A DNA stretch of 64,000 bases, taken from assembly GCA_030583805.1 (NCBI GenBank), contig CP129476.1, positions 818,497 to 882,496 of the forward strand, given 5' to 3'. This document shows, piece after piece, positions 1 to 64,000 of the stretch; the stretch's first letter is position 1; each line of letters begins with the position of its first letter. This DNA is from Patescibacteria group bacterium (GTDB lineage: Bacteria; Patescibacteriota; Patescibacteriia; SG8-24; DYFX01). The translations under genes were made by a program, and so were the position numbers. Below the pieces are notes generated by a model. The model worked only from the letters and a program-made list of their open reading frames with translations. It was not told the origin of the DNA and ran no database searches.

Positions 1-898
1 AACATCCACTTCGTGAGCGGATAGAAGGCTGCGGCCGAAAGACCGCCGGAGATGAGGAGACCCTTGTAGAGGGCGCCCATGATGTTCTGCTTGGCGCCGA
101 GCTTGATGAACAGCGTGCCGACGATACCCGTGATGATCGAAACGGCTCCGATCGCGAGCGGGTACAGTACGGCGGCCGGAACATCGCCGAATACGAGGCT
201 TCCGAGCAACATCGCGGCGATGGCCGTGACGGCGTAGGTCTCGAAGAGGTCGGCAGCCATGCCGGCGCAGTCGCCGACGTTGTCGCCGACGTTGTCAGCG
301 ATGACGGCCGGGTTGCGCGGGTCGTCTTCCGGAATGCCTGCTTCGACTTTGCCGACCAGGTCGGCGCCGACGTCAGCGGCCTTCGTGAAGATGCCGCCGC
401 CCAGACGGGCGAAGACGGAAATCAGCGAACCACCGAAGCCGAGCGAAACGAGCGCGGCGACGTCGCCCGTGAGGGCGTAGAAACCGGTGACGCCAAGAAG
501 CGCGAGGCCGACGACGAGAAGGCCCGTGACGGTGCCTCCCTTTACGGCCATGTCGAGCGCGGCGGCCATGCCGGTTTTGGCGGCTTCAGCCGTACGCACG
601 TTGGCTTTGACCGAAATCATCATGCCGATGTAGCCGGCCGCGGCCGAAAGCACGGCGCCGACCAAGAAACCGGCGGCGGAGGTGGAGCCGAGGGCCCACC
701 AGATGATAAGGGTAAGCGCGGCGGCCACGTATCCCATCGTCTTCGTCTGACGACCGAGATAGGCTTTCGCACCTTCCTGAATGGCAGCGGCGATCGACTG
801 CATTTTGGCGTCGCCGGCGGGCTGCTTCAGGATCCACTTGGCGAGGAAAAGGCCGTAGCCGACGGCTACGAGACCTGCCCCCAAGGCGTACATGAGAA
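1..898 (-). CDS. hppA: Membrane-bound proton/sodium-translocating pyrophosphatase, N-terminal ~299 aa; the C-terminus lies beyond the window start.
   Basis: Minus-strand translation from the ATG at ~898 reads [12 protein letters not shown]... and contains the PPase signature [23 protein letters not shown]. The ORF runs off the window edge, so it is absent from the ORF track. Confidence 0.85.
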
Positions 899-974
899 CA
901 TTGGACATACCGAGTCCCGAAAACTATGAATAAAACAACGGGAGTACTTTATGAAAATAAGCCGAAACTGTCAA

Positions 975-1003
975 TAAAAAAGGCCTGACCGAGGTCAGGC
1001 CGA
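975..1003 (-). terminator. Intrinsic terminator after the antiporter gene.
   Basis: Minus-sense hairpin ggcctgacc-tcg-gtcaggcc followed by ttttttatt. Confidence 0.5.
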
Positions 1004-2380
1004 CGCGCGCGCTTTCTTGGCAATCATGGAAAGCGCGAAGGGTGTGACGAACGTCGTCAGAATGACGACGATCACGATGGTTGCGAACAAGCGGTCGTCC
1101 ACGACCCCGAGTCCACGCCCGATATTGGCGAAGATCAGACCAACTTCGCCACGCGGCACCATGCCGACGCCGACGAGCAGGCGATTCATGCCCTTTCCGG
1201 CGGCGAGGCCAGCAACGAGCTTGCCGAACACGGCGATCGCGGTGATGACGAGCGCGACGCCGACGATCTTCACGTCGCCGAAGACCGACAGGTTGACCTG
1301 GAGTCCGGTGTAGACGAAGAAGATCGGAACGAAGAAGCGCGAGATGTCATCGATGAGGTTCTCGACATGCGCGTGCTCCTCGTGTTCGGCGTGCTCTTCC
1401 ATCTCCTTACGGGCTTCCATCTGCGGATGCGAACTGGCCCAGGCGCGCAGACGCGTGACGATGGCCGGGGGCAGGAAGTCCTTGAAGTGCACCGGGTCGA
1501 GCACGAGGCCGGCCGCGAAGGCGCCGACGATCATCGCGAGGCCCATGAGCGAGGCTACGTAGGCGAAGCCTGCGCAAAAGATGAACGCGATGGCCATCTT
1601 CATGCCGTGCCCCGTATGGACCTTCGAGAACAGGGCGCTGATGCGCGGCGAAAGGAACCGGCCGAGCAGGATCGAGCCGCTCAGGAAGGCGAAAGCCTTC
1701 GCGGAGATGACAAGAATCTGCGTCGGATCCAGGGAACCCGTCTTGATGATCGAACTCACGACCGCGAGGATCATGAGGCCGAGCACGTCGTCGATGACGG
1801 CGGCGCCGAGCACGATTTTGGCCTCCGGCGACTTGGATGTGCCGAGATCTTTGAAGACGCGCGCCGTGATGCCGACGGAGGTGGCCGTCAGCGTCGCGCC
1901 GATGAAGAGATAGACGTTCGTCGAGAGTCCCGGCAAGAGCATCTGGCTTGCGAAGAAGCCCGTAGCGAACGGCACGGCGACGCCGATCAAAGCGACAAAC
2001 AGCGCGTTCTTTCCGACCCTGGCCATCTCGCCGATGTTCGACTCGAGGCCCGCGCGAAAGAGCAGCAAGATGACGCCGATTTCGGCGATGTCTTTCACCA
2101 GCGTTTCATGCTTGAGCGTCTCGATCACGCCGAGGCCCGGCACCCACGCCAGCACGCCGAGGAAAACGCCGAGCAGGAGCTCGCCGAGGACGGCCGGCTG
2201 GCCGACGCGCTCCGCCAGCGCACCGATGCGCGCGAAGAGGAGCATTACGGCCAGGAAGAAGAACAGGAGCGGGAAGGTCCCGCCATGGCCGCCTGCGTCA
2301 CTCGCGGCATGCGCCACGGCAGGGGAAAACGCGGCCAGCGCCGCAACGAGCATCGCAACAACTCGCATCATAACCTCCAC
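995..2380 (-). CDS. Cation:proton antiporter (Na+/H+ exchanger, CPA family) with an N-terminal signal peptide and a His/Glu-rich loop.
   Basis: 461-aa polytopic membrane ORF with Na_H exchanger-like TM repeats and a C-terminal GMVPRGEVGLIFA motif. The internal loop EEHAEHEEHAH is His-rich. Confidence 0.8.
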   Translation of the reverse strand: MEVMMRVVAMLVAALAAFSPAVAHAASDAGGHGGTFPLLFFFLAVMLLFARIGALAERVGQPAVLGELLLGVFLGVLAWVPGLGVIETLKHETLVKDIAEIGVILLLFRAGLESNIGEMARVGKNALFVALIGVAVPFATGFFASQMLLPGLSTNVYLFIGATLTATSVGITARVFKDLGTSKSPEAKIVLGAAVIDDVLGLMILAVVSSIIKTGSLDPTQILVISAKAFAFLSGSILLGRFLSPRISALFSKVHTGHGMKMAIAFIFCAGFAYVASLMGLAMIVGAFAAGLVLDPVHFKDFLPPAIVTRLRAWASSHPQMEARKEMEEHAEHEEHAHVENLIDDISRFFVPIFFVYTGLQVNLSVFGDVKIVGVALVITAIAVFGKLVAGLAAGKGMNRLLVGVGMVPRGEVGLIFANIGRGLGVVDDRLFATIVIVVILTTFVTPFALSMIAKKARASA

Positions 2381-2440
2381 GTGTTAGTACTCAGGTAGAC
2401 GTTGTGTCATTTCGAACCGAGCCTTTATACCCCCGCCGTA

Positions 2441-2478
2441 AAAAAAAGAAAAGACCGGGCAGGCTGCCCGGTCGCTAG
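2441..2478 (-). terminator. Intrinsic terminator downstream of the YceD-like gene.
   Basis: Minus-sense gaccgggcagcctgcccggtc followed by ttttctttttttt. Confidence 0.45.
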
Positions 2479-2498
2479 CGGTATTCGGGAACGCGAGA

Positions 2499-2909
2499 CT
2501 AGTTGAGATGCGCGAGATCGTCGTCGCACGGATCATCGTGGACGTATGCGCCGATCTCGGGGTCGAGCATCGCGGTCTCGTCGGCGTCTTGCGGCACGAC
2601 GTCCCATGGAAGGATCGCGACCTCGTCCGATTCCAGCAGCTCGTCGAGGCCGAGCTCGATGCACAGGAAGCGCTCGCGTTTCTTCCTGTTCAGTCCGCGG
2701 ATTTGTCCAAGACCGATCGTGATCTTGGAGCATTGCAAGGAGGTGCCGGAACCCTCGTCCTTCGCGGCCTCGGTCGGTACGCGATGTGCCGCGACGTCTT
2801 CAGCCGTCGGCAATCTTCCGTAAGCACGGAAGCTGGGCGCAGTGCGGGAGTATGCCTCCTGCTCGCCGTCGTCATCGCGGATGTCGTCCTCTTCATTCGT
2901 GGCTCTCAT
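2499..2909 (-). CDS. DUF177/YceD-like small acidic protein (136 aa).
   Basis: Uses an internal Met of the 241-aa ORF. The acidic C-terminus with Cys pairs (LCIELGLDELLESDEVAILPWDVVPQ) resembles the YceD motif EDEIILALPVVPVH. Confidence 0.5.
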   Translation of the reverse strand: MRATNEEDDIRDDDGEQEAYSRTAPSFRAYGRLPTAEDVAAHRVPTEAAKDEGSGTSLQCSKITIGLGQIRGLNRKKRERFLCIELGLDELLESDEVAILPWDVVPQDADETAMLDPEIGAYVHDDPCDDDLAHLN

Positions 2910-3003
2910 CAACCGTATCCTTTCGGAAGTGTGGTCTGCGCAAGCCCTCACACAAGGGTGGAGATTAACATCGAAACGAGTTGGTGTCAATATAGAAACA
3001 CTA

Positions 3004-3623
3004 TGGCTCCCGTGCAGTTGCCAACCTTCAAAGAAGAGCGCGCGCTTCTCGCGCAAGGCTTTTCGATCGTCGCTGGCGTCGATGAAGCGGGTTGCGGCTG
3101 CTGGGCGGGTCCGGTGTACGCGGCCGCCGTCATTCTTCCCTTTGATTCCCGCATCGGCCTGATTCGCGACTCGAAAACGCTCTCGCTCGAACAACGGACG
3201 CGCGTCGCGGAAGACATCAAGCAAGAGGCGATGGCGTGGGCCGTCGGCACGGCTTCCCCGGAAGAAATCGATCAGCTCAATATCCGCGTCGCCGGAGCGC
3301 TGGCTATGCGCCGCGCGATCGAAAGCCTTTCGACGCCCCCGCAGTTCGTGCTGACGGACGCGTTCCGCATCCCGAATCTGCCCATGCCGCAGAAGGCCGT
3401 CATCCGCGGAGACCTCACCATCAAGTCCGTCGCCGCCGCGTCGGTCATCGCGAAAGTTTCACGCGACCTCGAAATGGAACGGCTCGACGCGCTTCATCCC
3501 GGATACGGCTTCGCGCGCCATAAAGGGTATGGAACAAAGGAGCACCAGGCGGCTCTGCAAGCGCATGGAGTAAGCACGATTCATCGGAGGAGCTACGCAC
3601 CGATCAAAAGACTGCTCGTTTAA
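3004..3623 (+). CDS. rnhB: Ribonuclease HII.
   Basis: Starts at MAPVQLPTF inside the longer 2508..3623 ORF. Contains the GVDEAG...AGPV catalytic motif; the 5' extension of the ORF is antisense to the YceD-like gene. Confidence 0.9.
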
Positions 3624-3625
3624 GC

Positions 3626-3650
3626 CGGCCTCCGCCGGCTTTTTGTTCCT
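3626..3650 (+). terminator. Intrinsic terminator after rnhB.
   Basis: gccggcctccgccggc followed by tttttgtt. Confidence 0.5.
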
Positions 3651-3748
3651 TGACGCACCCCCGGTGAAGACCTACCCTGGATACATCGACTGCAACGGCT
3701 GTGCTGGAATAGAAAAGGCTAATTGTAGAGAAAAAACGGCGTTTTCCA

Positions 3749-5116
3749 ATGCCAACTCCCCTTAAAAAGTACTTCGTCAAATTCCTGCTTTTTTTGCTGG
3801 TAGGAGCGAAAGCTGTCGGCCGGGTTCTTTTCGTTATTTTAAAGGTCATGGCCGTACCGTTCGTCTTTCTCTGGAAGGTCTTTTTGCGTCGCGCGGCCTT
3901 CTTGGCGTACCAAGCGCTCCTGCGGCTCAAGATTTCGGCGACAACGTTCCTCCCTCCGATGCGCAGGACATTCTTCGCCATTTTCGGCCATCGGTACGTC
4001 GTGCACGCGGTCGTCGCCGTGATCGCCGTTTTCGTTTCGACGAGCAATATTTACGCGCATAGCGCCAGCACGGATGCCGGGCAAGAAGTGAAGCAGGCCA
4101 TGTTCTTCGACCTCTTCAACGTGTCGACGGACGAATACATCAGTCCGGATTCAAACGACGTAAACGCGGAGTCCCAGCTGAACATGGTTTTGGACGGATC
4201 CGCGACTTCTACGCCGATCGCGTTCGCCGTACCTGAACGGATGCCGCCTTCGACATACGATCAAAGCGGCGTCGCGGTGCCGGGTTTGATCGGCGGTACG
4301 GACGAGCCCGTCGCGCCCGAGGACGAGCAGCTCGCGATCTCGAAGCCGAGCATCTACGTCGTTCAGCAGGGCGACACGGTCAGCAGTATCGCGCAGCGCT
4401 ACGGCGTCAGCGTCAACACGATTCTTTGGGCCAACAACCTTACGGCCCGTTCCGTTCTTCGCCTCGGGCAAAAACTGACCATTCTGCCGGTCACGGGCGT
4501 TCTCCATACGGTGAAACGGGGTGAGACGCTTGGAGGCATCGCCAAACAATACGGTTCGGACGTGGAGAGGATTCTCGCGGTGAACCGCGTGTCTTCGCCG
4601 TCGCAAATCCAGATCGGAGAAGAACTTGTCATCCCCGAAGGCCGCCCGCCGGTCGTCGCCCGCGCGCCTGCGCCGGCCGCGCCTCCGCGCCTTGGCGACG
4701 TGCGTGACGTCTTCAAGCCGCCGGTGGAAGCTCCGCCGAATCAAGTTGCGGATGGCGTCGACCTGGTCTGGCCCACGGATCAAAAGCGCATCAACCAATA
4801 CTTCAAGGCCAGGCACTCCGGTCTCGACATCAACGGCACGCTATCGAACGCGGTCTACTCCGTCGATGCGGGCATCGTGACCTTCTCGGGATGGAATTCG
4901 GGAGGCTACGGGAACATGATCCTGGTCGACCACGGCAACGGCATGATCACGCGCTACGCGCACCATAGTAAACTGTTCGTGAAGGTCGGCGATCAAGTGA
5001 CGAAGGGGCAGACGATCGGCATGGTCGGTTCGACAGGCCGATCGACCGGTCCGCATCTCCACTTCGAGCTGTACGTGAACGGCAGGCGCGTCAATCCGCT
5101 TACCTACTATAAGTAA
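3749..5116 (+). CDS. Membrane-anchored peptidoglycan peptidase with two LysM domains and a C-terminal M23 (LytM) domain.
   Basis: Two LysM repeats (YVVQQGDTVSSIAQRYGVSVNTILWANN; HTVKRGETLGGIAKQYGSDVERILAVN) followed by an M23 motif (HSGLDI...HLHFELYVNGRRVNP). Confidence 0.85.
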   Translation: MPTPLKKYFVKFLLFLLVGAKAVGRVLFVILKVMAVPFVFLWKVFLRRAAFLAYQALLRLKISATTFLPPMRRTFFAIFGHRYVVHAVVAVIAVFVSTSNIYAHSASTDAGQEVKQAMFFDLFNVSTDEYISPDSNDVNAESQLNMVLDGSATSTPIAFAVPERMPPSTYDQSGVAVPGLIGGTDEPVAPEDEQLAISKPSIYVVQQGDTVSSIAQRYGVSVNTILWANNLTARSVLRLGQKLTILPVTGVLHTVKRGETLGGIAKQYGSDVERILAVNRVSSPSQIQIGEELVIPEGRPPVVARAPAPAAPPRLGDVRDVFKPPVEAPPNQVADGVDLVWPTDQKRINQYFKARHSGLDINGTLSNAVYSVDAGIVTFSGWNSGGYGNMILVDHGNGMITRYAHHSKLFVKVGDQVTKGQTIGMVGSTGRSTGPHLHFELYVNGRRVNPLTYYK

Positions 5117-5121
5117 CGTCT

Positions 5122-5532
5122 ATGTTTGATTCTCAGTCGATCGGCATTTCGCCCTGGATCGCATTCGGCATCTTCCACATCATCATGGCCTTCGCCTTGT
5201 GGAGGATGGCGGAGCGCACGAAAGAGGAACCCAAGTGGTTCGCGCTCATGCCGGTGCTGAACATGGTGATGCTCCTCAAGATCGCGAAAAAACCGATGTG
5301 GTGGCTGATCTTGTTCCTCATTCCGATCGCGAACATCTTCGCGCTCGTTCTCGCCACGATGGCGCTTTGCGAACGGTTCGGTATCGAAAAGTGGTGGGGA
5401 TTCGTCGCGATCATCTCGCCGCTCAACCTGATTCTCTACATCTACCTGGCCTACGGTACGGATGCCGACCCGATGGCCCCTAAACCGGCCGCGCCCGCAT
5501 CGATCCTGCCGCCCACGACGCCCAAGGTATGA
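5122..5532 (+). CDS. Small polytopic membrane protein (DUF5684-like).
   Basis: 136-aa ORF with 3-4 predicted TM helices and a Pro/Ala-rich C-terminal tail. Confidence 0.55.
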   Translation: MFDSQSIGISPWIAFGIFHIIMAFALWRMAERTKEEPKWFALMPVLNMVMLLKIAKKPMWWLILFLIPIANIFALVLATMALCERFGIEKWWGFVAIISPLNLILYIYLAYGTDADPMAPKPAAPASILPPTTPKV

Positions 5533-5620
5533 CGACGAACCCCGCTCCCATGAGCGGGGTTTTCATTTCTACGCACGCCTGTTACCGTGGCCTGCAGCAC
5601 CTTCGCGAAAGGAATGTTCG

Positions 5621-6025
5621 ATGACCTACCCGCCCCAAGACGCGTACCGTGAAGCGAACCAAGGCTTCAGCAAGTTCGTAGTCATGCTCCTCACGATCGG
5701 GGCGCTCACCGCGCTCGCGCTGGCGGTCACTCGCTACGCGCCCGCTCAGGACGCCGGCGACCTCGCCCTGAAGCTCGCTGTTACCGGCTTCGTGGGATGG
5801 CTCCTGGCGCTCGTCGCCAGCGTCTACACCTGCAAGAGCGGCGGCAGCGGCAATCTCGGACTCGCAGTCGTCTTCCTGTTCCTGCATATCGGCGCGATCA
5901 TCATGTGTCTGGTGTTCGTCTCGAACGCGGGAACAAGCGGAGGCGTGGCCATGGTTCACCAGGTCTTCCAATGGATCCTGATGGGCTTTCAAGCGTTCTT
6001 CCTGCTCCTCGTCACCTACAACTGA
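5621..6025 (+). CDS. Hypothetical polytopic membrane protein.
   Basis: Internal ATG (MTYPPQDAYREAN...) of ORF 5462..6025; 4 TM segments. The N-terminal extension of the ORF is Arg/Pro-rich and was rejected. Confidence 0.5.
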   Translation: MTYPPQDAYREANQGFSKFVVMLLTIGALTALALAVTRYAPAQDAGDLALKLAVTGFVGWLLALVASVYTCKSGGSGNLGLAVVFLFLHIGAIIMCLVFVSNAGTSGGVAMVHQVFQWILMGFQAFFLLLVTYN

Positions 6026-6060
6026 CCGTCCTCGATCCCGCCGCTCTCGCTGCGGGATTT

Positions 6061-7578
6061 TTATTCCTGCTTCGGCCGGTATTGCAGCGCTTCGCCGACG
6101 TCCGGCGTTTCGATCCGTTCGCGGTCCGCCAAGTCGGCGATCGTGCGCGCGACTTTGAGACAGCGATGGATGGCGCGCGGGGAAAGGTGAAGCGTCTTGG
6201 ATGCGGCGAGCAGCATCGCCTCGGCCTCGCGCGGTATGGCGCAAACGTTTTTTAAATCGCGTCCGCGGATGTCGGCGTTCGTGATCGCTCCGAAGGCCGC
6301 GTTGCGTTCCGCTTGCCGCACGCGCGCCGCGCTGACGCGTTCGCGGACGATCGAAGACGTTTCGGCTTCGCCGGCCGCCGATAATTTTTCATACGGCGTG
6401 CGCGGCACCTCGACGTACAGGTCGATGCGGTCGAGCAGCGGCCCGGAAATTTTCTTGCGATAGCGTTCGAGCGACGACGGCGTGCACACGCAGGCACGTT
6501 CCGGATCGCCAAAGAATCCGCATGGGCAAGGGTTTCGCGCGGCCACGAGCATGAATGAAGCCGGGAATTCCAAGCTGCCCGAAGCGCGGCTGACCGTGAC
6601 GCGCCGGTCTTCGAGCGGCTGGCGCAAGCCTTCAAGCACCGGCCGCGGGAACTCCGGGAACTCGTCGAGAAACAGCACTCCGCGATGCGCCAGCGTGACT
6701 TCGCCGGGGTGCGGATTCGTGCCGCCGCCGATCACGGCTGCCGTGCTGGCGGTGTGGTGAGGCGCTCTCCAAGGACGCGCCTGCAAAAGAGGTGAGGAAC
6801 GCGGCAGCAGGTGCGCGACGCTGTGAATGCGCGTCGCTTCGAGGGCTTCTTCATACGTCATCCGCGGCAGGATCGAGGGAATGGAGCGCGCCAACAGCGT
6901 TTTGCCGGCGCCCGGACTGCCCGACAAGAGAATATTGTGTCCGCCCGCGGCAGCGATTTCCAACGCGCGTTTCGCTTGCTCCAAGCCCGCGATCGCGGCG
7001 AAGTCGTAACCGCTCTCCGCGGACTCCCATGCCGCAGGAGCCGTGGCCGGCTGCGGCTCCAACAGCTTCTCGCCGCGCAGATGGTCGGCCAGCATCGAAA
7101 GCGTCGGGACGCCGAAGACTTCGAGGCCGGGTACCAAGGCGGCCTCGCTCGCGTTCTCCTTTGGCACGAACACGCGGTTGGTGCCGAGCTTTTTTGCGAG
7201 CAGCGCCGACGCCAAGACGCCCGCGACCGGCCGGAGCGAACCGTCCAGCGCGAGCTCGCCGAGAAACAGCGCGCCACGCACGCTCTCGTAGCTCAATTCG
7301 CCCGAGCCGACCATGATGGATACCGCGATCGGCAGATCGTACGACGGCCCGGCTTTTCGCACGTCGGCAGGAGCCAAGTTCACGGTCAGGCGCGTACGCG
7401 GAAAAGAAAAACCGCTGTTCTTCAGCGCGGTCTTTACGCGGTCGCGCGCTTCTTGCACGGCGGCGTCCGGCAGGCCGACGATCACGAAGGCCGGCAAGCC
7501 ATTGGCCACGTCGGACTCGATCTCGATCGGCGCGGCATCGACGCCGATCAGGGCGGCGGAAAGGATGTTGGCAGACAT
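6061..7578 (-). CDS. comM: YifB/ComM family Mg-chelatase-like AAA+ ATPase.
   Basis: Lon-like N-terminal domain, Walker A GSPGAGKT and a C-terminal ChlI-like region. Start assigned to MSANILSAALIGVD (an internal Met of the 528-aa ORF). Confidence 0.85.
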   Translation of the reverse strand: MSANILSAALIGVDAAPIEIESDVANGLPAFVIVGLPDAAVQEARDRVKTALKNSGFSFPRTRLTVNLAPADVRKAGPSYDLPIAVSIMVGSGELSYESVRGALFLGELALDGSLRPVAGVLASALLAKKLGTNRVFVPKENASEAALVPGLEVFGVPTLSMLADHLRGEKLLEPQPATAPAAWESAESGYDFAAIAGLEQAKRALEIAAAGGHNILLSGSPGAGKTLLARSIPSILPRMTYEEALEATRIHSVAHLLPRSSPLLQARPWRAPHHTASTAAVIGGGTNPHPGEVTLAHRGVLFLDEFPEFPRPVLEGLRQPLEDRRVTVSRASGSLEFPASFMLVAARNPCPCGFFGDPERACVCTPSSLERYRKKISGPLLDRIDLYVEVPRTPYEKLSAAGEAETSSIVRERVSAARVRQAERNAAFGAITNADIRGRDLKNVCAIPREAEAMLLAASKTLHLSPRAIHRCLKVARTIADLADRERIETPDVGEALQYRPKQE

Positions 7579-7622
7579 ATGCTCGCGGCCTACCAAAAAC
7601 CCCTTGCGGCATGCAAGGGGTT

Positions 7623-8258
7623 TCAGTCGTGCGGGTTGTAGAGCCACTCGGCCGTTTTGCTTTTCGCGATATCGCCCGGAGTGATGAATTCCATCTGGTA
7701 CAGGAAGTTGGTGCCGGCGTTTTCCTTGAACATGACGCGATCGCGTTTCTCAGGCGCGACGCCCAGGTAGAATGCGCGTTGCGTGAAGCTTGAACAGACG
7801 AAGTTGTCGATGTTGATGATGCGCTGCGCGATCATGTCGCGCACCTTCACGTTCGCGAGTTTGAGCACGATGCGGTTCAGCATGTAGCCGAACAGCCGCG
7901 TGTAGTCGTACGGCGTATCGATTTTATCGAGGAAAAAACCGAGAATGCGTTCGCGCTCTTCATCGGTAATGCCCGGAACGCGCTTCACGCCGATGTCGAA
8001 ATCCTTCTCGTTCAGATAGGAGTGGAGCCGGTGGATTTCGATGCCCTTGTCGAGCGCTTCCACGATCAGGACCTCGGGTTCCTGATCTTTCTGGCGGATG
8101 ACTTCAAAGACCAAGGCGCTGTGATTCCAGTACGAATGGCTCATCTTCCGAATGCCCCTGAGCAGCCAGTTCGCGTGCTTGGTGCGCGTCATGATGATAT
8201 CGGCGACGCGCAGATTGCGGATCGCTTCGCTGCGGTCGGTGTACCGGGCCGCGTCCAT
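7623..8258 (-). CDS. YaeF/YiiX-like permuted papain-fold amidase (NlpC/P60 superfamily), paralog 1.
   Basis: His motif SHSYWNHSALVF upstream of Cys motif NFVCSSFTQRAF, i.e. the permuted His-before-Cys order. Start at MDAARYTD. Confidence 0.6.
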   Translation of the reverse strand: MDAARYTDRSEAIRNLRVADIIMTRTKHANWLLRGIRKMSHSYWNHSALVFEVIRQKDQEPEVLIVEALDKGIEIHRLHSYLNEKDFDIGVKRVPGITDEERERILGFFLDKIDTPYDYTRLFGYMLNRIVLKLANVKVRDMIAQRIINIDNFVCSSFTQRAFYLGVAPEKRDRVMFKENAGTNFLYQMEFITPGDIAKSKTAEWLYNPHD

Positions 8259-8259
8259 A

Positions 8260-8931
8260 TCAATGGCGGTTCCAGATCCACTCGCAGGCGTCGCTCTTCG
8301 CGATGTCGGCCGGGGACACGAGTTCTTGCAGTTCGATCGGAGAATCGCCCAGATCGCGGAACGCAAACATGTGGCGCCGTTCCCAAGGAGCGGCATTCCA
8401 ATACGCTTTCTGGATCAATCCGCTGCAGGTGAAGCGCTGGCGCTTGAGGACGAACTTGCGAATCGTGCGCGAGATGGAAGCAAGCGCCAGGTCGGCGAGC
8501 GGCAGGCGGTAATACGGCGCATCGACGTTCATGAGCGTGAACGCGCGGACGTGGTCGCGCAACTCGTTGCTGACATTCATGCAGCGTTTCACGCCGACGT
8601 CATAGCGATCGGGATCATTGAGATATCGATCCATCTTGTGCACCTCGACGCCGCGCCGCCAGGCATCAAACGCCTGATACTGGATCGCTTCTGCGATGAT
8701 GTTGCTCGAGTAACCCTTTTCCGGATTCTTCGTGAAGATGATGAGCGCGGTGTGATCCCAATAGCTCTCGGTCACCTTGCGCAAAAACTTTCGCACAAGC
8801 GACTTCTTATGCCTGATCATCACGATATCTCCGATCATGAGCTGCGGCAGCGGTCCGTGAATGCGCTCAAGCGCGCTCAGGTGTTGCGTGTCGTCCACCG
8901 TGCCGTGCCCGCGCACTTCATGCTTATGCAT
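8260..8931 (-). CDS. YaeF/YiiX-like permuted papain-fold amidase, paralog 2.
   Basis: TESYWDHTALIIF ... RFTCSGLIQKAYW. Its stop lies 1 nt from the start of paralog 1. Confidence 0.6.
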   Translation of the reverse strand: MHKHEVRGHGTVDDTQHLSALERIHGPLPQLMIGDIVMIRHKKSLVRKFLRKVTESYWDHTALIIFTKNPEKGYSSNIIAEAIQYQAFDAWRRGVEVHKMDRYLNDPDRYDVGVKRCMNVSNELRDHVRAFTLMNVDAPYYRLPLADLALASISRTIRKFVLKRQRFTCSGLIQKAYWNAAPWERRHMFAFRDLGDSPIELQELVSPADIAKSDACEWIWNRH

Positions 8932-8972
8932 AGGTCTGCTACTGTATTTCCATTGAAGTATACCAGTCCCGT

Positions 8973-9380
8973 ATGCCGAAGTCTCGTTCCGCCAAGCACG
9001 TTATGATGACATCAAAGAGCCGGGGCGCTTCCGGAGGCCTGCCGCTCGTTTGGCTCACGCACCTTCCGATGCCCTGTTTCGTCTTGGATAAAGACGCCCG
9101 TTTCGCCTACGTCAACGAGGCTTTTACCAAGCTGAGCGGATATCGGGAAAAGGAACTGCGCAAGCTGCGCTTCGATACGCTGTTTGCCCGCGCCGGCTCG
9201 CGCCGCGGCCTCGACACCCTGCTCGATTTGTACCAGGGTCGATCGGTCGCCTCGGCGCCACACGGCCTGATCCGCAAGAACAACAAAGAAACGAACGTTC
9301 TGCTCGATGCGATGCCGGCCTACGAAGGTGGCTCAAAAAAAGTAACGCACGTCTTCGGCTTCCTGGTCACGCAAGCCTAG
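8973..9380 (+). CDS. Stand-alone PAS-domain protein.
   Basis: PAS-like core FVLDKDARFAYVNEAFTKLSGYREKEL ... no output domain. Confidence 0.45.
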   Translation: MPKSRSAKHVMMTSKSRGASGGLPLVWLTHLPMPCFVLDKDARFAYVNEAFTKLSGYREKELRKLRFDTLFARAGSRRGLDTLLDLYQGRSVASAPHGLIRKNNKETNVLLDAMPAYEGGSKKVTHVFGFLVTQA

Positions 9381-9409
9381 CGCAAGAAAAAAACGGGGGG
9401 TACCCCGTT

Positions 9410-9778
9410 TTACGTTTCCGACGCTGTTTTCAGCTGGTTCAAGGCTGCATCCCACCCGGAAAGCGCTTCGGTAAACGCCTTGTCGCTTTGCGGCTCCGCG
9501 AAACTTTCACGCGCCACGAGGATCGTCATGCCGTTGTGTTCCCGCAATTCGTAGGTGATGACGGAAGAAAGCGCGAAAATGCCTTCGTCCGTTTTGCGGA
9601 GCAGATTATGCTTCAAGAGTTTTTCGGGCTCCAGCTTCAAGATTTTCCCGTCGGCGCCGCGACCCTGAATCGAGGCGTCGACTTCCCACGAAGAAGCGTA
9701 TCCCGCCTGAAGAGCCTTCCACACACGTGAAGCCGGCGCTTGGATGTCGATCGTTTTTTCCAAAAAGAGGTTAGGCAT
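9410..9778 (-). CDS. SRPBCC/AHSA1-like (activator of Hsp90 ATPase homolog / polyketide-cyclase fold) protein.
   Basis: 122 aa; the pattern IDIQAPASRVWKAL ... W ... is typical of the SRPBCC superfamily. Confidence 0.5.
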   Translation of the reverse strand: MPNLFLEKTIDIQAPASRVWKALQAGYASSWEVDASIQGRGADGKILKLEPEKLLKHNLLRKTDEGIFALSSVITYELREHNGMTILVARESFAEPQSDKAFTEALSGWDAALNQLKTASET

Positions 9779-9782
9779 ATGA

Positions 9783-10214
9783 TCATTTCTTTCCCGGTGC
9801 TTTAAGTACGAGCCACAAGGCTCCCGCCACGATCATCGCGTCAGCCACGTTCACGGCTGAGAGCTGAAAAAAGATCGCGTAATCGACCGTAAATCCGTAG
9901 ACGATGCGGTCAAAGAGGTTGCTGCAAGCGCCGAGGATAAAAAAGAGATACGCCTCGGCTCGCTTGTAGTGTCTCGTCCGAAAGTCTTTGTACGCCAAAC
10001 GGACGACAAACGCCAGGATCACGAAACTGAGCAGCCACACGAACGGACCGGAGAAGGGGAGGCTGAACGCGATGCCGCTATTTCGAAACAGCTCGAATCG
10101 CAGCGCGCCAAGGGCTGTTTCCGCCTGTGCGCCCGAGAGCGCGAGCTGCTTCAAGACGCGATCCAGGGCGAATGCGCCGAGCGCGATCAGCGTCCATCGT
10201 GTCTGCAGTTTCAT
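9783..10214 (-). CDS. lspA: Lipoprotein signal peptidase II.
   Basis: Motifs FRNSGIAFSL, GACSNLFDRIVYGFTVDY and NVADAMIVAGALWLV. Start at MKLQTRW, an internal Met of the 201-aa ORF. Confidence 0.8.
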   Translation of the reverse strand: MKLQTRWTLIALGAFALDRVLKQLALSGAQAETALGALRFELFRNSGIAFSLPFSGPFVWLLSFVILAFVVRLAYKDFRTRHYKRAEAYLFFILGACSNLFDRIVYGFTVDYAIFFQLSAVNVADAMIVAGALWLVLKAPGKK

Positions 10215-10260
10215 GAAGTCCAGTATAGCAAAATCCCCCGACAGACGCCGGGGGACTCGC

Positions 10261-10626
10261 TTACTCCGTAAACAGTTTTTTGCAGTCGATGCAGGAGGTA
10301 GACGTCGGTCGCGCCATGAGACGCTTCTCGTCGATGACCTTTCCGCAGTATTTGCAAGTTCCGTAGGTTCCGTCCTGAATCCGCTCAAGCGCCTTCTTCA
10401 CGTCGCGAAGCGAGGCTTCCAGCGTGCGTTCAACGGTCAGATCCTTCGAGTACTCTGCAACTTCCGAAGCGTTCTCGTCCTCTTTGTCGCCAAGCTGCGG
10501 AAAGTCCGCATTGAAATCATCAGCGTTCTGAGGATTTCGTTGAGCGAAGCCACCCAGCTCTTCTTCGAGCTTAGCCTTTTCCTCTACCAGCTTCTCTTCA
10601 AGGGTTTTCAGGATGTTCTTGTCCAT
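10261..10626 (-). CDS. dksA: DksA/TraR-family C4 zinc-finger transcription factor.
   Basis: Coiled-coil N-terminus plus CKYCGKVIDEKRLMARPTSTSCIDC. Confidence 0.8.
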   Translation of the reverse strand: MDKNILKTLEEKLVEEKAKLEEELGGFAQRNPQNADDFNADFPQLGDKEDENASEVAEYSKDLTVERTLEASLRDVKKALERIQDGTYGTCKYCGKVIDEKRLMARPTSTSCIDCKKLFTE

Positions 10627-10718
10627 ACTTGGCTAAAAAAACGGGCTTCTGCCTTGCTAGCAGTATAGGGGATTGGTCCGGAGCTGGCAAGGGTTGAACC
10701 CTCCCTAAACAAAAGAAA

Positions 10719-10796
10719 AAGCTCGAGAGCGTGTATGCGGATTTGCCTCAGGACGCCTGTAAAGACGTGCTAGGGCAAATCCGCAATACTCTCGAG
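10719..10796. repeat. Long imperfect inverted repeat (stable hairpin) in a non-coding region.
   Basis: gctcgagagcgtgtatgcggatttgcc ... ggcaaatccgcaatactctcgagc; about 21 paired positions around a 26-nt loop. Confidence 0.5.
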
Positions 10797-11104
10797 CTTC
10801 AGAGTGCCTCGCGTTGAGCCTTCTGTTCGCCGCAGCGATCGAAGGACTAGCCAACGGTGGGCGGAAAGAACAACCTCCCCAACCTTCCAACGGTTCAAAT
10901 CCTCGGGTCAGTGCCGAAGCACGACATAATTGAGGCAGAACCAAGATGCTTTTGATTTTGGTTTTGCAAGGAGAAAAGTAAGGGAGAAGGATGCGCACCC
11001 AAGATGTTCTTCGGTAAGCGTCCTTCAAAGGGTCTTTCCGTATTCAGTTGTCAACGTTCTCTATAACCACTATACCCGAAATTAAGGCTTAGGTCAATCG
11101 GGAT

Positions 11105-11250
11105 GCTGTGGATGGAATTATCGTTAGTAATAAGGCGAAATAAGCTTATTCACTTAAGGCTAAGAGAGACTGTGTACAAAGGTGTGGATTGATTGTGGAT
11201 TGGGCTGAATAACGTTATCCACATTTCGCCTAGTAATATCCACAGACTGT
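11105..11250. promoter_or_regulatory. Cluster of five DnaA-box-like 9-mers with an adjacent AT-rich stretch: candidate oriC or DnaA-regulated region.
   Basis: tgtggatgg (11107), tgtggattg x2 (11184, 11194), TTATCCACA (perfect, 11215) and atatccaca (11236). AT-rich 11119-11168. Confidence 0.4.
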
Positions 11251-12435
11251 GAACAACCCCGTTTCAAGATTCTTTACGGTCACATTGACCTTGGTGAACG
11301 CTCCGTATGCGGCAACGGAGGTGCCAGAAAACGTCGCAAAGCCGCCAGCCCCGTCCTTATCGCAGGACGTGTTTGGTGTCAGCGCGTTCAAATTCGCAAG
11401 GAGTCCGGCCTGGATGAGCTGGACGTCATTACTGATCCAGGTTTCGCCGATATCAGCGTGAAAAACCAGGATTTTCTGGGATTTACCAGGAGTAGAAAAG
11501 CGGAAAAGCTGCCCGTAAGGGTTACGAAGAGCCTCTTTTTGAATGGATTCGGGGTCGTGGCGGAACTCAAGCATCACAGAGTCGTCGGGCAGCGTGACGT
11601 TCATGGTCTGTGGTGAGGCTTGAGCCAAAAGATCGCGAACAAACGATTCGACGTCGTTGGCAACATTCTTCTGGCCAACGGTCGGAAGGTAGTACATCAG
11701 GAAAGGAAAGAGCGTTTCGCCCGTTGAAGAAGCGCTTACGGCCAACTCGACACGCCCGGGCCATGTCCACGGGTCGGTTAAGCCTTTAAAACGCTGCATA
11801 GTCTTCTGGAGGAGCGCCGGTGACTCACCCCAAGAAACACCCGTCGGTTTTTCCAAATGCACCGCTTCCTGATCGATTGATCTGATCAGCTTCCGACCGA
11901 AAGCAAAGGGCTCAGGATTCAGCATCATGCCACGGTATCGCCGTCCGACCTCAAAACGCACCAATTTTTGCTCAAAATGAGCCGAGATCGGTTGCAAATG
12001 GCCATCCACGCGCAGTGTCCCGACGGCATCGACCTCGCGCGGTACAAGCCGCCACTTCGGCTCCTGGCTTTGCCCTCGCGCCGTGCTCAAGGCTTCAACC
12101 AAGCCCCATTGCAAGGCTCCTTCCGGGCTTCGGACGGCGAAAAGCGTGGCGGGGTTGCCTGGGACGGCTTGCGAGACGGCGGCGCGCGCATCCGCGGGAA
12201 GGGCGGCGACAAAACGCTGCCAGGCGGGGTCGTCGATAGAGGCCTGCTCGCGATTCAGAAACGAAAGCACGACTTCGGACTGCGGCGGCGCCGTCGGGCT
12301 GGTGTCGAGGACGAGGCGATGCGTGTAGAACAGCAGGCCTACAGCGAAAACAAACGCCCCTCCCAGGGGGAGGAGCGCTTGGAGTTTCGTAAGCTCGCGG
12401 AGCTTAGGCAGTTTTTGGAGCGTCGGAGCCGCCAT
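11230..12435 (-). CDS. Hypothetical membrane-anchored protein (N-terminal TM helix, 401 aa).
   Basis: ORF overlaps the pnp 3' end by 32 nt; N-terminal TM LPLGGAFVFAVGLLFY. Confidence 0.55.
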   Translation of the reverse strand: MAAPTLQKLPKLRELTKLQALLPLGGAFVFAVGLLFYTHRLVLDTSPTAPPQSEVVLSFLNREQASIDDPAWQRFVAALPADARAAVSQAVPGNPATLFAVRSPEGALQWGLVEALSTARGQSQEPKWRLVPREVDAVGTLRVDGHLQPISAHFEQKLVRFEVGRRYRGMMLNPEPFAFGRKLIRSIDQEAVHLEKPTGVSWGESPALLQKTMQRFKGLTDPWTWPGRVELAVSASSTGETLFPFLMYYLPTVGQKNVANDVESFVRDLLAQASPQTMNVTLPDDSVMLEFRHDPESIQKEALRNPYGQLFRFSTPGKSQKILVFHADIGETWISNDVQLIQAGLLANLNALTPNTSCDKDGAGGFATFSGTSVAAYGAFTKVNVTVKNLETGLFTVCGYY

Positions 12436-14575
12436 TCTGCTGAAGTTTCTCCTTAGCGCGCTTCAAGCTTAGGTTGACGCGGCCCAACTCGTCAATCTTG
12501 ATGACGACGACCGGGATGATATCGCCGACCTTCACGACGTCGGTGACTTTTTCAACGCGCTTGGAATCAAGCTCGCTGATGTGGACCATGCCCTCTTGTC
12601 CGGGAAGGACTTCGACGAACGCGCCGAAGTCGAGGATGCGCGTGACCTTGCCGGCTTCGAAGAACTCGCCGACTTTGAGTTCGCGCGTGAGATCTTCGAC
12701 CCACCTCTTCGCGGCCTGGAGCTGTTCGAGATTGACGGACGTGATCGTGACGGTGCCGTCGTTCTCGACATCCATCTGCACGCCGGTCTTCTCGATGATC
12801 GCGTTGATCGTTTTACCGCCGGGACCGATGACGTTGCGGATGAGATCGGGATTGATTTTGAGAACGACGATGCGCGGCGCGTACGGCGAGAGGTCGGGAC
12901 GCGGAGCGGCGATCGCTTGCGCCATGACGTCGAGAATCTGAAGACGCGCAGCCTTCGCTTTCGTCAGCGTCTCTTCGACGATCTGCCAAGTGAGGCCTTT
13001 CGTCTTGGTGTCCATCTGGATCGACGTGATGCCGTCGCGCGTGCCGCCGATCTTGAAGTCCATGCCGCCCATGCCGTCTTCCAAGTCTTGGAGGTCGGTG
13101 ATGATCTTGTAGCGGTTCACGTCGTTCGGATCGGTGGCGATGCCCATGGCGATGCCTGCGACCGGTTTCTTGATCGGCACGCCGGCGTCCATGAGCGCGA
13201 GCGTCGAACCGCAGATCGATCCCTGCGAAGAGGAACCGTTCGAGCCGAGCGTTTCGGACACGACGCGGATCGTGTACGGGAAGTCTTCCTTGGAAGGAAG
13301 CACCGGCACGAGCGCGCGCTCGGCGAGGCCTCCGTGCCCGATTTCACGGCGTCCGCCGCCGCCGAAGCGGCCCGTTTCGCCGACCGAATACGGAGGGAAG
13401 TTGTAGTGGTGGAAGTAGCGGCGCTTCTCGGAGAATTCCATGCTGTCGACCAGCTGGACGTCCGACGGCGCGCCGAGCGTCACGGTCGAGAGAATCTGCG
13501 TTTCACCCCGGGAAAACAGGCCCGAACCGTGGACGCGCGGAAGCAGCGCGACCTCGGCGGAGAGCTCGCGGATCTCGTCGAGCGCGCGGCCGTCGCAGCG
13601 CTTGCCCTCGTCCAAGATGATCTGCGAGACGACTTCTTCGACCCACTTCTGCATGGCGTCGAGCGCCCACTTGCGCTTGTCCTTGCCGACCTGTTCGGCC
13701 TTCAAGTATTCGTCGAGCGTGTGCGCGAGCGCGACCTTGGCGTCGCGGCGCTCGCCCTTCGTCGCTTTCGGCGTGGCAAAAAGATATTCGCGGATCTTGG
13801 GGAAGATGAACTCGCGCGACTTGGCGATCAGCGCTTCCTTTTCTTTCGCGGTTTCTTCGTCGAGGCCGATCAGCTCGTTGACCGAACGCTTCGGCTTGCC
13901 GATTTCGGCGACGATTTTTTCGATGAAGGCCTGGACTTCGGAAAGATGCTTCGCGCCGAAACGCATGCCGGCCATCACGTCTTCTTCTTTTGCTTCGTTG
14001 CTTTCCGCTTCCACCATGGTGGTGTGCGTCGGCGTGCCGACGATGACGACGTCGATGTCGCTCTTCTCGCGCGCTTCGTACGACGGGTTGATCACCCACT
14101 CGCTGCCGACGCGGCCGACGCGGATGCCGCCGACCGGACCGTCCCACGGAATGTCGGACATACCGAGCGCGATCGAAGCGCCGACCATGGCCGGGATGTC
14201 GTAATCGTTTTCCTTATCGAAAGCCAGGGTCGTAAAGACGACTTGGATTTCGTTGCGGATCTTCTGGTTGAAGAGCGGGCGGATCGAGCGGTCGATCATG
14301 CGGCCGACGACGACGGCGTCATCCGTCGGTCGTCCCTCGCGCTTCAGGAAGCGCGAAGACTTGATCTTGCCGGCGGCATAGAGGCGCTCTTCGCACTCCA
14401 CGGAGAGCGGAAGGAAGTCGATGCCGTCGCGAGAGCCCGAGCTCATCGTGGCGGTGACGAGCACCATCGTGTCGCCGTAGCGCACGACGCAGGAACCGTT
14501 GGCCTGCTTGGCGAGTTTGCCAATCTCAACAGAGAGCGTTTTGCCGCCCCACTCAAGCGAATACTGCTTGGTCAT
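12404..14575 (-). CDS. pnp: Polyribonucleotide nucleotidyltransferase (PNPase).
   Basis: Two RNase PH domains, KH and S1; start at MTKQYSLEWGG. Confidence 0.95.
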   Translation of the reverse strand: MTKQYSLEWGGKTLSVEIGKLAKQANGSCVVRYGDTMVLVTATMSSGSRDGIDFLPLSVECEERLYAAGKIKSSRFLKREGRPTDDAVVVGRMIDRSIRPLFNQKIRNEIQVVFTTLAFDKENDYDIPAMVGASIALGMSDIPWDGPVGGIRVGRVGSEWVINPSYEAREKSDIDVVIVGTPTHTTMVEAESNEAKEEDVMAGMRFGAKHLSEVQAFIEKIVAEIGKPKRSVNELIGLDEETAKEKEALIAKSREFIFPKIREYLFATPKATKGERRDAKVALAHTLDEYLKAEQVGKDKRKWALDAMQKWVEEVVSQIILDEGKRCDGRALDEIRELSAEVALLPRVHGSGLFSRGETQILSTVTLGAPSDVQLVDSMEFSEKRRYFHHYNFPPYSVGETGRFGGGGRREIGHGGLAERALVPVLPSKEDFPYTIRVVSETLGSNGSSSQGSICGSTLALMDAGVPIKKPVAGIAMGIATDPNDVNRYKIITDLQDLEDGMGGMDFKIGGTRDGITSIQMDTKTKGLTWQIVEETLTKAKAARLQILDVMAQAIAAPRPDLSPYAPRIVVLKINPDLIRNVIGPGGKTINAIIEKTGVQMDVENDGTVTITSVNLEQLQAAKRWVEDLTRELKVGEFFEAGKVTRILDFGAFVEVLPGQEGMVHISELDSKRVEKVTDVVKVGDIIPVVVIKIDELGRVNLSLKRAKEKLQQNGGSDAPKTA

Positions 14576-14759
14576 AGATATCGTCCAACCCGCCACGAGG
14601 CCAGTACTCAGTCCTGCGTCGCCGATCGGGTCGGTGAAGCGGGACTGCGAACTGTCTCCTCGGGCGTTTGGAACATGCTAATTGTTAGTCCACCCAGACG
14701 GGAGGAGGCAGGCGTCCGAAGGTCGGGCGGCTGCCTCCCCGCATCTGCGGGGAAACGGG

Positions 14760-15368
14760 CTATTCCTCCTCGTCGCTCAGCATTTTGCTGATATTGGGAT
14801 CGACGTCGTCGGCTGTCGGAGCGTTTTTTTGGCTGCGCGTGCCGGTTGCGCGGCCGGTATGGCGGGTCGGGATCAGATAGCGGCCCTGGTCGCGGGAAAG
14901 ATCGATGAAATCATCGGCAACCTCGACCAGTTTGGAGGAAGATGTCTCGCGGAACGCCATGACCTCGGTTTGAACGCCCATGTTTTGAAGGTATTCGACG
15001 AGCGGGATGAAGTCGCCGTCGCCCGAGACAAGGACGACCACGTCGAGTTTGGGGGAGAGGCGGATGGCGTCGACCACCATGCCGACGTCCCAATCCGCTT
15101 TTTTGGCGCCGCCCAGGAACACCTGGACCTCGCGCTCCTTGGTTTCAATGCCGAGCTTGGTGAGAGCGTCGAAGAACGATTGTTCCTCGGGCACGCCGGC
15201 GCGGACGACGTAGGCGATCGCGCGGACGAGGGCGCGGTCGGCGACCGCGGTTTCTACGATATTTCCGAAGTTTACGCGGCAATTGTAGAGGTTCTTCGCC
15301 GAGTAATACATGTTCTGCACGTCGATAAAGACCCCGACACGCTGGCTCCGTTGCTTAATAACGGCCAT
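14760..15368 (-). CDS. NYN/LabA-like domain protein (predicted RNase).
   Basis: VGVFIDVQNMYYSAKN ... LVSGDGDFIPLV ... an acidic C-terminal tail. Confidence 0.75.
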   Translation of the reverse strand: MAVIKQRSQRVGVFIDVQNMYYSAKNLYNCRVNFGNIVETAVADRALVRAIAYVVRAGVPEEQSFFDALTKLGIETKEREVQVFLGGAKKADWDVGMVVDAIRLSPKLDVVVLVSGDGDFIPLVEYLQNMGVQTEVMAFRETSSSKLVEVADDFIDLSRDQGRYLIPTRHTGRATGTRSQKNAPTADDVDPNISKMLSDEEE

Positions 15369-15444
15369 AAAAATAAAGATGCGTATAAAAACCGGAAGCG
15401 CGCCGCATGGAACCCGAAGGCTCTAAACGCGACGCGCTTATCAT

Positions 15445-15705
15445 TTACACTTTGAGTTTCTCGGTCAGCTTCGCGTACTCCTTCGGCATTTCGCGCTGGA
15501 GATAGCGGAGCAACTTGCGGCGCTCGTTGACCTTGCGCAGCAGACCGCGGCGGGACGAGAAGTCCTTCTTGTGCATTTTCAGGTGGTCCGTGAGGTCTTT
15601 GATCTCAGCCGTGAGGATGGCGATCTGGACCTGGGCGGAACCGGTGTCCTGGTCGTGCGTCTTGTACTTCTCGATGATTTTTTCTTTTGCCTTCTTGTCG
15701 AGCAT
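15445..15705 (-). CDS. rpsO: 30S ribosomal protein S15.
   Basis: 86 aa, HKKDFSSRRGLLRKVNERRKLLRYL. Forms the classic rpsO-pnp arrangement. Confidence 0.95.
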   Translation of the reverse strand: MLDKKAKEKIIEKYKTHDQDTGSAQVQIAILTAEIKDLTDHLKMHKKDFSSRRGLLRKVNERRKLLRYLQREMPKEYAKLTEKLKV

Positions 15706-15883
15706 ACATCGTATATAAGCCGGTGCGCCGAGTAGAGGCCCGCTCGAGGGCCGAAACCGAGCTGCGCGGCAGGAGTTAAGTACGCGGGAACACTAACAAA
15801 ATGGAGCAAAGGCGTCAAGTATCACGCGATTTAGCAGCTCCGCTACATTAACATGTAGCTTAAGACTAATTTGACAATTATGT

Positions 15884-15912
15884 GGATAATTCTTGACAAA
15901 ATCTTATGTTTT
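15884..15912 (+). promoter_or_regulatory. Near-consensus sigma70 promoter on the plus strand.
   Basis: TTGACA, a 17-nt spacer and TATCAT; a second TTGACA lies 13 nt upstream. Confidence 0.45.
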
Positions 15913-15920
15913 TGGTATCA

Positions 15921-15990
15921 TTTACACATGGGCATTGCCCAGGGGCTCGCGTAGCGAGCCGGCAGGGCTCGGGGAAACCCGAGTCTTTTG
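15921..15990 (+). ncRNA. Candidate ~65-nt terminated small transcript (two hairpins plus a T-run), convergent on the DUF3800 3' end.
   Basis: ggctcgcgtagcgagcc hairpin, then ctcggggaaacccgag followed by tctttt. Confidence 0.25.
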
Positions 15991-15995
15991 CTATC

Positions 15996-16805
15996 TCAGC
16001 AGTCTTGGCCAAAACAACTGTACTTAATTCCGTGTGTCGGAAGCTTCTCCGCGGGGAGCACTGCATCGATGACTTTTTTGGCGTCAAACAAAGATAGCCA
16101 TGGGCGGTAGCCCGGTTCGTACCCGTGCTTCGCCATAGGATACAGAAAAAGGTCGGCGATCTGGATACCGATGTTTCGCTTCTTTTTTCCTCTTGGGTCA
16201 CCGAGAAGTATTTTCTTAAAATCTGCAGCCGTTAGCGCGCCATATGCAGCAGAATTCGATGGGTTAAAAGGCATTCCGACAGCCTTTAAATCCTTGGAAT
16301 ATTGGATGATCGCCGCGTCTTCGCGCTTTCCACACATTTCGAATCGGATAGCCAGCGTTCCATTGATAGACGAAACATGCTTTACCACTCGCTCAACCAA
16401 AATAGAGAAAGCGGTTTTGCACATCCACCAACGCTTTTCTCCATACAAAGGCTCATATCGAGTATTGTACCCAGGCCGGTGTACAACAGCCGCGAAACCG
16501 AGCGCAGGAAGAGTCTGTATAAAAGTGTTTAGTTCTTTAAGGAATTTGTCAGCGAGAGCATCGTCTTGAAGCCAGGCAAAATCATTGCGTTTACCACGAA
16601 TATCACTGGAGTGAAGAGGGTAATCAATGTTCCATTTTGTACAGAAGCCAAAAAAAGCTTCATGGACTGATGCGATATCGGCTTCGGCAATTAGGACACC
16701 ACCTAATGCAAAATGGTCCATTCCATCAGTTCTCGCCAAAGCAGGCCGTCGATCAGGAAAGCGACTGCCCGAGTCATCGATATACAGCAAGTGCGTAGCA
16801 CCCAT
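15996..16805 (-). CDS. DUF3800-family protein (predicted RNase H-like fold). Low-GC gene, probably acquired.
   Basis: N-terminal LLYIDDSGS motif. About 48% GC against about 63% in the flanks. Confidence 0.65.
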   Translation of the reverse strand: MGATHLLYIDDSGSRFPDRRPALARTDGMDHFALGGVLIAEADIASVHEAFFGFCTKWNIDYPLHSSDIRGKRNDFAWLQDDALADKFLKELNTFIQTLPALGFAAVVHRPGYNTRYEPLYGEKRWWMCKTAFSILVERVVKHVSSINGTLAIRFEMCGKREDAAIIQYSKDLKAVGMPFNPSNSAAYGALTAADFKKILLGDPRGKKKRNIGIQIADLFLYPMAKHGYEPGYRPWLSLFDAKKVIDAVLPAEKLPTHGIKYSCFGQDC

Positions 16806-16878
16806 ATTGCAGGCACCTTAGCTAATATAGAAAATCGTCACAAGTCTCGGTATTTTTCCTCTTACATAAAAAGAAGCC

Positions 16879-17454
16879 CTAGGCGGGCTTCGGAAAAAAG
16901 TGGCGGTCGTGCACGAGACCGGCGCGGCGCTCCCAGAAGGCGCGGCCTGGAATGTATTCGCGTCGTCGCGGCTCGTAGGTCTTGTGCTCGCGCCAGCTCT
17001 TGATGAGATCGACGGTCATCTCTCCCATGGCGGTGCCTTTCGGAGAAGTTGCGGCGATGACACTGGCTTCATGCGGCTCCTTCCAAGCGCGCACGCGTTC
17101 GACGAGCGAGCCGGAACGACAGGTATCGTTCAGGACTAATGTCGGACCTCGGCGCTCTTTAAGGATGCGCTCAAGTCCGTCATAGCCCAGCGTATGCCAG
17201 ACTTTCTTGTTCACCTTGCCGTAGTACCAGCCGTCGTCCCAGCCATGGCCGATATACGCGAGCAAGAACGGCTGACGTTCGGCGCGCGTGGCGTGGATCG
17301 CGATGACCGACCGGAGGTCGTCCGCATCGCGATGGGCGGCGAGGATGCCGACGACGTATCGAATGCGGCACACGCGTTTCAGAAAATCGATCAATGACCG
17401 ACCAGGAGCACTGAAGCAACTGTGATGGCCCATGATGACCATGGCACTTTTCAT
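16879..17454 (-). CDS. Minimal caspase/metacaspase-like (clan CD, C14-like) peptidase domain protein.
   Basis: His-Gly motif LLAYIGHGW and Cys motif LVLNDTCRSGS (compare metacaspase YSGHG / DSCHSG); 191 aa. Confidence 0.5.
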   Translation of the reverse strand: MKSAMVIMGHHSCFSAPGRSLIDFLKRVCRIRYVVGILAAHRDADDLRSVIAIHATRAERQPFLLAYIGHGWDDGWYYGKVNKKVWHTLGYDGLERILKERRGPTLVLNDTCRSGSLVERVRAWKEPHEASVIAATSPKGTAMGEMTVDLIKSWREHKTYEPRRREYIPGRAFWERRAGLVHDRHFFPKPA

Positions 17455-17515
17455 GCGTCCTCCTTTGCAAGGACACGTGACGTATATGAAAAAACCGCCC
17501 TTGTGTCAAGGACGG

Positions 17516-18214
17516 TCAGACGGGATCTCGCTTCTTCAGGAAGTTCGGGCCGTGGCCGAGCGTGCTGATCGGCACGTTCTGCGCGCAGAGCGGGCAATCG
17601 ACTCGTGTCCAGGCGGCAAGCTCTTCGTCGTGCAACGAGACGATGGGAACAAGCTTGTGTCGCGCGTTCGGTTGCATGAGTGCCGTGATCGAACCGCGAT
17701 TCCAGATCGCCCCGATCGCGACAACCTCTCCTCCAGCAGCGGTGATGAGCTGCATCAAGCGCGTCGACGTCGACGCGCGGTTCACGATGTCCTCGGCGAC
17801 AACGACGGTGCGGCCGCGCACGGCCAACTCGAAACCGCGATGCAGATACAGCTGCGACGGATCCTCCCCGCGATGGGGGTCGCCGTCTTCGGCGTAGATC
17901 GAGATGACGGGGCGCTCCGGTTTCCAAAGGTGGTTGGCCACCAGATGCGACATCTTGATGCCGCTCATGGCTGCTCCAACCACGGCTTCGATCGGGCGGC
18001 CGCTGAGGGCTTCCTCGAGCTTGATCGCGATCGATTCGCCGAAGTGTTCGGCGCGCCTCGGATCGGAAAGAACGATGTCTTTGTTGAGATACGTATCGCC
18101 GTGCTTGCCGCTCGCGTAGACGAAGTGTCCGTCGCGCACGATGCATCCGGCGTTCTCGAACGCGGTGCGAACATCCTCACTGCTCATCGGTCTGCGCATC
18201 GGGCGCTCCTTCAA
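17516..18214 (-). CDS. Type I phosphoribosyltransferase (orotate-PRTase-like).
   Basis: PRPP-binding motif VVVAEDIVNRASTSTRL and an OPRT-like hood FVYASGKHGDTYLNKD. Confidence 0.7.
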   Translation of the reverse strand: MKERPMRRPMSSEDVRTAFENAGCIVRDGHFVYASGKHGDTYLNKDIVLSDPRRAEHFGESIAIKLEEALSGRPIEAVVGAAMSGIKMSHLVANHLWKPERPVISIYAEDGDPHRGEDPSQLYLHRGFELAVRGRTVVVAEDIVNRASTSTRLMQLITAAGGEVVAIGAIWNRGSITALMQPNARHKLVPIVSLHDEELAAWTRVDCPLCAQNVPISTLGHGPNFLKKRDPV

Positions 18215-18290
18215 GGTTCTGGTTTCGGACAGCCGCCATGGTACTCGAAAAGGGGTTTCTTCGGTAGGGTGCGCGATAAAAGAAAAAGTC

Positions 18291-19046
18291 CTACGGGTGT
18301 AGGACCTCAGGAAGTACCGTACCGGACGGCATCACGACAGGATGCTGTTCGAAGAACTCCTTGAGCTGCGCGTGATTGAGCTTGCGCTCGCGTCCCCGCA
18401 CCGGCTGCTGCATGAGGAGGTTGGCGAGCTGCGCGAGCGTTTCGCGGTTCAGCTTCGCGATCGCAAGCGTCTCGGCGTACAGCTGTTCGCGGTAGGAGAC
18501 GATGTGCCCCTTGACCATGCAGGTCTCGCCGATGAGATCGCTCTCGGGGCACGCGCCGCATTGGCTGCCGTCGCCGTTGCCGCAGTACTTGAGAAGCTCG
18601 TCGCCGACCATGTCCTTGTCTGAGTAGTCCTGCTGCGGCTTGGTGCCGAAGACGGCCTCTTCCGCGGCGGCGCCGCCCAGGTAATACATGGCGTCGGCCT
18701 TCGTGAGCTCCTCCGGATACAGGAGATAGACCGCGGGGGCCTGTCCAGCATGCGTGAGACCGAGCGTGCCGTTCGCCTCGTCGTATTCGACGTACACCAG
18801 AATGTCTTCAAGCGGACGCTCCGGCATGACGGCGACGCTGAGGAGCGCGTGGCCGGCCTCGTGGATCGCGGTGACGTTCTGTTCCTCGGTCGTGCGCTTC
18901 TTGTACTTCGTCTCGGAAGACGAATCGTCGCTATGAATGAGGAGCATGATCGTCAGGATCGCCATCACGCAGGCGAGGATCAGTACCAAGCTCACGTGAA
19001 CGAACGTGACGGAGAGCGGTTCTCGGCCCTGTCGTGCGTCGGACAT
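18291..19046 (-). CDS. Membrane-anchored M41-like (FtsH protease-domain) zinc metallopeptidase lacking an AAA module.
   Basis: N-terminal TM, then AIHEAGHAL (HEXXH) and a downstream Asp-rich region. No Walker motifs. Confidence 0.6.
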   Translation of the reverse strand: MSDARQGREPLSVTFVHVSLVLILACVMAILTIMLLIHSDDSSSETKYKKRTTEEQNVTAIHEAGHALLSVAVMPERPLEDILVYVEYDEANGTLGLTHAGQAPAVYLLYPEELTKADAMYYLGGAAAEEAVFGTKPQQDYSDKDMVGDELLKYCGNGDGSQCGACPESDLIGETCMVKGHIVSYREQLYAETLAIAKLNRETLAQLANLLMQQPVRGRERKLNHAQLKEFFEQHPVVMPSGTVLPEVLHP

Positions 19047-19183
19047 ATGTACCTCCTTGTCCGTCGGTGCGGCGGGATGCCTCTCTTGACGCTATCAATC
19101 ACGCACGCCTCGGTCAAACGGAAGAAGTGTCGTACAATAAGAAAAGAGGCCCTGTGAGAGGCCTCCGAGAGAGAAAGAACATT

Positions 19184-20227
19184 TCATTGTCGCAGGCTTT
19201 GGTGGTAGCGAACGCTTCCCATCGATTGCTCGACGATTTTCGAACGCACGTAGTCCCACTGCCGTTCGAGCGCGGCGTCGTCACAGACTTCGCCATTGCT
19301 CTTACGGAACCAGCTCTGCGCGCCGTCGTCAGCCGTTTTCAACTCGCATGCCTGCCAGTCGAAGATGGCGTTCCATCGGCTGAGCGCCTTGGCGTAGTAC
19401 ACGCCGCCGGGATCCCTGCCGTAGTAGCTGCTGATGGCTCGGCGCCAGGCAGGCACTCCGTGCGCGTGCCCCTTCTTGAGGGCTCGTTCGTACCGGGCGA
19501 CGATGTCTTGCGCGGCGATGATGGCACCACCGCAAAAGGTGAGAGGATCGAGATCCTGCTCGACGGCCCAGTCGACCACTTCGGCGCCCGAGAATTGGAA
19601 CGGTCCGCAGCATCCTCCGTAGCCGTACGTCTTCTTCCCGATCACCTCGTTGGTGTCCGGGTCGATCACGTCGACGATCTTCGGGCACGAACACGTCATG
19701 CGTTCCAGATTCTCGCCGTAGACCTGCTTCCAGCCGAACTTCTCGGCCATCCGCAGCATGCCGATGCGGTGTTTGGTGCCTGCGGCGCCGTCGCGGCGAG
19801 CAAGCTCCTTCATCACATTGCACTTGCCGGAACCCTTTCCGTTGCCGTCGACGTGGCCTGTCTCGATGCGCCAGATGGCGTATAAGACTTCGACGGGCGT
19901 GCAGATCGTGACACCCTTGATCACGCGACAGCTTTTCTTGCTGGCGAGGGTCAAGATGTCGAGGATCTGTTCCGGGTGCTCGACCGTGTCGTAGCCCGCA
20001 CAGATCCCGGCTTGGGGACGCGCTGGCACGTACAGATCGGGCGCCTCGACGGTATTGGAGATGGACATGTGCGCGTCGATCCTGCCTGTCCCATGCGCAG
20101 TGCCCTGCTTGTTCTGAGGACGCGTCATGGAACGGGCGGGGAGAGGCTCCTCCTTGTCCTTGAATGGGCCTTCGATCAGGAAGATCCCGATCGTGCATAG
20201 AAGAATGCAGATCGAGAATCCAGCCAT
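19184..20227 (-). CDS. Secreted/membrane-anchored lysozyme-like (lytic-transglycosylase-like) protein.
   Basis: TM start at MAGFSICILLC. WRIETGH (candidate catalytic Glu) and GCCGPFQF (compare GLMQI). Cys-rich. Confidence 0.35.
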   Translation of the reverse strand: MAGFSICILLCTIGIFLIEGPFKDKEEPLPARSMTRPQNKQGTAHGTGRIDAHMSISNTVEAPDLYVPARPQAGICAGYDTVEHPEQILDILTLASKKSCRVIKGVTICTPVEVLYAIWRIETGHVDGNGKGSGKCNVMKELARRDGAAGTKHRIGMLRMAEKFGWKQVYGENLERMTCSCPKIVDVIDPDTNEVIGKKTYGYGGCCGPFQFSGAEVVDWAVEQDLDPLTFCGGAIIAAQDIVARYERALKKGHAHGVPAWRRAISSYYGRDPGGVYYAKALSRWNAIFDWQACELKTADDGAQSWFRKSNGEVCDDAALERQWDYVRSKIVEQSMGSVRYHQSLRQ

Positions 20228-20354
20228 CCAGTCTTTCAAAGGAAACTCCTGGGTTGTGGGCGGTTCCGGACGCCCAAGAGAAAGAAAAAAGATCTTTCCC
20301 GGAACGGCCAATCTTAGCAGAAAAGCAGGATTCTGTCAATACATTCTGACAACT

Positions 20355-21332
20355 ATGGCGCTTAAGGAAAAAGACGATACATTAGCCAAAAAAAGCCAGA
20401 TTCACGAACTGATCCGGGACTTCGGCGATTATTTGGAAATTGAGAAAAACCGGTCAAAACGCACGCGGGAGAACTATGCCTTTTATCTCGGGCGCTTCGC
20501 GGACTGGTCGCTGGAAAAGGGGATCTCGAAGGCGGGCGCGATTACGCTCGATTCCGTGCGCCAATTCCGCCTTTGGCTGAACCGTCTGGAAGACCATCGC
20601 GGCGTTCCGCTCAAGAAGAACACGCAGAACTACCATTTGATCGCCTTGCGCGCCTTTTTGAAATATTTGTCGAAGCGCGATATCGAAACCTTGGCGGCAG
20701 AGAAGATTGAGTTGGCCAAACAGCCGGACCGTCACGTTGAATTCTTGGAACCGAAAGAGGTCGAGAAGCTGCTCGACGCTCCGATGAAGGCGCAGGGTCC
20801 GGATATGGTACGCCTGCGCGACCGCACGATTCTTGAGCTGTTGTGGTCGACGGGCCTGCGCGTTTCCGAGCTGTGCAGCTTGAAACTCGGCGACATCAAC
20901 TTCAACCGGAACGAGTTTACCGTCAAAGGAAAGGGTTCGAAGTACCGCGTCGTCTTTTTTTCGGAAGACGCGAAGGCGTGGCTCAAAAAGTACCAGGACG
21001 CGCGCCGCGACATGAGCCCGATGCTGTTCGTGAGCCACGACCGCGCCTCCAAGGGGCGCGATGAAATGTCGGGCATTACGCCGCGCACGGTGCAGCGCAT
21101 CGTCGAGCACTACCGGAAGCTGGCCGGCATCACGAAGAGCATCTCGCCGCACACGCTTCGCCACTCGTTCGCCACGGACCTGCTCATGAACGGCGCCGAC
21201 CTCCGCAGCGTCCAATCGCTCCTCGGGCACGCTTCCGTCACCACCACCCAGATTTACACGCATATCACCGATTCGCACCTGCAAGAGGTCTATAAGGCGT
21301 TCCACGACAAGCGCAAAGGCAAGAAATCGTGA
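20355..21332 (+). CDS. xerC: Tyrosine site-specific recombinase XerC/XerD.
   Basis: Starts at MALKEKDD (internal to the 401-aa ORF). R...HxxR...Y motifs: HTLRHSFATDLL, LGHASVTTTQIYTH. Confidence 0.85.
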   Translation: MALKEKDDTLAKKSQIHELIRDFGDYLEIEKNRSKRTRENYAFYLGRFADWSLEKGISKAGAITLDSVRQFRLWLNRLEDHRGVPLKKNTQNYHLIALRAFLKYLSKRDIETLAAEKIELAKQPDRHVEFLEPKEVEKLLDAPMKAQGPDMVRLRDRTILELLWSTGLRVSELCSLKLGDINFNRNEFTVKGKGSKYRVVFFSEDAKAWLKKYQDARRDMSPMLFVSHDRASKGRDEMSGITPRTVQRIVEHYRKLAGITKSISPHTLRHSFATDLLMNGADLRSVQSLLGHASVTTTQIYTHITDSHLQEVYKAFHDKRKGKKS

Positions 21333-21357
21333 TAGACTGTAGGCAGAACCATCACGT

Positions 21358-21645
21358 ATGTTTGATACGAACATGTTCGTGTACCTTTTGCCGGCGCTCA
21401 CCGCGCTCTTCTGCTTCGGAGCGACGATTGCCGCCTTCAATTTCATCCTGCTCAACAAGGGCGCCAAGATGAACGTGACGTGGACGCTCGCCGCTTTCGG
21501 CACCACGGCGATCGGCGTGGCCAACCTCTTCGTCGTGCTCAGGCTGTTGCTCGCGCTCGTGCCGGTGATCGAAGTTGCGGGCGCCGCCTGTCTCTTCGCC
21601 AGCGCTCTCCACGCGCGCGCTTTGTACAAGAAACTTTTGAAATAG
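21358..21645 (+). CDS. Small membrane protein (95 aa).
   Basis: Three TM segments; ends 3 nt before the kinase start. Confidence 0.45.
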   Translation: MFDTNMFVYLLPALTALFCFGATIAAFNFILLNKGAKMNVTWTLAAFGTTAIGVANLFVVLRLLLALVPVIEVAGAACLFASALHARALYKKLLK

Positions 21646-21647
21646 GT

Positions 21648-23171
21648 ATGGCCGAAGCCATCCTTGAAGCCTTCGCGCTCCTTGGCCGGCTTTCCGGCGA
21701 TTCGGTTTTTGTCGAGCGGTATCGCATTCGAGCCAACGAGACGTTTCTCGATAAAAGCCCGGCGCGCGCCCAGCGCTTCGCCAAGCTGTATCTGGAAGCC
21801 GAGGCGGAGTTGGTGCGCACTTCTAAAGGAGCGCTTTCGCAGGAGCAGATTCGCTCGCAGGTTCTCGCCCTGTTCCCCGAGGACACCCCGTACCGCGCGT
21901 TCCGCATGCTGCTGCTCGCGCCCGAACCGCAATTGCTCGCGCTCGCTTCGGCGCTGCTCTCCGCGTACGCCGAACGGAGCCGCGTTTTTTTTGGCGAGCG
22001 CGTGAGCGAGCGGATCCTTGCCAAGGCGCTCGATGAGACGCCGTGGAAAGGCGTGAAGCCCAATCTTACGCGCGGGATTCCGTATCAGCCGGAACGCATG
22101 CGTACGCTGGCCGAATGCAGCGAAATCGTCGCCGCGCTGTTCGAACAATGGTACGGGCTTCTCCATGTCACGCTCGGGCACAAGACGTCGCGCAACTTGT
22201 TCGAGATGGCGTATCTCGACGTCGAGGCCGTATACGGATTCCTGCCCGCGCTCAAGAACCTGCTGGGGCTTACGCCGACGAACGTCCTCTGGGCCTCAAA
22301 GGTGAAACTCCTGCATGCGCTTGAGCGCGAAACGTCGCTGCAAGCCAAGGGCTTGCGCACCGCCGACCAGGATCTGCGCCGGCAAGCGGAGCACTTGCAG
22401 CAAACGGTCAGGGAATTGCAGGAAGCGCGCGAACAGCTTGAAGCGACCGCCCGCGCCCGATCGGAATTCATCGATGTCGTTTCCCATCAATTCCGCACCC
22501 CGCTTTCTTCGATTCGTTGGAGCGGCGAACTCCTGGCCGACGCCATGGCCGAAAAGCGGCTGGCGCCCGAGTTGCGCGAGGCCGTCGAAACGGTGCGCCA
22601 GCGCAGCGTCTATTTGAGCCAGACGCTCGATCGCGTTTTCGCGACGCTCGATATCGAAACCGGCAAGCTCGTGATCGACCCCAAGCCCGCGTTCCTGTGG
22701 GAGCTCGTGCAGAACATTCACGACCGGGTTGAAAAAGATTTGGCCCGACGCAAGCTCAAGTGGAGCTTCGAGCGCACCAAGAGCCAGATCAGGGAGATCC
22801 CGATCGACAAGGCGAAAATCGATTTCGCGCTCAAGATCGTCGTCGACAACGCGATCATGTACGCCAAGGAAGGCAGTACCGTGACGGTGCGCATTGCCGA
22901 CGCGAAAATCAACGGCATCGATTGCCAGGTCTGTTCCGTGAGCGACCAGGGTATCGGCTTTTCAAAAGACAACCTGGAACGCGTCTTTGATAAATTTTTC
23001 CGTTCGCAAGATGCGGTCCTCGCGTCCCCGGACGGCACGGGGCTCGGACTTTTTATCGTCAAACATTACGTTGAGGCGCACGGCGGCAAGATTTGGATCG
23101 AAAGCGAGGGGGAGGGGAAAGGCTCGACGGTTATTATCGCTTTGTCGGCCGGAACTTCCCAGGCGCGCTGA
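21648..23171 (+). CDS. Sensor histidine kinase (HisKA + HATPase_c) with no adjacent response regulator.
   Basis: Starts at MAEAILEAF. H-box SHQFRTPLSSI; N, G1 and G2 boxes (DQGIGFS, GTGLGLFIV). Confidence 0.85.
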   Translation: MAEAILEAFALLGRLSGDSVFVERYRIRANETFLDKSPARAQRFAKLYLEAEAELVRTSKGALSQEQIRSQVLALFPEDTPYRAFRMLLLAPEPQLLALASALLSAYAERSRVFFGERVSERILAKALDETPWKGVKPNLTRGIPYQPERMRTLAECSEIVAALFEQWYGLLHVTLGHKTSRNLFEMAYLDVEAVYGFLPALKNLLGLTPTNVLWASKVKLLHALERETSLQAKGLRTADQDLRRQAEHLQQTVRELQEAREQLEATARARSEFIDVVSHQFRTPLSSIRWSGELLADAMAEKRLAPELREAVETVRQRSVYLSQTLDRVFATLDIETGKLVIDPKPAFLWELVQNIHDRVEKDLARRKLKWSFERTKSQIREIPIDKAKIDFALKIVVDNAIMYAKEGSTVTVRIADAKINGIDCQVCSVSDQGIGFSKDNLERVFDKFFRSQDAVLASPDGTGLGLFIVKHYVEAHGGKIWIESEGEGKGSTVIIALSAGTSQAR

Positions 23172-23190
23172 AAGGTGCTAAGAGGAAGGC

Positions 23191-23406
23191 ATGATCGCAC
23201 CGGTCCTTCCCAAAACTTCCGAGACGGCTTCGGCTCCTTGCGAGCGTTGCAACGGAGAGAAGTTTGTCCGTACTCCCAGCGGCACCGAACCCTGCATCGT
23301 TTGTACTCCGGGCCGCAAATGCCCGATCTGCGCTTCGAAAGTCGTCCGCCATGGCCCATGCGGCATGTGCGGCCACCACGTGGACGTGCCGGAAGAGGGG
23401 ATTTAG
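23191..23406 (+). CDS. Small zinc-ribbon protein (four CxxC pairs).
   Basis: CERCNG ... CIVCTPGRKCPICAS ... CGMCGHH. Confidence 0.5.
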   Translation: MIAPVLPKTSETASAPCERCNGEKFVRTPSGTEPCIVCTPGRKCPICASKVVRHGPCGMCGHHVDVPEEGI

Positions 23407-23407
23407 C

Positions 23408-23470
23408 CAAGCCGACATCGTAATGTCGGTTTTTTTGAAAAAGAAAAACCGCTCGCTTGAGCGGGGGGGG
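23408..23470. terminator. Back-to-back intrinsic terminators.
   Basis: Plus strand: ccgacatcgtaatgtcgg followed by ttttttt. Minus strand: ccgctcaagcgagcgg followed by tttttcttttt. Confidence 0.5.
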
Positions 23471-23471
23471 G

Positions 23472-23762
23472 TCAGAGGAGCCATTCGGGCTTGAGCTCGA
23501 CCGGTGCGATCTTGGCGTAGTCCGTCGAGCGGACGTACAGGGCTTGATTGGCCATTTTCCAGCAGTCGGCGTAGTCGCGCATCGCGACCGCGGCGATGAG
23601 ATCCGCGCCCTGGTTCGGCAGCGTGTAGCCGTCCTTCACGAGCTCGAAGATCTCGAAATCGGCGACGTCGCGAAGCCTCGGAGGCAGCGCGGCAAAGTCA
23701 GGCAAATCGAGATGCTTTTTCGAGAACGAAATCACGTCGACAAACTCCTTGCGCTCGGCCAT
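23472..23762 (-). CDS. Hypothetical protein (96 aa).
   Basis: Internal Met MAERKEFVDV of the 145-aa ORF, with an RBS-like sequence upstream. Confidence 0.4.
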   Translation of the reverse strand: MAERKEFVDVISFSKKHLDLPDFAALPPRLRDVADFEIFELVKDGYTLPNQGADLIAAVAMRDYADCWKMANQALYVRSTDYAKIAPVELKPEWLL

Positions 23763-23896
23763 CGCCAAGCAGATACGGGCGTACCCGACGACGACGGCAA
23801 GGTGAAGCAGCTGGTTCTCGTTGGGCGAAGTGGTCACTGCGGCCTCCTGATCAGTGTTTCGTGACGCCGCAAGTATGCCGGAAAATGGTGAAAAGT

Positions 23897-23935
23897 CAAG
23901 ACCGCGCAAAAGAAAGAAGCATCCTTTCAGATGCT
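23897..23935 (-). terminator. Terminator of the tRNA operon.
   Basis: gaagcatc-tgaaag-gatgcttc followed by tttcttttg (minus sense). Confidence 0.45.
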
Positions 23936-23942
23936 TCTTTCA

Positions 23943-24017
23943 TGGGGCGGCCAGAGGGAATTGAACCCTCGTTCGCGGAACCACAATCCGCTGTCCTACC
24001 ATTGAACGATGGCCGCC
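23943..24017 (-). tRNA. tRNA-His (GTG) with an encoded G-1 and an encoded CCA.
   Basis: Cloverleaf: G-1, acceptor GCGGCCA / TGGCCGC, anticodon loop TTGTGGT, T-arm GAGGG-TTCAATT-CCCTC. Coordinates +/-2. Confidence 0.85.
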
Positions 24018-24021
24018 ATGC

Positions 24022-24098
24022 TGGTGTCCCCGGCAGGAGTCGAACCTGCAACCCTCGGGATAGAAGCCCGATGCTCTATCCAATTGAGCTACGGAGAC
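24022..24098 (-). tRNA. tRNA-Arg (TCT) with an encoded CCA.
   Basis: Acceptor GTCTCCG / CGGGGAC, anticodon loop CTTCTAT, T-arm GCAGG-TTCGACT-CCTGC. Coordinates +/-2. Confidence 0.85.
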
Positions 24099-24137
24099 AT
24101 GCAGGTTTCATTGTATACCAGGGGCGCGAACGGGGGG

Positions 24138-24166
24138 AGAATACCAGTTTCGGCGACCCGTGTCAA
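24138..24166 (-). promoter_or_regulatory. sigma70 promoter of the tRNA-Arg/tRNA-His operon.
   Basis: Minus sense: TTGACA, a 17-nt spacer, TATTCT, about 35 nt upstream of the tRNA-Arg 5' end. Confidence 0.5.
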
Positions 24167-24208
24167 CGCCTATTCCGGGGTCAGGAAGCCTGATACCATA
24201 AAGAAACT

Positions 24209-24856
24209 ATGACCGACCTCCTCAACCTCTTCCTGCATCTGGATGAAACGCTCGGTACGGCTATTGCCTCCTACGGCAACTGGATCTACGGAGTGCTGTT
24301 TCTTATCGTCTTTTGCGAAACTGGATTGATCGTCACACCGTTCCTGCCAGGCGATTCGCTCCTGTTCGCGGCCGGGGCGTTTTCGGCGACCGGCGTTTTG
24401 AACGTCTGGGTGATCTGGGTACTCTTGTTCGTGGCGGCGGTGATCGGTGACGGCGTCAATTATCGCATCGGACGAAAAGTCGGCGCCCGGATTCTTGAAA
24501 AAGGATCGCTGGGCGGCCTTCCGATCAAGAAAGAACACATCGAAAGGACGCAGCAGTACTACGACAAGTACGGCGCCAAGACGATCGTGATCGCGCGCTT
24601 CCTGCCGATCATCCGCACGTTCGCGCCGTTCGTCGCCGGCGTCGGCCACATGAAGCCTGCGGTGTTCTCGTTCTACAACGTCTTCGGCGCCGCGCTCTGG
24701 GTGACGATCTTCGTCTTCGGCGGATACTTTTTCGGCAACGTGCCGGTCATCAAGAAAAATTTCGAGTTCGTCATCATCGCCATGATCATCATCCCGGGTC
24801 TTCCGGCGCTGATTCAGATTATTCGCGAGTGGCAGAGGAGCAGGAGCGCGAAATAA
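24209..24856 (+). CDS. DedA/SNARE-associated family membrane protein.
   Basis: LFLIVFCETGLIVTPFLPGDSLLFAAG ... typical DedA repeats. Confidence 0.85.
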   Translation: MTDLLNLFLHLDETLGTAIASYGNWIYGVLFLIVFCETGLIVTPFLPGDSLLFAAGAFSATGVLNVWVIWVLLFVAAVIGDGVNYRIGRKVGARILEKGSLGGLPIKKEHIERTQQYYDKYGAKTIVIARFLPIIRTFAPFVAGVGHMKPAVFSFYNVFGAALWVTIFVFGGYFFGNVPVIKKNFEFVIIAMIIIPGLPALIQIIREWQRSRSAK

Positions 24857-24869
24857 AAAACGACCTCGA

Positions 24870-25556
24870 TCACTCGAAGTCGCAGACAATGCTGAGGCGC
24901 GACGACCAGTCGGGCGCGTCGTCGGTGACGCCGGCAGAGAGGAAAAGCCGGAACGAAACGACGTCCTGCTTGCCGAAGACGAACGCGAGGTTGATGCCGC
25001 TTGCGAGGCTGTCGTTCAGCTGGTCGAGGTGCGTGCCGATCCAGAAGCGGCCGCCCTCGTCTTTTTTTCCGGCGGTGAGAACGGCGAGGCTGTAGCGGCC
25101 CTCGATGAAGGGCTTCCGTTCCTCGTTGGCAGAGAACGGCATGCCGATCAGCACCTCGCCCGACGCCGCCATACGGCGGTGCGTCATGAAGACGCGGAAC
25201 GCCTCGGACCAGCCGTTCATGCGCTCGCGCTTGAGCTGCGTGACGAGGACCGGTCCGACAGGTTCGGAGCGCCACTCCTGCACGTAGCGAGTAACGAGAC
25301 CGAATCCGGCCTCGACGCGGAGCCAGTCGCCGAAGTCTCCGCCGAAGCCGAGCACGGCGCCGGCCACCGTTTCCTCGTACTGTTCCGTGCCCCTTCCTTC
25401 GAGGCTCCGCGCCTCGCCGAAGAAGAAGACGTTTTGGCTCATCCGCTTGCGGCCACCGAAGGCGCCTTCTCCGTACACGACGGACGGTTCGGCGCGCACT
25501 TCGCGCTGGGACAGACAGATGAAAGCGAGAGCAATGCAAATGACCGGTCGGATCAT
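24870..25556 (-). CDS. Secreted beta-barrel-like protein (paralog of 26486..27079).
   Basis: Signal peptide MIRPVICIALAFICLS; alternating amphipathic strands; C-terminal Phe region. Confidence 0.45.
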   Translation of the reverse strand: MIRPVICIALAFICLSQREVRAEPSVVYGEGAFGGRKRMSQNVFFFGEARSLEGRGTEQYEETVAGAVLGFGGDFGDWLRVEAGFGLVTRYVQEWRSEPVGPVLVTQLKRERMNGWSEAFRVFMTHRRMAASGEVLIGMPFSANEERKPFIEGRYSLAVLTAGKKDEGGRFWIGTHLDQLNDSLASGINLAFVFGKQDVVSFRLFLSAGVTDDAPDWSSRLSIVCDFE

Positions 25557-25638
25557 AGTTCCTCCAAGAATGAGATCCGCGCGGAATCTAGCAGGGAAAA
25601 CCACTTTCGTCAAGATGCGGCAAAAGAAAAACCCGCGA

Positions 25639-26418
25639 TCATTTCGCGGGGTGTGCGGCGCGGAGGCGCTGGATGAACGGCTCGTCGATGCGGAGATGTT
25701 CGGCCTCGCCGAGGAGGAATCGGATCTCCGAGCGGATGGGCAACGCCTCGTCCTTGGCGGCACGGAGTCGTTCGACGGCCCTTTGCAGCGCGTCGATGAG
25801 CGGACCCGCAAATAGCGTCTTCGGATCTGCGTCGACCGCGCTCGTCAGGGCAGCAATCGTTCGGATGCGCTGCGCGTGCCCTTCGAGGCACCAGGCGGCG
25901 ATCTCGTCGTTGCCGATGAACATGCTGAGTCTCGTGATCGGCTTGCCGAAGCCGACGCCGATCGAACAGGACGCAAGCTCGGTTTGGTCGCCGAGATCCA
26001 CGCGCTGCTCGAGCCACTCGAAGAAGACAGAACCGTACCACGGAGCCATACCTCCGTTCACAACGCGGATCTCCTTGTCATCCTCGATGTGTCGGAACAT
26101 GTGGTCTCCGCGCTTCGCGTAGCGAAGCGTCGGAAAGGTCCAATGCTTCTCCCCATCTTGCGGCGTGAAGCACAAGGCATCACCTGCGAGCAGGCCGAGC
26201 GTGAATCCTTCGCGCAGCGGCGTCATCGAGCCGCCACACGGGCCCGGTTGTTGGCCATCACGCTCGATCATCAGAACGCATTGTCCCGTCTTGCCGGCCA
26301 GTCGCGCCGCGAGGGTACGATAGGCGATCTCGATCTTGCTGCCAGGCTTGGCGCCGCCCGTCCGTAGGAACGTGCCAAGAGCATCTTCTTTAGGGGCGTC
26401 CATCAGCGCTACCTCCAT
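25639..26418 (-). CDS. Hypothetical protein.
   Basis: 259-aa ORF with coding-like codon usage; no recognisable domain. Confidence 0.4.
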   Translation of the reverse strand: MEVALMDAPKEDALGTFLRTGGAKPGSKIEIAYRTLAARLAGKTGQCVLMIERDGQQPGPCGGSMTPLREGFTLGLLAGDALCFTPQDGEKHWTFPTLRYAKRGDHMFRHIEDDKEIRVVNGGMAPWYGSVFFEWLEQRVDLGDQTELASCSIGVGFGKPITRLSMFIGNDEIAAWCLEGHAQRIRTIAALTSAVDADPKTLFAGPLIDALQRAVERLRAAKDEALPIRSEIRFLLGEAEHLRIDEPFIQRLRAAHPAK

Positions 26419-26485
26419 ATTCAGGAATGAACCGCCCGTATCGTACTCCCGGCATGAAATTCAATGCAAATGAAAAACGTCCCGG

Positions 26486-27079
26486 TCAGGGGACGTTGAA
26501 GGTGAGGACGCAGGCGGTGACGCGCTCGGTCGCGTGGCCGGCGAGGCCGAAGCTGAAACGCGCTTCGACGCGCGCTTGGCGGTAGCCCAGCCCGGTGCCG
26601 ATTTGGAATCCTGCGGCGAGCTCGTCGATACCGGCATGCACGAGGTGCAAGCCGACGATGGCGTAGTCGACGCGATAGAAGCCTTCGTGCGACCAGCCGT
26701 CGCCACGGCGCAAGCGCTGCTCGACCGCGTAGCCGCGGCTGTGCACGCCCTTGCCGAACGTCGCTTCGTGGAAGGCGGTGAGAATGAACGTATGGCGTTC
26801 GCCGCCATAGCCGTACCCGGCAGTCACGTCGAGCGTGGCGTGCGGCCAGAGCTCGCGGGAACCTCCGGCGCTGGCCTCGTAGGCGTCGCGCAGGTCGTCC
26901 TGACTGATCACGATGCGGCCCTGCAGGCGAATGTCGAAGGCTTCTCGGAACGGAATCGTGCCGCCGAAGTCGGTCCACGATTCGACCATCGGAGCGTTCG
27001 TCTCGGCTTCCTCGGCGGAGGCGAGACGGGGGAGTAGCGAGCACAGGAGCACGAACGTCGCCAAAAGCGCTAGACGCAT
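26486..27079 (-). CDS. Secreted beta-barrel-like protein (paralog).
   Basis: Signal peptide MRLALLATFVLLCSLLPRLASA; shares the GDW / FGL.TRYV-like segments with 24870..25556. Confidence 0.45.
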   Translation of the reverse strand: MRLALLATFVLLCSLLPRLASAEEAETNAPMVESWTDFGGTIPFREAFDIRLQGRIVISQDDLRDAYEASAGGSRELWPHATLDVTAGYGYGGERHTFILTAFHEATFGKGVHSRGYAVEQRLRRGDGWSHEGFYRVDYAIVGLHLVHAGIDELAAGFQIGTGLGYRQARVEARFSFGLAGHATERVTACVLTFNVP

Positions 27080-27163
27080 GCGGACCTCCTCGTCGAAACC
27101 GACGTGGCGGCACCGTAGCGCCGAACGGGATCGGCGTCAATCCGCGTGCTATACTCGGTTTCT

Positions 27164-27619
27164 ATGCGCTATTGGCTGATGAAAACCGAACCGGACGCCT
27201 TCTCGATCGACGATTTGAAGCGCCTGAAAAAAGACGCTTGGAGCGGCGTGCGGAATTATCAGGCGCGCAATTTCATGAAGGAGATGCGGCTCGGCGACCT
27301 CGTGCTGTTCTATCACTCCAGTACGACGCCGCCCGGCGTGGCCGGCTTGGCGAAAGTCGTCGCGCTCGCGCACCCCGACGAAACGCAATTTGAAAAGAAA
27401 GGAAAATATTTCGATCCGAAAGCGACGAAGGCAAAACCGATTTGGCACTGCGTCGACGTCGGCTTCGTGAAAAAGTTTCCGCGCCTGATCCCGCTCGACG
27501 AGTTGCGCGGCGTGAAAGCATTGAAAGATATGGTGCTCTTGCGACGCGGCTCGCGCCTGTCGGTGCAACCGGTGACGGAGAAAGAATTCGATGGTATCAT
27601 CAAGCTTTCACAGCTATGA
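27164..27619 (+). CDS. EVE (PUA-like) domain protein.
   Basis: MRYWLMKTEPDAFSIDDL ... SGVRNYQARNFMKEMRLGDLVLFYHS. Confidence 0.75.
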   Translation: MRYWLMKTEPDAFSIDDLKRLKKDAWSGVRNYQARNFMKEMRLGDLVLFYHSSTTPPGVAGLAKVVALAHPDETQFEKKGKYFDPKATKAKPIWHCVDVGFVKKFPRLIPLDELRGVKALKDMVLLRRGSRLSVQPVTEKEFDGIIKLSQL

Positions 27620-28767
27620 AAGACTACAACGCCGCTTCGCTTGAACTGCACGAAAAACATCAGGGCAAACTGAACGTCACGAGCGTCGTGCCGGTCGAGG
27701 ATCGCGAAATGCTTTCGACGATCTACACGCCCGGCGTGGCCGCGCCGTGCCTCGCGATCGCTAAGGATCCTTCGCTTGCGAAGAAGCTCACCATCAAAGG
27801 GCGCACCGTCGCGGTCGTGACGGACGGCACGGCCGTGCTCGGTTTGGGCGACATCGGCCCGCTCGCCGCGATGCCCGTCATGGAAGGCAAGGCGATTCTT
27901 TTCAAAGAGTTCGCGGGACTGAACGCGTTTCCGATCGCGCTCGCGACAAAAGACGTCGAGGAGATCGTGGAAACGGTGAAGCGCCTCGCGCCGACCTTCG
28001 GCGGCATCAACCTTGAAGATATTTCCGCCCCGCGCTGTTTTGAAATCGAGCGCCGCCTGACGGAAGAGCTCGATATTCCGGTATTCCATGACGATCAGCA
28101 CGGCACCGCGATCGTCGTCTTGGCCGGCTTGATCAACGCCTGCAAAGCGCTTGGACGCGATGTGAAAACGGCGAAGGCCGTCTTCTCCGGCGCGGGCGCG
28201 GCTGGCGTTGCCGTCGCGAAGCTCTTGCATGCCTACGGCGCGACGGACATCACGCTGTGCGATTCGAAAGGCGTCATCGGAAAAGACCGCGCTGATCTGG
28301 ACGCGTCCAAATCTGCGCTGCTCGCTTGGTCGAATCCGCGCGGACTCTCCGGCGGCCTTGCGGACGCGCTTCAGGGTGCGGACATTTTCATCGGCTTGTC
28401 GAAGGGCGGACTCGTCACGTCGGAGATGGTGCGGAGCATGGCGTCCAAGCCGATTATCTTCGCGATGGCCAACCCGACGCCGGAAATCATGCCGGACGAG
28501 GCCAAGGCGGGAGGCGCGGGCGTCGTCGCGACGGGCCGTTCCGATTTTCCAAACCAGATCAACAATCTCCTGGCATTCCCCGGCGTCTTCCGCGGCGTCT
28601 TCGACGCTGGCGCGCTGAAAATCACTGAAAAGATGAAGCTTGCGGCTGCCGAGGCGCTTGCGGCGCTTGTGGCTGAACCGACAGCCGAACGCATTATTCC
28701 CGACGCGCTCGACAAAAGCGCGACCGCAGCCGTCGCGGCAGCCGTTTCCCGCGCCGCCGCCGAGTAG
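27616..28767 (+). CDS. maeA: NAD(P)-dependent malic enzyme (short form).
   Basis: Start ATG overlaps the EVE stop (ATGA). YTPGVA ... VVTDGTAVLGLGDIG ... NPTPEI motifs. Confidence 0.85.
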   Translation: MKDYNAASLELHEKHQGKLNVTSVVPVEDREMLSTIYTPGVAAPCLAIAKDPSLAKKLTIKGRTVAVVTDGTAVLGLGDIGPLAAMPVMEGKAILFKEFAGLNAFPIALATKDVEEIVETVKRLAPTFGGINLEDISAPRCFEIERRLTEELDIPVFHDDQHGTAIVVLAGLINACKALGRDVKTAKAVFSGAGAAGVAVAKLLHAYGATDITLCDSKGVIGKDRADLDASKSALLAWSNPRGLSGGLADALQGADIFIGLSKGGLVTSEMVRSMASKPIIFAMANPTPEIMPDEAKAGGAGVVATGRSDFPNQINNLLAFPGVFRGVFDAGALKITEKMKLAAAEALAALVAEPTAERIIPDALDKSATAAVAAAVSRAAAE

Positions 28768-28781
28768 GATAGAATGTCGGC

Positions 28782-29690
28782 ATGATCGCCGTCATGCGCA
28801 AATACGCACTCATCGTCCTCTTCGCCTTGATGGTGTATTTCGGGTATAAGCCCGTCAAAGAAGTCGTGCTCGGTTTTCGCGGGGTGTCGTATACCGCCGG
28901 CGTCCTGAGCTGCGATTTCGAAGGACGCGCCTACGGCGAAAGCGAGCAGCGTCAGGCTGATGACGGCTGCAATGTATGCACCTGCGGCACGATGGGTTGG
29001 AGCTGCACGAATATTGCTTGCGCCAAGGGTGCTGGAACCGGGACGATTTCAGGTCGCCTCGCGGCGCCGGAAGGCGAGCGTATCCCGGCGCAGCGCGTGT
29101 GCGCCGTGAACATGCTCACGCCCGACCTGGAGTACTGCCAGCAAACCACGGACGGCACGAAGGAGTACGTGCTTGCCGCCAAGCCAGGCGACTACTGGGT
29201 CTATGCGACGCGCGTGCATGACGAGAGCGGCAAGAGGGCGTATTGGTCGGAGCACGTGACATGCGGCGGCGGAGACGCGTGCAAGGATCATTCGCCCATT
29301 CTCGTGCGCCTCGGGGCGGGCGAAGTTCGCCAAGCGGATCCGACGGACTGGCGCGCGAACGTGCAGATCGATCTCCTGAACGCCACGCCCTCGAAATGGG
29401 AGTACTCGACGCACAACTATTACCCCGGCTCCGTCTTCATGGTGAAAGGGCGGGGACTCGCGCAGGTACGCGTCATGGCCACGGAGTATCCGCAGAATCC
29501 CGACGCGTCGCCGTATGAACTGGGACTCGCGCAGCTCGCCAGCGAACAAAACGGCATCCAGACGTGGACGCTGGAGATCCCGCAAGGGTTTCAAGCCTGG
29601 ACGGTCTACGCCATCGGCACGGATACCGAAGGGCAGCTGACGCAAAGCCATACGCTCAGAATCGTCCGACCGATCGAAACGACGTTATAA
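28782..29690 (+). CDS. Hypothetical membrane-anchored, Cys-containing secreted protein.
   Basis: N-terminal TM; CNVCTCGTMGWSCTNIAC cluster. Confidence 0.45.
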   Translation: MIAVMRKYALIVLFALMVYFGYKPVKEVVLGFRGVSYTAGVLSCDFEGRAYGESEQRQADDGCNVCTCGTMGWSCTNIACAKGAGTGTISGRLAAPEGERIPAQRVCAVNMLTPDLEYCQQTTDGTKEYVLAAKPGDYWVYATRVHDESGKRAYWSEHVTCGGGDACKDHSPILVRLGAGEVRQADPTDWRANVQIDLLNATPSKWEYSTHNYYPGSVFMVKGRGLAQVRVMATEYPQNPDASPYELGLAQLASEQNGIQTWTLEIPQGFQAWTVYAIGTDTEGQLTQSHTLRIVRPIETTL

Positions 29691-29725
29691 AAAACGCGGG
29701 CTAGAGCGCTCGCGTTTTTTGCATT
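29689..29725. terminator. Bidirectional terminator between convergent genes.
   Basis: aaaaaacgcgggctagagcgctcgcgtttttt. Confidence 0.45.
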
Positions 29726-30846
29726 TCGGTTCTGACGTGGGTCATGATTTCCTGTTCGGCCTCAGCCGGCGTCTTGCCCTTCAAGAAACAGCGCGACTGC
29801 GTGTGCCCGCCCTCGCCTTCCCAGCGCGCGGTCAGCGCGTCGGCGTCGCGGCGGATGTCGCTCCGGACCAGGCAGCAGACGCGACCGTCCTCGCGCTCGT
29901 GGATCAGGACGACGGTTTCGGCGTCGGGGGAGGAGAGGATCAAATCGTCGATGACGTCCGGCAGGGAGGATTCGCTCGCGCCGGCCAGGGCGAAGTCCTG
30001 GCGCGTCAGCACGGTCGAGACGAGCTTGAGCGTGGAATCGAATTTCAGGCGGGCGAGCGCGCGTCCCCACAGGCGCAGGACGGGGATCGTCTTGGTGCGG
30101 TACAGGCTTGAGACGATCGCTTCCCGCTTGGCGCCGGCGGCGACGAGTTCGGAAGCGGCGGTGAGTGTTTGCGGCGTGATCGCGCCGGACTTGAAACTGC
30201 GCGTCTTGGCGACGATGCCGGTCAGGAGGGCGGTGGCAAGTTCGGCGTCGATCGGGCGTTCGAGCTCGCGGAGCAGGCGATAGACGACCTCGCTGGTCGA
30301 AGCGGCCGTCGATTCCACGCTGTTGATTTGGCCGTAGCGTTCGTTGGCGATCGAGTGATCGATGTTCAAAATCGGCGTGCGGAAGAAAAAATCAGCGGCC
30401 ACGTCGCGCACCGCGCCGAGCGAGGCGAGGTCGGGCGTATCGACCGCGATGATCAGGTCGTGGCGGTATTCCGTCGTGCCGGTGCTGACGTGTTCCGCTT
30501 CGAGCGAGCCGTTCTTCGGCGTGAGGTAGATGTGCAAAAAGCCGTCCTTGGTTTCGTACGAGAGCTCGCCGACGCGGCTTTTCTGCGTGTCGACGGAAAT
30601 GACGAAGGTGCGCAGCGCCGAGATTTCCGGACGCACGCGCTTGAGCTGGGGAAGAAAATCGAGGTGGTCGGGAGCGGTAAAGCCGTCGCAGACGATTTCG
30701 CACTTCTTGCCGGCGCTTTCGAGGCCGACGGCCAGCGCCACGGCCGAAGCGGCCGTGTCGGGGTTCCAGTCCCTGCGGAACACGATGAGTGGGCGTTCGG
30801 ATGTCCGAAGCTGTTCAAGCACCTGTTGTCGTTCCGTAAGCGCCAT
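29701..30846 (-). CDS. DHH/DHHA1 phosphoesterase (NrnA-like), divergent paralog.
   Basis: Start at MALTERQQ; DHH-like ILNIDHS; DHHA1 region with GEGGGHTQS. Confidence 0.65.
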   Translation of the reverse strand: MALTERQQVLEQLRTSERPLIVFRRDWNPDTAASAVALAVGLESAGKKCEIVCDGFTAPDHLDFLPQLKRVRPEISALRTFVISVDTQKSRVGELSYETKDGFLHIYLTPKNGSLEAEHVSTGTTEYRHDLIIAVDTPDLASLGAVRDVAADFFFRTPILNIDHSIANERYGQINSVESTAASTSEVVYRLLRELERPIDAELATALLTGIVAKTRSFKSGAITPQTLTAASELVAAGAKREAIVSSLYRTKTIPVLRLWGRALARLKFDSTLKLVSTVLTRQDFALAGASESSLPDVIDDLILSSPDAETVVLIHEREDGRVCCLVRSDIRRDADALTARWEGEGGHTQSRCFLKGKTPAEAEQEIMTHVRTEMQKTRAL

Positions 30847-30939
30847 GCCGCAGTATTCGAGATAAGACGCCACCTTAACGCGGCTGCCTGGGAGCGTCAA
30901 GAAACGAGGGGGGAACAAAAAAAGAAGGGTCAAACCCTT

Positions 30940-31665
30940 CTAGCGATCCTTGCCCTTGTGGGACGTGAACGCGGCTGCGTCGATCAGGCTGGGGCAGATA
31001 CCCTGCGCGTCGCCCTTCATCTCGTCGGTGAGATTCAGGAGCTTGATGATGTTCTCGTTCCGGGGCCCCGGAGCGGCAGGCGTGAGCGCCAACGATCCGT
31101 CGTCGAGGATCGAACGGATCGTAACCTCCATGCCGCGGAAGGTGCCGGCTGATCGCCGCCGCAGCGTCGGATCGTGCGGCGTGACGCCCATCTCGCGCAG
31201 CTTGGTCTGCGCCTTGCCGATGAGCAGCTCGCAAACCTTCTCTTGCCACGGCCATTGGGAGTGATGCCGCAGCTTCGGGAAGAACTCCTGGAGCTTGGTC
31301 TTGTCGATCTTGGTCATCGCCACGTACAGGTCCATGAATGCGCGAGCGGCCGGTCCGGACGTGCGCGTGTGGTTCATGGTTGCGCGGACGTTTTCGAACG
31401 CGTACTGCGCCCTCCAGTACAGGACGGGGTCATGACGCTCGCGCCAGAGGGTGCGACCCATGCGGGCACGCGCCTCGCGCACCTGCGGGTCGGTCGGCGA
31501 GACATGGTCGAGGAAACCTTTCGTCCAGGCGATCTCGATCCACTGAGCGAGCGGCGTGCCGGCTTCGAAGCCGGCGTCATCAAGAGCGATGTTGTAGTTG
31601 CCCATCCAGGCATCGGCGATCGGTCTCAGCGCGTTGCGCTCGGCGAAAGAAAGAACGTTCGTCAT
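30940..31665 (-). CDS. Hypothetical protein.
   Basis: 241-aa ORF; no recognisable domain. Confidence 0.4.
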   Translation of the reverse strand: MTNVLSFAERNALRPIADAWMGNYNIALDDAGFEAGTPLAQWIEIAWTKGFLDHVSPTDPQVREARARMGRTLWRERHDPVLYWRAQYAFENVRATMNHTRTSGPAARAFMDLYVAMTKIDKTKLQEFFPKLRHHSQWPWQEKVCELLIGKAQTKLREMGVTPHDPTLRRRSAGTFRGMEVTIRSILDDGSLALTPAAPGPRNENIIKLLNLTDEMKGDAQGICPSLIDAAAFTSHKGKDR

Positions 31666-31724
31666 CTACTCTCCTGTGATTCGTACGTTGACGGCGCGGA
31701 ACGTATCAAAAAAACGAGCCGGCG

Positions 31725-31877
31725 TCAAGGTTGCGCCGGCGTCGTCTCGTAAGGGGTCGCGTCGAAATCGTTGGCGCAACAGTCGGTAACGGACGGTTCG
31801 GAGAAGTAGAACTCGTCGGCGACGACCCAGCCGATACCCGCGATGACGATCAGGCCGATCAAGAGATATTTGCTCAT
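31725..31877 (-). CDS. Small membrane protein (~50 aa).
   Basis: MSKYLLIGLIVIAGIGWVV, a single TM helix. Confidence 0.3.
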   Translation of the reverse strand: MSKYLLIGLIVIAGIGWVVADEFYFSEPSVTDCCANDFDATPYETTPAQP

Positions 31878-31927
31878 AGTACTGCTGTCGTAACAGTTTT
31901 CAGTGAAAGATGTCAACGATGTCGCCG

Positions 31928-31962
31928 ATAAAAGAGAACTGACCGGCCCGCAGGCCGAACCG
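31928..31962 (-). terminator. Intrinsic terminator after the amidase-domain gene.
   Basis: gaactgaccgg...ccggtcagttc followed by tcttttatc (minus sense). Confidence 0.45.
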
Positions 31963-31963
31963 G

Positions 31964-32731
31964 TCAGTTCTTGATGTGCACGAAGCCCATGGCGCAGGCT
32001 TCACCTAGCGCGATTCGGGAGCCGTTCTTCGCGTTCCAAGGAACGTTCAACGCCTCGTTCGAATGATAGGAGACGAGCGGCTCGCCGCGCTCGTTGAATC
32101 CCGTGACGACCGTCGAGTGGTTGAACAGGTTTTCGTCACAGCGGTAGCCGTTCTCTTCCCTGGGCAGACGGTAGAAGATCAGGTCGCCGAGCTCGAGATC
32201 GCGCGCTCGCCGCCGAAATTCGGCGATGCCGGTTTCGGCCACGAGATAGCTGACCAGGCGGTTGACCTGGCGCCAGCTCTTGCTGCTGCCCGTCGGGATG
32301 CAGCCATAGCGGTACCACCAGCCGCGATCGTCCGATCCGGTGTAGTCCATCGGCACGCCGCCCGCCCAGAGCGTCTGCGAGGCGAAGTTCGTGCAATCCG
32401 CCGGGGTGCCGTCTCGGAGACCGCAGTAGGCGACGCGCGGGTTCGGATTCTTGGCGTACCGAACGGCGTAGTCGCGCGCCTTGATCCGGTCATAGCGGAA
32501 TGTGGCCGCCGTTGCCCGGGAGACTTCATCCTCGGGGTAGGGATTGTCCGGCGCGTCCCGATCCGCTCCGGCCGTTGCACGGTCATCGTCTTGGACGAGA
32601 TCCTCCTCGCTCAAGGCCTGGGGGATGGGGTCGTCCTCGGCCCCGCAACCTGCCGATACCAGGAAAAGAACAAGACACCATTCTTTCGAGAGCTTCTTCA
32701 CGTCGATCTCCTCTTTGCAGCGCCGGCTCAT
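31964..32731 (-). CDS. Lipoprotein with a putative amidase domain (NlpC/P60-like Cys/His).
   Basis: Lipobox LVSAGC; CTNFASQTLWAGG ... HSTVVTGF resembles the Pfam Amidase_6-type motif. Confidence 0.55.
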   Translation of the reverse strand: MSRRCKEEIDVKKLSKEWCLVLFLVSAGCGAEDDPIPQALSEEDLVQDDDRATAGADRDAPDNPYPEDEVSRATAATFRYDRIKARDYAVRYAKNPNPRVAYCGLRDGTPADCTNFASQTLWAGGVPMDYTGSDDRGWWYRYGCIPTGSSKSWRQVNRLVSYLVAETGIAEFRRRARDLELGDLIFYRLPREENGYRCDENLFNHSTVVTGFNERGEPLVSYHSNEALNVPWNAKNGSRIALGEACAMGFVHIKN

Positions 32732-32785
32732 GCCGGCAGACGGGTTCTAGCAAACCCCTCTAAAATGTGTCAAGAGGCTGACACA

Positions 32786-32811
32786 TTTATCCGTCTTGAT
32801 GCCCGAAAAAA
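32786..32811. promoter_or_regulatory. Perfect 10-bp inverted repeat overlapping the -35 of the amidase-lipoprotein promoter (candidate operator).
   Basis: aaatgtgtca-agaggc-tgacacattt. Minus-sense TTGACA, about 18 nt, then TAGAAC. Confidence 0.35.
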
Positions 32812-32860
32812 GGGTAAACAAAGACTCCCTCGGCGCGGGGCCGGGGGAGTCATTTTGCGT

Positions 32861-33199
32861 TTACAGTTGCAGATCGACGGCGGAGGTGTCGATATCCTCG
32901 CGCGCGACCGGCTGTTCTCCGTTGCCGGCGCTGTGCGCGCGGCGGGAGCCTTCCGGTTCGTAGATCTTCAAGTTGACGCGGGCGTTGTTCTTGGCGCCGA
33001 CGATCTTGAGCAGGGTGCGGATCGAGCGCGCGGTCTGGCCCTGGCGGCCGATGACGTAGCCCATGTCCGCCGGATTGACCTTCAGCGTGATCAAGACGCC
33101 GCGCTCGTCGATGGTGCGCTCCGTCTCGACGTCCTCCGGATGTCCGACAATGCCCTTCACGACGTACTCCACGAACTCCTGGTCCATCTCTCTTGCCAT
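32861..33199 (-). CDS. KH-domain RNA-binding protein (UPF0109/YlqC-like).
   Basis: VIGRQGQTARSIRTLLKIVG, the GXXG-type KH core. Confidence 0.7.
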   Translation of the reverse strand: MAREMDQEFVEYVVKGIVGHPEDVETERTIDERGVLITLKVNPADMGYVIGRQGQTARSIRTLLKIVGAKNNARVNLKIYEPEGSRRAHSAGNGEQPVAREDIDTSAVDLQL

Positions 33200-33291
33200 A
33201 CCTTCAGTATGCGGTGATTAGCAGGTTCAGTTGGCGACCGCCGACCTCCATCGGTCTCCGTCCACAGCATAGCAAAGAAAAAAGACCCGGT

Positions 33292-33849
33292 TCAAGGGGC
33301 CTTGTCGGGATCTCTGATGTAGTCAATCGCGCCCTGTCGCAGATGGATCAGACCCACGCGCTTCGACCGGAGGCTGTCGATGACACGCTTGTCGACGCCG
33401 GGGTTCGCTTCCGCGACCGCCGCCATCTCGTTCCAGGCCATGATCTCTCCGTTGAGCGCCCACCCCTGGTTGAGCGCGCGCTCCTCCCTCGCGGCCGCAG
33501 CCGCGAGCTCGGGCGTCACCTTCGACTCGCGGAAGGCGCGGATGTCGCCGACGACGGCGCGTCCGACCGCCCAGGTACAGAATGAGAGAACGATCGAGAC
33601 GACCAGGAGGCATCCGAGCGACCAGAGCGGAAACCACGGCACGTGCATCGAGAGGAGGACGAGCAGGAGCCAGCACATCCCGGTGAACGGCGCGGCGGAG
33701 AGGAGGAGCAGTGAGTTCACTGCGGCCGAGCTGAGCGCCATCCGGCGTTCTTTCAGCTTTGCGTCGCGTTCGAGGCACCTGTCCTTCGGGAAGTTCTGCG
33801 TCGGAACGGGCTTGATGCGCGGAAGCGGGCAAAGGGCGACGGTCTCCAT
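33292..33849 (-). CDS. Hypothetical membrane protein.
   Basis: Two or three TM helices in the central region. Confidence 0.4.
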   Translation of the reverse strand: METVALCPLPRIKPVPTQNFPKDRCLERDAKLKERRMALSSAAVNSLLLLSAAPFTGMCWLLLVLLSMHVPWFPLWSLGCLLVVSIVLSFCTWAVGRAVVGDIRAFRESKVTPELAAAAAREERALNQGWALNGEIMAWNEMAAVAEANPGVDKRVIDSLRSKRVGLIHLRQGAIDYIRDPDKAP

Positions 33850-33914
33850 GCGGAACTCCTAGCTGGAGGTTGGGTCTGGAACCAGCGTAGGCTGATTTGT
33901 TTCTTGGCGTCAAC

Positions 33915-33940
33915 ACAAAACGTCCCTTGCGGGACGTTGT
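33915..33940 (-). terminator. Intrinsic terminator after rpsP.
   Basis: aacgtccc-gcaa-gggacgtt followed by ttgtgtt (minus sense). Confidence 0.4.
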
Positions 33941-33946
33941 TGCGGC

Positions 33947-34240
33947 TTACTTGGCTTCGGCTTCGACTTTGTGGGTCGGGTGAGCCTTCACCTTTTCAGA
34001 CTCGATCGCTTTGAGGTCGATCAGCATGTTGTGGACGGTCGCGGACGGCTGAGCGCCCTTGGACATCCAGTATTTGATGCGGTCGATGTTGAAGTCGATC
34101 TTGCGCGGCTTGGAGAGCGGGTCGTACGTGCCGAGCTGTTCGAGCACCTTGCCCCACGGGTCGCGGGTCTTTTCGGTGACGATCAGGCGGTAGGACGGCA
34201 TCTTCTTCTTGCCGACGCGGGACAGGCGGATGGAGAGCAT
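33947..34240 (-). CDS. rpsP: 30S ribosomal protein S16.
   Basis: MLSIRLSRVGKKKMPSYRLIVTEK... Confidence 0.95.
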   Translation of the reverse strand: MLSIRLSRVGKKKMPSYRLIVTEKTRDPWGKVLEQLGTYDPLSKPRKIDFNIDRIKYWMSKGAQPSATVHNMLIDLKAIESEKVKAHPTHKVEAEAK

Positions 34241-34405
34241 TGCGTATGAGATAAAGCGTATGAGAAACGCGGGGTGAGAGCTTCCCGCGGTTCTGCAGCG
34301 CGAACGGGGGTACTATAGGGGAGATCGGCGCGGGCGTCAAGGCGGGCGTCTTGACGAGCCTAAAATTTCGTGAGAACAATGCGGTGCACCTAAAAGGAGA
34401 GCACA

Positions 34406-35005
34406 TTGACGCAAGATCACCGCACGACGGCCGGACCCGACGCATCGCCGCTGGCGCGGCGGCTGCGCGAAGCGGGCTTCATCGTGAACGCTCGTTGTGA
34501 GCGACCGACGCTCGAACGCCTCGGCGAGCTGCACTTGCATCGAGAAGATGCTTGCGCGACGGCCTATTGCGTCGCCTGCGTGAAGCCGCTCTGCGCGCTC
34601 AGCGAGATCATTCCGAACGATCCTGAATGCGAGGGCGACAGCGAAGTCGAGGTCAACGACCTCTGCCTCGTCTGCGAATACTGCGGCGTCATCTACAGCG
34701 ATCAGATGCTGCAGAGCGAGAGCGGCGTCCTGAGCTACCTCATCGTCGAAGGGGCGAATCTCCTCGAGGAGCTCCGGCTGTTCGACGGCGTGCCGGCGGA
34801 AGACTTCGCGCACGTGGCGATCGCTCGCGTGCTGGACGAGCGTGAGGCTCGGCTGAAGCGCGGACTCGAAGCGATCGCCGAGCAGCGGGGCAAGCTCGCC
34901 AAGGGCGAGTATCCCAAGCCGTCCGCCGCCAAGAAGAGAGGGGTTCTCAAGCTCGTCGCAGACGATTCCGCGACGGAACCGGATCCCGGACCGAACGCCG
35001 CCTGA
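34406..35005 (+). CDS. Cys-rich hypothetical protein.
   Basis: CVACVKPLC ... CLVCEYCG. Confidence 0.45.
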   Translation: MTQDHRTTAGPDASPLARRLREAGFIVNARCERPTLERLGELHLHREDACATAYCVACVKPLCALSEIIPNDPECEGDSEVEVNDLCLVCEYCGVIYSDQMLQSESGVLSYLIVEGANLLEELRLFDGVPAEDFAHVAIARVLDEREARLKRGLEAIAEQRGKLAKGEYPKPSAAKKRGVLKLVADDSATEPDPGPNAA

Positions 35006-35109
35006 CCGACCGAAGCCTTTGCGCGCGGTCGGATTTTTTATCCGATACATCTTGACGCGCGCGTTTTTTAGGTGTACACGTGTCGTATCTCGCCACCGCG
35101 AGGAGGACA

Positions 35110-35329
35110 TGTGCCACATATCGCTTGGCTGATCGCGATCGGCCTCATCGGAGGCATCGCGCTGATCCTGATACTTCGCGGCTTGTCGCGCCGACGCGCG
35201 CGCCTGCACCGCGAGCGCGAGGAACGTTTCAAGAGCTACGAGCGTCCGCTTCCCAATCCGTTCGGCTTCACGTCTTCGTCCGAAGAGGATGACGTCGTCC
35301 TTCTCGTGAAAAAGAAGGAGACGCCATGA
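35110..35329 (+). CDS. Small membrane protein (GTG start, 73 aa).
   Basis: RBS aggagga 5 nt upstream of GTG; TM IAWLIAIGLIGGIALILIL. Confidence 0.4.
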
Positions 35330-35469
35330 GCGGCACGGCGTCCTTGGAATCGCAACTCACGCAGATCGGTTACGGCATCATCGCCGGCCTCGTGATCGTT
35401 GTCGCGGTCATCATCTGGATCGCGATGCGCGACGCGCGCCCGCGCAAGGACGACAAGGAGGAGCGATAA
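35326..35469 (+). CDS. Micro-ORF membrane protein (47 aa); overlaps both neighbours.
   Basis: MSGTASLESQLTQIGYGIIAGLVIVVAVIIWIAMRDARPRKDDKEER; below the ORF-track cutoff. Confidence 0.35.
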   Translation: MSGTASLESQLTQIGYGIIAGLVIVVAVIIWIAMRDARPRKDDKEER

Positions 35470-35837
35470 TGTACGCGCTGTTCATTCCCATCGTCGGACT
35501 TCTCGCTGCCTTCGGCCTGCTTGGTCTTTGGATCCGGTTCATCACCAGGCCGCGCAAGGCGCTGCTCTCCGGCGGCACGTTTCCGCTGCTTGCCGCCGCT
35601 ACCACGGAGACTGAACGGCGTCTCGATGCGCAGGATCGCAGTGAGGCGGCGAAGGACAAGGCCGAGCGGCTCAAGCAGCTCCATGACGAGCATGAGCAAC
35701 TTCGCGTGCAGCTTGCCGCAAACGAGCTGGAAACCATGCGTCTCGACCACGAACTCAACCCGCGCACGGAACGCGACGCTTATCGTGACCGGCATCTCTT
35801 GCCGGACGTGGGCGTCCCCGAAGACAAGTCTCCGTAA
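35469..35837 (+). CDS. Small membrane / coiled-coil protein (122 aa).
   Basis: N-terminal TM plus a charged coiled-coil; the start overlaps the previous stop (TAATG). Confidence 0.4.
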   Translation: MYALFIPIVGLLAAFGLLGLWIRFITRPRKALLSGGTFPLLAAATTETERRLDAQDRSEAAKDKAERLKQLHDEHEQLRVQLAANELETMRLDHELNPRTERDAYRDRHLLPDVGVPEDKSP

Positions 35838-35942
35838 ACCCCGAAGTGACATCGGGTTTTTTTAATCGTCATCTCTACATTGACACACGGGTTCGTACCG
35901 GGTACGTTTCCGTCTCCGCGCCGTGCGCGGAAGGAGGGTTCG

Positions 35943-36620
35943 ATGGAGATCATGGTCGTCGTTCTTTACGTTCTCGTGGGCTTGATGATCCTGTTCTGGG
36001 GTTCGCGCGTCGGTCCGCAAGGACTGCGCATCACGTTCTTCGGACTCTTCACGTTCTACGAAGCGAATCCGCTCAAGCTCTGGAACACGCGAGAGCTGCG
36101 GGAGCTGATCCGCAAGGAGGTGCTGGAGATGTTTCCGTCGAAGGAAGGCGAAGATGAAGAGGAGGATGATGATGAGGCTCCATTCGACGGGCGCGATCTC
36201 TGGGATCGGCTCAAGGCATCAGGCTTCACCGTCCTCACAGAAGAGAGGGATCCGCGCGCCGGCGACATCGGCCTGATCGATTACTGGTTCAATCACAAGA
36301 AGTCCTGCAGCTATTGCGACGGCCAGGTGGCCTGGGTGTGGGAGGTATGCGCCTCCCCGAACCACAAGTCCGGCCAGGTCATGCGCGCCTTCAGTAATCC
36401 AATCGGCCTCGTCTGCACGAGATGCGGATCCTGCGATGAGGACAAGGATGATCCGATGCAGTCGTGCGGCGTGATCGGTCCGGTCATGGAACCGGGAACG
36501 AACTTCTTCGACGTCCTCGAGCACTTCGAGAAGCTGCGGAATCCGCAGGCCGAAGCGGAACCGAACGCCGAGGCGGCACAGCCCGCAACCGCCATCGTCA
36601 CGGGCGAGGCGACGATCTGA
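35943..36620 (+). CDS. Membrane-anchored Cys-rich hypothetical protein.
   Basis: Starts at MEIMVVVLYV; acidic linker; CSYCDG ... CTRCGSCDED ... C cluster. Confidence 0.45.
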   Translation: MEIMVVVLYVLVGLMILFWGSRVGPQGLRITFFGLFTFYEANPLKLWNTRELRELIRKEVLEMFPSKEGEDEEEDDDEAPFDGRDLWDRLKASGFTVLTEERDPRAGDIGLIDYWFNHKKSCSYCDGQVAWVWEVCASPNHKSGQVMRAFSNPIGLVCTRCGSCDEDKDDPMQSCGVIGPVMEPGTNFFDVLEHFEKLRNPQAEAEPNAEAAQPATAIVTGEATI

Positions 36621-36723
36621 ACGTACAGACGACCCTGCGAGGTCGTCGTTTTTTTATCTTGACAAAAAGCCTTTTTTCGGGCATGGTGCGGCCATTACAC
36701 GCACCTTCGCAGAAAGGACTACC

Positions 36724-37158
36724 GTGCCTACCGCACACACGACCGCCCGAGTTCTCGTCATCGCCGTTCCGATGCTCGCCATGGCCTGGCTCGCGTACCG
36801 GAAGTTCTGGCCGCGCGACCCGATGCGCGTCGTCGCCAAGCGGCTCAAGGCCGTCGGCTTCGGCGAATGGATGGGGCCCGACCCGTGGGAAAAGTATGCG
36901 GCGACCCACGACAGCGCAAGCTTCACCGTTCGAAAGGAGCGGTGCTCCGCCTGCGGAGGCCGCACCTTCTCGCTCCGCCGGTACAGTGAGGAAAAGGACG
37001 AGGATGGGTATCCGCACACCTACGTACAGCTCTTCGGGACCGCCTGCCCGCACTGCCGTCGCCTCGAGAAGTATGGAGAGAATCCCGTTCCACAACGTCT
37101 TCGCGATGCCTGGATGCAGGCCGCCGATCTGGACGACTTCCTCGACCGCGCCGCCTGA
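36724..37158 (+). CDS. Zinc-ribbon hypothetical protein.
   Basis: CSACGG ... CPHCRR. Confidence 0.45.
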   Translation: MPTAHTTARVLVIAVPMLAMAWLAYRKFWPRDPMRVVAKRLKAVGFGEWMGPDPWEKYAATHDSASFTVRKERCSACGGRTFSLRRYSEEKDEDGYPHTYVQLFGTACPHCRRLEKYGENPVPQRLRDAWMQAADLDDFLDRAA

Positions 37159-37254
37159 CCGTATCTTCCAAGACGACCTTCCGGGTCGTCGTTTTATATT
37201 GACAAGAAGATGAAATACGCGTACGTTTGCCCGTCCGAGACAGGAGGTCTTTCT

Positions 37255-38061
37255 ATGGTTATCGAGACGTTTATCGTCGTTTCAGGCGTGTGCATCGGTT
37301 ACGCTGTCGCGCGCTTCCAGCGTCGGCACCAGATGCGACGTCAGAAGCAATTGCTGCCCTCTCCGAGACCCGTGCCCGAGCTTCCGCCGCCGGACGAGAG
37401 AACGCCGGGAGAATGCAACGCGCAGTTCAAGCGGATGCTTGAAGCCTGCGGATTCCGCATATTCCAGTGGGGAGTGAAGCCCGGCCGTTTTGAAAACGGC
37501 TCGCTCACCATCGCCAACCGCGAATTCGAAGCCGTGACGCCCGAAATGCACGGCTGGCGCATCGCCTACAAGCTGCCTGTTCATACGGAGTGCTGCAACC
37601 AATACTATTGGTGGCGCCTCGCCCAGCCGTTCAGCCGCGAAGAACGTGTTCCGAACGGATTGATGGACGAGATCGTCAGGCATGAAGGTCCGGGACTTGG
37701 CCCGCGCGTCTGCGCCAAGTGCGGCCGCATCGAGCGCGACTACGACGGCGCGCTCGAAGGGGTCGGCGGATTCGTCGGCCGGGCTAAGAACATCTTTCCG
37801 GTGCTGAACGAGTACATATGCCGCGAAAGGGTTTCGGCGGATCATGCGCGCCTCGCCATCTTGAGGCAAGAATCGAATGCGCTGGAACGCCGGCGCTACG
37901 AGGTCATGTGGGAGCTCGTTCAGCTGGAGCACCGGTTGGGTACGAAGGACAATACTTCCCCCTATCGCGATGCGCTCTCTTCCGGGGTCGATCAATCCTC
38001 TTCGAAAGAGGATGATCCCAAAAAGTTGCCTCGCCTTCGAAGCGGTCAGTATGATACGTAA
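37255..38061 (+). CDS. Hypothetical membrane-anchored protein (start uncertain; 37210 is an alternative).
   Basis: TM MVIETFIVVSGVCIGYAV; multiple Cys (CAKCGRIE). Confidence 0.4.
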   Translation: MVIETFIVVSGVCIGYAVARFQRRHQMRRQKQLLPSPRPVPELPPPDERTPGECNAQFKRMLEACGFRIFQWGVKPGRFENGSLTIANREFEAVTPEMHGWRIAYKLPVHTECCNQYYWWRLAQPFSREERVPNGLMDEIVRHEGPGLGPRVCAKCGRIERDYDGALEGVGGFVGRAKNIFPVLNEYICRERVSADHARLAILRQESNALERRRYEVMWELVQLEHRLGTKDNTSPYRDALSSGVDQSSSKEDDPKKLPRLRSGQYDT

Positions 38062-38090
38062 AGACCCCGATCTGATCGGGGTCCTTTTCT
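38062..38090. terminator. Bidirectional terminator.
   Basis: gaccccgatc-tgatcggggtc followed by cttttctttt. Confidence 0.45.
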
Positions 38091-38091
38091 T

Positions 38092-40395
38092 TTACACGGC
38101 AACGGTTTTCTGTCCCTTGATGCGCTCCGCGTCTTCGAGCTGGAGCGAGAGGATTGAAGATGTGGAATCTTCGCCCATGGTGACGCCGTAGAGCACCTGC
38201 GACTTCTGCATCGTGTAGCGGTTGTGCGTGATCACGAGGAACTGCGTCTTGTGCGAGAGCTCGTCGATGATCTTGGCGAAGCGCGCGGCGTTCGATTCGT
38301 CGAGCGCGGCGTCGACTTCGTCGAGCACCACGAAGGGCGAGGGGTTCGTCGTCATGATGGCGCAGATGAGCGCGATCGAGGTGAGGGCGCGCTCGCCGCC
38401 CGAGAGCATGTGGATCGACTTCACGCGTTTGCCGGGAGGATTCGCGTAGATTTCGAGGCCGAGCCAGGTTTCTTTCGGCGCGGCGGAAACGTCTTTCTTC
38501 ACTTCTTCCTCGATGCCGGCCGCTTCGTTGGCGGCGGCCTTCTCGGCTTCGGCGACTTCATCCTCCTCTTCTTCGCGCTCGATTTTTTCCAGAGAAGCGG
38601 CACCGCCGTCGAAGAGCTGCTTGAAGAATTCTCCGAAGTGCTGGTTGATGCGGCGGAACGAGGCGTCGGACTGTTTTTTGATCAGGACGTCGAGCTCCTC
38701 GATCATCACGACGAGCGAGGCCTTCGTCTTGTGCAGGTCCTCGACCTGGCCGGAAAGGAAGTCGAAGCGTTCTTTGATCTCCTTGTATTCGTCGACCACG
38801 GCCTGGTCGATCGAGCCGATCGCGGCGACCTGCGTGCGCAGTTGGTGGAGGCGGGGAGAGAGGGTGAGCGCGTCGACTTTCTGCGCCGGTTCGGCGGAAA
38901 GCGCGGCCATGGCCTCGTCGCCCATCATTTCCTTGGCTTCGCGCTCGACCGTTTCTTTGCGGGTTTCAATGCGCGCGCGCTCGACGCGGTGGTCGGAGAG
39001 GTGGCGGTCGAGTTCGAAGAGCTCGCCCTGGAACGACTGCATTTTGCGCTGAATCTCGAAGAAGGCGCCGCGCTTCTTGGCTTCCTCTTGGCCCCACTGC
39101 TGCATCTGGGTTTGGAGATCGGTCAGCGCTTTGCCCATCGAGGCGATGGCGGCAAGCGTTTCCTCCAACTCTTTCTGCATGGCGGCCGGGACGACGGGCT
39201 CTTTCTTTTCCTGCTTGCCCTTGTGGCCGGGCTCCTTCAGTTCGGAGAGCAGTTCGTTGATCTGCTTGCCGAGCTTTTCGAGCTCGTGCGCCGCTTGTTG
39301 CGCCTGTTCGAGCGTTTCGGCGTTCAGGATCGAGGAAACCAATTCGTCATGGCGTTCGGAAATCGCCGAGACTTCTTCGACGATGCGGGGGAGCGGCATC
39401 GGCAGCGCGGGCGCGTTGGCCGCTTGCGCCTTCATCTGTTCCATCCGGATCTGGTTCTTGAGCTGGATTTCCTTTTCGCGCAAACCGTTGCGCTTCTCCA
39501 TCTCCTTTTCGTATTCCTTTTGGAGCGCGATCAAGCCGTCGGACTTCGTTTCTTCCGTTTCCATGCCGGCGAGTTCGGCGCGGATCGCTTCGATCTCTTT
39601 CTCTTTGGCCTTGCGGCTTTCTTCGACCGTTTTCGTCTTCGCGTCGATCGCGGCAAGCTCCTCCTTGATTTGCTTCCACTGCGTGCCGAAGTAGAGGACC
39701 GAAAGCTCCTGGAGTTCTTTTTCCAGATTGGCGCGCTCTTCCAAGCGGCGCACTTGGCGCGAGAGGGAGCGCATGCGCGGTTCGATCTCGGCGAGGATGA
39801 GCTCGGCCTGTTTCAAGTTTTCTTCCGAAGCGTCGAGCTTGCGGACGGAGGCTTCGCGCTTCAGCTGGTATTGCTTCACGCCGGCGGCTTCGTCGAAAAA
39901 TTCCTTGCGCTCCTTGGGCGAAGCGACGAGGATCGCATCGATCATGCCTTGGCCGATGACGGAGTAGGTGCGCTGGCCGAAGTTGGCGCGCGCGAGGAGC
40001 AGGATGACTTCCTGCAGCTTCACCTTGTTTTTGTTGATCAGGTACTCCGATTCGCCGTCGCGGTAGATGCGGCGCGTGATGACGACTTCCGGATACTCGA
40101 TGTCGTTGCCGCCCGCTTCGTTGTTCAGCGCCAGCGAGACTTCGGCGAAACCCGAGCGCGAGCGCTTTTCGGAACCGCTGAAGATGACGTCTTCGGATTT
40201 CTTGCCGCGCAGGAGCTTCAAGGACTGCTCGCCCAAGACCCAGCGGACGGCGTCGGCGATGTTGGACTTGCCGGAACCGTTCGGGCCGACGATCGCGGTC
40301 GTGCCGCGGTTGCCTTCTTTCGGAGGGAGGAATTCCAAGACCGTGCGGTTGGCGAACGTCTTGAAACCCTGCATTTCGATGCGCTGGAGATACAT
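38092..40395 (-). CDS. smc: SMC-family chromosome segregation ATPase, short (767 aa) form without an obvious hinge.
   Basis: Canonical N-terminal head (GPNGSGKSN, RTYSVIGQG) and C-terminal head (LSGGERALTSIAL ... VVLDEVDAALD), with only about 430 aa of coiled-coil between them. Confidence 0.8.
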   Translation of the reverse strand: MYLQRIEMQGFKTFANRTVLEFLPPKEGNRGTTAIVGPNGSGKSNIADAVRWVLGEQSLKLLRGKKSEDVIFSGSEKRSRSGFAEVSLALNNEAGGNDIEYPEVVITRRIYRDGESEYLINKNKVKLQEVILLLARANFGQRTYSVIGQGMIDAILVASPKERKEFFDEAAGVKQYQLKREASVRKLDASEENLKQAELILAEIEPRMRSLSRQVRRLEERANLEKELQELSVLYFGTQWKQIKEELAAIDAKTKTVEESRKAKEKEIEAIRAELAGMETEETKSDGLIALQKEYEKEMEKRNGLREKEIQLKNQIRMEQMKAQAANAPALPMPLPRIVEEVSAISERHDELVSSILNAETLEQAQQAAHELEKLGKQINELLSELKEPGHKGKQEKKEPVVPAAMQKELEETLAAIASMGKALTDLQTQMQQWGQEEAKKRGAFFEIQRKMQSFQGELFELDRHLSDHRVERARIETRKETVEREAKEMMGDEAMAALSAEPAQKVDALTLSPRLHQLRTQVAAIGSIDQAVVDEYKEIKERFDFLSGQVEDLHKTKASLVVMIEELDVLIKKQSDASFRRINQHFGEFFKQLFDGGAASLEKIEREEEEDEVAEAEKAAANEAAGIEEEVKKDVSAAPKETWLGLEIYANPPGKRVKSIHMLSGGERALTSIALICAIMTTNPSPFVVLDEVDAALDESNAARFAKIIDELSHKTQFLVITHNRYTMQKSQVLYGVTMGEDSTSSILSLQLEDAERIKGQKTVAV

Positions 40396-40496
40396 GGGGA
40401 AAGGCGGCTAAATACCTCCTTAAAGTACCTGTAATGGCTTGACGTTTCAAGCGGCGGGGGCGATGCTGGGGGCGTCCTTTGCCAAGAGGAGGAGTC

Positions 40497-41135
40497 ATGA
40501 TTCGCAAACTCCGCGACCTCGATGAGAGCACGGTTCTTGCCGACGGCCCGCTGTTCGACCTGCCGAAGGCGCTCGCGTGCGCGCTCGCCATCCTCCGAAC
40601 GCTCATGCAGCGCGCGCAGATGCGCTTTCCGGACAGCGATCCGCCCACGTACATGTTCGCTTCGGAGGGCGTGGAACTGCCGTTCGAAGACGAAAGCCCC
40701 GGGTACATCGCCTGGACGTTCGAGGAGTGTAAGTTCACGCGGTACGACGTCGCGCCGCTCTACTACGAGGTGCAATTCGGACCGTTCATGGCGCATTTGT
40801 ACCTGCTCGGCTTCGACTGCCTGGTCGGGCCGACGATCAACTGCCAGACGCGCTTCGAGCTCAATTGGGATCGTCTCGATCCGACGCCGCTCATGCTCAT
40901 CATGCCGCGCGAGGGGCTGACGGAGGCTTTCGAGCAAGAGGAGCTCGCATTCCTCACGAAGCACTTCGCCGGCAGCTTGCCTGCGGGCGTCATCTGGAAC
41001 CCCACGGAGACGGAAGAGGACGGTTCGGCGCTCGCGATCCATTTCCCGCATGCCGCGTTCGGCAAGGGCGAAGGCACGATGCGCATCTACCGGATTCTCG
41101 ACGTCTCGGAGCTGCTGCAGGAGCAAGAGCCATGA
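40497..41135 (+). CDS. Hypothetical protein, tandem paralog A.
   Basis: Starts at MIRKLRDL; C-terminal HAAFGKGEGTMRIYRI. Confidence 0.45.
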   Translation: MIRKLRDLDESTVLADGPLFDLPKALACALAILRTLMQRAQMRFPDSDPPTYMFASEGVELPFEDESPGYIAWTFEECKFTRYDVAPLYYEVQFGPFMAHLYLLGFDCLVGPTINCQTRFELNWDRLDPTPLMLIMPREGLTEAFEQEELAFLTKHFAGSLPAGVIWNPTETEEDGSALAIHFPHAAFGKGEGTMRIYRILDVSELLQEQEP

Positions 41136-41815
41136 TCCGCTTCATTACGCCGACGGATTTTCCCGGTGTTGTCGCGGCCGAAGGGCCGGTGTACGACTTC
41201 GAGCGCGTGCTCGATTCCGGCTTCAGGATGTTGCGCGTCTTCCACGACGCCATCCGCGCCAGGCATCCGCGCGCCCGCTGTACGGCGATCGTTCCCGGCG
41301 GCCCCAGGTGGCCGTTCTATACCAGCTCGGTCGAGATGATGATGCGCGAGGAGATGCGCGAGCTGAAGAAGGAGTTCGACGTCGCGGGCGATGCCTGCAC
41401 GCTCGATGCCTGGCCGTACCACGCCGCGTTCTCCCCGATGGGGAGCGAGTCGCTGCTCAGAAGGCACGGCGAGCTCACGACCCCGAACGGCAACAATCCG
41501 TCCGAGCTCGATACGGCGCCGCAGCTCGCGGTCATGCGCAGCATGATCGGCGCCGACGGCGTTCCTGAAGAAGGACTGCTGCAGATGCTCGAAGGGATCT
41601 TCAATCCCTCAAAGAAGCCGCGGCAGGAGGAGAAGAGCGATCCGCCGCTTCAGCAGGCGCTGCGCGAAGAGGATCACGCGTTCTTCCGCGAGCTCTGGAC
41701 GCCGTTCGCCGAAGAGGGCGTCGTGCTGACCTACGGAGGCATGGTCGTCCAGGCGCGGTTTGATCACGCCGCCTTCGGCCTCGGCCGCGGCCCGCTCCGC
41801 ATCCAGGTCACCTGA
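41132..41815 (+). CDS. Hypothetical protein, tandem paralog B (ATGA start/stop overlap with A).
   Basis: Starts MIRFITPTDF; C-terminal HAAFGLGRGPLRIQV. Confidence 0.45.
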   Translation: MIRFITPTDFPGVVAAEGPVYDFERVLDSGFRMLRVFHDAIRARHPRARCTAIVPGGPRWPFYTSSVEMMMREEMRELKKEFDVAGDACTLDAWPYHAAFSPMGSESLLRRHGELTTPNGNNPSELDTAPQLAVMRSMIGADGVPEEGLLQMLEGIFNPSKKPRQEEKSDPPLQQALREEDHAFFRELWTPFAEEGVVLTYGGMVVQARFDHAAFGLGRGPLRIQVT

Positions 41816-41818
41816 CCC

Positions 41819-41850
41819 CGTCATCTTGACGGGGTTTTTTCTTTTTCGTA
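41819..41850 (+). terminator. Intrinsic terminator.
   Basis: ccccgtcatcttgacgggg followed by ttttttcttttt. Confidence 0.5.
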
Positions 41851-41868
41851 TTGTTACCGGCCGTACGT

Positions 41869-42873
41869 ATGCAACATCGCGCCGCGTCACAACAGATTTT
41901 CCAAAAGCTTTCCACTGCGCGGAAGCCGATTCTGGTTGCGCATCGCAAGCCCGACGGCGACACGCTGGGCGCCATGATGGCTGTTTTCAATTGGCTTCGC
42001 GATCAGGGGCGTGCTGCGCACGCCTTTTGCGTCGACGAGCCGGCTTCGGTCTATGCCTACTTTCCGCGCATTCGTGCCGTTCAAACGGATCCGCAAGTGT
42101 TTCAGGATGAAGAGGTCGACATGATCTGCGTGTTCGATGCGGGCGACTTGAAATACGCCGGCATCGACGCCTTCGTCGAGGCGATGCCGAAGCGGCCATA
42201 CATCGCCGATTTCGATCACCACATCACCAATACGCTCTTTGGCGACGGCAATTTGGTCATCACGAACGCGTCTTCGACGGCCGAAGTCGTGCATGAATTT
42301 TTCGACGACAACAACGTCGAGATCTCGCGTTCGATGGCGACGTGCCTCATGACCGGGCTTCTGACCGACACCTCGAACTTCTCGAATCCGGCCACGACGG
42401 TGAAGAGTCTCGAGATCGCTTCTGAACTTCTTCTGAAAGGCGTTTCGATCCGCGACATCACGAAGAGGCTCATGCGCAACAAGCCGTTCGACGCGCTGAA
42501 ACTTTGGGGCCGCGCGCTCGAGCGCTTGCGCTGGGATCCGGAAAAGAAACTCGCGTCGACCGCGCTTTTCCGCGAAGACTTCCAGGACCACCCCATCGAA
42601 GACGAATACATGGAAGGCCTCTCGAATTTTTTGAATCATCTGCTCCAGGCCGACGTCGTGCTCGTGCTGAAGGAGACGGAGAAGAACAAGGTGAAGGGCA
42701 GTTATCGCAGCGCCACCGATACCGACGTCGCCGAAATGGCCAAAGCGTACGGCGGCGGCGGACACCGCAAAGCGGCGGGCTTCCTGGTCGACGGCGCGAT
42801 CGTCGAACGTCCCGACGGCTGGATCGTCCAGCAAAGCGATCTCGGGCGGCAATTCGAACTTCCGGCGATTTAA
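41869..42873 (+). CDS. nrnA: DHH/DHHA1 phosphoesterase (NrnA-like oligoribonuclease / pAp phosphatase).
   Basis: Starts at MQHRAASQ; DFDHHITN (DHH motif) and GGGGHRKAAG (DHHA1). Confidence 0.8.
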   Translation: MQHRAASQQIFQKLSTARKPILVAHRKPDGDTLGAMMAVFNWLRDQGRAAHAFCVDEPASVYAYFPRIRAVQTDPQVFQDEEVDMICVFDAGDLKYAGIDAFVEAMPKRPYIADFDHHITNTLFGDGNLVITNASSTAEVVHEFFDDNNVEISRSMATCLMTGLLTDTSNFSNPATTVKSLEIASELLLKGVSIRDITKRLMRNKPFDALKLWGRALERLRWDPEKKLASTALFREDFQDHPIEDEYMEGLSNFLNHLLQADVVLVLKETEKNKVKGSYRSATDTDVAEMAKAYGGGGHRKAAGFLVDGAIVERPDGWIVQQSDLGRQFELPAI

Positions 42874-42896
42874 AAAAGCCTCCGCATGTCGGAGGC

Positions 42897-43658
42897 TTAT
42901 GTGTTCGAGGACTCGATCTGGACGATCATCCCCATCAAGGAAAGCAGACCTTCCCTTGCGAAGGTGAAGCGCAGACAGTAGTGCATGAGGACGACGATCG
43001 CTCGGCCGAGCGGTTCTTCAAGCGTGGCGAACTTGGAGAAGCCGTAGACGATCAGGCCCATGAACTCTGGCGGAAAAGAGGCGTGCACTTCTTCGTCATT
43101 TCCACCGCTCTCTTTCAGGTCGGCAAAAGAGTAGCAGCCCTGCAGTAGTGACCCACCTTCCTTCGTCGGCACGGCATACGTATACACGTATGCGCGTCCC
43201 TTTCGCGCGGCGCGCCGGTCGAGGTCGTTGCTGCCTTCGCGGGTCAAACCGTGCAGGCATTCTTCGACGAAGCGGGTGCCGACACTGCCGGCGAGGGATT
43301 TCAGCAACCTGTTGCCTCGCCACTCAGACGGATGAGGGCGCCGGCCGGCATCAGGTTCGTAGCACGTCTTGCACACGACCTCGAGCAGGAACCGTGCTAC
43401 CACGGACGGCTCGAGGTTCATGCCCGTCACGTGCGCTTGAATCAGGTCGATGGGCCATCCGTACGACAGCATCGTGATGGCGACGGCGTGCCGGAGCGAA
43501 GCCTGATTAATGCGGGTAACCGATTCGTCTTGGTCATCTACGCCATGGGATGGCGTGCGAGCCGTCCAGCCAGGGACCAGCTCCGTGTCCTTGGTGAGCT
43601 TGGCGAACTCGGCACGAAGGTTCTGAACGTATGCAATGAACGGGGTAGGCGTCTGCAC
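42897..43658 (-). CDS. Hypothetical protein.
   Basis: 253-aa ORF; no recognisable domain. Confidence 0.4.
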   Translation of the reverse strand: MQTPTPFIAYVQNLRAEFAKLTKDTELVPGWTARTPSHGVDDQDESVTRINQASLRHAVAITMLSYGWPIDLIQAHVTGMNLEPSVVARFLLEVVCKTCYEPDAGRRPHPSEWRGNRLLKSLAGSVGTRFVEECLHGLTREGSNDLDRRAARKGRAYVYTYAVPTKEGGSLLQGCYSFADLKESGGNDEEVHASFPPEFMGLIVYGFSKFATLEEPLGRAIVVLMHYCLRFTFAREGLLSLMGMIVQIESSNT

Positions 43659-43746
43659 GATAGCTCTCCTGTGTGGTGCGCGGAAAGCTTAGGAGGACAA
43701 GATGCCTTTGTCAAAGCGCCGGTGGGCGCGATATACTGAAACTGAT

Positions 43747-44364
<618 letters not shown>

Positions 44365-44380
44365 CTGCGAAAAAAAATAA

Positions 44381-44412
44381 GAGAGCCGGCCCGAGGGGGC
44401 TGGCTCTTTGCG
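44381..44412. terminator. Strong bidirectional terminator closing the minus-strand islet.
   Basis: agagccggcccgagggggctggctct, followed by ttgcgtt on the plus strand and by ttatttttttt on the minus strand. Confidence 0.55.
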
Positions 44413-44423
44413 TTCCGGCCGAG

Positions 44424-44657
44424 TTACGGCTGGAACGTCTTGTCGTCGGGTCCGAGTCTGTCGGGCCCGTCGAGCGAGTCGTGGATCATCCGCTCGAAGC
44501 GGTCGGTGTCCTCGATGGTGACGGGGATGGTACCGAGCGGCTGATCGGGATCGATGCCGTCGAAGACGGGATCGGCGCTCGGCTCGGCATCGTTCTCCGC
44601 GAGGTAGCGGAGGATGGCCTGGTCGAGGCTGTCGTCGGGCGGAACCTGATTCTTCAT
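44424..44657 (-). CDS. Islet ORF 9: small, highly acidic protein (77 aa).
   Basis: Asp/Pro-rich; its start overlaps the stop of the upstream gene by 4 nt. Confidence 0.45.
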   Translation of the reverse strand: MKNQVPPDDSLDQAILRYLAENDAEPSADPVFDGIDPDQPLGTIPVTIEDTDRFERMIHDSLDGPDRLGPDDKTFQP

Positions 44658-44908
44658 CGGATGCCTCCTTCTGCGAGGGCGAGGTTGGGCCCGTTCTCGT
44701 GGAACGGGACGTTGGTGGCGGGGATCGCCTTGTTGGTCGCCGGGTCGTGACGGCTCAGCTCAGCGTCCACCGTGCTTCCGGTCTCGTGGAGACCGTACGC
44801 GACGGCGCTGACCATGAGGAACACCATGACCGTGACGAACGTCTGGATGATCCAGGTGTTGAACTCGGTACGGTACCGGAGTCCGGTCTTCTGGGCGGTT
44901 TCGTCCAT
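44654..44908 (-). CDS. Islet ORF 8: single-TM small protein (84 aa).
   Basis: TM IIQTFVTVMVFLMVSAVAYGL. Confidence 0.45.
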   Translation of the reverse strand: MDETAQKTGLRYRTEFNTWIIQTFVTVMVFLMVSAVAYGLHETGSTVDAELSRHDPATNKAIPATNVPFHENGPNLALAEGGIR

Positions 44909-44923
44909 GTACGGTTCTCCGTG

Positions 44924-45355
44924 CTAGCGGTTGTCGCGCGGCTTGCTCGTGTCGTAGGCGGCCAGGAGCAAGCTCCGCCGCTCGTCGACGATGAACAAGA
45001 TCTTGATCTCGAAGTCCTTGAGCATCGTGTTGCCGTTCACGTCCGGGACCTTCTCATCGTTCATGTAGAAGGGTCGGGAGAGACTGAAGTCGCTCGCGAG
45101 CTCGCAGATGATCTCGCTGCGCTTCTCCTCGGGGTGAATGATGCCGCGCTCTTCGGACAGCCTGCGGTAGTTCCCGAACGCCTGCATCGTGACGAGCACC
45201 GTTCCGACATGCGGATTGGTGACGGTCACTGGCACGTTCGTGAGGCCGCAGGCGAGGATGTCGACGCCGTTCAGCATGAGATGGCCAGGCCGCTTGGGTC
45301 TCGGGTTGGGGGTGGAAGCGGGGGCTTCTGTGGCGATGGCACGCAGTGCGGGCAT
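44924..45355 (-). CDS. Islet ORF 7: hypothetical (143 aa).
   Basis: Preceded by intergenic element family 1, copy 1. Confidence 0.45.
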   Translation of the reverse strand: MPALRAIATEAPASTPNPRPKRPGHLMLNGVDILACGLTNVPVTVTNPHVGTVLVTMQAFGNYRRLSEERGIIHPEEKRSEIICELASDFSLSRPFYMNDEKVPDVNGNTMLKDFEIKILFIVDERRSLLLAAYDTSKPRDNR

Positions 45356-45394
45356 GGTGAACTCCGTCTGTGTGGTGGCGGGCGGTGAAGGAGC

Positions 45395-45480
45395 AGCCGT
45401 TTCAGGGCTCCGGCGTCCGGCAGAATTGCGCGGGCACCAGAGGCTGAAGTGGACACGATGTCCACCCAGAGGAAAGAACG
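45395..45480 (-). repeat. Conserved intergenic element family 1, copy 1 (contains the perfect palindrome GTGGACATCGTGTCCAC).
   Basis: About 85% identical to 46410-46498; lies between the stop of ORF 6 and the start of ORF 7. Confidence 0.6.
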
Positions 45481-45497
45481 AGGTGCGGCCGCGAACG

Positions 45498-46382
45498 TCA
45501 GGCGACGTTGGCCATCAGGTCGCGGGCGGCTTCGAGGTCGCAGGGATCCGCCATGGCCGCGGCCAAGGCGACGTGATCGGGGTTCTCGGGGTCGAGACCC
45601 TCGATCATCATGAACGCGAGGAGATCCGGATCGATCTTGGGCTCCTCGGCGGTGGCGTCCGCAACCTCGTGGGCGGCGTCGGTGTCGGCGACCGTCTCGG
45701 GCTCCGCAGCCTGGGGCGGGGTTTCCGTCTCGATGTCGTTCGCCGCTTGGGTCTGCATCACGTCCCGCGCGAGCGCCGCGAGCGGCGTCATCTTGGCACG
45801 AGCCTTCGCGCGTTTGTCGAGCTCGATCACGACCTTCTCGGCGAGCGCCATCATCGCATCGAGCTTGTCGAGCTGACCCTGGTGGGCCCGCTCGGCGCGC
45901 TCGATCTGCAGCGTATGCCGGATCTTGCCGGCCTCACGCTTGTACTGCTCGGCCAGCACCGTCGGATAGTACGCGGCCCAGAGTTCGAGGTGCGTCGCCC
46001 GGCGCTCCAAGTTGGAGGACGTGAGCGCGGCGATCTCGGACTGGAACTCCGCGGCCTTCCGCAGCTTCTTCATCGTACGCGTGTACGACAGCTGGCGCTC
46101 CAGACGCGCGATCTCCTGGTCGGTGCGCAGGGCGCACTCCCAGTTGTCGCGCATGCGGCGCTTGAGCTTGGCCGTCTCGGCGTCGCACGGCGGCTTTGCG
46201 TAGAACGCATCGAGCTGCGTCTTCATGCGCGCGATCTGCACCGGCGCGGTCTCGATCTCCAACGTGTAGACGGCGAGCGTCTTCAGGTCTTCGCCGAGCT
46301 TCATGCCGGTCTTGACGTCGCTGAGAACGAACTCGTCGATCTGGCGGCACAGGTTGCGGAAACGGTTCAGGGTGTTCGTCAC
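45498..46382 (-). CDS. Islet ORF 6: coiled-coil protein with an acidic C-terminal region (294 aa, GTG start).
   Basis: Heptad-rich (LERQLSYTRTMKKLRKAAEF ...); RBS gaggtg. Confidence 0.5.
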   Translation of the reverse strand: MTNTLNRFRNLCRQIDEFVLSDVKTGMKLGEDLKTLAVYTLEIETAPVQIARMKTQLDAFYAKPPCDAETAKLKRRMRDNWECALRTDQEIARLERQLSYTRTMKKLRKAAEFQSEIAALTSSNLERRATHLELWAAYYPTVLAEQYKREAGKIRHTLQIERAERAHQGQLDKLDAMMALAEKVVIELDKRAKARAKMTPLAALARDVMQTQAANDIETETPPQAAEPETVADTDAAHEVADATAEEPKIDPDLLAFMMIEGLDPENPDHVALAAAMADPCDLEAARDLMANVA

Positions 46383-46409
46383 GGTGCACCTCGCTTGGTC
46401 AATGAACGT

Positions 46410-46498
46410 TGCGGTTCAGGGCTTCGGCGTCCGGCGGTATTGCGCGGGCGTCGGAGGCTGAAGAGGACACGATGTCCTCCCAGAGGGACGAAGAAAGG
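46410..46498 (-). repeat. Conserved intergenic element family 1, copy 2 (palindrome GAGGACATCGTGTCCTC).
   Basis: Same architecture as copy 1; the outermost palindrome positions differ in both arms so that the palindrome stays perfect. Confidence 0.6.
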
Positions 46499-46504
46499 AG
46501 CGGC

Positions 46505-47905
46505 TCAGCTGCGCGTGAGCGTCTGTGCGACGGGCGTGCCCGTGATGCTGTGAGCGTTGTAATACCACGTTCCGTCGTTGCTCCAAAGCATACCGTAGCC
46601 GAGCGCGCCTCCCGTGAGGACGTTCGCCAGCGTGGTGTCCACGCCGCTTCCGGCCAGGACGCCTTCCGCGAAGCCGGCGACGTCGCGTGCCAGCGTGGTC
46701 GTTAGCGTCTCACCGCTTCCGTCAGCGCCGCTGACAGTGAGTCGAAGCTCGAGGCTGACGGTCGTGCCGGCGGCGATAATGATCGGCTGGTCGAACACTA
46801 CTCCGGCGCAGACCTCCGAGGTGCTGGCGCCAAAGCCGCAGGTCTGCCCGGCATACCCCAGATAGGAGGTTCCGGCAAGATCGCCGCCCATGCCGAGCTC
46901 ACGAATCCTCGGGGCTTCGACCGTGATGGAAGGATTCGTGTTCACATGGAACGAGAGCTTCTTCACGTGGATGTCCGCACCGGTGTCGGCAGTGATCGCG
47001 ACGCGCGCAACGACTTGCGTGCCATTGGACAGCACGTTCGTCGGCAGCGGCAGCACGGAAATGACGGGCGTCGTCATCGGGACGGACGGACTGGTCGGCT
47101 CGTTGGCCACCAGGTTCGTGAACGGCCCGACAATGCCCGTGTTCGGATGGATATCCTCTACGAGCACCGGCGTTTCGTCGTCGACGCGAACCATGTCACC
47201 CAGCATCGGCGAACCGAGTTGGATCTGGATCTCCGTGCCGTCGAGCGCGACGTTGTTCGCCGTATCTAGGTAGACGCACAACTGCGTCGGCCGATGTGCT
47301 TCGAGGAGGATGATGTCGACGAGATCGATCGGCTGATACGTATCATTGCCTGTTGCATCAACGTCGCGCGGACCGGCCACGACGTTGATCCCGTACAACA
47401 CCTTTATGTCGGTGAAGTTCGGGCGGAGCGTCGCGGCGGACGTGTCGACGAGGCCGCCGGCGGCCGTGTTCTCGCCGATGGCGGCGATAAACATCCGCAG
47501 GCGGCGTACTTCGACATCGACGTTTGCCACGGCGGTGAAGCAGAACACGGGGATGTCCTGCGCGCCGACGGAGCGCTCGTACTGGAACCCGACGTTGAGC
47601 GCCATGTCCACGCGAGCGCGTTCGACCGGCGGACTTTCGGGATCCGGCGGCTCGACCACGACGATGTTGTCGCCGCAGTCCACGGGATCGTCACCTTCGA
47701 CGGTGACGCAGCCGGTCGCGAGCTTCACGATGGCGATCGCGAGGATGTAGAACGGGAGCCCGCGAAGGCTCCACTTCAGGAGCGTGATCTCACGGGGGTT
47801 GGAGCAGACGTTCTTCATTCCGGTCTCCTTGTTGTACGGTACGGCGGTTTTTGTCTGACGATGCGGTCGTTTCCGGCATCGGGCCCCGAAACATTCGGGA
47901 GCCAA
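46505..47905 (-). CDS. Islet ORF 5: large Thr/Val/Gly-rich lipoprotein (466 aa).
   Basis: Lipobox LATGC after an N-terminal TM/signal; beta-rich repetitive composition. Confidence 0.55.
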   Translation of the reverse strand: MAPECFGARCRKRPHRQTKTAVPYNKETGMKNVCSNPREITLLKWSLRGLPFYILAIAIVKLATGCVTVEGDDPVDCGDNIVVVEPPDPESPPVERARVDMALNVGFQYERSVGAQDIPVFCFTAVANVDVEVRRLRMFIAAIGENTAAGGLVDTSAATLRPNFTDIKVLYGINVVAGPRDVDATGNDTYQPIDLVDIILLEAHRPTQLCVYLDTANNVALDGTEIQIQLGSPMLGDMVRVDDETPVLVEDIHPNTGIVGPFTNLVANEPTSPSVPMTTPVISVLPLPTNVLSNGTQVVARVAITADTGADIHVKKLSFHVNTNPSITVEAPRIRELGMGGDLAGTSYLGYAGQTCGFGASTSEVCAGVVFDQPIIIAAGTTVSLELRLTVSGADGSGETLTTTLARDVAGFAEGVLAGSGVDTTLANVLTGGALGYGMLWSNDGTWYYNAHSITGTPVAQTLTRS

Positions 47906-47962
47906 TTGCGGAAGGGGAGGTCGTCACGCTCCCCGAGACTGAGATGAAGCGCGAACGCTTCA

Positions 47963-48130
47963 GACGACGGCGGCACCGACGCTGATCGCCAAGAGGGCGA
48001 TCAAGAGCAGGACAGCGAGCACTGCGCCGTGGCCGAAGGGCCAGTTGTACGCAGCCGAGTAGCGGCTGCAGTCCTCGTACCAGGCGGTAGCCCGGATCTT
48101 CTCGGTTGAGGCGGTGATCATCTTCATCAC
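47963..48130 (-). CDS. Islet ORF 4: micro-protein with a C-terminal TM (55 aa).
   Basis: MKMITASTEKIRATAWYEDCSRYSAAYNWPFGHGAVLAVLLLIALLAISVGAAVV; its start overlaps the ORF 3 stop. Confidence 0.35.
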
Positions 48131-48132
48131 GA

Positions 48133-48285
48133 GGCCTCGTTGAAGGTGCGGATGAACTCTTCGGCGTTCTCGAGCTCCTCCTCGTCGATGAGGAAGGCGC
48201 CGTCGATGCCGCGGAGGTCGTGCGGGGCGATCTCGATGATGATCTCGATCGAAGGACCGTATTCGGTCTGGTCGTGCATGGCGTA
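48133..48285 (-). CDS. Islet ORF 3: acidic micro-protein (50 aa).
   Basis: MHDQTEYGPSIEIIIEIAPHDLRGIDGAFLIDEEELENAEEFIRTFNEAS; preceded by family-2 element copy A. Confidence 0.35.
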
Positions 48286-48299
48286 GCTCCTGGTTGGTG

Positions 48300-48406
48300 G
48301 TTGTTGTGTCGATCTGTCCGACGCTCCTGTCGCACCATGCGGCAGAAGGTCCGGATGAATCGCCCCGCGGTTGCCCGCGGGGGATGAAGCGGATGGAGCG
48401 GAAGGA
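48300..48406 (-). repeat. Conserved leader element family 2, copy A.
   Basis: cccccgcgg-gcaa-ccgcgggg hairpin, then cgattcat ... ccttct ... cgcatggtgcga ... gatcgac ... cacaac, then ATG. Confidence 0.5.
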
Positions 48407-48898
48407 TCAGCGCTGGTTGCGGAGCTGCTCGCGGATCTCGCCGTCGTAGGGGACGAGGCCGCGGCCGCGCACGAGGACGGTGACGCACGTCTTGCGATCG
48501 GGCAGCTTGCTCCGATAGCGCTGCGCGTAGTTCTCGCACGAGCGCGGGCCGTTGGGCGGCTTGCGCTCGTTGGGCGTCAGGCTGGCGAGCGTCTCGGCGA
48601 CCTTCAGGCACAACGCGTCCTTGAGGTCCTCCTCGTCCGGCACGTACGGCTCGCTCTCGTCGATGATCTGATCGACCGTTTTGAAGACCGAGGTCTTCGC
48701 GCGAAGGTCGTTGTTGCCGTGATCGAGCTCGGCGGCGTCGTAGAAGTGATGGAACGAGGGCGCGTACCGGCTGACGAAGGAACCCTTCAGGTTCTCGGCG
48801 CGCAGGCGCCGGTCGTCCATCTCGTCGAGCGGCTTCGCGTTGAGCTTGGTCAGCAACTCCATGCCGGTCTTGGTCTCGGGCTTCGAGTAGTTGGACAT
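48407..48898 (-). CDS. Islet ORF 2: hypothetical (163 aa).
   Basis: Preceded by family-2 element copy B. Confidence 0.45.
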   Translation of the reverse strand: MSNYSKPETKTGMELLTKLNAKPLDEMDDRRLRAENLKGSFVSRYAPSFHHFYDAAELDHGNNDLRAKTSVFKTVDQIIDESEPYVPDEEDLKDALCLKVAETLASLTPNERKPPNGPRSCENYAQRYRSKLPDRKTCVTVLVRGRGLVPYDGEIREQLRNQR

Positions 48899-48917
48899 GT
48901 CAGGCCTCCTGCGGTGC

Positions 48918-49030
48918 GGGGTTGTGCGGTCGATCCATTCCGGCTCTCCTCATCGCACATGCGTGAGAAGGCCCAGAGTGATCGCCCCGCGGAAGAAGTT
49001 CCGCGGGGGAGGTGAGGAAGTGGGATGCGC
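48918..49030 (-). repeat. Conserved leader element family 2, copy B.
   Basis: cccccgcgg-aacttctt-ccgcgggg hairpin, then cgatcact ... ccttct ... cgcatgtgcga ... gatcgac ... cacaac, then ATG. Confidence 0.5.
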
Positions 49031-49314
49031 TAGGCGGCGGCGAGCCAGGGGTCGTCGGCGCAGCCGAGGAAGATCGAGATGTCGTCGGTCAGCTGGGCGC
49101 TGAGGTAGCCGCCGTGCTGCTTGAGGATCACCTGAAGATCCTCGTCGGCGCCCTCGATGAGGGCTTCGGCGGCGATCTCTTCGATGACGTCATGGGTGCG
49201 CGGCGAGCACTCCTCGAACGGATCGATCTCCGCGAGGAAGTTGTAGACGAGGCTGGCAAAGGGAAGGTGCGCGTGTGCTTTCATGGTCAGCTCCGGTGTG
49301 CAGGTGGACAACAC
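49030..49314 (-). CDS. Islet ORF 1: small acidic protein (94 aa).
   Basis: First gene downstream of the consensus promoter. Confidence 0.45.
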   Translation of the reverse strand: MLSTCTPELTMKAHAHLPFASLVYNFLAEIDPFEECSPRTHDVIEEIAAEALIEGADEDLQVILKQHGGYLSAQLTDDISIFLGCADDPWLAAA

Positions 49315-49345
49315 TTCTCAGTGGCGAACAGGATTGTTCGATGAA

Positions 49346-49385
49346 CCGAATATAACACAAAAACACGCTTTTGTCAATGGTTTCC
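49346..49385 (-). promoter_or_regulatory. Consensus sigma70 promoter driving the islet.
   Basis: Minus sense: TTGACA, aaagcgtgtttttgtgt (17 nt), TATATT. Confidence 0.6.
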
Positions 49386-49519
49386 GACAGAATAAATGCG
49401 GTAAAATAAGGCTAGAAACTGAGTGCTAGCCTTAAAAACGTCAATAAAACATGAAACATATTGTGAAACAGCAGGAGCATTTTCTTGACAGGTTTTATGC
49501 CACGTGGTAGTGTGCGACG

Positions 49520-49748
49520 TTGCTTGAGCACCGCGCTCGACATCCCTGTTACAGCCCGACCGTTTTCGGACCCATTCGCATCTGGTCTCTAGAAACTCGC
49601 GCTCACGACAAGCATGGAGGTATCTCATAGGGTACTTCGGGCTCCGGCTCGAACGCTTCTATAAGACACCTTCTTGAGCGCGATTTTCTGCAGACCACTC
49701 CGAAAACAATGGAGAAGAAAAAGACCCCGCACTGCGGGGTCTTTTGTT
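49520..49748 (+). ncRNA. Candidate ~225-nt non-coding transcript (putative promoter at 49485-49518, terminator at 49717-49748).
   Basis: TTGACA, 17 nt, TAGTGT; no ORF; long-range pairing of gttttcgga (49567) with tccgaaaac (49697); terminator gaccccgcactgcggggtc followed by ttttgtttc. Confidence 0.2.
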
Positions 49749-49750
49749 TC
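49717..49750. terminator. Bidirectional terminator (VanW gene / candidate sRNA).
   Basis: aaaaagaccccgcactgcggggtcttttgttt. Confidence 0.55.
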
Positions 49751-49751
49751 G

Positions 49752-51671
49752 TTATGGCGTCGGGGGCGTGTTCGTTGCGGAGGGAAGCGGCGCAAGTTCC
49801 TTGATAGACCCGTCGCTGCCGAGCACGATGCGCGGCGCGCCTGTCTTGCCGACGAGGCACTGCTGCTGCCAAGGCTTGTAGACGCTGCGGAAGTCCTGTG
49901 CCTTCACCGTGCCGTCCGGATACGTGATCGAATAGGTGAAGTTCGTCGTTGCTCCGGCGTGCGGGGATTCGAAACATTTTTTCACGCCTTCGGCCAGCTC
50001 GGATGTTTCGATCAGCTTCGGCTCGGGCGGCGGCGTGATGTTCCAGGTTTTGATCGGGCCCTGCTTCTGCACGCGACCATCACGCGTTCCCCAGAACTCG
50101 AACCGCGCAATGTCGCCGATGATCTTCGTGATCAAGACGGCGTGCGACTGCGTGTCGTTGATGAATTTGAAATCCGGTGCCGGGTCGTACAGCGTGGCGT
50201 CGGTGCCGGCCGGTTCGTAGTAGCGCACGCGATACGAATGGTTCTGCCGTTGCGTGATCGGAAGTCCGGCGCCCATCGTGGCGCGGAACGTCGTCGTGCC
50301 GATCTGGCAGAGACCGCCGCCATATTCCGGAACGGTGCGGTTGCCCTTGATGACGAGTTCGGGCACGTAGCCGCCGGAAGCGTCGAACGGCTTCAAGTAG
50401 TCGATGAGACCGATCTCTTCTCCCGGCTTGATGATGATGCCGTTCAGGCGCGCGGCGCCGTTCGCGATGTTGATGCGGCGATTCTTCGGGCTGCCGGAAA
50501 AATTCGACGTGCCGTAGCCGAGCAGTTCCGTGATGCCGAGCTCGACGGCAATCGCGTCGGAAGCCGGAGCGGCAACGGTCGTAACGGCGATCGGAAACAC
50601 CCCGTTCTCCGACGTGTCGAACAGCTCATCGAGGCGGGCCAGACTTGTTTCCTGATCGACTGTTTTACCGAGCGAGCCGCCTTGAAAATCTTTCGCGCGG
50701 CCGTCTTCGCCGATCGTGAACCGCGTCGGTTTCGGTTCGCTCTCGATCTCTTTTGCGGCGATGGCAAGGAGCGGTTCGATGACGCTGCGTTTCAAGGTCA
50801 GGCCGATCGAACCATCTTTTTTCTTCAATAAAACAAGGGCTTTTGCGATCTCCTCTTCCGACAACGACCAGGTAAGATCGTCGTAGGCCAAGCTTGCCTC
50901 GCCGCGCGCAAGCACCTGCTTCGCGCGGTCGACGAACGCTTCGGCTTCCGCCAACGTGATGTCGGGCGCTTTCGTCGTCGCCTGCAAATCGATCGCCGAG
51001 CCTTGCCAGCGCGCCAAGCCGGAAGCGGCGTGGTCGATGGCGCTGCCGTAATCGAACGTGACGCCCGTGGAATCGGGAGAAACGAGGATGCGCCAGTCGG
51101 GGCGCGTGGCGCCGCTGGAAGAAGCGTTGTTCACGGGAACGGAAACGCGTTCGATGGTGAACGCGGCGTCGCGCGCGGGCTGCTCAAGCTCGCCGAAGCG
51201 AAGCGTAAGCAACGCCTGAAGCGCGTCCTTGTCGACGACGAGTTGCACGGGTTGCTGCACGTCGGCGAAAAGCGCGCGCATGTTGGCGGCAATCAACTCG
51301 GCTTTTCCAGCCTCGTGTCCGAAGGCGAAGGCTGTTTCCACCATGCCGTCCAGGTCGTACGTTACGGGCGATTGCGTCGGCGAAGCGGCGCTCACGTCGT
51401 TCGCGCGCACGGTCAGCGAGCGGTCCTGGTAGCGGAACTGCACGCCGGCGACGTTCAGCGCGCGCAACGCGTTTTCCAAACGTTCCTTCGCTTCCGATGG
51501 CGTGAGACCGCCGACGTCGATGCCGCCGATCGTGACGTTCGGCAAGATGCGGCCGTCCGCGCGCACGACTTGTACGGCGATAAGACCCGAAACAAGCAGC
51601 AGACAAAAAACGCCTGCAAGCACCAGGTGTCTGGGAGAACTCGGCAGGAGTTTTTTGAGGCGGTCGAACAT
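49752..51671 (-). CDS. VanW-family protein (N-terminal TM, peptidoglycan-associated).
   Basis: GGGLCQIGTTTFRATMGAGL, the VanW signature. Confidence 0.8.
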   Translation of the reverse strand: MFDRLKKLLPSSPRHLVLAGVFCLLLVSGLIAVQVVRADGRILPNVTIGGIDVGGLTPSEAKERLENALRALNVAGVQFRYQDRSLTVRANDVSAASPTQSPVTYDLDGMVETAFAFGHEAGKAELIAANMRALFADVQQPVQLVVDKDALQALLTLRFGELEQPARDAAFTIERVSVPVNNASSSGATRPDWRILVSPDSTGVTFDYGSAIDHAASGLARWQGSAIDLQATTKAPDITLAEAEAFVDRAKQVLARGEASLAYDDLTWSLSEEEIAKALVLLKKKDGSIGLTLKRSVIEPLLAIAAKEIESEPKPTRFTIGEDGRAKDFQGGSLGKTVDQETSLARLDELFDTSENGVFPIAVTTVAAPASDAIAVELGITELLGYGTSNFSGSPKNRRINIANGAARLNGIIIKPGEEIGLIDYLKPFDASGGYVPELVIKGNRTVPEYGGGLCQIGTTTFRATMGAGLPITQRQNHSYRVRYYEPAGTDATLYDPAPDFKFINDTQSHAVLITKIIGDIARFEFWGTRDGRVQKQGPIKTWNITPPPEPKLIETSELAEGVKKCFESPHAGATTNFTYSITYPDGTVKAQDFRSVYKPWQQQCLVGKTGAPRIVLGSDGSIKELAPLPSATNTPPTP

Positions 51672-52073
51672 TTAGATGATGAGTTTCACCGGAATCGCAC
51701 GCGAGTGCTGCGCTTTCGGCATGGCAATCGTGAGGACACCGTCCTTCAAGGTCGCTTTCGCTTCCTCGCTTTTCACGTCGCTCGGCAAGATAATCGTGCG
51801 GGAGAACCGGCCCCAGTAGCATTCACGGATGAAGTAGTCGCCGCGCTCGACGCGGCCTTCGTGCTCGCGCTTGCCCTTGATGGTGAGCATGTCGCGATTC
51901 AGGAAGATCTCCAGATCATCGGCTTCGACTCCGGCGATGGTCGATTTTACGACGATCGTGTTGCCTTTTTGGAAGACGTCGACTGAGAGCTGCCCCTCAA
52001 GTTCGTCCGCCAACCACGGCTCCTCGACCTTCACCGTTTCGTTTTTCCGCGCTGGTACCTTCCGTTTTGCCAT
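51672..52073 (-). CDS. Hsp20/alpha-crystallin small heat-shock protein.
   Basis: Starts at MAKRKV; alpha-crystallin domain (GVLTIAMPK ...); directly upstream of VanW. Confidence 0.85.
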   Translation of the reverse strand: MAKRKVPARKNETVKVEEPWLADELEGQLSVDVFQKGNTIVVKSTIAGVEADDLEIFLNRDMLTIKGKREHEGRVERGDYFIRECYWGRFSRTIILPSDVKSEEAKATLKDGVLTIAMPKAQHSRAIPVKLII

Positions 52074-52182
52074 ATCCCTGGGAAAGATATGAATAAGAAC
52101 CATTTTCAGTGTACTTGGTCTTTTTACGCTCCGCAAGCCCGCTTTTTGGCTCAATCTTAGCCAAAATAGTGTCAAAAACTCT

Positions 52183-52211
52183 TGACAAAACCTTTGATTT
52201 ATGCTAGACTG
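52183..52211 (+). promoter_or_regulatory. sigma70 promoter for the 52311 gene.
   Basis: TTGACA, a 17-nt spacer, TAGACT; about 95-nt leader. Confidence 0.5.
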
Positions 52212-52310
52212 CCCGGTCACGCTGGAGCCAGGCATTTTGCCTCCCAGAGACGTGATTATCAGCCTTAAACCGAGGTCGATACGTCGATCTTCGACAACCT
52301 GGAGAGTTCC

Positions 52311-53483
52311 ATGTCAGATAAGATGATCAATCTTGCGAAGCTTCTAGGTTCGCAGGCCGACAAGCTCGGCTACAAGATCGGCGGGAAACTTCCCGCCGTG
52401 ATCGAGTCGTTTCTGGACAGCCTGATCAAGAAGGGCCAGCTCGGAGAGAACCTCGAAGAGCTCATCCCGGGAGCGCATAAGGTCCTCTCGAAGGGGATCG
52501 AGTTCCTGGGCAACGTGTTCGAACTGCCGAAGGACGACATCAAGAAGGTCGTTCCCGGCTTCCTCGGCGACGTGCTCTACGAGGCGCTCAACGAAGCGGT
52601 CGATGCGATGGGGCGCGGCGCGGGCGATGCACCGAAGGCGGCCGACAAGGCTCCTGAGGACAGCAAGCCTGCGGATGCGCCGCACGCGCTCGATCCCGGA
52701 CAGATGAAGGGCTTCGTCGTCGGCGGACAGCTCCACAAGAGCAACTGCACGACGGCGTCGCGACCGCGAGGGTTCAAGGGCGAGAAGTCGCCCGAGGACA
52801 TCACGGTGCTCGATGCGATCAAGCGGCGCCACGCGCTCAGCTACTGCGGCTGCTGGGGTACTCCCTCGGAAGTCGAAGCGCTGGAAGCGCAAGTGAAGGC
52901 TTCGTTCGCACCCGCGACCGAGCCGAAGGCGACGAAGGCCGAAGCTCCGACGGAAACGCCGGCGCCCAAGCCCGAGAAGCCGAAGTACTCGCTGTTCGAT
53001 CACCTGAAGCGCTTCTACGAGGAAGATCCGTACGCGTACATGCGGACCGTGGACAACGCGTTCCGCAAGCTGATCGCCGAAGATCACGACCTCAAGGTCA
53101 AGTTCTACACGGCGTTCGAGCAGTACGACTACGCGACGTTCCTCTACGTCGTGAAGAAGCCCAACGAGTACTGGCACGCCGAGCTCGACATGCTCATCGG
53201 CCAGCCGAAGCGCGACAAGTCGATCTTGAAGCGCGAGCTGGCCGAGTTCGATCGGATGTTCGACTCCCTGTGCGAACACGTCGACGCCTTCGCCAAGTGG
53301 CTTCTCACCATCACGATGGACTCGGAAGGCAAGACCTCGAAGCAGCGCCGCGATGCTCGCAAGAAGCAGTGGAAGAAGCGCGATGAAAAGCGCGTGCTCA
53401 AAACCCGGGTGACCGGCTACGTCGTGAGCGGCCTCGCTCTCGTCGGTGTCGCCACCTACTTCATCTACAACTCGCCCCTCTGA
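52311..53483 (+). CDS. Hypothetical protein with a C-terminal TM anchor (390 aa).
   Basis: Pro/Ala/Lys-rich linker; C-terminal VTGYVVSGLALVGVATYFIY. Confidence 0.5.
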   Translation: MSDKMINLAKLLGSQADKLGYKIGGKLPAVIESFLDSLIKKGQLGENLEELIPGAHKVLSKGIEFLGNVFELPKDDIKKVVPGFLGDVLYEALNEAVDAMGRGAGDAPKAADKAPEDSKPADAPHALDPGQMKGFVVGGQLHKSNCTTASRPRGFKGEKSPEDITVLDAIKRRHALSYCGCWGTPSEVEALEAQVKASFAPATEPKATKAEAPTETPAPKPEKPKYSLFDHLKRFYEEDPYAYMRTVDNAFRKLIAEDHDLKVKFYTAFEQYDYATFLYVVKKPNEYWHAELDMLIGQPKRDKSILKRELAEFDRMFDSLCEHVDAFAKWLLTITMDSEGKTSKQRRDARKKQWKKRDEKRVLKTRVTGYVVSGLALVGVATYFIYNSPL

Positions 53484-53494
53484 AAGGAGCTGGC

Positions 53495-54805
53495 ATGTCT
53501 GACAACGACAAGAAGAACGGCTTCGTCGAGAAGCATGGTAGTACGCTGCTCTGGATCATCGCCGGCATCGGCGCGATCCTGGCACTGCCTCAGGACAAGA
53601 TCGTGAAGAAGTTCCTGCCCGCGGCCAAGAACGCGCTGTTCGCCCTCTTCAAGGTCGGCGGCGATCTGACGCTCGAGGGCTTCGAACTCGCGCTCAACTG
53701 GCTCAACGAGCACTGGCGCAACTTCAAGATCTCGGTCCTGATCTGGTCCGCCTTCGCCATCTCCGTGATGGTGCTCGGCGTCCATCTGCACAACCATGGG
53801 TACCCGTCCGGCGGCCAGACGGTCGCAGTGATTGGTGCCCTGCTGCTGCAGCTCGTGTTCGCCATCGTGCTGTTCGCTTCGGCGGTCTTCGCGAAGATCC
53901 TGATGTTCAAGCTCGGCTTGTTCAAGCAGGTGCTGAAAGGCAAGAACACGGAAGCCGAGAAGCTCGAGCTCAAGGAGCGTCACAGGAAGTATCAGTGGAT
54001 CATCTTCGCGATCTTCACGATGTTCAGCATCGCGTTGGTCCCCTTCCAACTCTTCGTTTCGTGGGAAGTGCTCGGCCTGACCGTGAAACTGACAGGTCTG
54101 GCCATGCCGGCGATCTTGATCGCTATCGGCAGGGGGAAGAAGGTGGGTCTGGTCTTCGACATGGTGCTGAACGTGCTGATCGGGATCATCATCCTGACGC
54201 TGATCGCCTTCGTGTTCAACAAGTACTTCCCGAGGTCGCTCGGCACCATCCGCATCGGTAACCTCGATGAGTGGATGGGGAATCTGAACACGACCTTGTG
54301 GGTTCTTGGACTGAATGCGCTTGGTTTGCTCGCGCTCTGGTTGTACGGTCGGTTCGACAAGGATGAGCTTCGCGGTATGGCAAAGATGAGAGCGGCCATC
54401 GTGCTCGCGCTCCTCTGCGTCCCGCTGCAGGCCTTCCTGATGTACCGCGGTACGACCAACTACAAGGACGCGACGAACCATGAACCGCCGAACGTGAGCG
54501 AGAAGCTCGACGCCATCAAGAAGGTGTTCCAGTCGGACGACGACGGTTCAGGCAGTAGCAGGAACGTACGGCGCGACCCGCGCACGCAGGTGCCGGCTTC
54601 CCGAGCCGGCACAGGAGTGCACATGGCGCCACCTTCTCGGAGTACCGTGATCAGCACGCCGGAGCGGAAGGTGCCATCCAAGAAGGTGGTCATCGTCCGA
54701 CCCGCGGCGCCGAAGAAGCCGCTGCCTCCGCCGCCCAAGGCAAAGTCCTACGAGGACGATCCTGGGGCGGCGATCGCCGACCTCGAAGCGCTCTACGGCC
54801 AGTAG
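53495..54805 (+). CDS. Polytopic membrane protein with a Pro-rich C-terminal tail (436 aa).
   Basis: About 8 TM helices; C-terminal KKPLPPPPKAKSYEDD. Confidence 0.5.
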   Translation: MSDNDKKNGFVEKHGSTLLWIIAGIGAILALPQDKIVKKFLPAAKNALFALFKVGGDLTLEGFELALNWLNEHWRNFKISVLIWSAFAISVMVLGVHLHNHGYPSGGQTVAVIGALLLQLVFAIVLFASAVFAKILMFKLGLFKQVLKGKNTEAEKLELKERHRKYQWIIFAIFTMFSIALVPFQLFVSWEVLGLTVKLTGLAMPAILIAIGRGKKVGLVFDMVLNVLIGIIILTLIAFVFNKYFPRSLGTIRIGNLDEWMGNLNTTLWVLGLNALGLLALWLYGRFDKDELRGMAKMRAAIVLALLCVPLQAFLMYRGTTNYKDATNHEPPNVSEKLDAIKKVFQSDDDGSGSSRNVRRDPRTQVPASRAGTGVHMAPPSRSTVISTPERKVPSKKVVIVRPAAPKKPLPPPPKAKSYEDDPGAAIADLEALYGQ

Positions 54806-54852
54806 TACCCCCTCCGGAACTCTCCAGTCCCACCGTTCTTTCCCTCCGTCTC

Positions 54853-54890
54853 AGAACGCCTGCCAGCCCAAATGGCAGGCGTTTTCATTT
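54853..54890 (+). terminator. Intrinsic terminator.
   Basis: aacgcctgcca-gcccaaa-tggcaggcgtt followed by ttcattttg. Confidence 0.5.
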
Positions 54891-54902
54891 TGTCGTAAAC
54901 CA

Positions 54903-54931
54903 TTGACAAAAACGCCATTTCATGCTATCCT
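54903..54931 (+). promoter_or_regulatory. sigma70 promoter for the lipoprotein genes.
   Basis: TTGACA, a 17-nt spacer, TATCCT; structured ~90-nt leader. Confidence 0.5.
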
Positions 54932-55024
54932 GAAGACACTTCGGGGCCGGCAATTCTGCTAAAACAAGCCCCGAAACAGCCCTTTTCCCGGTCAATTTCC
55001 ACGCTTCGTGGAGAAAGGTACGTC

Positions 55025-55612
55025 ATGCGTTCCATCACCCTGATCCTGTCACTCGCGCTCGTCTCGCTCACCGGCTGTCTCTGGGGTTCCCAGCAGGCGA
55101 AGACCAAAACGGTCTACCGCCACGACAACGGCATCTACCCCGCCACCGAGACGTCGATCGAGCAGACGTACGCCGGCAACACCTTCGGTGCTTCGGTGCC
55201 GATCGTGATGGGTGGCGGCTACGGCTACGATCCGGCCACCGGCATGGTCTATGGCCAGGGTGGGTACGGCGCGGGAGGATCTTCCTTCTGCGTCCAATAC
55301 CCGACCCGGTGCGCCTCGAACGTGGTCCTGAACGTTCCGCAGCCGAACGTCGTCATGACGGGCGGTTACGGAAGCCAGGTGACGTTCGCCGCCGGTTCCG
55401 CCGGAACCTACAATCCGGCTCCGCAGGCCGACTACGACGAGGTGCAACAGCGCCTCCTCGACGTCGAGAAGCAAACGGCCGTCATCGGCCCGGCGCTCAA
55501 GGAGCAGCTCCGCCTGCAGTGCCAGATGTTTCTGGCGAATCCAGACGTCATCGAGGACGAGGACAAGCGCGAGAAGCTGGTGCAATCCTGCACCAAGCAG
55601 CTCGCCAAGTGA
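55025..55612 (+). CDS. Gly-rich lipoprotein.
   Basis: Lipobox LTGC; GGYGYDPATGMVYGQGGYGAGG. Confidence 0.55.
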   Translation: MRSITLILSLALVSLTGCLWGSQQAKTKTVYRHDNGIYPATETSIEQTYAGNTFGASVPIVMGGGYGYDPATGMVYGQGGYGAGGSSFCVQYPTRCASNVVLNVPQPNVVMTGGYGSQVTFAAGSAGTYNPAPQADYDEVQQRLLDVEKQTAVIGPALKEQLRLQCQMFLANPDVIEDEDKREKLVQSCTKQLAK

Positions 55613-55653
55613 CCGCAACCGTTCCACCCCACACCGCACACAGGAGATCGACC

Positions 55654-56355
55654 ATGCGTTCGTTCATTCCCACGATCCTCGCGATCATGATGTCCGTCAC
55701 CGGATGCGCCGCCGCTCTGAGCAACGCCGAACGGGCCGAGCTCGAGAAGCTGCGCTCCGCCGACCAGGCCGCCCGCGTCGAGCGTGCCAAGAAGGACGGC
55801 TACCGTCCTCCTGGCGCGCCGCAGATGCCGGCAACCTCGCCGACCCCACCTGCCGTTTCGCCGGGCATCGGCATGAACGGCACGCTCAACCACGGCGGTT
55901 CCGCCGCCGTTGTCGAGACGGTCCGCGGCGAACAGCCCGGCTACCTCTGCGTGGCCGGATCGGAGCCTCGGCAGGCACGGAAGGGTCACAAGATCATGAT
56001 CGTGAACAACTACTGCGACGGAGATCGTGACGGCGGCCTCAACTGCGCCGACAACGACTTCGACGGCTTCGTCGACAACGACAGTTACATGTCGTTCGAG
56101 ATCGACGGCAAGCCGGTCGTGGTGACCGGCGGAGGCTCCCAAGGCCTCCTCAAGCCCAAGCAGCGCTGCTACATCAACGTCGATCGGACGCGCCGCGTCC
56201 ATCTCACGGTGATGCGCCACGCCAACATGGGCACGCGCCGCCAAGCGATCATCGATCCAGCGTCTCCCGACGCGACGTTCTCCACGCTGCTCAGACTCGA
56301 AGGCAACGTGACGAACGTCGACCTCACGGAAAACGATCCGTGGTCGGCGCACTGA
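55654..56355 (+). CDS. Lipoprotein.
   Basis: MRSFIPTILAIMMSVTGC lipobox; internal Met of ORF 55309..56355. Confidence 0.55.
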   Translation: MRSFIPTILAIMMSVTGCAAALSNAERAELEKLRSADQAARVERAKKDGYRPPGAPQMPATSPTPPAVSPGIGMNGTLNHGGSAAVVETVRGEQPGYLCVAGSEPRQARKGHKIMIVNNYCDGDRDGGLNCADNDFDGFVDNDSYMSFEIDGKPVVVTGGGSQGLLKPKQRCYINVDRTRRVHLTVMRHANMGTRRQAIIDPASPDATFSTLLRLEGNVTNVDLTENDPWSAH

Positions 56356-56436
56356 CGACGCATCGCAGTACTCAGAAGTAAAAAAACGGCCCAACGCATT
56401 CGCGAAGGGCCGTTCTTATTTTTCCGGAACTGTTGC

Positions 56437-56859
56437 TTACGGCGTGGCCGTCGTGGCGCGGATGACCGCGTTGATGATGAAGCCGGTGAGCGCGTAGGCC
56501 AGGAAGATGATGATGAGACCGATGATGCACTGCTTGATGATCTCTTTGGCCTTGTCGATCGGGTCGCTCTCGCCGCGCGCCGTCATCCAGAGGAAACCGG
56601 CGTAGACCATGAGGACCAGGAAGATGATACCGAGGAGACCGAGGAGCGTGCGGATGATGCGGCCGATGATGAGCGGGAGCTGCTGGCCAGCCGTGGCGGC
56701 GTCGCCGCTGTTCGGGTTCGGATTGGCGGCGTTCAGGCAGCCAAGGGCGTTTCCGGTGCTCGGGTCGCAAGGAGCTTGCGCGCCGACGGGCATCGCGACC
56801 AGGGCCATCTGACTCATGGTGAGGAGCGAGATGAAACCCAGAAGAAGTTTCTTGAGCAT
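56437..56859 (-). CDS. TrbC/VirB2-like (T4SS-type) pilin paralog 1.
   Basis: Signal peptide, then IIGRIIRTLLGLLGIIFLVLMVYAGFLWMTARGESD ... IIGLIIIFLAYAL: the two-TM pilin core. Confidence 0.6.
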   Translation of the reverse strand: MLKKLLLGFISLLTMSQMALVAMPVGAQAPCDPSTGNALGCLNAANPNPNSGDAATAGQQLPLIIGRIIRTLLGLLGIIFLVLMVYAGFLWMTARGESDPIDKAKEIIKQCIIGLIIIFLAYALTGFIINAVIRATTATP

Positions 56860-56884
56860 ACGATGTGAGGTGATTAGCAGGGGA

Positions 56885-57223
56885 TTAGGCGCCGGCGGCC
56901 GGAGCGGCTGTTCTGGCGACTGCGTTCAGGACGAACGCGGCGATCGCGTAGGCGGCGGAGATGATGATGAGTCCGATCACGGCGTTCTTCAGCAGTTCCT
57001 TGGCGTGCTTCACCTTGGCATCATCGCCTTGCGCCGTCAGCCAGAGGTAGCCGGCGTAGATGATCAGCACCATGAAGACGATGCCGAGGAGCCCGATGAA
57101 GGTGCGTACGAGGTTGCCGATGAGTTCCGGAAGCGTGGTCGGCGAGTTGAGGTTGGCCGCTTCGGCGACGTCGAGCAGTTTGTCCGCACCGAAGTTCTGA
57201 GCCAGTTTTTGCATGTCAGCCAT
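56885..57223 (-). CDS. TrbC/VirB2-like pilin paralog 2.
   Basis: LIGNLVRTFIGLLGIVFMVLIIYAGYLWLTAQGDD ... IGLIIISAAYA. Confidence 0.6.
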   Translation of the reverse strand: MADMQKLAQNFGADKLLDVAEAANLNSPTTLPELIGNLVRTFIGLLGIVFMVLIIYAGYLWLTAQGDDAKVKHAKELLKNAVIGLIIISAAYAIAAFVLNAVARTAAPAAGA

Positions 57224-57234
57224 AGATGGGGCGC

Positions 57235-57804
57235 TTACGAGGCCTCAGCGCAGAGGCCGAAGCTGCAGGGCTGCGCTTCGCTTCCGATCGACGGGTCGCC
57301 CTCGCCGAGGCATTCGCACGTTCCGGTGTAGCAGTAGTTGCCGGGAACGCTGCAGTCCGAGGCGGTCGTGCACGTACGCGTCGTACATTCGTTCGTATCG
57401 ACCGTGATCGGCGTTGGGCCGTTCGGGTCGGACGCCGAGCCTGAGGAGGCTGTACCGGCTACGGCATTGATGACGAAGGCGGTGAGCGCGTACGACGCGG
57501 CGATGATGATGAGTCCCGTGACCGCTCCGGAAATGATCTTCTTTGCCGTATCGATTTTCTTGTCGTCGCCCCGGGCCGTCATGTAGAGAAAGCCGGAGTA
57601 GAGCATCAGGATCAGGAACAGGACGCCGAGATAACTGAGCACCGTCTGGATGAGCCGGCCGATCGTGGCCAGCAAGTCTTTGTTGCCTTTGAGCGAAGAC
57701 GGGGCGGCGGCATCAAGGCCGAATTGGGCGTAGACGTCGGGCAGTGCGACGAGCATGACGGCCACGAGGCACAGCGCCGGAAGAAGAATGCGTTTCAAGC
57801 GCAT
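57235..57804 (-). CDS. TrbC/VirB2-like pilin paralog 3 with a Cys-rich C-terminal extension.
   Basis: Pilin core IGRLIQTVLSYLGVLFLILMLYSGFLYMTARGDD, plus a C-terminal CTTRTCTTASDCSVPGNYCYTGTCECLGEG ... C. An alternative start lies at 57855. Confidence 0.55.
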   Translation of the reverse strand: MRLKRILLPALCLVAVMLVALPDVYAQFGLDAAAPSSLKGNKDLLATIGRLIQTVLSYLGVLFLILMLYSGFLYMTARGDDKKIDTAKKIISGAVTGLIIIAASYALTAFVINAVAGTASSGSASDPNGPTPITVDTNECTTRTCTTASDCSVPGNYCYTGTCECLGEGDPSIGSEAQPCSFGLCAEAS

Positions 57805-57915
57805 ACGTAGAGTGAGTTCAAGGGATCCGGAGATACCGGCGAACGTCGCCGGCATCTCCCGAGACCTTGTGACGACGCCCCGATTCGCATCGGGGCGTCG
57901 CGGTAAGGCGTTGTA

Positions 57916-58314
57916 CTAGGCGGTCGTAGCGGTCACGAGACTGTTGATCACGAACGATGCGATCGCGTAAGCGGTCAAGATGATGATCAAGCCGATAATA
58001 CCGGCCGTGATGATCTTCTTGGCGTCGCCGACGGCTTCATCGGAACCACCGGACGTCATCCATTTGAAACCTCCGTACAGGATGATCATAACGGCAATGA
58101 TACCGAGTAGGCTCATGGCCGTGCGGACGATACGCGCGATCGTGATGCGCAGGTCCTGCTGTTGCTGGCCGAGCTCGGTCGCGATTTGACCGGGCAGGAG
58201 CTCGTTGGACGTCACTGCACCCTGGGCCAAAGCGACCATCGGGAGCGCCATCGTCGCGAGCATTGCCGTACTGATCAGACCCTTGACAAGCGTTTTCTTC
58301 GTCATGCAAATCAC
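57916..58314 (-). CDS. TrbC/VirB2-like pilin paralog 4.
   Basis: IARIVRTAMSLLGIIAVMIILYGGFKWMTSGGSDE. Confidence 0.6.
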   Translation of the reverse strand: MICMTKKTLVKGLISTAMLATMALPMVALAQGAVTSNELLPGQIATELGQQQQDLRITIARIVRTAMSLLGIIAVMIILYGGFKWMTSGGSDEAVGDAKKIITAGIIGLIIILTAYAIASFVINSLVTATTA

Positions 58315-58327
58315 CTCCTTTCAGGCG

Positions 58328-58651
58328 TTAGCCCGTGATAGCCGAGAATACGAAGCGGACAAGTCCGTAACTGGTGAAGATCACCACGAGACCGATCGCC
58401 GCCCATTTCATAGCTTCTTTGCCTGCGCTCACTTTACCAGCCTCGCCACCCGAGGTCAACCAAATAAATCCACCATAGATGAAGACCAGCAGCGCGAGCG
58501 CGCCGACAATGCCGATCGCTGCTCTCAAAATATTGGCAATGAGTTCGGGAACCGAATTGGCGTTGAGCGGATTCTGCAATGTGATGGTTTCTTGGGCTGA
58601 AACGGCGAAAGGAACCAAGAATGCGGCGAGGATGGAAAGAATCTTTTTCAT
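58328..58651 (-). CDS. TrbC/VirB2-like pilin paralog 5 (minimal 107-aa form).
   Basis: Signal peptide, then LIANILRAAIGIVGALALLVFIYGGFIWLTSGGEAGK ... IGLVVIFTSYGL. Confidence 0.65.
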   Translation of the reverse strand: MKKILSILAAFLVPFAVSAQETITLQNPLNANSVPELIANILRAAIGIVGALALLVFIYGGFIWLTSGGEAGKVSAGKEAMKWAAIGLVVIFTSYGLVRFVFSAITG

Positions 58652-58654
58652 ACG

Positions 58655-59728
58655 TCAGGAAGAGGAAAGCGCGTTGAGCAAGATTGAGAGCACTGCGTAT
58701 GAAAGGAAGATCGCGGCGAGGGCGGACACGGTCGTCGTGATCATGCCGCGAGCCTCGGCGACTTTCTTTTCATCGCCCGCGGCGGTCATGTACTTGATGC
58801 CGCCCCAGATGAAGAAGACGAGCGCGATTGCGCCGACGACGCCGAGCAATGTGCGGATGACGCGCCCGATAACCGCAGGCAGACTGATGCTTCCAAGAGG
58901 CAAGGGGAGTGAAATCGCGCTTCCGCGTTCGGTGACCGATCCGGTTCCCGCCGGCGCGCTTTGTTCCATTTTTGCCAGCGCCGCCAGGATGGCGTCACCT
59001 TTACGGATCGCTTCCAAACACGCCCGGTAGCGAGCCTTTGTCTCTTCAGCGTCGGCGGCGCTCAAGTACGAAATGTAGAGGTCACCGCGAACGGTCAAGG
59101 TGCCCGCATCACAGAATTCCGAAAAGGCCATGAACGCATCGTGCTTAGCGCTATGGAATGCGATTTCGTCAGTAAAAAGCTGCGTTCCGGGTTCAATCGT
59201 CAAGCCTTCAATTCCACGCGTTGTACCGAAGGTGAGCACCCGATCGTTCACGTACATGTCGTTCGGAATGATCGTATAGTCGAAAGCGTTTTTGATCGCT
59301 TCCCACGCCGCCTGATCTTCCGGTACGAGCTCGGTGCGTTCGGAGAGGGTGATCGTTTCGCCATCGATGACCACGGTCGGTCGATAGGTATGCTCGCGCG
59401 CGCTTTGATTCAAGATGACGGCGAAGGATTCTTCCGCCAGTTTCCTGCCAGCCGAAAGATGGATGCAGTAGGTTTTCGCATCCGGCCTAGTCGACGTGCA
59501 GTTCGGAAATTGGTCTGCCAACGTGATCGTGCGTTCCGTGGCTCGAAGCGCCAAGTCGTAGTGACTTTCACAAAACGATCGATACTGCGCCGGCACTGGC
59601 GTAGCCGCTTCGGTGCAAGTTATCAATGGCAACCATAACGCTTTGGCAGCGAATGGCGCGGCAGCGACAAAGGCGATCGTGGCGCTGACCATCACTACTC
59701 CGAGCGTTCTTGCGGCAGAATTCTGCAT
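58655..59728 (-). CDS. Fusion protein: ~250-aa N-terminal extracellular domain plus a C-terminal TrbC/VirB2-like pilin core.
   Basis: C-terminal VIGRVIRTLLGVVGAIALVFFIWGGIKYMTAAGDE ... LAAIFLSYAVL. Confidence 0.55.
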   Translation of the reverse strand: MQNSAARTLGVVMVSATIAFVAAAPFAAKALWLPLITCTEAATPVPAQYRSFCESHYDLALRATERTITLADQFPNCTSTRPDAKTYCIHLSAGRKLAEESFAVILNQSAREHTYRPTVVIDGETITLSERTELVPEDQAAWEAIKNAFDYTIIPNDMYVNDRVLTFGTTRGIEGLTIEPGTQLFTDEIAFHSAKHDAFMAFSEFCDAGTLTVRGDLYISYLSAADAEETKARYRACLEAIRKGDAILAALAKMEQSAPAGTGSVTERGSAISLPLPLGSISLPAVIGRVIRTLLGVVGAIALVFFIWGGIKYMTAAGDEKKVAEARGMITTTVSALAAIFLSYAVLSILLNALSSS

Positions 59729-59734
59729 AGACGA

Positions 59735-60433
59735 TTAATTCAAGCAGCAAGCGAAGTCGGCAGGCTTGCTCGGGCAGAGGCCGCGTACGCAGCTCGAAGC
59801 GCCGCTCACGTTCTGGCAGCTGTAGACCTCGCCCCGTTGTCGCTTCTCGAGTTCGCTGTTGAGCGCCTTGCAATCGTCTTTCTTGATGCACACGACCGAC
59901 TCGGGAATGGTCTTTCCGTTGGGATCGATGCCGGCAGGGATTGAGACCCACAAACCGTCAGCCGCGGTGCAGAGCCCACCGTCGCAAACGCCGAGGCCAT
60001 TGCAATCAGCACTCGATGTGCATCCTCTCGGGAGACTCTTCTGCGCGGCAGCATTGCAGGATTCGCCGATCGTCGGGATCGCGGAAGTGCCACCTGTCAA
60101 CGCCTGGGTCGTGAAACGTACGAGGATGCCCGAGAGGAAGATGATGGCGATGCCGATGATCGCGCTCTTCAGGATGCCGATCGCCTTGCCGACCTTCGTC
60201 TTGTCTCCCGCGGCCAGGATGAAGGTAAAACCGCCGTACACGAAATAGAGCAGGGCCACGGCGCCGGAGATGCCGATCAGGTATTCGGCGGCATTGACGA
60301 AGGTGATCAGGATGTCGCTCACGCCGCAGTTGCCGCTTTCGGTGCATGGCGGCAAGAGCCTAATTTGGGCGGAAGCGGCAAAGGGAAGGATGGCGAGCCA
60401 GGCGGGAAGCGCGAAACGAAAAAGGCGTTTCAT
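59735..60433 (-). CDS. TrbC/VirB2-like pilin paralog 7 with a Cys-rich C-terminal domain.
   Basis: Starts at MKRLFRF (an internal Met of the 280-aa ORF); core ISGAVALLYFVYGGFTFILAAGDKTK; 12 Cys in the C-terminal 130 aa. Confidence 0.55.
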   Translation of the reverse strand: MKRLFRFALPAWLAILPFAASAQIRLLPPCTESGNCGVSDILITFVNAAEYLIGISGAVALLYFVYGGFTFILAAGDKTKVGKAIGILKSAIIGIAIIFLSGILVRFTTQALTGGTSAIPTIGESCNAAAQKSLPRGCTSSADCNGLGVCDGGLCTAADGLWVSIPAGIDPNGKTIPESVVCIKKDDCKALNSELEKRQRGEVYSCQNVSGASSCVRGLCPSKPADFACCLN

Positions 60434-60509
60434 ATCGTGAATAAGTGTAGCATAAAAACAACGATCCCGGCTTGAGCCGGGATGCGATGTGTGGACAGGC
60501 TTGTCGGGC

Positions 60510-61901
60510 TTAGCGGATCGTCTGGGCGATGGTCTGGATCGCCAGGTTGATGGCGCGGTTCGGGTCCACTCCCGCAAGTGTCGCGTCGATCATTTCGTCG
60601 AAGGCGCCCTCGGTAGCCGCGATATTTACGCCTTGGTACCAGCTTTTGGCCGTCAGGACTTGGGAGGCGAAGACGCCGAGATCCGGTTCGCTGAGCTGGG
60701 TGTTTACCAGGCTTCGGAGCGCCGTCGGCTTGCCTGTTTTGGCCAAATACAGCTTGGCTTGGTCGGCTTTTGCGGCGAATTGGACGAAATCCCAGGCGGC
60801 ATCGGGGTTTTTCGTCTTTTTAGAGACGGTTTCGACCCAATAATTGGCGTAATTGACCCTTGCGGCCGGGTCGATCTGCGGCACGTTCGTCAGGCTGAAG
60901 TTCAACTTGGGCGCCTGCGAGCGGATGCGCGGAAGGTGGTAGGAATAGCCGAAGAAATAAGCCGTTTTGCCCGAAACGAAGGCGTCGTAGGAGTTCGGCT
61001 GGGTGTCATCCCAGGTGAACACTTCCTTAGAGGGGTTGGCGAAATCCGTGTAGAAGACGAGTGCTTCCAGGCCGGGCGGCACCTCTCGGTCGAGGTTTTC
61101 CGGGGTGCGGTTGAAGGTCGGGATACCGTTGGCATCCGTCATTCTCGCGCCATTTTGCATCATGAGGAGCGAAAGAAGGTCGAAAGAACGCTCGACATTC
61201 TTCGAGGTACCGATGCCGACGGCCGGTTTTACGAGCTTTCCCTGGGCGTCATAGGCGGTCAGGCGCTTCACGTGATCCTGGAATTCCGCCCATGTCGTGG
61301 CGGCCGTGGGGATCCCGGCGGCGTTCAGCACGTCGCGGTTGTAGTAGAGCACCATCGTATCGAGCGCCATCGGCAAGCCCCAGAGCTGGTCGACGATGCC
61401 TTTGCCGGGCTCCTCGGCCTGGCCCTTGATGACGACGTCCCGGCTGACCTGGTCGACGAACTGGTCGCGTACTTGGGCCGGAGTGATGACAGGCAGCGTT
61501 TTTTCAACCCATACCGGGTTCTTTTGGACGCCCTGGATCTCGCGGAACGACATTTTCACCGAAGCCGGGGCGGGCAGGAGCTTGGTTTGATACGAGCGGA
61601 TCCAGTCGTTGTGCAAGGAGATGATGTCCGGTCCGCGGTCTTCGGCCAGGGCGTTCAAAAGCTCGCGCTCGTACTCTTCGAGCCGGAGCTTTCGGTAGTT
61701 GACGGTGACGTTCGGGTGGAGCGCGCGATAGGCGGCGACGATTTCGTCGAAGGAGTCGCTGTCATCGAGCACGCGCCAGTAGGTGAGGGTCAGGGGCTTC
61801 GACGACGCGGGCGCCGTTTGGAGATTCGAAGACAGACAGCCGGCACCGCTCACGACCAAAGCGGCCAGGAGGACGATTGAAGCGAGGCGGATGCGCAGCA
61901 T
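60510..61901 (-). CDS. ABC transporter substrate-binding lipoprotein (SBP family 1, sugar/oligosaccharide type).
   Basis: Starts at MLRIRLASIVLLAALVVSGAGC (lipobox); SBP_bac_1-like fold. Confidence 0.75.
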   Translation of the reverse strand: MLRIRLASIVLLAALVVSGAGCLSSNLQTAPASSKPLTLTYWRVLDDSDSFDEIVAAYRALHPNVTVNYRKLRLEEYERELLNALAEDRGPDIISLHNDWIRSYQTKLLPAPASVKMSFREIQGVQKNPVWVEKTLPVITPAQVRDQFVDQVSRDVVIKGQAEEPGKGIVDQLWGLPMALDTMVLYYNRDVLNAAGIPTAATTWAEFQDHVKRLTAYDAQGKLVKPAVGIGTSKNVERSFDLLSLLMMQNGARMTDANGIPTFNRTPENLDREVPPGLEALVFYTDFANPSKEVFTWDDTQPNSYDAFVSGKTAYFFGYSYHLPRIRSQAPKLNFSLTNVPQIDPAARVNYANYWVETVSKKTKNPDAAWDFVQFAAKADQAKLYLAKTGKPTALRSLVNTQLSEPDLGVFASQVLTAKSWYQGVNIAATEGAFDEMIDATLAGVDPNRAINLAIQTIAQTIR

Positions 61902-61905
61902 AGGG

Positions 61906-62772
61906 TTACGAAAGAAGTTTCTTGAGGCCTTTCTTGAACTCGGGCGCGACTTGCGGGTGGCGAAGGCCGTAGGCCATCGAGGCGAGGAGGAATTGGACCT
62001 TGTTTCCGCAGTCGTAGCGGGTGGCGTCGGCAATGCGTCCGTAGATAGCGGCGCCTTTGGTGAGGTGGGTGATGAAGGCGTCCGCCAAGCGGATTTCCCC
62101 GTCTTTTCCGGGCTTTTGCGTCTTCAGGATCTCCATGATCTCCGGCGTGATGATGTACCGGCCGACCGCGGCGAGCGAGGAGGGAGCGTCCTCCATTTTC
62201 GGTTTTTCAACGAAGCCGTCGAGTTCCATGACCGCTTTCGACGTCATGGTGCCGCTCGCGATGCCGTAGCTTGAGACGTTCTTCTTGCCGACGTCGCAGA
62301 GTGCGATGATCGGGTCGTGATATTTCTCGTAGGCGTCGATGAGCTGGGCGGTGACGGGGATGCGGGCGTCGAAGATGTCGTCGCCGAAAAGGATGGCGAC
62401 CGGTTCGTGCGCGTCGACGAAGGGGAGAGCGGCCAGGATCGCGTGGCCGTCGCCGAGCGGCGCTTGCTGGCGCACGAAGGCGAACTTCGCCATGTTCGAG
62501 ATGCGGCGGAGGTTGTCGAGCTCGTCCTTCTTACCTTTTTCCTTCAGGCGCGTTTCCAGCTCGAAGTTGCGGTCGAAATGGTCTTCGATGGCGCGCTTGG
62601 TCAGGCTCGTGACGAAGATGATTTCTTCGATGCCGGAGGCGACGGCCTCCTCGACGACGTACTGAATGACCGGCTTATCGACGATCGTGAGCATCTCTTT
62701 CGGCTGGGCTTTGGTGGCGGGCAGGAAACGCGTTCCCATGCCGGCCACGGGCAGAATGGCTTTGCGGATCTT
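61906..62772 (-). CDS. galU: UTP--glucose-1-phosphate uridylyltransferase.
   Basis: Starts at MKIRKAILPVAGMGTRFLPATKAQPKEML. Confidence 0.9.
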   Translation of the reverse strand, partial: KIRKAILPVAGMGTRFLPATKAQPKEMLTIVDKPVIQYVVEEAVASGIEEIIFVTSLTKRAIEDHFDRNFELETRLKEKGKKDELDNLRRISNMAKFAFVRQQAPLGDGHAILAALPFVDAHEPVAILFGDDIFDARIPVTAQLIDAYEKYHDPIIALCDVGKKNVSSYGIASGTMTSKAVMELDGFVEKPKMEDAPSSLAAVGRYIITPEIMEILKTQKPGKDGEIRLADAFITHLTKGAAIYGRIADATRYDCGNKVQFLLASMAYGLRHPQVAPEFKKGLKKLLS

Positions 62773-62818
62773 CATAGGCGGGATATGGGAAAAGTATAGC
62801 AGAATGTTACGATGTCGC

Positions 62819-64000
62819 CATGCTGCCACAGCGAACCCATCGCGTCTTGTTCTCGTGCCTTCTGGCGATAACGCTTTGTTTTTCGCTCATACATCTCGGT
62901 CGATGGGCGTTGATGGACGCGGATGAGGCGATTTACGCCCGCGTATTCCACGAAAGCCTCGTGCGCGGAGACTTCGCCTCTTTTACGATGCTCGGCCAGC
63001 CGTGGTTCGAAAAGCCTCCGTTGTTCTTTTGGCTCGCGCGCCTGAGCGTCGCCGCGTTCGGCGAGACGGCTTTTGCGCTCAGGCTGGTATCCGCCCTGTC
63101 GATCGTGGCGTGCGTGGCGCTTGTCGTCGCGATCGTCCGACGCCTCACGAAGGATGATGCGGCCGCGCTTGTCGCGGGCGCGACGCTGCTTTTTACGGGA
63201 CTGTTCGTGTTTGCAGGCCGGCAAGTACGAATGGACGTGCCGGTCACGGCGCTGATCCTTCTCGCGTTTTACGTGTTCCTTTCGGGGCAGGAACGGCCTC
63301 GACGGCTCGCATGGTTCGGTCCAGTCGTCGCGGCGGGCGTTTTGTGCAAAAGCGTTATCGGCCTCTTGGCCTATCCCGCCATTCTCATTTTTTCGCTCCT
63401 TCGCGGGGATTGGCGCTGGCTCAAAAGCAAATGGTTTTGGGGCGGGCACGCGATCGGCGCGCTGCTCGTCCTGCCGTGGCACGCGTATCAGACGGCCAGG
63501 TTCGGCCGCGCCTTCTGGGATTCGTATCTCTTCGCCCAAGTGCTCGCGCGCGTGAACCAAGCCGTCGTCTACGGGCGCGAGGCGCCGATCACGTACCATC
63601 TGAAACAGCTCTTCGTTCTCGCGAACCCCTGGCTGTTCGCCTTTCTCGCGGCGCTCGCGTGGGCGTGCGTCGTCGCCAGAAAAGAATGGCGGGCGTACCG
63701 GGACGAAATCGCGTCAGGCATGCTCGCGCTGTTTTTCTTTCTGCTTTTCTTCCTGCCGAGGACGCGGCTCTTGTATTACTTCGTCCCCGCGCTGCCGTTT
63801 ACGGCCATCTTCCTGGCGCTGGTTTGGCGCCGATGGCGCATGCGGGCTCCCCGCGCGGCTGTCGTCGTGCTGTACGCGTGTCTTGCGCTCGGAGCGCTCG
63901 GCACGTCGCTCAGGATTTTCGACCAGCGCGACCGCGACCTGTTCTTGCGGCCATTGTCCGTGCCAAGCCGGTACATGATCGCTGAAGACGAAAAAATCGC
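62819..64000 (+). CDS. GT39/GT83 (ArnT/PMT-like) membrane glycosyltransferase, N-terminal ~394 aa; continues beyond the window end.
   Basis: Hand translation: MLPQRTHRVLF ... DADEAIYARVFHESLVRGDF ... GQPWFEKPPLFFWL (the DE...KPPL motif of ArnT/PMT). Multiple TM helices. No stop reached, so absent from the ORF track. Confidence 0.7.

Follow-up and report, generated by a model that had tools for sequence, protein, structure and literature searches.

Two copies of an intergenic element in one operon of a Patescibacteria MAG (NCBI locus tags QY323_) carry a perfect palindrome that has changed in both arms between the copies. Does this symmetry belong to a folded nucleic acid strand or to a double-stranded operator, and what do such elements do between genes? 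The initial annotation of the window, i.e. the whole stretch of 64,000 nucleotides analyzed here, had left two readings side by side, an RNA stem preserved by compensatory substitutions and an operator with dyad symmetry. We addressed these questions by comparing the elements with each other, with the remaining spacers of the operon, and with their counterparts in related genomes.

Type I Elements Consist of Two Abutting Hairpins

A repeat finder returned one two-copy family at 45398-45478 and 46412-46492 (81 nt, 86% identity, ungapped), in agreement with the two ~85%-identical copies first annotated. Alignment of copy 1 with copy 2 by MAFFT showed that the similarity extends from ~12 nt 5' of the palindrome to just past CCCTGAA. 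On the minus (transcript) strand, the palindrome reads GTGGACA-TCG-TGTCCAC at 45449-45465 (copy 1) and GAGGACA-TCG-TGTCCTC at 46463-46479 (copy 2), exactly as originally described. The two palindromes differ by a compensated A-T/T-A swap, and each is perfect over its 17 nt. Exact matches to the 13-nt core GGACATCGTGTCC were found in the window only at 45451-45463 and 46465-46477, and a 49-nt degenerate pattern representing the second half of the element matched only these two type I sites (0 matches in 100 shuffles). As evident from the ORF map, each copy is preceded by a stop codon and followed by the start codon of the next gene, among minus-strand ORFs of 437/466, 294, and 143 aa, which confirms the annotated location inside an operon.

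The element had been regarded as a single palindrome with a tail. The palindrome was retained in our analysis, whereas the tail proved to be a second and longer hairpin. Each element is a module in which a GC-rich hairpin, H1, directly abuts a three-tier hairpin of ~48 nt (48-50 nt), H2. Bit scores in the following list refer to the covariance model R1, and L003 is a related locus.

46463..46479, minus strand: H1 of type I copy 2, in the spacer between lipoprotein gene E and gene F; GAGGACA-UCG-UGUCCUC; the orthologue in L003 is identical
46415..46462, minus strand: H2 of type I copy 2; invariant base UUCAG/CUGAA, 1x2 internal loop C/CC, second stem with two A·C mismatches, terminal stem; 85.4 bits
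45449..45465, minus strand: H1 of type I copy 1, in the spacer between genes F and G; GUGGACA-UCG-UGUCCAC; the same variant follows F in L003
45401..45448, minus strand: H2 of type I copy 1; second stem with two G·U pairs; 86.2 bits

In the type I copies of the window, H1 comprises 7 bp and a 3-nt loop, and H2 begins without a spacer. The tiers of H2 are the base UUCAG/CUGAA, a 1x2 internal loop in which C faces CC, an 8-bp second stem in which mismatches or G·U pairs occur, and finally a short stem at the tip. The resulting helix is irregular, with ~16-20 pairs, internal loops, and one or two bulges or mismatches. On its 5' side, H1 is flanked by a CU-rich tract ending in CUC(U), and a GTAG head is absent; UUCAGCC follows H1, and ACGG or CCGC follows H2. 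The spacers that carry modules measure 118-148 nt, all modules have a single orientation relative to transcription, and a distance of 31-46 nt separates H2 from the start codon, leaving the ribosome binding site uncovered.

One Architecture with Three Sequence Types Occupies the Long Spacers of the Operon

Modules of the same architecture, absent from the initial annotation, were found in the three other long spacers of the operon. An H1 plus H2 module is therefore present in five of five long spacers, in three sequence types.

44424..49314, minus strand: operon (islet) of nine ORFs, A to I, with all modules inside; lipoprotein E with the lipobox LATGC, all-helical F, membrane proteins D and H
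49349..49377, minus strand: predicted sigma-70-type promoter of the operon; TTGACA, 17 nt, TATATT, with TG; matching at 11 of 12 positions; retained in L015, L013, and L020
48931..49008, minus strand: type II module in the spacer between A and B; H1 CCCCGCGG...CCGCGGGG abutting H2 with the base CGAUC/GAUCG
48310..48382, minus strand: type II module in the spacer between B and C; H1 CCCCGCGG-GCAA-CCGCGGGG abutting H2 with the base CGAUU/GAUCG; repeat D16
47871..47934, minus strand: type III module in the spacer between D and E; H1 GGGGAG...CUCCCC abutting H2 with the base UUCCG/CGGAA; orthologues in L011 and L015
44370..44408, minus strand: canonical intrinsic terminator downstream of I, the gene that closes the operon; GC stem, then UUAUUUUUUUU

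The islet is bordered by a VanW-domain gene on one side and by clpP on the other. The inner stem of type II is also compensated, reading CUUCUC/GAGGAG between A and B versus CUUCUG/CAGGAG between B and C, and further type II copies occur in L011, L013, and L020. Model R1 gave a weak match to the type III module (47870-47931, 18.9 bits), which is a distant relative of type I. Gene pairs that overlap or are tightly spaced (C/D, G/H, and H/I) have no module. The spacer between B and C of L015, only 39 nt long, is also devoid of one, a presence/absence polymorphism with respect to the window. What the modules of the operon have in common is their architecture and not their sequence.

The encoded proteins gave little indication of a partner for the modules. 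Searches of Pfam, PHROGs, PADLOC, and NCBIfam assigned none of the nine islet proteins to a known family, and an interpretation of the islet as a defence island or phage was rejected on the same grounds. Family matches revealed no nucleic-acid binder among these proteins, of which none is basic except a tiny membrane protein. For the initial proposal that the elements are binding sites for an islet-encoded DNA-binding protein, the islet offers no candidate.

Several simple functions of the spacers were considered and rejected. A terminator scan detected no terminator in the spacers, and no U-tract follows H1 or H2, although the real terminators flanking the operon possess U-tracts; the modules are not intrinsic terminators. 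Promoter-like sites were not found in the spacers either. A small ORF beginning at the GTG of the palindrome, after GGAGG, was dismissed because the start codon is missing in most copies and because shifts of 1-2 nt in the length of H2 break the frame. Translational coupling by pairing of the CU-rich (CUCCUU-like) tract with the downstream Shine-Dalgarno sequence is often drawn in minimum free energy folds, but the duplex energies for 17 spacers were no better than those of composition-matched shuffles.

The Modules Are Confined to a Homologous Islet in Related Patescibacteria

Homologues of F with 67 and 37% identity led to the loci L003 and L004. A degenerate DNA pattern was then scanned over collections of species genomes (185,579 genomes), metagenomes, and viruses. 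Real matches in the species genomes were L011 (a Minisyncoccota MAG), L015 (a Patescibacteria MAG), L013, and L014, and those in the metagenomes were L020 and L023. The viral contig collection yielded chance matches only, without hairpins. One further locus, L025, was reached through a close homologue of G. Every real match sits in a homologous islet, between the VanW and ClpP genes. The contigs L013 and L014 are binned as Gammaproteobacteria, yet they contain the same islet.

The search for further copies in related genomes, as originally recommended, thereby produced 16 distinct type I copies from seven related Patescibacteria loci; model R1 finds 17 forward copies. R1 detected nothing comparable outside the islet, whether over the 64 kb of the window or over the sequence flanking the related loci. 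At the gathering score, Rfam recognized only two tRNAs in the window, and in the region 44000-50000 no match up to E=10 overlapped the elements. We found no account of such elements in Patescibacteria in the literature. The modules are a family of conserved two-hairpin spacers in one fast-evolving surface-protein operon of a small Patescibacteria clade.

This distribution bears on whether the modules might be small selfish palindromic repeats (REP, MITE, or Correia-like) devoid of any function in the operon. Such repeats would likewise be palindromic, modular, and intergenic, and they could explain the presence/absence difference between B and C as well as the nested palindromic insertions seen in H1 of L011 and in H1 of one L015 copy. 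The modules, however, are not dispersed, neither in the window and the flanks searched with R1 nor in the scan of 185,579 genomes, which returned the homologous islet only. In addition, orthologous copies at the same junction are conserved above the neighboring genes, and terminal repeats with target duplications are not evident, the flanks being too diverged at the sole presence/absence site. A selfish origin of this kind is very improbable.

Pairing Is Maintained while the Stem Sequences Change

H1 is always present and paired, while its sequence varies: GAGGACA/UGUCCUC, GUGGACA/UGUCCAC, GGGGAUGC/GCAUCCCC, GGGGACG/CGUCCCC, and GGGGAC/GUCCCC. Stems range from 6 to 12 bp and loops from 3 to >17 nt (UCG, CCG, CUC, UUCG, UCCC, or longer). 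A position of H1 in the alignment takes G-C, A-U, and U-A, and three unrelated H1 sequences exist within the single genome of L003 and likewise within that of L015. The base of H2, CUUCAG/CUGAAG, is constant across all 16 type I copies. Its five UUCAG/CUGAA pairs never change, nor does the C/CC loop; the interior of H2 also changes while keeping its pairing.

The covariance-model alignment (R1) was used for quantification; MAFFT had failed to put the H1 arms in structural register. Across the 16 copies, which are kin and whose alignment was fitted to the structure, 86.8% of the pairing cells were able to pair versus 36-52% when the partners were slid by 1-3 columns. Changes on both sides were seen at nine of 25 pairs (32 cells), again in a model-fitted alignment in which many copies are related by descent. 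None of 500 shuffles reached the observed covariation score. Folding the copies and building a covariance model, the check originally proposed, thus established that both stems covary across 16 distinct copies, and the module set is a structured-element family new to Rfam with covariation support.

The age of the variation was apparent from orthologues. The A-U/U-A difference between the window copies is ancient, a point that had escaped the initial annotation: the orthologous junctions of L003 show the same two variants. Moreover, conservation is higher in the elements than in the genes beside them. Element identity between the window and L003 is 93% and that between the window and L004 is 78%; for the same two comparisons, the DNA of gene F is 79 and 66% identical, that of gene E 57-60%, and that of the VanW gene, a housekeeping gene, 75-79%. 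This excess of element identity over that of the flanking genes excludes a recent neutral duplication. The idea that the similarity is merely the trace of a recent local duplication without function drew on the window containing just two copies of type I, separated by 1 kb. It has a negligible chance of being right, given the same copies with the same compensated difference in L003 and diverged copies where the F proteins are only 37% identical. Further copies and covariation, whose lack would have left only that explanation, are both present.

Since H1 sequences are unrelated within single genomes and doubly changed yet still paired, it is pairing that has been selected and not the sequence of a half-site. 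This result favors a folded single strand and speaks against one regulator binding a double-stranded operator. The alternative that the 17-nt palindrome is a dyad-symmetric double-stranded DNA operator for a dimeric regulator accords with the observation that both window copies are perfect palindromes with a 3-nt centre. Beyond the two copies it meets with difficulties: the half-site is not conserved, two or three unrelated H1 sequences occur per genome, stem and loop lengths of H1 vary over the ranges given above, and the changes are compensated, which is not required of an operator. Neither a promoter near enough to be controlled nor a DNA-binding protein of the islet is at hand. An operator is highly improbable. 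Of the two readings offered at the outset, the folded strand has therefore gained support and the double-stranded operator has lost it, while the identity of the folded strand as RNA is deduced rather than read from the pairing.

Pairing Statistics of the Two Strands

Whether RNA or single-stranded DNA folds might be visible in the tolerated mismatches. At the paired positions of the sense strand, 20 G·U and 23 A·C combinations were counted, i.e. no strand bias, and this balance means that the sequence does not prove the RNA reading. Summed folding energies of H2 were better for the antisense than for the sense strand, with -429 versus -371 kcal/mol for RNA and -229 versus -200 kcal/mol for DNA. 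The antisense advantage stems mainly from the copies preceding F and X, and the independent changes behind it are few. Types II and III lack a consistent strand bias. The copy upstream of F has two A·C mismatches, both preserved in three genomes (window, L003, and L015).

Gene Order Varies at the Modules

Gene order differs among the relatives, with the adjacencies E-F, F-G, F-X, X-G, X-F, and E-G (upstream gene named first). X is a paralogue of E in related genomes; in L003 it appears as an extra gene of 592 aa bracketed by modules. H1 together with its 3' flank travels with the upstream gene, and H2 travels mostly with the downstream gene. One H2 type was present in five of five copies preceding F, irrespective of whether E or X lies upstream. 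The window copy between F and G is chimeric: its H1 matches that of the L003 module between F and X, its H2 matches that of the L003 module between X and G, and the two parts are joined in the invariant CTTCAGCC. Breakpoints are variable. They fall on the H1/H2 junction in one comparison and on the 3' end of H2 in another, and for gene X the gene-linked homology starts only after H2. These comparisons show that gene order has been reshuffled at the spacers with breakpoints inside the elements.

Such a pattern raises the question of whether the modules act as DNA. They might be recombination sites, working as folded single-stranded DNA or by plain homology, at which surface-protein cassettes are excised, inserted, and reordered in an attC-like manner with another core and another recombinase. 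The varying adjacencies, gene X flanked by modules in L003, the chimeric copy between F and G, and the presence or absence of a module between B and C (window versus L015) would all be explained. H2, with its inverted-repeat base, internal loop, second stem, and variable tip, approaches the geometry of attC, and the slightly better antisense folds with balanced G·U and A·C are as expected if DNA folds. Nevertheless, the called genes of the islet and of the 10 kb to either side of it included no recombinase. The cores do not conform to RYYYAAC/GTTRRRY, H2 is shorter than known attC sites, the breakpoints are not at one fixed nucleotide, and H2 goes with the downstream gene whereas attC goes with the upstream gene. 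Furthermore, recombination would not take place between the three core types of one array, which are unrelated to one another but have a common architecture. A role in DNA recombination, which we regard as the main competitor of a function on mRNA, is therefore unlikely. Its most far-reaching form is quite unlikely: the modules would be the recombination sites of a new integrase-independent or distantly encoded cassette system of Patescibacteria, in which folded H2 DNA bearing the invariant CTTCAG/CTGAAG base is cut and rejoined and genes for surface lipoproteins and their partners are swapped within an expressed operon, a functional parallel to integrons unrelated to them in sequence.

Gene F had come up as a candidate tyrosine recombinase. 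The NCBIfam tyrosine invertase match responsible scored 22.5 bits against a cut-off of 222 and was judged spurious. F shows no conserved catalytic residues and no PDB integrase match, and its predicted model is all-helical (mean pLDDT 75) without a fold match. Signs of a diversity-generating retroelement were likewise lacking, as the window contained no pair of template and variable repeats and no reverse transcriptase was encoded within 10 kb.

The Modules as Candidate Processing and Stability Hairpins of the mRNA

Taken together, the modules most likely act on messenger RNA. As their specific function we tentatively favor, at somewhat less than an even chance, intercistronic mRNA punctuation, i.e. 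service as processing and stability hairpins. This reading is preferred on account of the strictly intercistronic position, the single orientation, the constant size of the spacers, and, above all, the reuse of one architecture with three unrelated sequences. That H1 follows the upstream gene and H2 mostly the downstream gene is as expected of parts of a 3'-UTR and a 5'-UTR, respectively. With about two turns of irregular helix, located between cistrons of a promoter-to-terminator unit, H2 has the form of an RNase III-type site; irregular helices with internal loops are the known shape of RNase III processing sites, for example in the processing of T7 early mRNA.

The following course of events can be envisaged. 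A single long transcript, begun at the promoter (49377) and ended by the terminator (~44370), would hold all modules. H1, which travels with the upstream gene, would cap the 3' end of that cistron against 3'-to-5' exonucleases, and H2 would serve both as the recognition and processing hairpin and as a 5' cap for the downstream cistron. The invariant base CUUCAG/CUGAAG may be what an endoribonuclease or RNA-binding protein recognizes, the simplest candidate being cleavage of the irregular ~20-bp helix by an enzyme of the RNase III type. Cutting would yield a separate mRNA for each cistron, with protected ends and with a stability and yield of its own. Homologous recombination at the conserved cores may have shuffled the genes incidentally. 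We infer from these features that it is the mRNA that folds, that the module undergoes cleavage, and that the hairpins stabilize the products.

Some observations fit mRNA punctuation less well. There is no strand signature for mRNA, and the energies of antisense H2 are better. H1 and H2 abut, leaving no single-stranded linker for a single-strand-specific nuclease. The alignment showing covariation is fitted to the model, many of its copies sharing descent, and the changes of gene order at the modules are explicable also by a function at the DNA level.

A related possibility is that the modules are RNA sites for a trans-acting factor and are not cleaved. The factor might repress or activate translation of the downstream cistron, or the modules might be antiterminators resembling put or EAR. 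The structural evidence is the same as that for mRNA punctuation, and the constancy of CUUCAG/CUGAAG and of the C/CC loop, while the stems around them vary, suggests that the helix end is recognized by its sequence; two adjacent stem-loops are also, as is generally known, the layout of HK022 put RNA. A translational effect is at odds with H2 stopping 31-46 nt short of the start codon, where the ribosome binding site stays free, and with the failure of the CU-rich tract and the Shine-Dalgarno sequence to pair better than shuffles. Five modules in 5 kb are many for an antiterminator, Rfam gave no match to EAR or other families, and the islet encodes no candidate binding protein. We regard such a factor as unlikely but still worth serious attention.

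Comparison with Known Systems

Patescibacteria have small genomes, yet this operon spends ~130 nt per long spacer on a structured module. Should the modules be processing or stability signals, they would give initial access to the post-transcriptional control of operons in a phylum whose RNA biology has hardly been studied by experiment, and also provide a compact, portable insulator design. Should they act as DNA, they would represent a new route of shuffling surface-protein cassettes in episymbiotic bacteria. For the mechanism, the closest known systems are T7 RNase III sites together with REP and puf hairpins; for the cassette pattern, they are attC sites.

The RNase III sites in the early and late mRNAs of phage T7 (R0.3, R0.5, R1.1, and others) are similar hairpins of ~50 nt with internal loops that are repeated between cistrons, like the modules. 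In T7 the remaining hairpin protects the mRNA end, and by analogy the same is proposed for the modules. The two are not similar in sequence, the modules add the abutting GC hairpin H1, their host is a cellular operon of Patescibacteria, and their cleavage is putative. REP/BIME elements (e.g. malE-malF) and the puf hairpins of Rhodobacter are extragenic palindromes within operons that stabilize upstream mRNA and set cistron ratios. REPs differ in having hundreds of dispersed copies, a GTAG head, and RAYT transposases, whereas the modules belong to one operon and have another invariant helix base.

A further comparison is with the processive antitermination RNAs HK022 put, which consists of two adjacent stem-loops, and EAR of Bacillus, structured RNAs that act in cis from inside or in front of a long operon. 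In contrast to these, the modules have no Rfam match, number five per 5 kb, and have no evident internal terminators to override.

The attC sites of integrons resemble the modules in that their hairpins are imperfect, with inverted ends that are conserved and a tip that varies, and lie between co-oriented, functionally uncharacterized ORFs whose order and content vary with breakpoints in the sites. Their ends, however, are RYYYAAC/GTTRRRY, whereas the modules have CTTCAG/CTGAA(G) in 16 of 16 type I copies, CGATC/GATCG in type II, and TTCCG/CGGAA in type III. An integron array is adjoined by intI with attI and Pc; next to the modules neither intI nor attI nor any recombinase was found within 10 kb. 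The attC hairpin measures 57-141 nt and has an unpaired central spacer and extrahelical bases, compared with 48-50 nt and a smaller 1x2 loop in H2, the general shape being similar. Finally, attC forms part of the cassette whose ORF lies upstream of it, with a fixed crossover in R', whereas H2 goes mostly with the downstream gene and its breakpoints vary.

Islet Proteins and Their Distribution

The islet, a minus-strand operon between the VanW gene and clpP, was also present on two contigs, L013 (CAZKMF010000085.1) and L014 (CAYYII010000031.1), whose source MAGs were deposited as "uncultured Gammaproteobacteria". On L013, the VanW protein was 74% identical to that of the window and was accompanied by E, F, and the hairpin modules. 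Both contigs of this Patescibacteria islet are probably mis-binned.

Two paralogous lipoproteins, E of the islet and X, the product of an extra gene in the related locus L003, shared an internal duplication evident as two BLAST segments.

46505-47821 (window): E, lipoprotein
2510-4288 (L003): X, lipoprotein
45498-46382 (window): F, downstream of E

Orthologues of E shared 35-38% identity, against 74-84% for the VanW proteins of the same genomes. The very fast evolution of E and X points to a surface protein under diversifying selection. NCBIfam models matched F weakly to a DNA invertase of the tyrosine type (22.5 bits, E 6.9e-5), a match that was rejected as spurious. F is predicted to consist entirely of helices, including long ones that resemble coiled coils, and to have a C-terminal region that is acidic and disordered.

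Enlarged H1 Hairpins

In two loci, H1, the GC-rich hairpin of the spacer modules, was enlarged by a nested palindrome.

2640-2692 (L011, Minisyncoccota MAG): enlarged H1
4836-4876 (L015, Patescibacteria MAG): enlarged H1

The palindromes have the motif CGTTCG...CGAACGAC in common, and each resembles a small insertion that entered the H1 loop secondarily.

Other Features of the Window

56464-58023: repeat family D1, an 87-nt segment in four copies (67-71% identity, spacing 454-542 nt)
15876-15917 and 52165-52206: AT-rich 42-nt segments (71% identity)
23946-24098, minus strand: two adjacent tRNA genes

D1 has the appearance of small paralogous genes arranged in tandem, which probably encode membrane proteins. 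The 42-nt segments both contain TTGACA and are probably related promoters; promoter regions of this genome are AT-rich, whereas the modules are GC-rich. The tRNA pair accounted for the only Rfam matches in the window at gathering score.

A Conserved Non-coding Block Upstream of the Islet Promoter

Downstream of the VanW-gene terminator and ahead of the islet promoter is a block of ~217 nt.

49441-49715 (window), read on the minus strand: non-coding block
~2505-2720 (L015), and matching parts of L013 and L020: counterparts

Across these four genomes, ~80% of the columns were invariant (43 of 218 variable), and the adjacent VanW gene showed 75-79% pairwise identity. Rfam returned no match for the block, and its predicted fold was a long, rod-like hairpin. 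The block is possibly a small RNA gene that has escaped annotation; one guess is a 6S-like RNA.

Follow-up and report, generated by a model that had tools for sequence, protein, structure and literature searches.

Two intercistronic spacers of a nine-gene orphan islet contain copies of a structured element with a conserved sense-strand fold and covariation, and the mosaic breakpoints between related genomes coincide with its core. Both copies are on the minus strand of a 64,000-nucleotide stretch of DNA from a Patescibacteria group bacterium (hereafter, the window). The conserved unit is a core of ~74–79 nt (about 75–80 nt), composed of two hairpins. The element is probably an mRNA spacer module and a recombination joint, not a leader of particular genes. 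Specifically, we favour an intercistronic mRNA processing or stability module whose repeat copies double as crossover points for gene cassettes, a tentative reading to which we assign a probability of about 0.42.

The nine genes of the islet have one promoter and one U-tract terminator. The sole sigma-70-like promoter of the islet (49349..49377, minus strand) reads TTGACA-17-TATATT with an extended TG, and is kept in the related islets L001, L018, and L019. A promoter scan of 44000-50000 returns only this site (49377-49349), which is outside the element. With no sigma-70-like site in or near the element, the internal promoter considered in the first-pass annotation is not supported. The operon ends with a canonical hairpin and U-tract (44368..44408, minus strand; −24.4 kcal/mol). 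This terminator is common to the islet and clpP, which are arranged head-to-head. The first gene, p1 (49030..49284, minus strand), encodes an 84-aa acidic orphan protein. The second gene, p2 (48407..48898, minus strand), encodes a 163-aa orphan protein and is the 'cassette' between copies B and A. The third gene, p3 (48127..48279, minus strand), encodes a 50-aa acidic orphan protein, and its stop codon overlaps the start of p4 (48130-47960). No significant family is found for the nine islet proteins in Pfam or PHROGs, and the AlphaFold2 models are unusable (mean pLDDT of 35 for p7 from a single sequence and 45 for p2 from a two-sequence alignment).

Copy B (B-type core, 48931..49009; covariance-model match of 105 bits) is located in the p1–p2 spacer (49029-48899), and copy A (A-type core, 48310..48383; 80 bits) in the p2–p3 spacer (48406-48280), both on the minus strand and in the places given by the first-pass annotation. 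The shared blocks CCCCCGCGG-loop-CCGCGGGG, CGAT, CCTTCT, CGCATG(G)TGCGA, AGGAG, and GATCGAC are all present. Those downstream of the GC hairpin, however, are more than loose motifs and together form both arms of a long second hairpin. The first hairpin, P1, has 8–10 bp, all G/C, and a stability of about −20 to −25 kcal/mol. It is adjoined without a gap by P2–P4, an imperfect hairpin of ~54 nt with ~20 bp and small internal loops. In copy B, P1 (49008-48985) pairs CCCCGCGG(AA) with (UU)CCGCGGGG around a variable loop, and P2–P4 (48984-48931) is closed by CGAUC/GAUCG, with the inner helices UCUGG/CCGGA, CUUCUCA/UGAGGAG, and CGC/GCG. In copy A, P1 spans 48382-48363 and P2–P4 spans 48362-48310, with the helices CGAUU/GAUCG, UCCGG/UCGGA, CUUCUG/CAGGAG, and CGCA/UGCG. 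The minimum free energy (MFE) folds have the same architecture, at −48.1 kcal/mol for the copy B core and −44.0 kcal/mol for the copy A core. The folding z-scores of the whole spacers are −3.1 (p1–p2, copy B) and −4.2 (p2–p3, copy A).

The boundaries of the core differ from those first proposed. The hairpin is not right after the upstream stop codon, but 20–23 nt downstream, behind a C/U-rich tract. This tract, read directly, is G-poor between the p1 stop and copy B (49010..49029, minus strand); its counterpart between the p2 stop and copy A is at 48384..48406 (minus strand). In 8/8 copies, the distance from the stop codon to P1 is 8–25 nt. On the other side, a C/A-rich linker leads to the Shine–Dalgarno (SD) sequence of the next gene (48899..48930 with GGAGG for p2; 48280..48309 with AGGAG for p3; both minus strand). 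The cacaac/RBS block, which the first-pass annotation had counted as part of the element, belongs to these gene-specific leaders and is outside the core, since the cores of L016 and L018 are followed by unrelated sequence.

The two spacers align with a score of 62, compared with 17.0±2.6 (max 31) for dinucleotide shuffles (z = 17), confirming that the repeat, with its GC-clamp hairpin, is a real cis element. The remaining spacer pairs of the operon give no alignment, with the exception of a second repeat, family 1 (z = 42). A covariance-model search of the 64-kb window of the 1.17-Mb genome finds only these two copies, both in the islet and in the same orientation. Further copies are found in related genomes, giving eight distinct copies across five related Patescibacteria genomes or contigs. 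All of them reside in the same orphan-gene islet in the mRNA sense, and this conservation in homologous islets speaks against the chance similarity, limited to the GC hairpin, by which the first-pass annotation would have been refuted.

All eight distinct copies fold individually to the same two-hairpin MFE structure, and the RNAalifold consensus agrees with it. In the alignment fitted by the covariance model, 94.3% of the cells assigned to pairs are paired across the eight copies, versus 39–53% when the partners are slid. Seven pairs carry compensatory double changes, versus at most one in the slid controls, with the covariation resting mainly on a few lineages (A-type, B-type, and L019). The observed values of pairing and covariation are reached by 0/500 shuffles. 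Examples of double changes are C-G/G-C in P3, A-U/U-A in P2 of L019, G-C/A-U/G-U in P1, and CGCA/UGCG versus UGCA/UGCA in P4. G-U pairs fill 19 cells of the alignment, among them an invariant U-G in P3, and A-C fills none, indicating that it is the sense (transcribed) strand that folds, i.e., the RNA. The folding energies of sense and antisense strands differ little, and the difference is reversed in two to three copies; the energies are therefore not decisive, and the G-U versus A-C count is used instead.

The same data bear on the possibility that the core is a functionless passenger, a duplicated spacer segment that persists because its compact fold is harmless, with the apparent conservation reflecting a short divergence time. 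Divergence at four-fold sites among the compared genomes is low, ~6–15%, and sequence conservation alone is therefore weak as proof of selection. The core is also dispensable at the p2–p3 junction, and among the sequences searched it occurs only in a single islet of a small clade. Nevertheless, the seven base pairs have changed on both sides with pairing kept. Outside the inner P4 stem, in which the four A-type copies are one register off in the model alignment, every pair cell is intact. In addition, the P1 stem is preserved although its loop is exchanged freely, and two other, unrelated sequence families in the operon keep the two-hairpin layout. We regard a passenger as very unlikely.

Comparison of the related islets shows that the core has no fixed downstream gene. 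The gene order is p1-B-p2-A-p3 in the window, p1-B-p2-p3 in L001, p1-B-pX-A'-p2 in L016, and p1-B-pX'-A-p3 in L018. A core invariably follows p1, and it is of the B-type directly after p1 in L001, L016, and L018. Depending on the genome, a core also follows p2 or the alternative gene pX, which replaces p2 in L018 and is upstream of p2 in L016. Upstream of p2, the window and L001 have a B-type core, whereas L016 has an A-type core followed by the same p2 leader sequence; after the B-type cores L016_1 and L018_1, the sequence is unrelated. Likewise, p3 is preceded by a core in the window and L018, but by none in L001, L019, and L017, where the p3 leader is present without any core. The orthologous p2–p3 spacer of L001 is 49 nt long and lacks the core. 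The absence of the core before p3 in L001 and L019 indicates that any regulatory role is non-essential. The proposal that the element is a leader of the two downstream genes does not fit these arrangements, as the core does not accompany a given downstream gene from genome to genome.

Mosaic breakpoints between the genomes coincide with the core. L016 and L018 are 96–97% identical through the last base of the core, after which homology collapses. Three independent mosaic boundaries are positioned exactly at GATCGA, the 3' edge of the core, and one breakpoint is inside the invariant CCGCGGGGCGAT. The A copy of L018 is chimeric, with an identity of 0.90 to L016_2 in the 5' part and of 1.00 to copy A in the P2–P4 domain (100% identity between copy A and L018 3099-3185 in this domain). 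Because ~80 nt recurs in direct orientation between genes, the copies would act as portable homology.

These breakpoints are also what would be seen if the element acted on the DNA, as a folded-strand site for an unknown recombinase (attC-like) or as a small non-autonomous mobile repeat, the hairpins being kept for recombination and any effect on the mRNA being incidental. The presence or absence of the core at orthologous spacers, the alternative genes bracketed by direct copies, the boundaries at GATCGA and in CCGCGGGGCGAT, and the promoterless, co-oriented orphan genes, which are like those of cassette arrays, are all consistent with such a site. However, ordinary homologous recombination is equally expected to leave breakpoints at the edge of homology. 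A regular-expression search for R''/R' boxes (RYYYAAC...GTTRRRY) gives 0 matches on either strand of the islet, and terminal inverted repeats are absent (only 2–4 of 15 terminal bases are complementary). The core has two hairpins, not one long bulged hairpin. Sites of the attC type recombine as a folded bottom strand, whereas the G-U pairs place the fold of the core on the coding strand. Recombinase, transposase, and integrase domains are found in none of the nine islet proteins and 20 neighbouring proteins (~±15 kb), and there are just two copies in 64 kb, in a single orientation. Overall, we consider an action primarily on the DNA doubtful. A bolder version, in which the islet is a miniature cassette-exchange platform and the cores together with the two other families of modules are folded sites for an unrecognised recombinase encoded elsewhere or in a partner or host, seems to us far-fetched. 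If it were true, orphan genes for surface or host-interaction proteins would be captured and swapped as units, in an integron-like manner with a new kind of site.

The two other families of modules share the two-hairpin layout. Family 1 copy a (46383..46504, minus strand), in the p5–p6 spacer, has a covarying hairpin 1 (GAGGAC/GUCCUC) and then a conserved long hairpin 2. Family 1 copy b (45356..45497, minus strand), in the p6–p7 spacer, has GUGGAC/GUCCAC as hairpin 1, a compensatory change relative to copy a. Both family 1 copies are present in L019, and their hairpin-1 sequences differ. The p4–p5 spacer element (47871..47934, minus strand) has the layout of the core with unrelated sequence. 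It is composed of hairpin 1 (47934-47914; GGGGAG/CUCCCC) and hairpin 2 (47913-47871; UUCCG..AUUGG..UCCCGAA/UUCGGGG..CCGAU..CGGAA), and ~100 nt are nearly invariant in four genomes, with rare changes in loops. Structured modules (the core, or family 2; family 1; and the p4–p5 element) are found at every long junction of the operon and at no overlapping or tight junction. The elaborate internal set of cis-RNA elements described in the first-pass annotation is thus borne out.

A set of this kind could in principle act on transcription. The core might be a site for Rho loading or attenuation (lambda tR1-like, rutA-boxB-rutB). Alternatively, it might resemble the HK022 put sites or the Bacillus EAR element, as an RNA that acts on RNA polymerase to bring about processive antitermination. 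Both flanks of the core are strongly C-rich and G-poor, which would suit Rho loading with the hairpins looped out. The put RNAs consist of directly adjacent hairpins and the EAR element is an intra-operon spacer RNA; the two directly adjacent hairpins of the core resemble put RNAs. However, Rfam gives no match in the window at gathering thresholds, and only noise in 44300-49800 even at E ≤ 5. For antitermination, five elements of three unrelated sequences would be redundant in one 5-kb operon, and the operon has no internal terminators to read through. We give little credence to either form of transcriptional control.

A role in translation appears improbable, if slightly less so. In translational control or insulation, the post-stop C/U tract would pair with the next SD sequence and the core would keep the stop codon near the start codon, so that the downstream gene is translated only once ribosomes finish the upstream gene (structure-mediated coupling). 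In the predicted ensemble, the SD sequence pairs with the post-stop C/U tract in most spacers, with a probability of 0.8–0.97 in the two window copies (wB and wA), L016_2, and the two family 1 copies (F1a and F1b). The tract at 49010..49029 contains an anti-SD-like string, UCACCUCC, which is just before P1 in B-type copies and which presumably matches, base for base, the anti-SD core in the 3' tail of 16S rRNA. The CTCACCT flank after p1 is kept in 5/5 genomes. However, SD pairing is similar in shuffled spacers (0.05–0.90 of the shuffles equal or exceed the observed value), indicating that composition alone explains it. Moreover, its register is not kept across the orthologues L001B, L016_1, and L018_1, and equally weak pairing is predicted for the L001 spacer, which lacks the core. 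A closing helix between anti-SD and SD, predicted in many spacers and no better than in shuffled ones, was therefore dropped as evidence.

For the favoured mRNA processing module with copies that serve as crossover points, we infer that the core functions at the RNA level. From the one strong promoter, the operon would be transcribed as a single RNA, and the modules would punctuate it into the translational units p1, p2, p3-p4, p5, p6, and p7-p9. An imperfect hairpin of ~20 bp with internal loops has the classic shape of an RNase III-type substrate, and the early genes of phage T7 contain a family of repeated RNase III processing hairpins inside one transcription unit. P2–P4 is likewise an imperfect hairpin of ~20 bp, repeated within one operon. 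By this analogy and from the layout, an endonuclease, perhaps of the RNase III type, may cleave within or beside the long hairpin. P1 would then stop 3'-to-5' exonucleases and stabilise the upstream segment, so that the transcript segments would differ in stability; the outcome would be selective RNA processing and stabilisation (SRPS). If the stem-loop is RNase-protective, as the first-pass annotation suggested, the position of P1 suits 3' protection of the upstream cistron better than 5' capping of the downstream cistron. In a reporter, an intercistronic stem-loop in the range of about −20 to −25 kcal/mol raised the expression of the upstream gene (PMC10667835). On the DNA, recombination in the core or at its edge would insert, delete, or swap the intervening orphan genes between related genomes.

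Several other classes were considered and rejected. The core is not an intrinsic terminator: a terminator scan returns none in the element, and the G+C-rich hairpin is followed by CGAUCACUCU or CGAUUCAUCC rather than a U-tract, whereas the real terminators of the genome have A/U tracts; this agrees with the remark in the first-pass annotation that it is no simple terminator. It is not a MITE, as it lacks terminal inverted repeats and no duplicated flank (target-site duplication) is visible at the indel between the window and L001. It is not an integron attC, having two adjacent hairpins, no R''/R' boxes, and no integrase in the neighbourhood. The copies are not a DGR TR/VR pair, because both are intergenic, their differences are not adenine-specific, and there is no reverse transcriptase domain among the islet or neighbouring proteins. 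A small ORF in the element is rejected as well, as an AUG follows the internal GAGGAG only in the B-type and 1-nt indels break the frame.

Searches beyond the related islets return no further copy. The pattern GCGGGGCGAT-N7-11-CCTTCT-N1-3-CGCATG has 13 matches in GTDB genomes, JGI metagenomes, and IMG/VR, all of them attributable to chance: they come from unrelated taxa, most are in coding sequence, and the covariance model recognises none. This exact-block pattern is too strict, and would miss even L016 and L019. A looser pattern and a search with the p3 protein give no match in IMG/VR, and the entire islet has no blastn match among 50,697 phage records.

The genomes of the CPR (Patescibacteria), a group of uncultured episymbionts, are tiny, and knowledge of their post-transcriptional control and of the remodelling of their variable, fast-evolving orphan-gene islets is close to nil. 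The locus offers a compact RNA motif, supported by covariation and without an Rfam counterpart, and five related genomes that constitute a natural 'experiment' in which the motif marks the sites of swapped genes. It yields the hypothesis that the same short structure provides mRNA punctuation and portable homology for gene shuffling. If true, the motif would be a handle for locating other hypervariable CPR islets.

The combination of a variable-loop GC clamp and a sequence-conserved long hairpin, with three families in one operon, is not a described family, and it shares features with several known systems. As with integron attC sites, each of a series of promoterless orphan genes in one orientation is followed by an imperfect palindromic element of ~60–140 nt, and gene content differs in units of entire cassettes that are delimited by the element's 3' end. 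The core differs from attC in its two hairpins, its lack of R''/R' boxes, and a fold favoured on the coding strand, and the islet has no integrase nearby (nine islet and 20 neighbouring proteins). Like REP/BIME, ERIC/IRU, Correia/NEMIS, BOX, and RUP elements, the core is a small structured repeat in transcribed spacers with presence/absence polymorphism. Such repeats alter mRNA stability or processing and promote rearrangements, but they occur genome-wide in tens to hundreds of copies and in both orientations, many with terminal inverted repeats (reviewed in PMC2229807 and PMC3184786); here, the 64 kb searched contain two copies, in one islet and one orientation, without inverted termini.

The likeness to SRPS elements (e.g., PMC10667835) is a stable hairpin in the spacer of a polycistronic mRNA, just after the stop codon and without a terminator tail, and in 8/8 copies a stable P1 is positioned in an intra-operon spacer after the stop codon. 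The present element is defined by its sequence and predicted fold. In the promoter-early stem-loops (PeSLs), which are mobile regulatory cassettes of T4-type phages (Arbiol et al. 2010, PMC2839356; Comeau et al. 2014, PMC4122927), a strong sigma-70 promoter is joined to an effective terminator. The present element has a stable stem-loop without promoter or U-tract, has a second, long conserved hairpin, and is on a CPR chromosome with no phage match. In both systems, short repeated regulatory motifs with a stem-loop separate the small orphan genes of a hyperplastic region, and close relatives differ by insertions, deletions, and replacements that arise when copies recombine. The cores mark the boundaries of indels and replacements in the window, L001, L016, and L018. 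If our reading is true, the PeSL principle would extend from T4-type phages to a cellular chromosome.

The islet lies on a 1.17-Mb contig of a Patescibacteria (CPR) MAG and consists of nine co-oriented orphan genes (p1–p9) on the minus strand, with a VanW-domain gene on one side and clpP on the other. One sigma-70-like promoter, a strong one (TTGACA-17-TATATT; 49377-49349, minus strand), precedes the nine genes, and a canonical hairpin with a U-tract near 44400 ends the operon. The genes run, all on the minus strand, from p1 (49284-49030) through p2 (48898-48407), p3 (48279-48127), p4 (48130-47960), p5 (47818-46505), p6 (46382-45498), and p7 (45355-44924) to p8 and p9. Spacers of 122-142 nt occur at p1/p2, p2/p3, p4/p5, p5/p6, and p6/p7, and the p3/p4, p7/p8, and p8/p9 junctions are overlapping or tight. 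The islet proteins are annotated merely as hypothetical (QY323_04610-04620), and none of the nine has a match in Pfam or PHROGs.

Several other features of the window were recorded. The N-terminus of p5 is lipoprotein-like and conserved (…LATGCVTVEGDDP) in the window (46505-47818) and in the related loci L001 (6558-7454) and L019 (2780-4624); beyond it, the three proteins share neither sequence nor length (437, 298, and 614 aa, respectively). In this, p5 resembles a variable surface protein. A near-perfect rod-like hairpin of ~150 nt (49560-49710, minus-strand sense; RNAalifold, -62 kcal/mol) lies between the islet promoter and the VanW terminator (49719-49745) and is almost invariant in L001, L018, and L019, with three G-U pairs in the minus-strand sense and a G+C content below that of its surroundings. 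It has no credible match in Rfam, only sub-threshold noise at its edge, and could be an unrecognised ncRNA or a regulatory palindrome upstream of the islet. Two adjacent tRNA genes (23946-24098, minus) are the sole Rfam matches in the window, and a five-gene cluster with T4SS-pilin domains (PF18895; 56437-60577, minus) lies beside a solute-binding protein gene.

The p1-p2 and p2-p3 spacers carry a true repeat (copies B and A). Their local alignment scores 62, where dinucleotide-shuffled sequences reach 17.0±2.6 (z = 17), and neither spacer aligns with the other spacers of the operon. The sequence blocks that the first-pass annotation had described as shared are present, but they are strands of folded hairpins rather than loose motifs. 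Contrary to that description, a C/U-rich tract precedes the first hairpin, which starts 20-23 nt past the stop codon and not directly after it; the 'cacaac' block, listed there among the shared blocks, is with the RBS part of the downstream gene's own leader and not of the repeat. Each core is composed of an 8-10-bp all-G/C hairpin (P1) and, adjoining it without a gap, a ~54-nt hairpin pairing CGAUY with GAUCG (P2), UCYGG with YCGGA, CUUCUS with SAGGAG (P3), and CGCA with UGCG (P4). The folding z-scores of the whole spacers are -4.2 (copy A) and -3.1 (copy B).

A search of 5.8 billion protein clusters yields one to two homologue clusters each for p1, p2, and p3. Contigs of these homologues and of further cluster members yield four related islets (L001/L002, L016, L018, and L019/L020/L021), all set in the VanW...clpP context seen in the window, as well as a fragment with the p3-p4 module alone (L017). 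Trained on five copies, a covariance model locates exactly eight distinct copies in the islet loci (65-105 bits), two each in the window, L016, and L018 and one each in L001 and L019, with no further copy in the 64-kb window and none among 13 chance pattern matches from other phyla. The element is real, structured, and conserved in homologous islets; it is confined to a very small clade.

All eight copies, folded singly, share one minimum-energy architecture, and RNAalifold gives the same architecture on a MAFFT alignment. In the alignment used for pair counts, which was fitted to the covariance model, standard pairs fill 94.3% of pair cells; sliding the 3' partners by 1-3 columns lowers this to 39-53%. 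Changes on both sides affect seven pairs (at most one in the slid controls), and none of 500 column shuffles matches the observed pairing, double-change, or covariation values. Compensatory changes occur in P3 (C-G in B-type and G-C in A-type copies), in P2 (A-U and, in L019, U-A; CGUUC/GAACG), and in P1 (G-C, A-U, and G-U at one position); in L019 the P1 stem is shifted yet intact. P4 is CGCA/UGCG or UGCA/UGCA, a difference read directly from the copies because the covariance model places this stem out of register in those of A-type. While the P1 stem is retained, its loop is freely exchanged (GCAA, AACUUCUU, GGUCACAC, GACUGCAA, ACAU).

The compensatory changes and this loop-versus-stem pattern carry the case for selection, since spacer identity by itself means less than it seems. 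In comparisons of the window with L001, L016, L018, L019, and L017, the first codon positions of p1 and p3 differ more than the third positions, with amino acid divergence of 14-31% and four-fold-site divergence of only about 6-15%; p4 has just 64% DNA identity between the window and L001. These orphan proteins are fast-evolving or diversifying, and the genomes are close relatives, so that 90-100% spacer identity is near the neutral expectation. Seven pairs are compensated and none is broken except in the inner P4 stem, mis-registered in the model alignment, which makes a neutral passenger an unlikely reading of the core.

Although folding energies by themselves fail to tell the sense from the antisense strand, the sense strand has 19 G-U cells and no A-C cell, and one P3 U-G pair is invariant in all copies, so the fold belongs to the transcribed strand. 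Neither a promoter-like nor a terminator-like site is found in the element; elsewhere in the window, hairpins that follow stop codons belong to ordinary terminators and carry A/U tracts. No Rfam family matches the element, either at gathering thresholds or at E ≤ 5. The core is not coding, since 1-nt indels between close relatives interrupt the reading frames through it. In B-type cores, an AUG lies 7 nt beyond the GAGGAG strand of P3 (window 48940-48899, L001 5503-5544); it opens a 12-codon ORF closing 1 nt ahead of the p2 start codon in the window and is in frame with p2 in L001. As A-type copies have no AUG, it is probably incidental.

The core is independent of the identity of the downstream gene. 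The gene order is p1-[B]-p2-[A]-p3-p4 in the window, p1-[B]-p2-(49-nt spacer, no core)-p3-p4 in L001, p1-[B]-pX(117 aa)-[A']-p2... in L016, p1-[B]-pX'(95 aa)-[A]-p3-p4 in L018, which lacks p2, and p1'-[A-like]-113-aa gene-(28 nt, no core)-p3-p4... in L019. Hence the core ahead of p2 is of either B-type or A-type, p3 has a core before it or none, and a core follows p1 in every genome (B-type in four of five). The earlier reading as a leader of two genes or an internal promoter is unsupported, whereas its statement that the element is not a simple terminator holds.

The boundaries of the mosaic fall at the core. From the p1 stop codon to the final core base (GGATCGA), L016 and L018 share 96-97% identity; the two are then unalignable for ~185 columns, up to mid-pX. 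Relative to L001, the pX-plus-A' segment of L016 is inserted straight after GATCGA and terminates in GATCGAC, and in the p2-p3 spacer the indel that distinguishes the window from L001 stops precisely between GATCG and ACACAAC. The L018 A copy is chimeric: in its 5' flank and P1 loop it is closer to the post-pX L016 copy (0.90) than to window A (0.76), and its P2-P4 is identical to window A, which precedes p3 (100%, versus 0.85 to the second L016 copy), which places a crossover within the invariant CCGCGGGGCGAT. Breakpoints in or at the edge of the repeats indicate that recombination inserted, deleted, and exchanged the intervening genes. The strongest rival, that the core is primarily a DNA-level recombination site or mobile element, accounts for these sharp 3'-edge breakpoints and for the presence/absence pattern, but the searched sequence has no site signature, recombinase, or dispersed copies, and the G-U evidence indicates the coding strand. 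The R''/R' boxes of an attC site and the terminal inverted repeats of a MITE are absent. No recombinase, transposase, or reverse transcriptase domain is found in the islet proteins or in 20 neighbours (including malic enzyme, DHH phosphoesterases, an SMC/RecN-like ATPase, T4SS-pilin-like proteins, and a solute-binding protein), and no search made relates the element or islet to phage.

The p4-p5 spacer and both spacers of family 1, a repeat (alignment z = 42) at p5-p6 and p6-p7 that the first-pass annotation had correctly recognized, have the same layout in unrelated sequences: a C/U-rich tract, a 6-8-bp G/C hairpin, immediately a long hairpin with a 5-bp closing helix, a C/A-rich linker, and a Shine-Dalgarno (SD) sequence. 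In the p4-p5 element, ~100 nt are nearly invariant in four genomes, with few changes, all in loops. In family 1 (window 45356-45497 and 46383-46504; L019 4625-4768 and 5669-5832), hairpin 1 covaries or is replaced (GAGGAC/GUCCUC, GUGGAC/GUCCAC, GGGGACG/CGUCCCC, or a nested insertion) while hairpin 2 is conserved. Family 1 repeats bracket p6 as family 2, the A/B repeat, brackets p2, and one L019 copy has an extra hairpin nested inside the hairpin-1 loop. With three unrelated spacer families in one layout, the internal cis-RNA architecture is as unusually elaborate as had been suggested.

Two-hairpin modules are present at every long junction and at no translationally coupled junction, fitting a reading that we favour with low to moderate confidence, in which the element 'punctuates' one polycistronic transcript at the mRNA level. 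P1, with a stability of about -20 to -25 kcal/mol, lies just past the stop codon without a terminator tail. We infer that, after an endonucleolytic cut in the mRNA, P1 would halt 3'-to-5' exonucleases; the adjoining ~20-bp imperfect hairpin is by shape a candidate RNase III-type processing site. Structure-mediated translational coupling via an anti-SD tract is attractive, as UCACCUCC lies ahead of P1 in B-type copies and the predicted SD pairing probability reaches 0.97, but it failed the shuffled-spacer control. Rho loading or put/EAR-like antitermination, with no positive support, is improbable.

The best-supported reading is an intercistronic RNA module, absent from Rfam, that probably doubles as a recombination joint. 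Its proposed logic is that of the phage T7 early genes, which are separated by repeated RNase III sites. Selective RNA processing and stabilisation follows the same logic: there, how abundant the upstream segment is depends on the stability of an intercistronic stem-loop (PMC10667835). As a by-product, the cores, repeated in direct orientation, may act as portable homology for gene shuffling, resembling the stem-loop cassettes (PeSLs) of T4-type phages, whose repeated copies serve as portable homology in gene shuffling (PMC2839356, PMC4122927).

Follow-up and report, generated by a model that had tools for sequence, protein, structure and literature searches.

Seven consecutive ORFs, numbered pil1 to pil7 in the order of transcription, form a tandem array on the minus strand at positions 56437-60433 of the window, that is, of the whole 64-kb stretch of DNA analysed, which belongs to a 1.17-Mb MAG of the ultra-small Patescibacteria (locus tags QY323_). 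None of the copies is truncated, and the gaps between them are short, as is usual in operons. The features of the region are as follows.

61906-62775, minus strand: GalU-like UTP-glucose-1-phosphate uridylyltransferase (Pfam NTP_transferase, 88.7 bits)
60510-61901, minus strand: sugar-type extracellular solute-binding protein (SBP; Pfam SBP_bac_1, 91 bits)
60454-60483, minus strand: terminator-like hairpin (8-bp stem) with U-tract, between the SBP stop and the pil1 start
59735-60433, minus strand: pil1, 232 aa; PF18895 33.3 bits; NCBI product name 'pilin' (WKZ28801.1)
58655-59728, minus strand: pil2, 357 aa; PF18895 30.7 bits
58328-58651, minus strand: pil3, 107 aa, minimal pilin (signal peptide and core); PF18895 54.3 bits
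57916-58305, minus strand: pil4, 129 aa, minimal pilin; PF18895 37.9 bits; WKZ28798.1, of equal length
57819-57901, minus strand: two strong RNA hairpins in the pil4-pil5 spacer (57872-57901 and 57829-57859)
57235-57804, minus strand: pil5, 189 aa; PF18895 30.1 bits
56885-57223, minus strand: pil6, 112 aa, core with a 30-aa hydrophilic N-terminus; PF18895 44.1 bits
56437-56859, minus strand: pil7, 140 aa, last gene of the array; PF18895 39 bits
56380-56417, no strand assigned: canonical intrinsic terminator ending the array (A-run, 11-bp G+C-rich stem, U7 run)

The seven genes have in common a core of ca. 73 aa, which in an alignment carries the motifs quoted in a preliminary description of this DNA. 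When the window was translated in six frames and searched with an HMM built on the core, seven copies came out (E 5e-26 to 3e-35) and no eighth one, the next best match having an E of 1.4, so that the shared core is far beyond chance. The seven-gene minus-strand array with a common core that had been described is therefore confirmed, with the ORFs in the same positions. The further claim that these are TrbC/VirB2-like pilins, for which a search with Pfam T4SS pilin models had been proposed, is supported as regards the family, with some caveats. All seven products match PF18895 (T4SS_pilin) with 30.1-54.3 bits, above the gathering score of 26.6. PF18895 is the family that defines the VirB2-like pilin arrays of Patescibacteria in the literature (PMC12102498; PMC10633639 Table S2), and, the genome being patescibacterial, the attribution to the pilin family of the Candidate Phyla Radiation also stands. 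On the other hand, none of the seven genes matched the TrbC/VirB2 family PF04956 at E<=1, and hhalign gave a probability of 6% for a pilin against Agrobacterium VirB2. Fold searches with the pilins rendered nothing more specific than generic helical hairpins. PF04956 is matched weakly by 13 of 42 close homologs (pil4 family), and the link to true VirB2 proteins is drawn from these matches, the Pfam name and a published structure-based annotation. NCBIfam NF045849 is matched by six of the seven genes (E 1e-4 to 5e-10), with a best score of 39.1 bits that falls just under the curated cut-off of 40, as well as by all 42 pil4-family homologs (up to 8e-13).

In six of the seven products, two hydrophobic helices come after a signal peptide, and the resulting hairpin is predicted to have both ends outside the cell, with the Cys-rich modules located on such termini. 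A signal peptide had been ascribed to all seven, which is correct except for pil6: none was found in this gene, whose frame opens just 7 codons 5' of the ATG and whose hydropathy corresponds to the two core helices only. The signal peptide has been lost from pil6 in the window and is missing in its nearest relatives (L008-L010, L012, L013), whereas the orthologs in the more distant L011 and L014-L019 keep a normal one (..AHA|QDFG). In pil7, a region of ca. 40 aa with 2 Cys lies between signal peptide and core; the core is 86-90% identical among its orthologs.

Three members are fused to extra domains, as the preliminary description had recognized: pil1 has a 119-aa Cys-rich C-terminal extension after signal peptide and core, pil2 a domain of ca. 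250 aa between signal peptide and core, and pil5 a C-terminal module of 72 aa after signal peptide and core. The 12 Cys that it counted in the C-terminal modules are those of pil1, pil5 having 8. The pil1 extension consists of a lineage-specific insert (about residues 114-158) and a conserved small alpha/beta domain (160-232), and about 80 full-length homologs of pil1 were found. Structure prediction, as had been proposed for the fused domains, gave an AlphaFold2 model of pil1 with a mean pLDDT of 84, in which helices 38-73 and 78-113 form a hairpin and the C-domain reaches 96-97, while the model of the pil2 N-domain is unreliable (pLDDT 30-60), so that the globular nature ascribed to it in the preliminary description is putative. 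This N-domain is of a rare type: an exhaustive search against 1.84 billion representatives rendered only two credible relatives, both with the same layout of N-domain plus pilin core. Public gene callers start pil2 at 59692, with a 345-aa product. A 21-aa motif (C-T-[ST]-[AS]-x-D-C...G-x-C) is common to the pil5 module and the pil1 insert. The pil5 start at 57804 (MRLKR) is kept in relatives, and an alternative ATG at 57855 falls within the second spacer hairpin.

Whether the array is recent or ancient, a question set in the preliminary description, can be answered from the cores, which are 75-99% identical between positional orthologs and 29-58% between paralogs; for this reason the array is ancient and not recently duplicated. 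It is kept gene for gene in related species, and the order of pilin types is the same in distant lineages. The extra domains behave differently from position to position. The pil1 C-domain is of one sequence type in the 11 of 11 clade genomes carrying pil1 on the contig, so the position-1 extension is constant, whereas positions 2, 3 and 5 vary among close relatives: the position-2 N-domain is of 5 unrelated sequence types among about 12-13 related genomes, pil3 orthologs in 5 relatives have an N-terminal insert of 47-102 aa, and the pil5 module, among 13 genomes, is of 4 sequence types and missing in 3. Judging from these comparisons, the domains at positions 2, 3 and 5 have been swapped between close relatives. 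The swapped segments have a GC3 of 0.61-0.64, against 0.79 +/- 0.05 for window genes, and a partly atypical codon composition; GC3 is 0.644 in the pil1 insert, 0.636 in the pil2 N-domain as compared to 0.805 in its core, and 0.611 in pil3. Related proteins of 674-2,802 aa have the PF18895 core at the N-terminus followed by Ig-like, TIG and lectin-type domains; the domains fused to the core in relatives include Big_5, Big_7, TIG and Laminin_G_3, and C-terminal extensions reach 2,670 aa.

No gene of the neighbourhood is more conserved than pil4, whose full-length identity to the L005 and L006 orthologs is 95-98%, compared to 77-93% for GalU, SBP, HSP20 and VanW; its core is 59-70% identical in other Patescibacteria lineages. 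The pil4-pil5 spacer folds with a minimum free energy of -67 kcal/mol (z-score -6.7), and neither of its hairpins is followed by a U-tract. The first hairpin lies directly 3' of the pil4 stop codon in 12 of 12 clade relatives, with stem sequences that differ among them and compensatory changes at 7 pairs. No Rfam family was matched by the hairpins, and no further copies were found within the window. They are candidates for an mRNA 3'-end stabiliser or processing site, which would raise the dose of pil1-pil4 over that of pil5-pil7. Because of its top conservation and of the hairpin maintained by compensatory changes directly after it, pil4 is a candidate for the major subunit.

The GalU-like gene, with 325 bits against NCBIfam TIGR01099 (galU; cut-off 326.8), heads a conserved GalU-SBP-pilin-array neighbourhood: of 80 related loci, 50 have a GalU homolog ca. 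1.3-1.5 kb before the array. The SBP gene immediately precedes the array, in the same orientation; its product has a signal peptide followed by Cys, and its nearest solved relatives are binding proteins of sugar ABC transporters. Among the 50 arrays that have at least 3 pilins and are preceded by 1.5 kb or more of sequence, 49 have an SBP homolog immediately before them; none of the 12 loci with one or two pilins does. A Pfam scan of the window ORFs found no ABC permease or ATPase gene. The hairpin between SBP and pil1 has 6 G-C pairs among the 8 bp of its stem, then CGTTGTTTTT, and ends only ca. 20 nt before the pil1 ATG; since it is followed by a U-tract, the two genes may not share a transcript. 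The terminator at 56380-56417 (RNA fold -37.7 kcal/mol, z-score -4.2) is common to the array and the convergent gene 55654-56355. No VirB4, VirB6, VirB11 or T4CP families were found among the ca. 50 window ORFs scanned with Pfam, in agreement with the preliminary description as regards the first three, and the sole T4SS-type ATPase within +/-8 kb of the 80 related loci is one T4CP (L025). All these loci were retrieved with pil4 as the query, so that they represent one branch of the family.

Tandem VirB2-like arrays of 2-11 genes have been reported for Patescibacteria (Wang 2023; Quinonero-Coronel 2025), and the present array is therefore of an already published kind. The survey of Quinonero-Coronel et al. 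2025, also based on PF18895, comprised 383 assemblies with 441 arrays, each made up of 2-11 genes; the identity among members of one array was low, 25% on average and 54% at most, a description that our array fits (PMC12102498). Domain-fused pilins, positional orthology, GalU-SBP linkage and an intercistronic hairpin are not in the main text of that work (PMC12102498). In Candidatus Southlakia epibionticum ML1, the six PF18895 pilins SEML1_0014-0019 are each essential by Tn-seq (PMC10633639). That array and the present one, of six and seven genes, respectively, are both tandem, same-strand, sequence-divergent PF18895 sets on a Patescibacteria chromosome with an HSP20 gene near the 3' side (here at 51672-52073). 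However, the Southlakia array is inside a T4SS cluster beside VirB6-like and PrgI-like genes; in the present case there is no T4SS gene within 64 kb, the neighbours on the upstream side are GalU and SBP, and large extra domains are borne by three members.

As in Agrobacterium T-pilin (VirB2) and RP4 TrbC, the present pilins have a signal peptide and a pair of hydrophobic helices with a short loop between them, and a mature core of ca. 70-75 aa. VirB2 is cleaved at Ala|Gln, and Gln is also the predicted mature N-terminus of 5 of the 6 members with a signal peptide, cleavage being placed by the A-x-A rule; true VirB2 genes, in contrast, are located in virB/trb operons and lack large-domain fusions. 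The Mbov_0395/MMCAP2_0565 family of pilin-like conjugal transfer proteins of Mycoplasma ICEs (NF045849) shares an 80-aa two-helix core with the present pilins and likewise operates in a monoderm host, with an MPF-FATA-type transfer system, but its gene stands alone and is part of a mobile element, not of a chromosomal array. Adjacent divergent pilin paralogs, as here, occur in the T4SS of Bartonella and Anaplasma, diderm animal pathogens with classical VirB systems, where they have been interpreted, according to work cited in PMC12102498, as widening host-surface interaction. The present paralogs differ in being ancient and fixed in position, with variation in the appended domains and not in the core.

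On balance, we lean towards the seven genes being the VirB2-like pilin set of a T4SS-like apparatus of Patescibacteria, forming a filament of mainly pil4 in which the fused members bind the host. Each pilin would be taken into the membrane by Sec, with subsequent removal of the signal peptide (pil6 would insert without one), and would rest there as a hairpin of two helices whose ends both face the exterior. A VirB4-type ATPase, with its gene in another part of the genome, would then pull the subunits out and assemble them into a thin filament. The main building block of the filament would be pil4; the other plain paralogs would be minor subunits, and non-redundant ones because core identity is higher between orthologs than between paralogs and the order of types is the same in distant lineages. 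As low-copy subunits, pil1, pil2 and pil5 would expose domains that are larger or rich in disulfides, at the tip or along the surface of the filament, and these would bind the host cell there; lineage-to-lineage exchange of the domains would adapt host recognition. That these domains are adhesin-like heads is suggested by the variability of positions 2, 3 and 5, the atypical GC3 and the Big, TIG and Laminin_G_3 fusions of relatives, and also by a published survey that detected no PrgB-type adhesins across the phylum (PMC12102498). The specialised subunits or adhesins envisaged in the preliminary description fit the positional orthology, the domain swapping and the adhesin-type domains on giant fusions. 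Against a filament stand the lack of a T4SS ATPase, VirB6 or T4CP in the window, the single T4CP in the surroundings of the 80 related loci, a constant partner gene that encodes a solute-binding protein and no T4SS component, and the long C-terminal extensions of relatives, which reach 2,670 aa and would be hard to pack except at the tip or base. No filament of such pilins has been seen in any Patescibacteria, and a 2025 review treats it as a possibility only.

A rather unlikely alternative is a surface display without filament, in which the PF18895 hairpin is a mere membrane anchor for extracellular domains, including giant adhesins, in a monoderm without other anchoring systems, the plain members being non-polymerising anchors or partners. 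The giant relatives with an N-terminal core, the arrays unlinked to T4SS ATPases and the fold searches that yield just a helical hairpin agree with it. However, pil3, pil4, pil6 and pil7 display little or nothing and are still conserved by position, the barest of them, pil4, being the most conserved; moreover, PF18895 members are essential within the T4SS cluster of Ca. S. epibionticum, and family members match TrbC/VirB2 and ICE pilin-like models. Still less probable, in our view, is that GalU, SBP and pilins build a surface organelle for uptake or scavenging, by which sugars or glycans of the host would be captured, with a loose or no link to T4SS. The constant SBP gene on the same strand with GalU ahead, the sugar-binding type of the SBP and the lack of an ABC permease in the window speak for it, and pilus-mediated uptake has been speculated on in a 2025 review; but the hairpin and U-tract before pil1 may separate the transcripts, the Saccharibacteria array adjoins T4SS genes instead of an SBP gene, the 80 loci are one branch of the family, and a conserved order of genes is not by itself proof of a common function. 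Finally, a cassette for antigenic or phase variation, with recent interchangeable copies expressed one at a time or recombining, is close to refuted. Bartonella and Anaplasma tandem VirB2 paralogs have been so interpreted, as cited in PMC12102498, and tyrosine recombinase genes are present elsewhere in the window, but the core identities given above, the full-length copies with operon-like spacing and the individual essentiality of the six Ca. S. epibionticum pilins argue against it, as do copy-to-copy DNA repeats of just 61-77% identity, among which no long identical tracts or inverted repeats around a promoter were found. The antigenic variability suggested in the preliminary description is accordingly not upheld, if it is taken to mean that the copies were recently duplicated or underwent gene conversion.

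What is new here with respect to the published arrays is the age of the array, the high conservation of pil4 and the hairpin after it, the swapping of domains, the loss of the pil6 signal peptide and the GalU-SBP linkage. The extra surface domains probably serve in the recognition of the host cells on which these bacteria live.

Seven pilin-like genes, named pil1 to pil7 in transcription order, are arranged in tandem on the minus strand between positions 56437 and 60433, with the following features in and around the array:

61906-62775, minus: UTP-glucose-1-phosphate uridylyltransferase gene (GalU), preceding SBP
60510-61901, minus: SBP_bac_1 sugar-type solute-binding protein gene (SBP), constant partner directly upstream of pil1
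60454-60483: terminator-like hairpin with a U-tract, between SBP and pil1
59735-60433, minus: pil1
58655-59728, minus: pil2
58328-58651, minus: pil3
57916-58305, minus: pil4
57819-57901, minus: two stable hairpins without a U-tract, in the pil4-pil5 spacer (the sole long spacer)
57235-57804, minus: pil5
56885-57223, minus: pil6
56437-56859, minus: pil7
56380-56417: canonical terminator (hairpin and U7), after pil7

Every copy is a complete ORF, and the intergenic gaps are of 3-25 nt with the sole exception of one of 111 nt. An HMM of the common core, a two-helix region that could be aligned over ca. 73 aa, retrieved exactly seven copies from the six-frame translation of the window (E from 5e-26 to 3e-35), the next best match having an E of 1.4. 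The observation of the preliminary description, seven tandem minus-strand genes with a common core and characteristic motifs, is thus confirmed, with minor corrections. A signal peptide had been ascribed to all seven genes, but hydropathy indicates two hydrophobic helices plus an N-terminal signal-like segment in six of them, in which the segment ends in an A-x-A-like site and is predicted to be a cleavable signal peptide, whereas pil6 consists of the two helices alone. Likewise, the Cys-rich module with 12 Cys corresponds to the 119-aa C-terminal extension of pil1, while the 72-aa C-terminal module of pil5 has 8 Cys. The N-terminal fusion of pil2 was found as described, as ca. 250 aa between the signal peptide and the core; public gene callers place the start codon of this gene later than the ORF start used here. 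The signal peptide of pil6 is missing from the window gene and from its five nearest relatives (among loci L008-L019). Distant orthologs bear a normal signal peptide ending in ..AHA, followed by QDFG, and the window protein begins ..KLAQNFG at exactly that place, so that the loss is real and has been retained. The window pil6 starts a few residues ahead of the former cleavage site.

All seven genes matched PF18895 (T4SS_pilin) above the gathering score (30.1-54.3 bits, against 26.6), in agreement with public precomputed annotation and with the conjugative-type pilin family first proposed. Hydropathy and AlphaFold2 models (core helices spanning residues 38-73 and 78-113 of pil1, and residues 283-315 and 320-356 of pil2) also gave the pair of hydrophobic helices with a short connecting loop, within ca. 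70 aa, that characterises the core of PF18895, and the assignment of the array to this family is supported. As to the designation TrbC/VirB2-like, none of the seven genes themselves matched PF04956 (TrbC/VirB2) at an E of 1 or below, whereas 13 of 42 pil4-family homologs matched it weakly, at an E of 0.01 or below (best 5.5e-5), ranking second after PF18895. Comparison by hhalign of the 42-sequence pil4 profile with Agrobacterium VirB2 (100% identical to PDB 8CUE/8EXH) rendered a non-significant probability of 6%, although the alignment was in register, and a profile of the seven proteins searched against PDB sequences rendered chance rhodopsin matches only (E ca. 3). The link to VirB2 is therefore weak in our own tests on the window genes, and appears better at the family level; two array members of Ca. 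Southlakia epibionticum also match PF04956 weakly in the published Table S2 (PMC10633639). On the other hand, NF045849, the NCBIfam model of a Mycoplasma ICE 'pilin-like conjugal transfer protein', was matched by all 42 homologs (E down to 8e-13) and, just under the cut-off, by six of the seven window genes. These matches hint that monoderm MPF-FATA-type elements do carry a homolog of these pilins, which is of some interest against the view taken in a survey of 2025 that VirB2-like pilins are absent from such systems (Quinonero-Coronel et al., PMC12102498).

Tandem arrays of PF18895 genes in Patescibacteria have already been published, so that the array in the window is a further example of the published kind and its classification is unchanged. 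Six array genes of Ca. S. epibionticum, the prototype in Saccharibacteria, are PF18895 in Table S2 of Wang et al. (PMC10633639), and the 2025 survey, likewise based on PF18895, counted 441 arrays in 383 assemblies, each of 2-11 pilin genes, with identities averaging 25% and reaching 54% at most, and discussed adaptation to host strains (PMC12102498). Published arrays comprise at least two PF18895/VirB2-like genes in tandem or one gene apart and have a high internal divergence; in the window there are seven adjacent genes, with paralogous cores 29-58% identical. The window belongs to a MAG of 'Patescibacteria group bacterium' in one contig of 1,167,441 bp, in which pil4 and pil1 are identical to WKZ28798.1 and WKZ28801.1, respectively, the NCBI product name of pil1 being already 'pilin'. 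It is chromosomal, with housekeeping genes for PNPase, ClpP, an SMC-like ATPase, malic enzyme and an H+-pyrophosphatase. A tblastn search with pil6 against 72,556 plasmids gave no match. Elsewhere in the window, a run of small family-less genes with a GC3 of 0.86-0.95 (44400-49300), one of which, encoding 294 aa, gave a weak tyrosine-invertase-like match, may be an integrated element, and two tandem Peptidase_C92 paralogs (permuted papain-like amidase) lie at 7623-8931 on the minus strand. Many TPA MAG records with such arrays (L009, L011-L015 and others) are titled 'uncultured Gammaproteobacteria bacterium', which looks like a placeholder or a mislabel.

The same seven genes with the same flanks were found in synteny at two further loci, L005 (JGI, a 320-kb contig) and L006 (GCA_964388605.1). 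Across these two and the window, the cores of positional orthologs are 75-99% identical, against 29-58% (mean 39%) for paralogs; at full length, the other members are 31-46% identical to pil7. In the same genomes, the full-length identity of pil4 is 95-98%, against 77-93% for GalU, SBP, HSP20 and VanW, and since L005 and L006 were found via pil2 homologs and not via the pil4 query, this conservation is no selection artefact. A species-level scan (one genome per species) with pil4 as query rendered 80 loci, 12 of which belong to the same seven-gene clade as the window, whose own genome was not one of the species representatives covered. Relatives include Ca. Paceibacter, and in distant lineages such as Uhrbacteria, Magasanikbacteria and Buchananbacteria the arrays are mostly of 5-12 genes, the order of pilin types recurs, and the core of the pil4-like member is still 59-70% identical. 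Judged from these comparisons, in which orthologs are more similar than paralogs, the array is ancient rather than recently duplicated, and every position has been maintained, which speaks for seven non-redundant roles rather than for variation cassettes. Indeed, at the DNA level the repeats among these genes share no more than 61-77% identity, and repeats of the inversion type were not found in the array, its sole inverted repeat being of 26 nt at 81% identity. Since near-identical repeats, copies that are silent or truncated, and invertible control elements are all lacking, cassettes for phase or antigenic variation were rejected, and the suggestion of antigenically variable subunits arising by recent duplication is not supported, whereas that of specialised subunits fits the ortholog and paralog identities.

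The organism uses canonical terminators, as exemplified by that located after pil7. A scan of the array for sigma-70-type promoters rendered no site upstream of pil1, and fewer in all than chance would give. The two hairpins of the pil4-pil5 spacer (-67 kcal/mol, z-score of -6.7) match no Rfam family. The first of them starts 17 nt past the pil4 stop codon and was found in all 12 relatives of the clade, with stems that differ in sequence and include seven pairs with compensatory changes. It could be a stabiliser of mRNA 3' ends or a processing site, which would raise the dose of pil1-pil4 with respect to pil5-pil7.

Conservation of the positions contrasts with the exchange of domains among the 13 genomes of the seven-gene clade. 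The C-terminal domain at position 1 is of a single sequence type, with ca. 80 full-length homologs of pil1, and is predicted by AlphaFold2 to be a small alpha/beta domain (pLDDT 96-97). The N-domain at position 2 is of five mutually unrelated types; at position 3, an insert of 47-102 aa that is absent from the window pil3 has been gained in five genomes; and the module at position 5 is of four types and is missing in three genomes. An exhaustive search with the pil2 N-domain against 1.84 billion representative proteins rendered only two credible relatives, both with the same architecture of N-domain plus pilin core; its AlphaFold2 model was unusable (pLDDT 30-60). The segments that differ between relatives are also those with low GC3: 0.636 for the pil2 N-domain (58904-59728), against 0.805 for its own core, 0.644 for the window-specific insert of pil1 (59960-60094) and 0.611 for the whole of pil3 (58328-58651), the average over window genes encoding 200 aa or more being 0.792 +/- 0.050. 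This atypical composition suggests that the variable pieces have been imported by recombination from a donor of lower GC content.

In other relatives the same core is fused to proteins of 674-900 aa with Big_5 domains, or is borne by proteins as large as 2,802 aa with Big_7, TIG, Big_5 and Laminin_G_3, domain types that are common in adhesins. Such giant fusions, with the T4SS_pilin core N-terminal, were seen at L039:7986-16379, L047:7920-16340, L073:7962-14753, L081:7857-14654, L084:7833-13736 and L087:5898-9632, each preceded by one of the 674-900-aa proteins; genes of ca. 470 aa upstream of them, considered as SBPs, are hisS (checked in L039 and L084). Two ORFs at L036:8753 (220 aa) and L069:8753 (251 aa) have two separate pilin-core matches each and may be tandem-fused pilins. 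If the signal peptide is cleaved and two membrane helices remain, the N- and C-terminal ends of the pilins would both be expected outside the cell, which fits the Cys-rich modules, where disulfides are probable.

As stated in the preliminary description, VirB4, VirB6 and VirB11 were not found among the ca. 50 ORFs of the window, and family profiles detected no VirB4, T4CP, VirB6 or PrgI there. T4SS genes were also absent near the syntenic relatives, and a single T4SS-type gene was found within 8 kb on either side of the 80 related loci, a coupling protein beside the solo pilin of L025, the MAG of which has an 11-gene array on another contig. In the survey, a VirB2-like pilin and VirB4 were both present in 1,948 assemblies, in 1,135 of which a pilin gene was near virB4 (PMC12102498). 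The array of Ca. S. epibionticum lies inside or beside a T4SS cluster, whereas no T4SS gene was found in the 64 kb of the window, and T4SS genes occupy in that prototype the place where the window array has SBP. Among arrays of at least three pilins with enough upstream sequence, 49 of 50 have SBP directly upstream on the same strand, with GalU ahead of it, compared with none of 12 solo or duo pilin loci, a linkage that holds for one branch of the family, all 80 loci having been found with pil4 as query. No mention of a GalU-SBP linkage was found in the searchable literature. SBP looks orphan, as genes for an ABC permease or ATPase were not found in the window.

Beyond GalU lie a PMT_2-type glycosyltransferase gene and two Wzy_C (O-antigen ligase/oligosaccharyltransferase-like) genes (62913-63998 in the window; L001:1-5739). 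The pilins end in Thr/Ala/Pro-rich tails, which makes their glycosylation conceivable. On the other side, four plus-strand genes at 52311-56355 run convergently towards the 3' end of the array; their conservation is confined to the seven-gene clade, and they match nothing in Pfam or NCBIfam. One product, of 390 aa, has a single membrane helix at its C-terminus, another, of 436 aa, is a multi-pass membrane protein ending in a Pro-rich tail, and the remaining two are lipoprotein-like. The multi-pass protein (53495-54805) is only a candidate for a VirB6 analogue. An HSP20 gene is found near the 3' side of the array both in the window (51672-52073) and in Ca. S. epibionticum (SEML1_0020), which could be a coincidence. 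Divergently oriented genes of ca. 750 aa beside solo pil4-like pilins of other genomes (L045:4105-6366, L054:991-3285, L060:5535-7829 and L086:5603-7897), considered as VirB4, are not VirB4; they have no Pfam match or weak ones, Ig-like and T7SS EccB-like.

Taken together, we lean slightly towards the array being a T4SS-type pilin set, in which pil4 would be the conserved major subunit, other pilins would be fixed minor subunits, and the domains of pil1, pil2 and pil5 might be exchangeable host-binding heads. The dose effect proposed for the RNA hairpin agrees with pil4 as the major subunit. The main rival explanation is that the two-helix hairpin of the core is only a membrane anchor. A 2025 review, which repeats the array findings, regards a pilus in Patescibacteria as no more than a possibility so far. 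It could also be the case, beyond a pilin set, that the GalU/SBP/pilin-array module of Paceibacteria- and ABY1-type Patescibacteria, outside the origin-proximal T4SS cluster, specifies a distinct surface organelle. The PF18895 hairpin would then be a general polymerising or anchoring scaffold, onto which interchangeable binding heads, ranging from disulfide knots of 50 aa to adhesins of 2,700 aa, would be grafted by recombination; the orphan SBP would help to capture host glycans, and expression dose would be set by the conserved RNA hairpin that follows the gene of the major subunit. This reading as a whole we consider improbable.

A large part of bacterial diversity belongs to Patescibacteria, which live attached to other microbes, and little is known of the way in which they recognise their hosts. 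Among their secretion systems, the T4SS-like one with its pilin array is the only one for which a requirement in this lifestyle has been demonstrated, and a published survey found no adhesins in the phylum (PMC12102498). The locus offers a clean comparative picture, with one near-invariant pilin, several position-fixed partners and three positions at which surface domains have been exchanged among closely related species, and in many lineages such arrays travel with a sugar-binding protein and not with a secretion ATPase. It therefore points to candidate host-recognition determinants in these bacteria.
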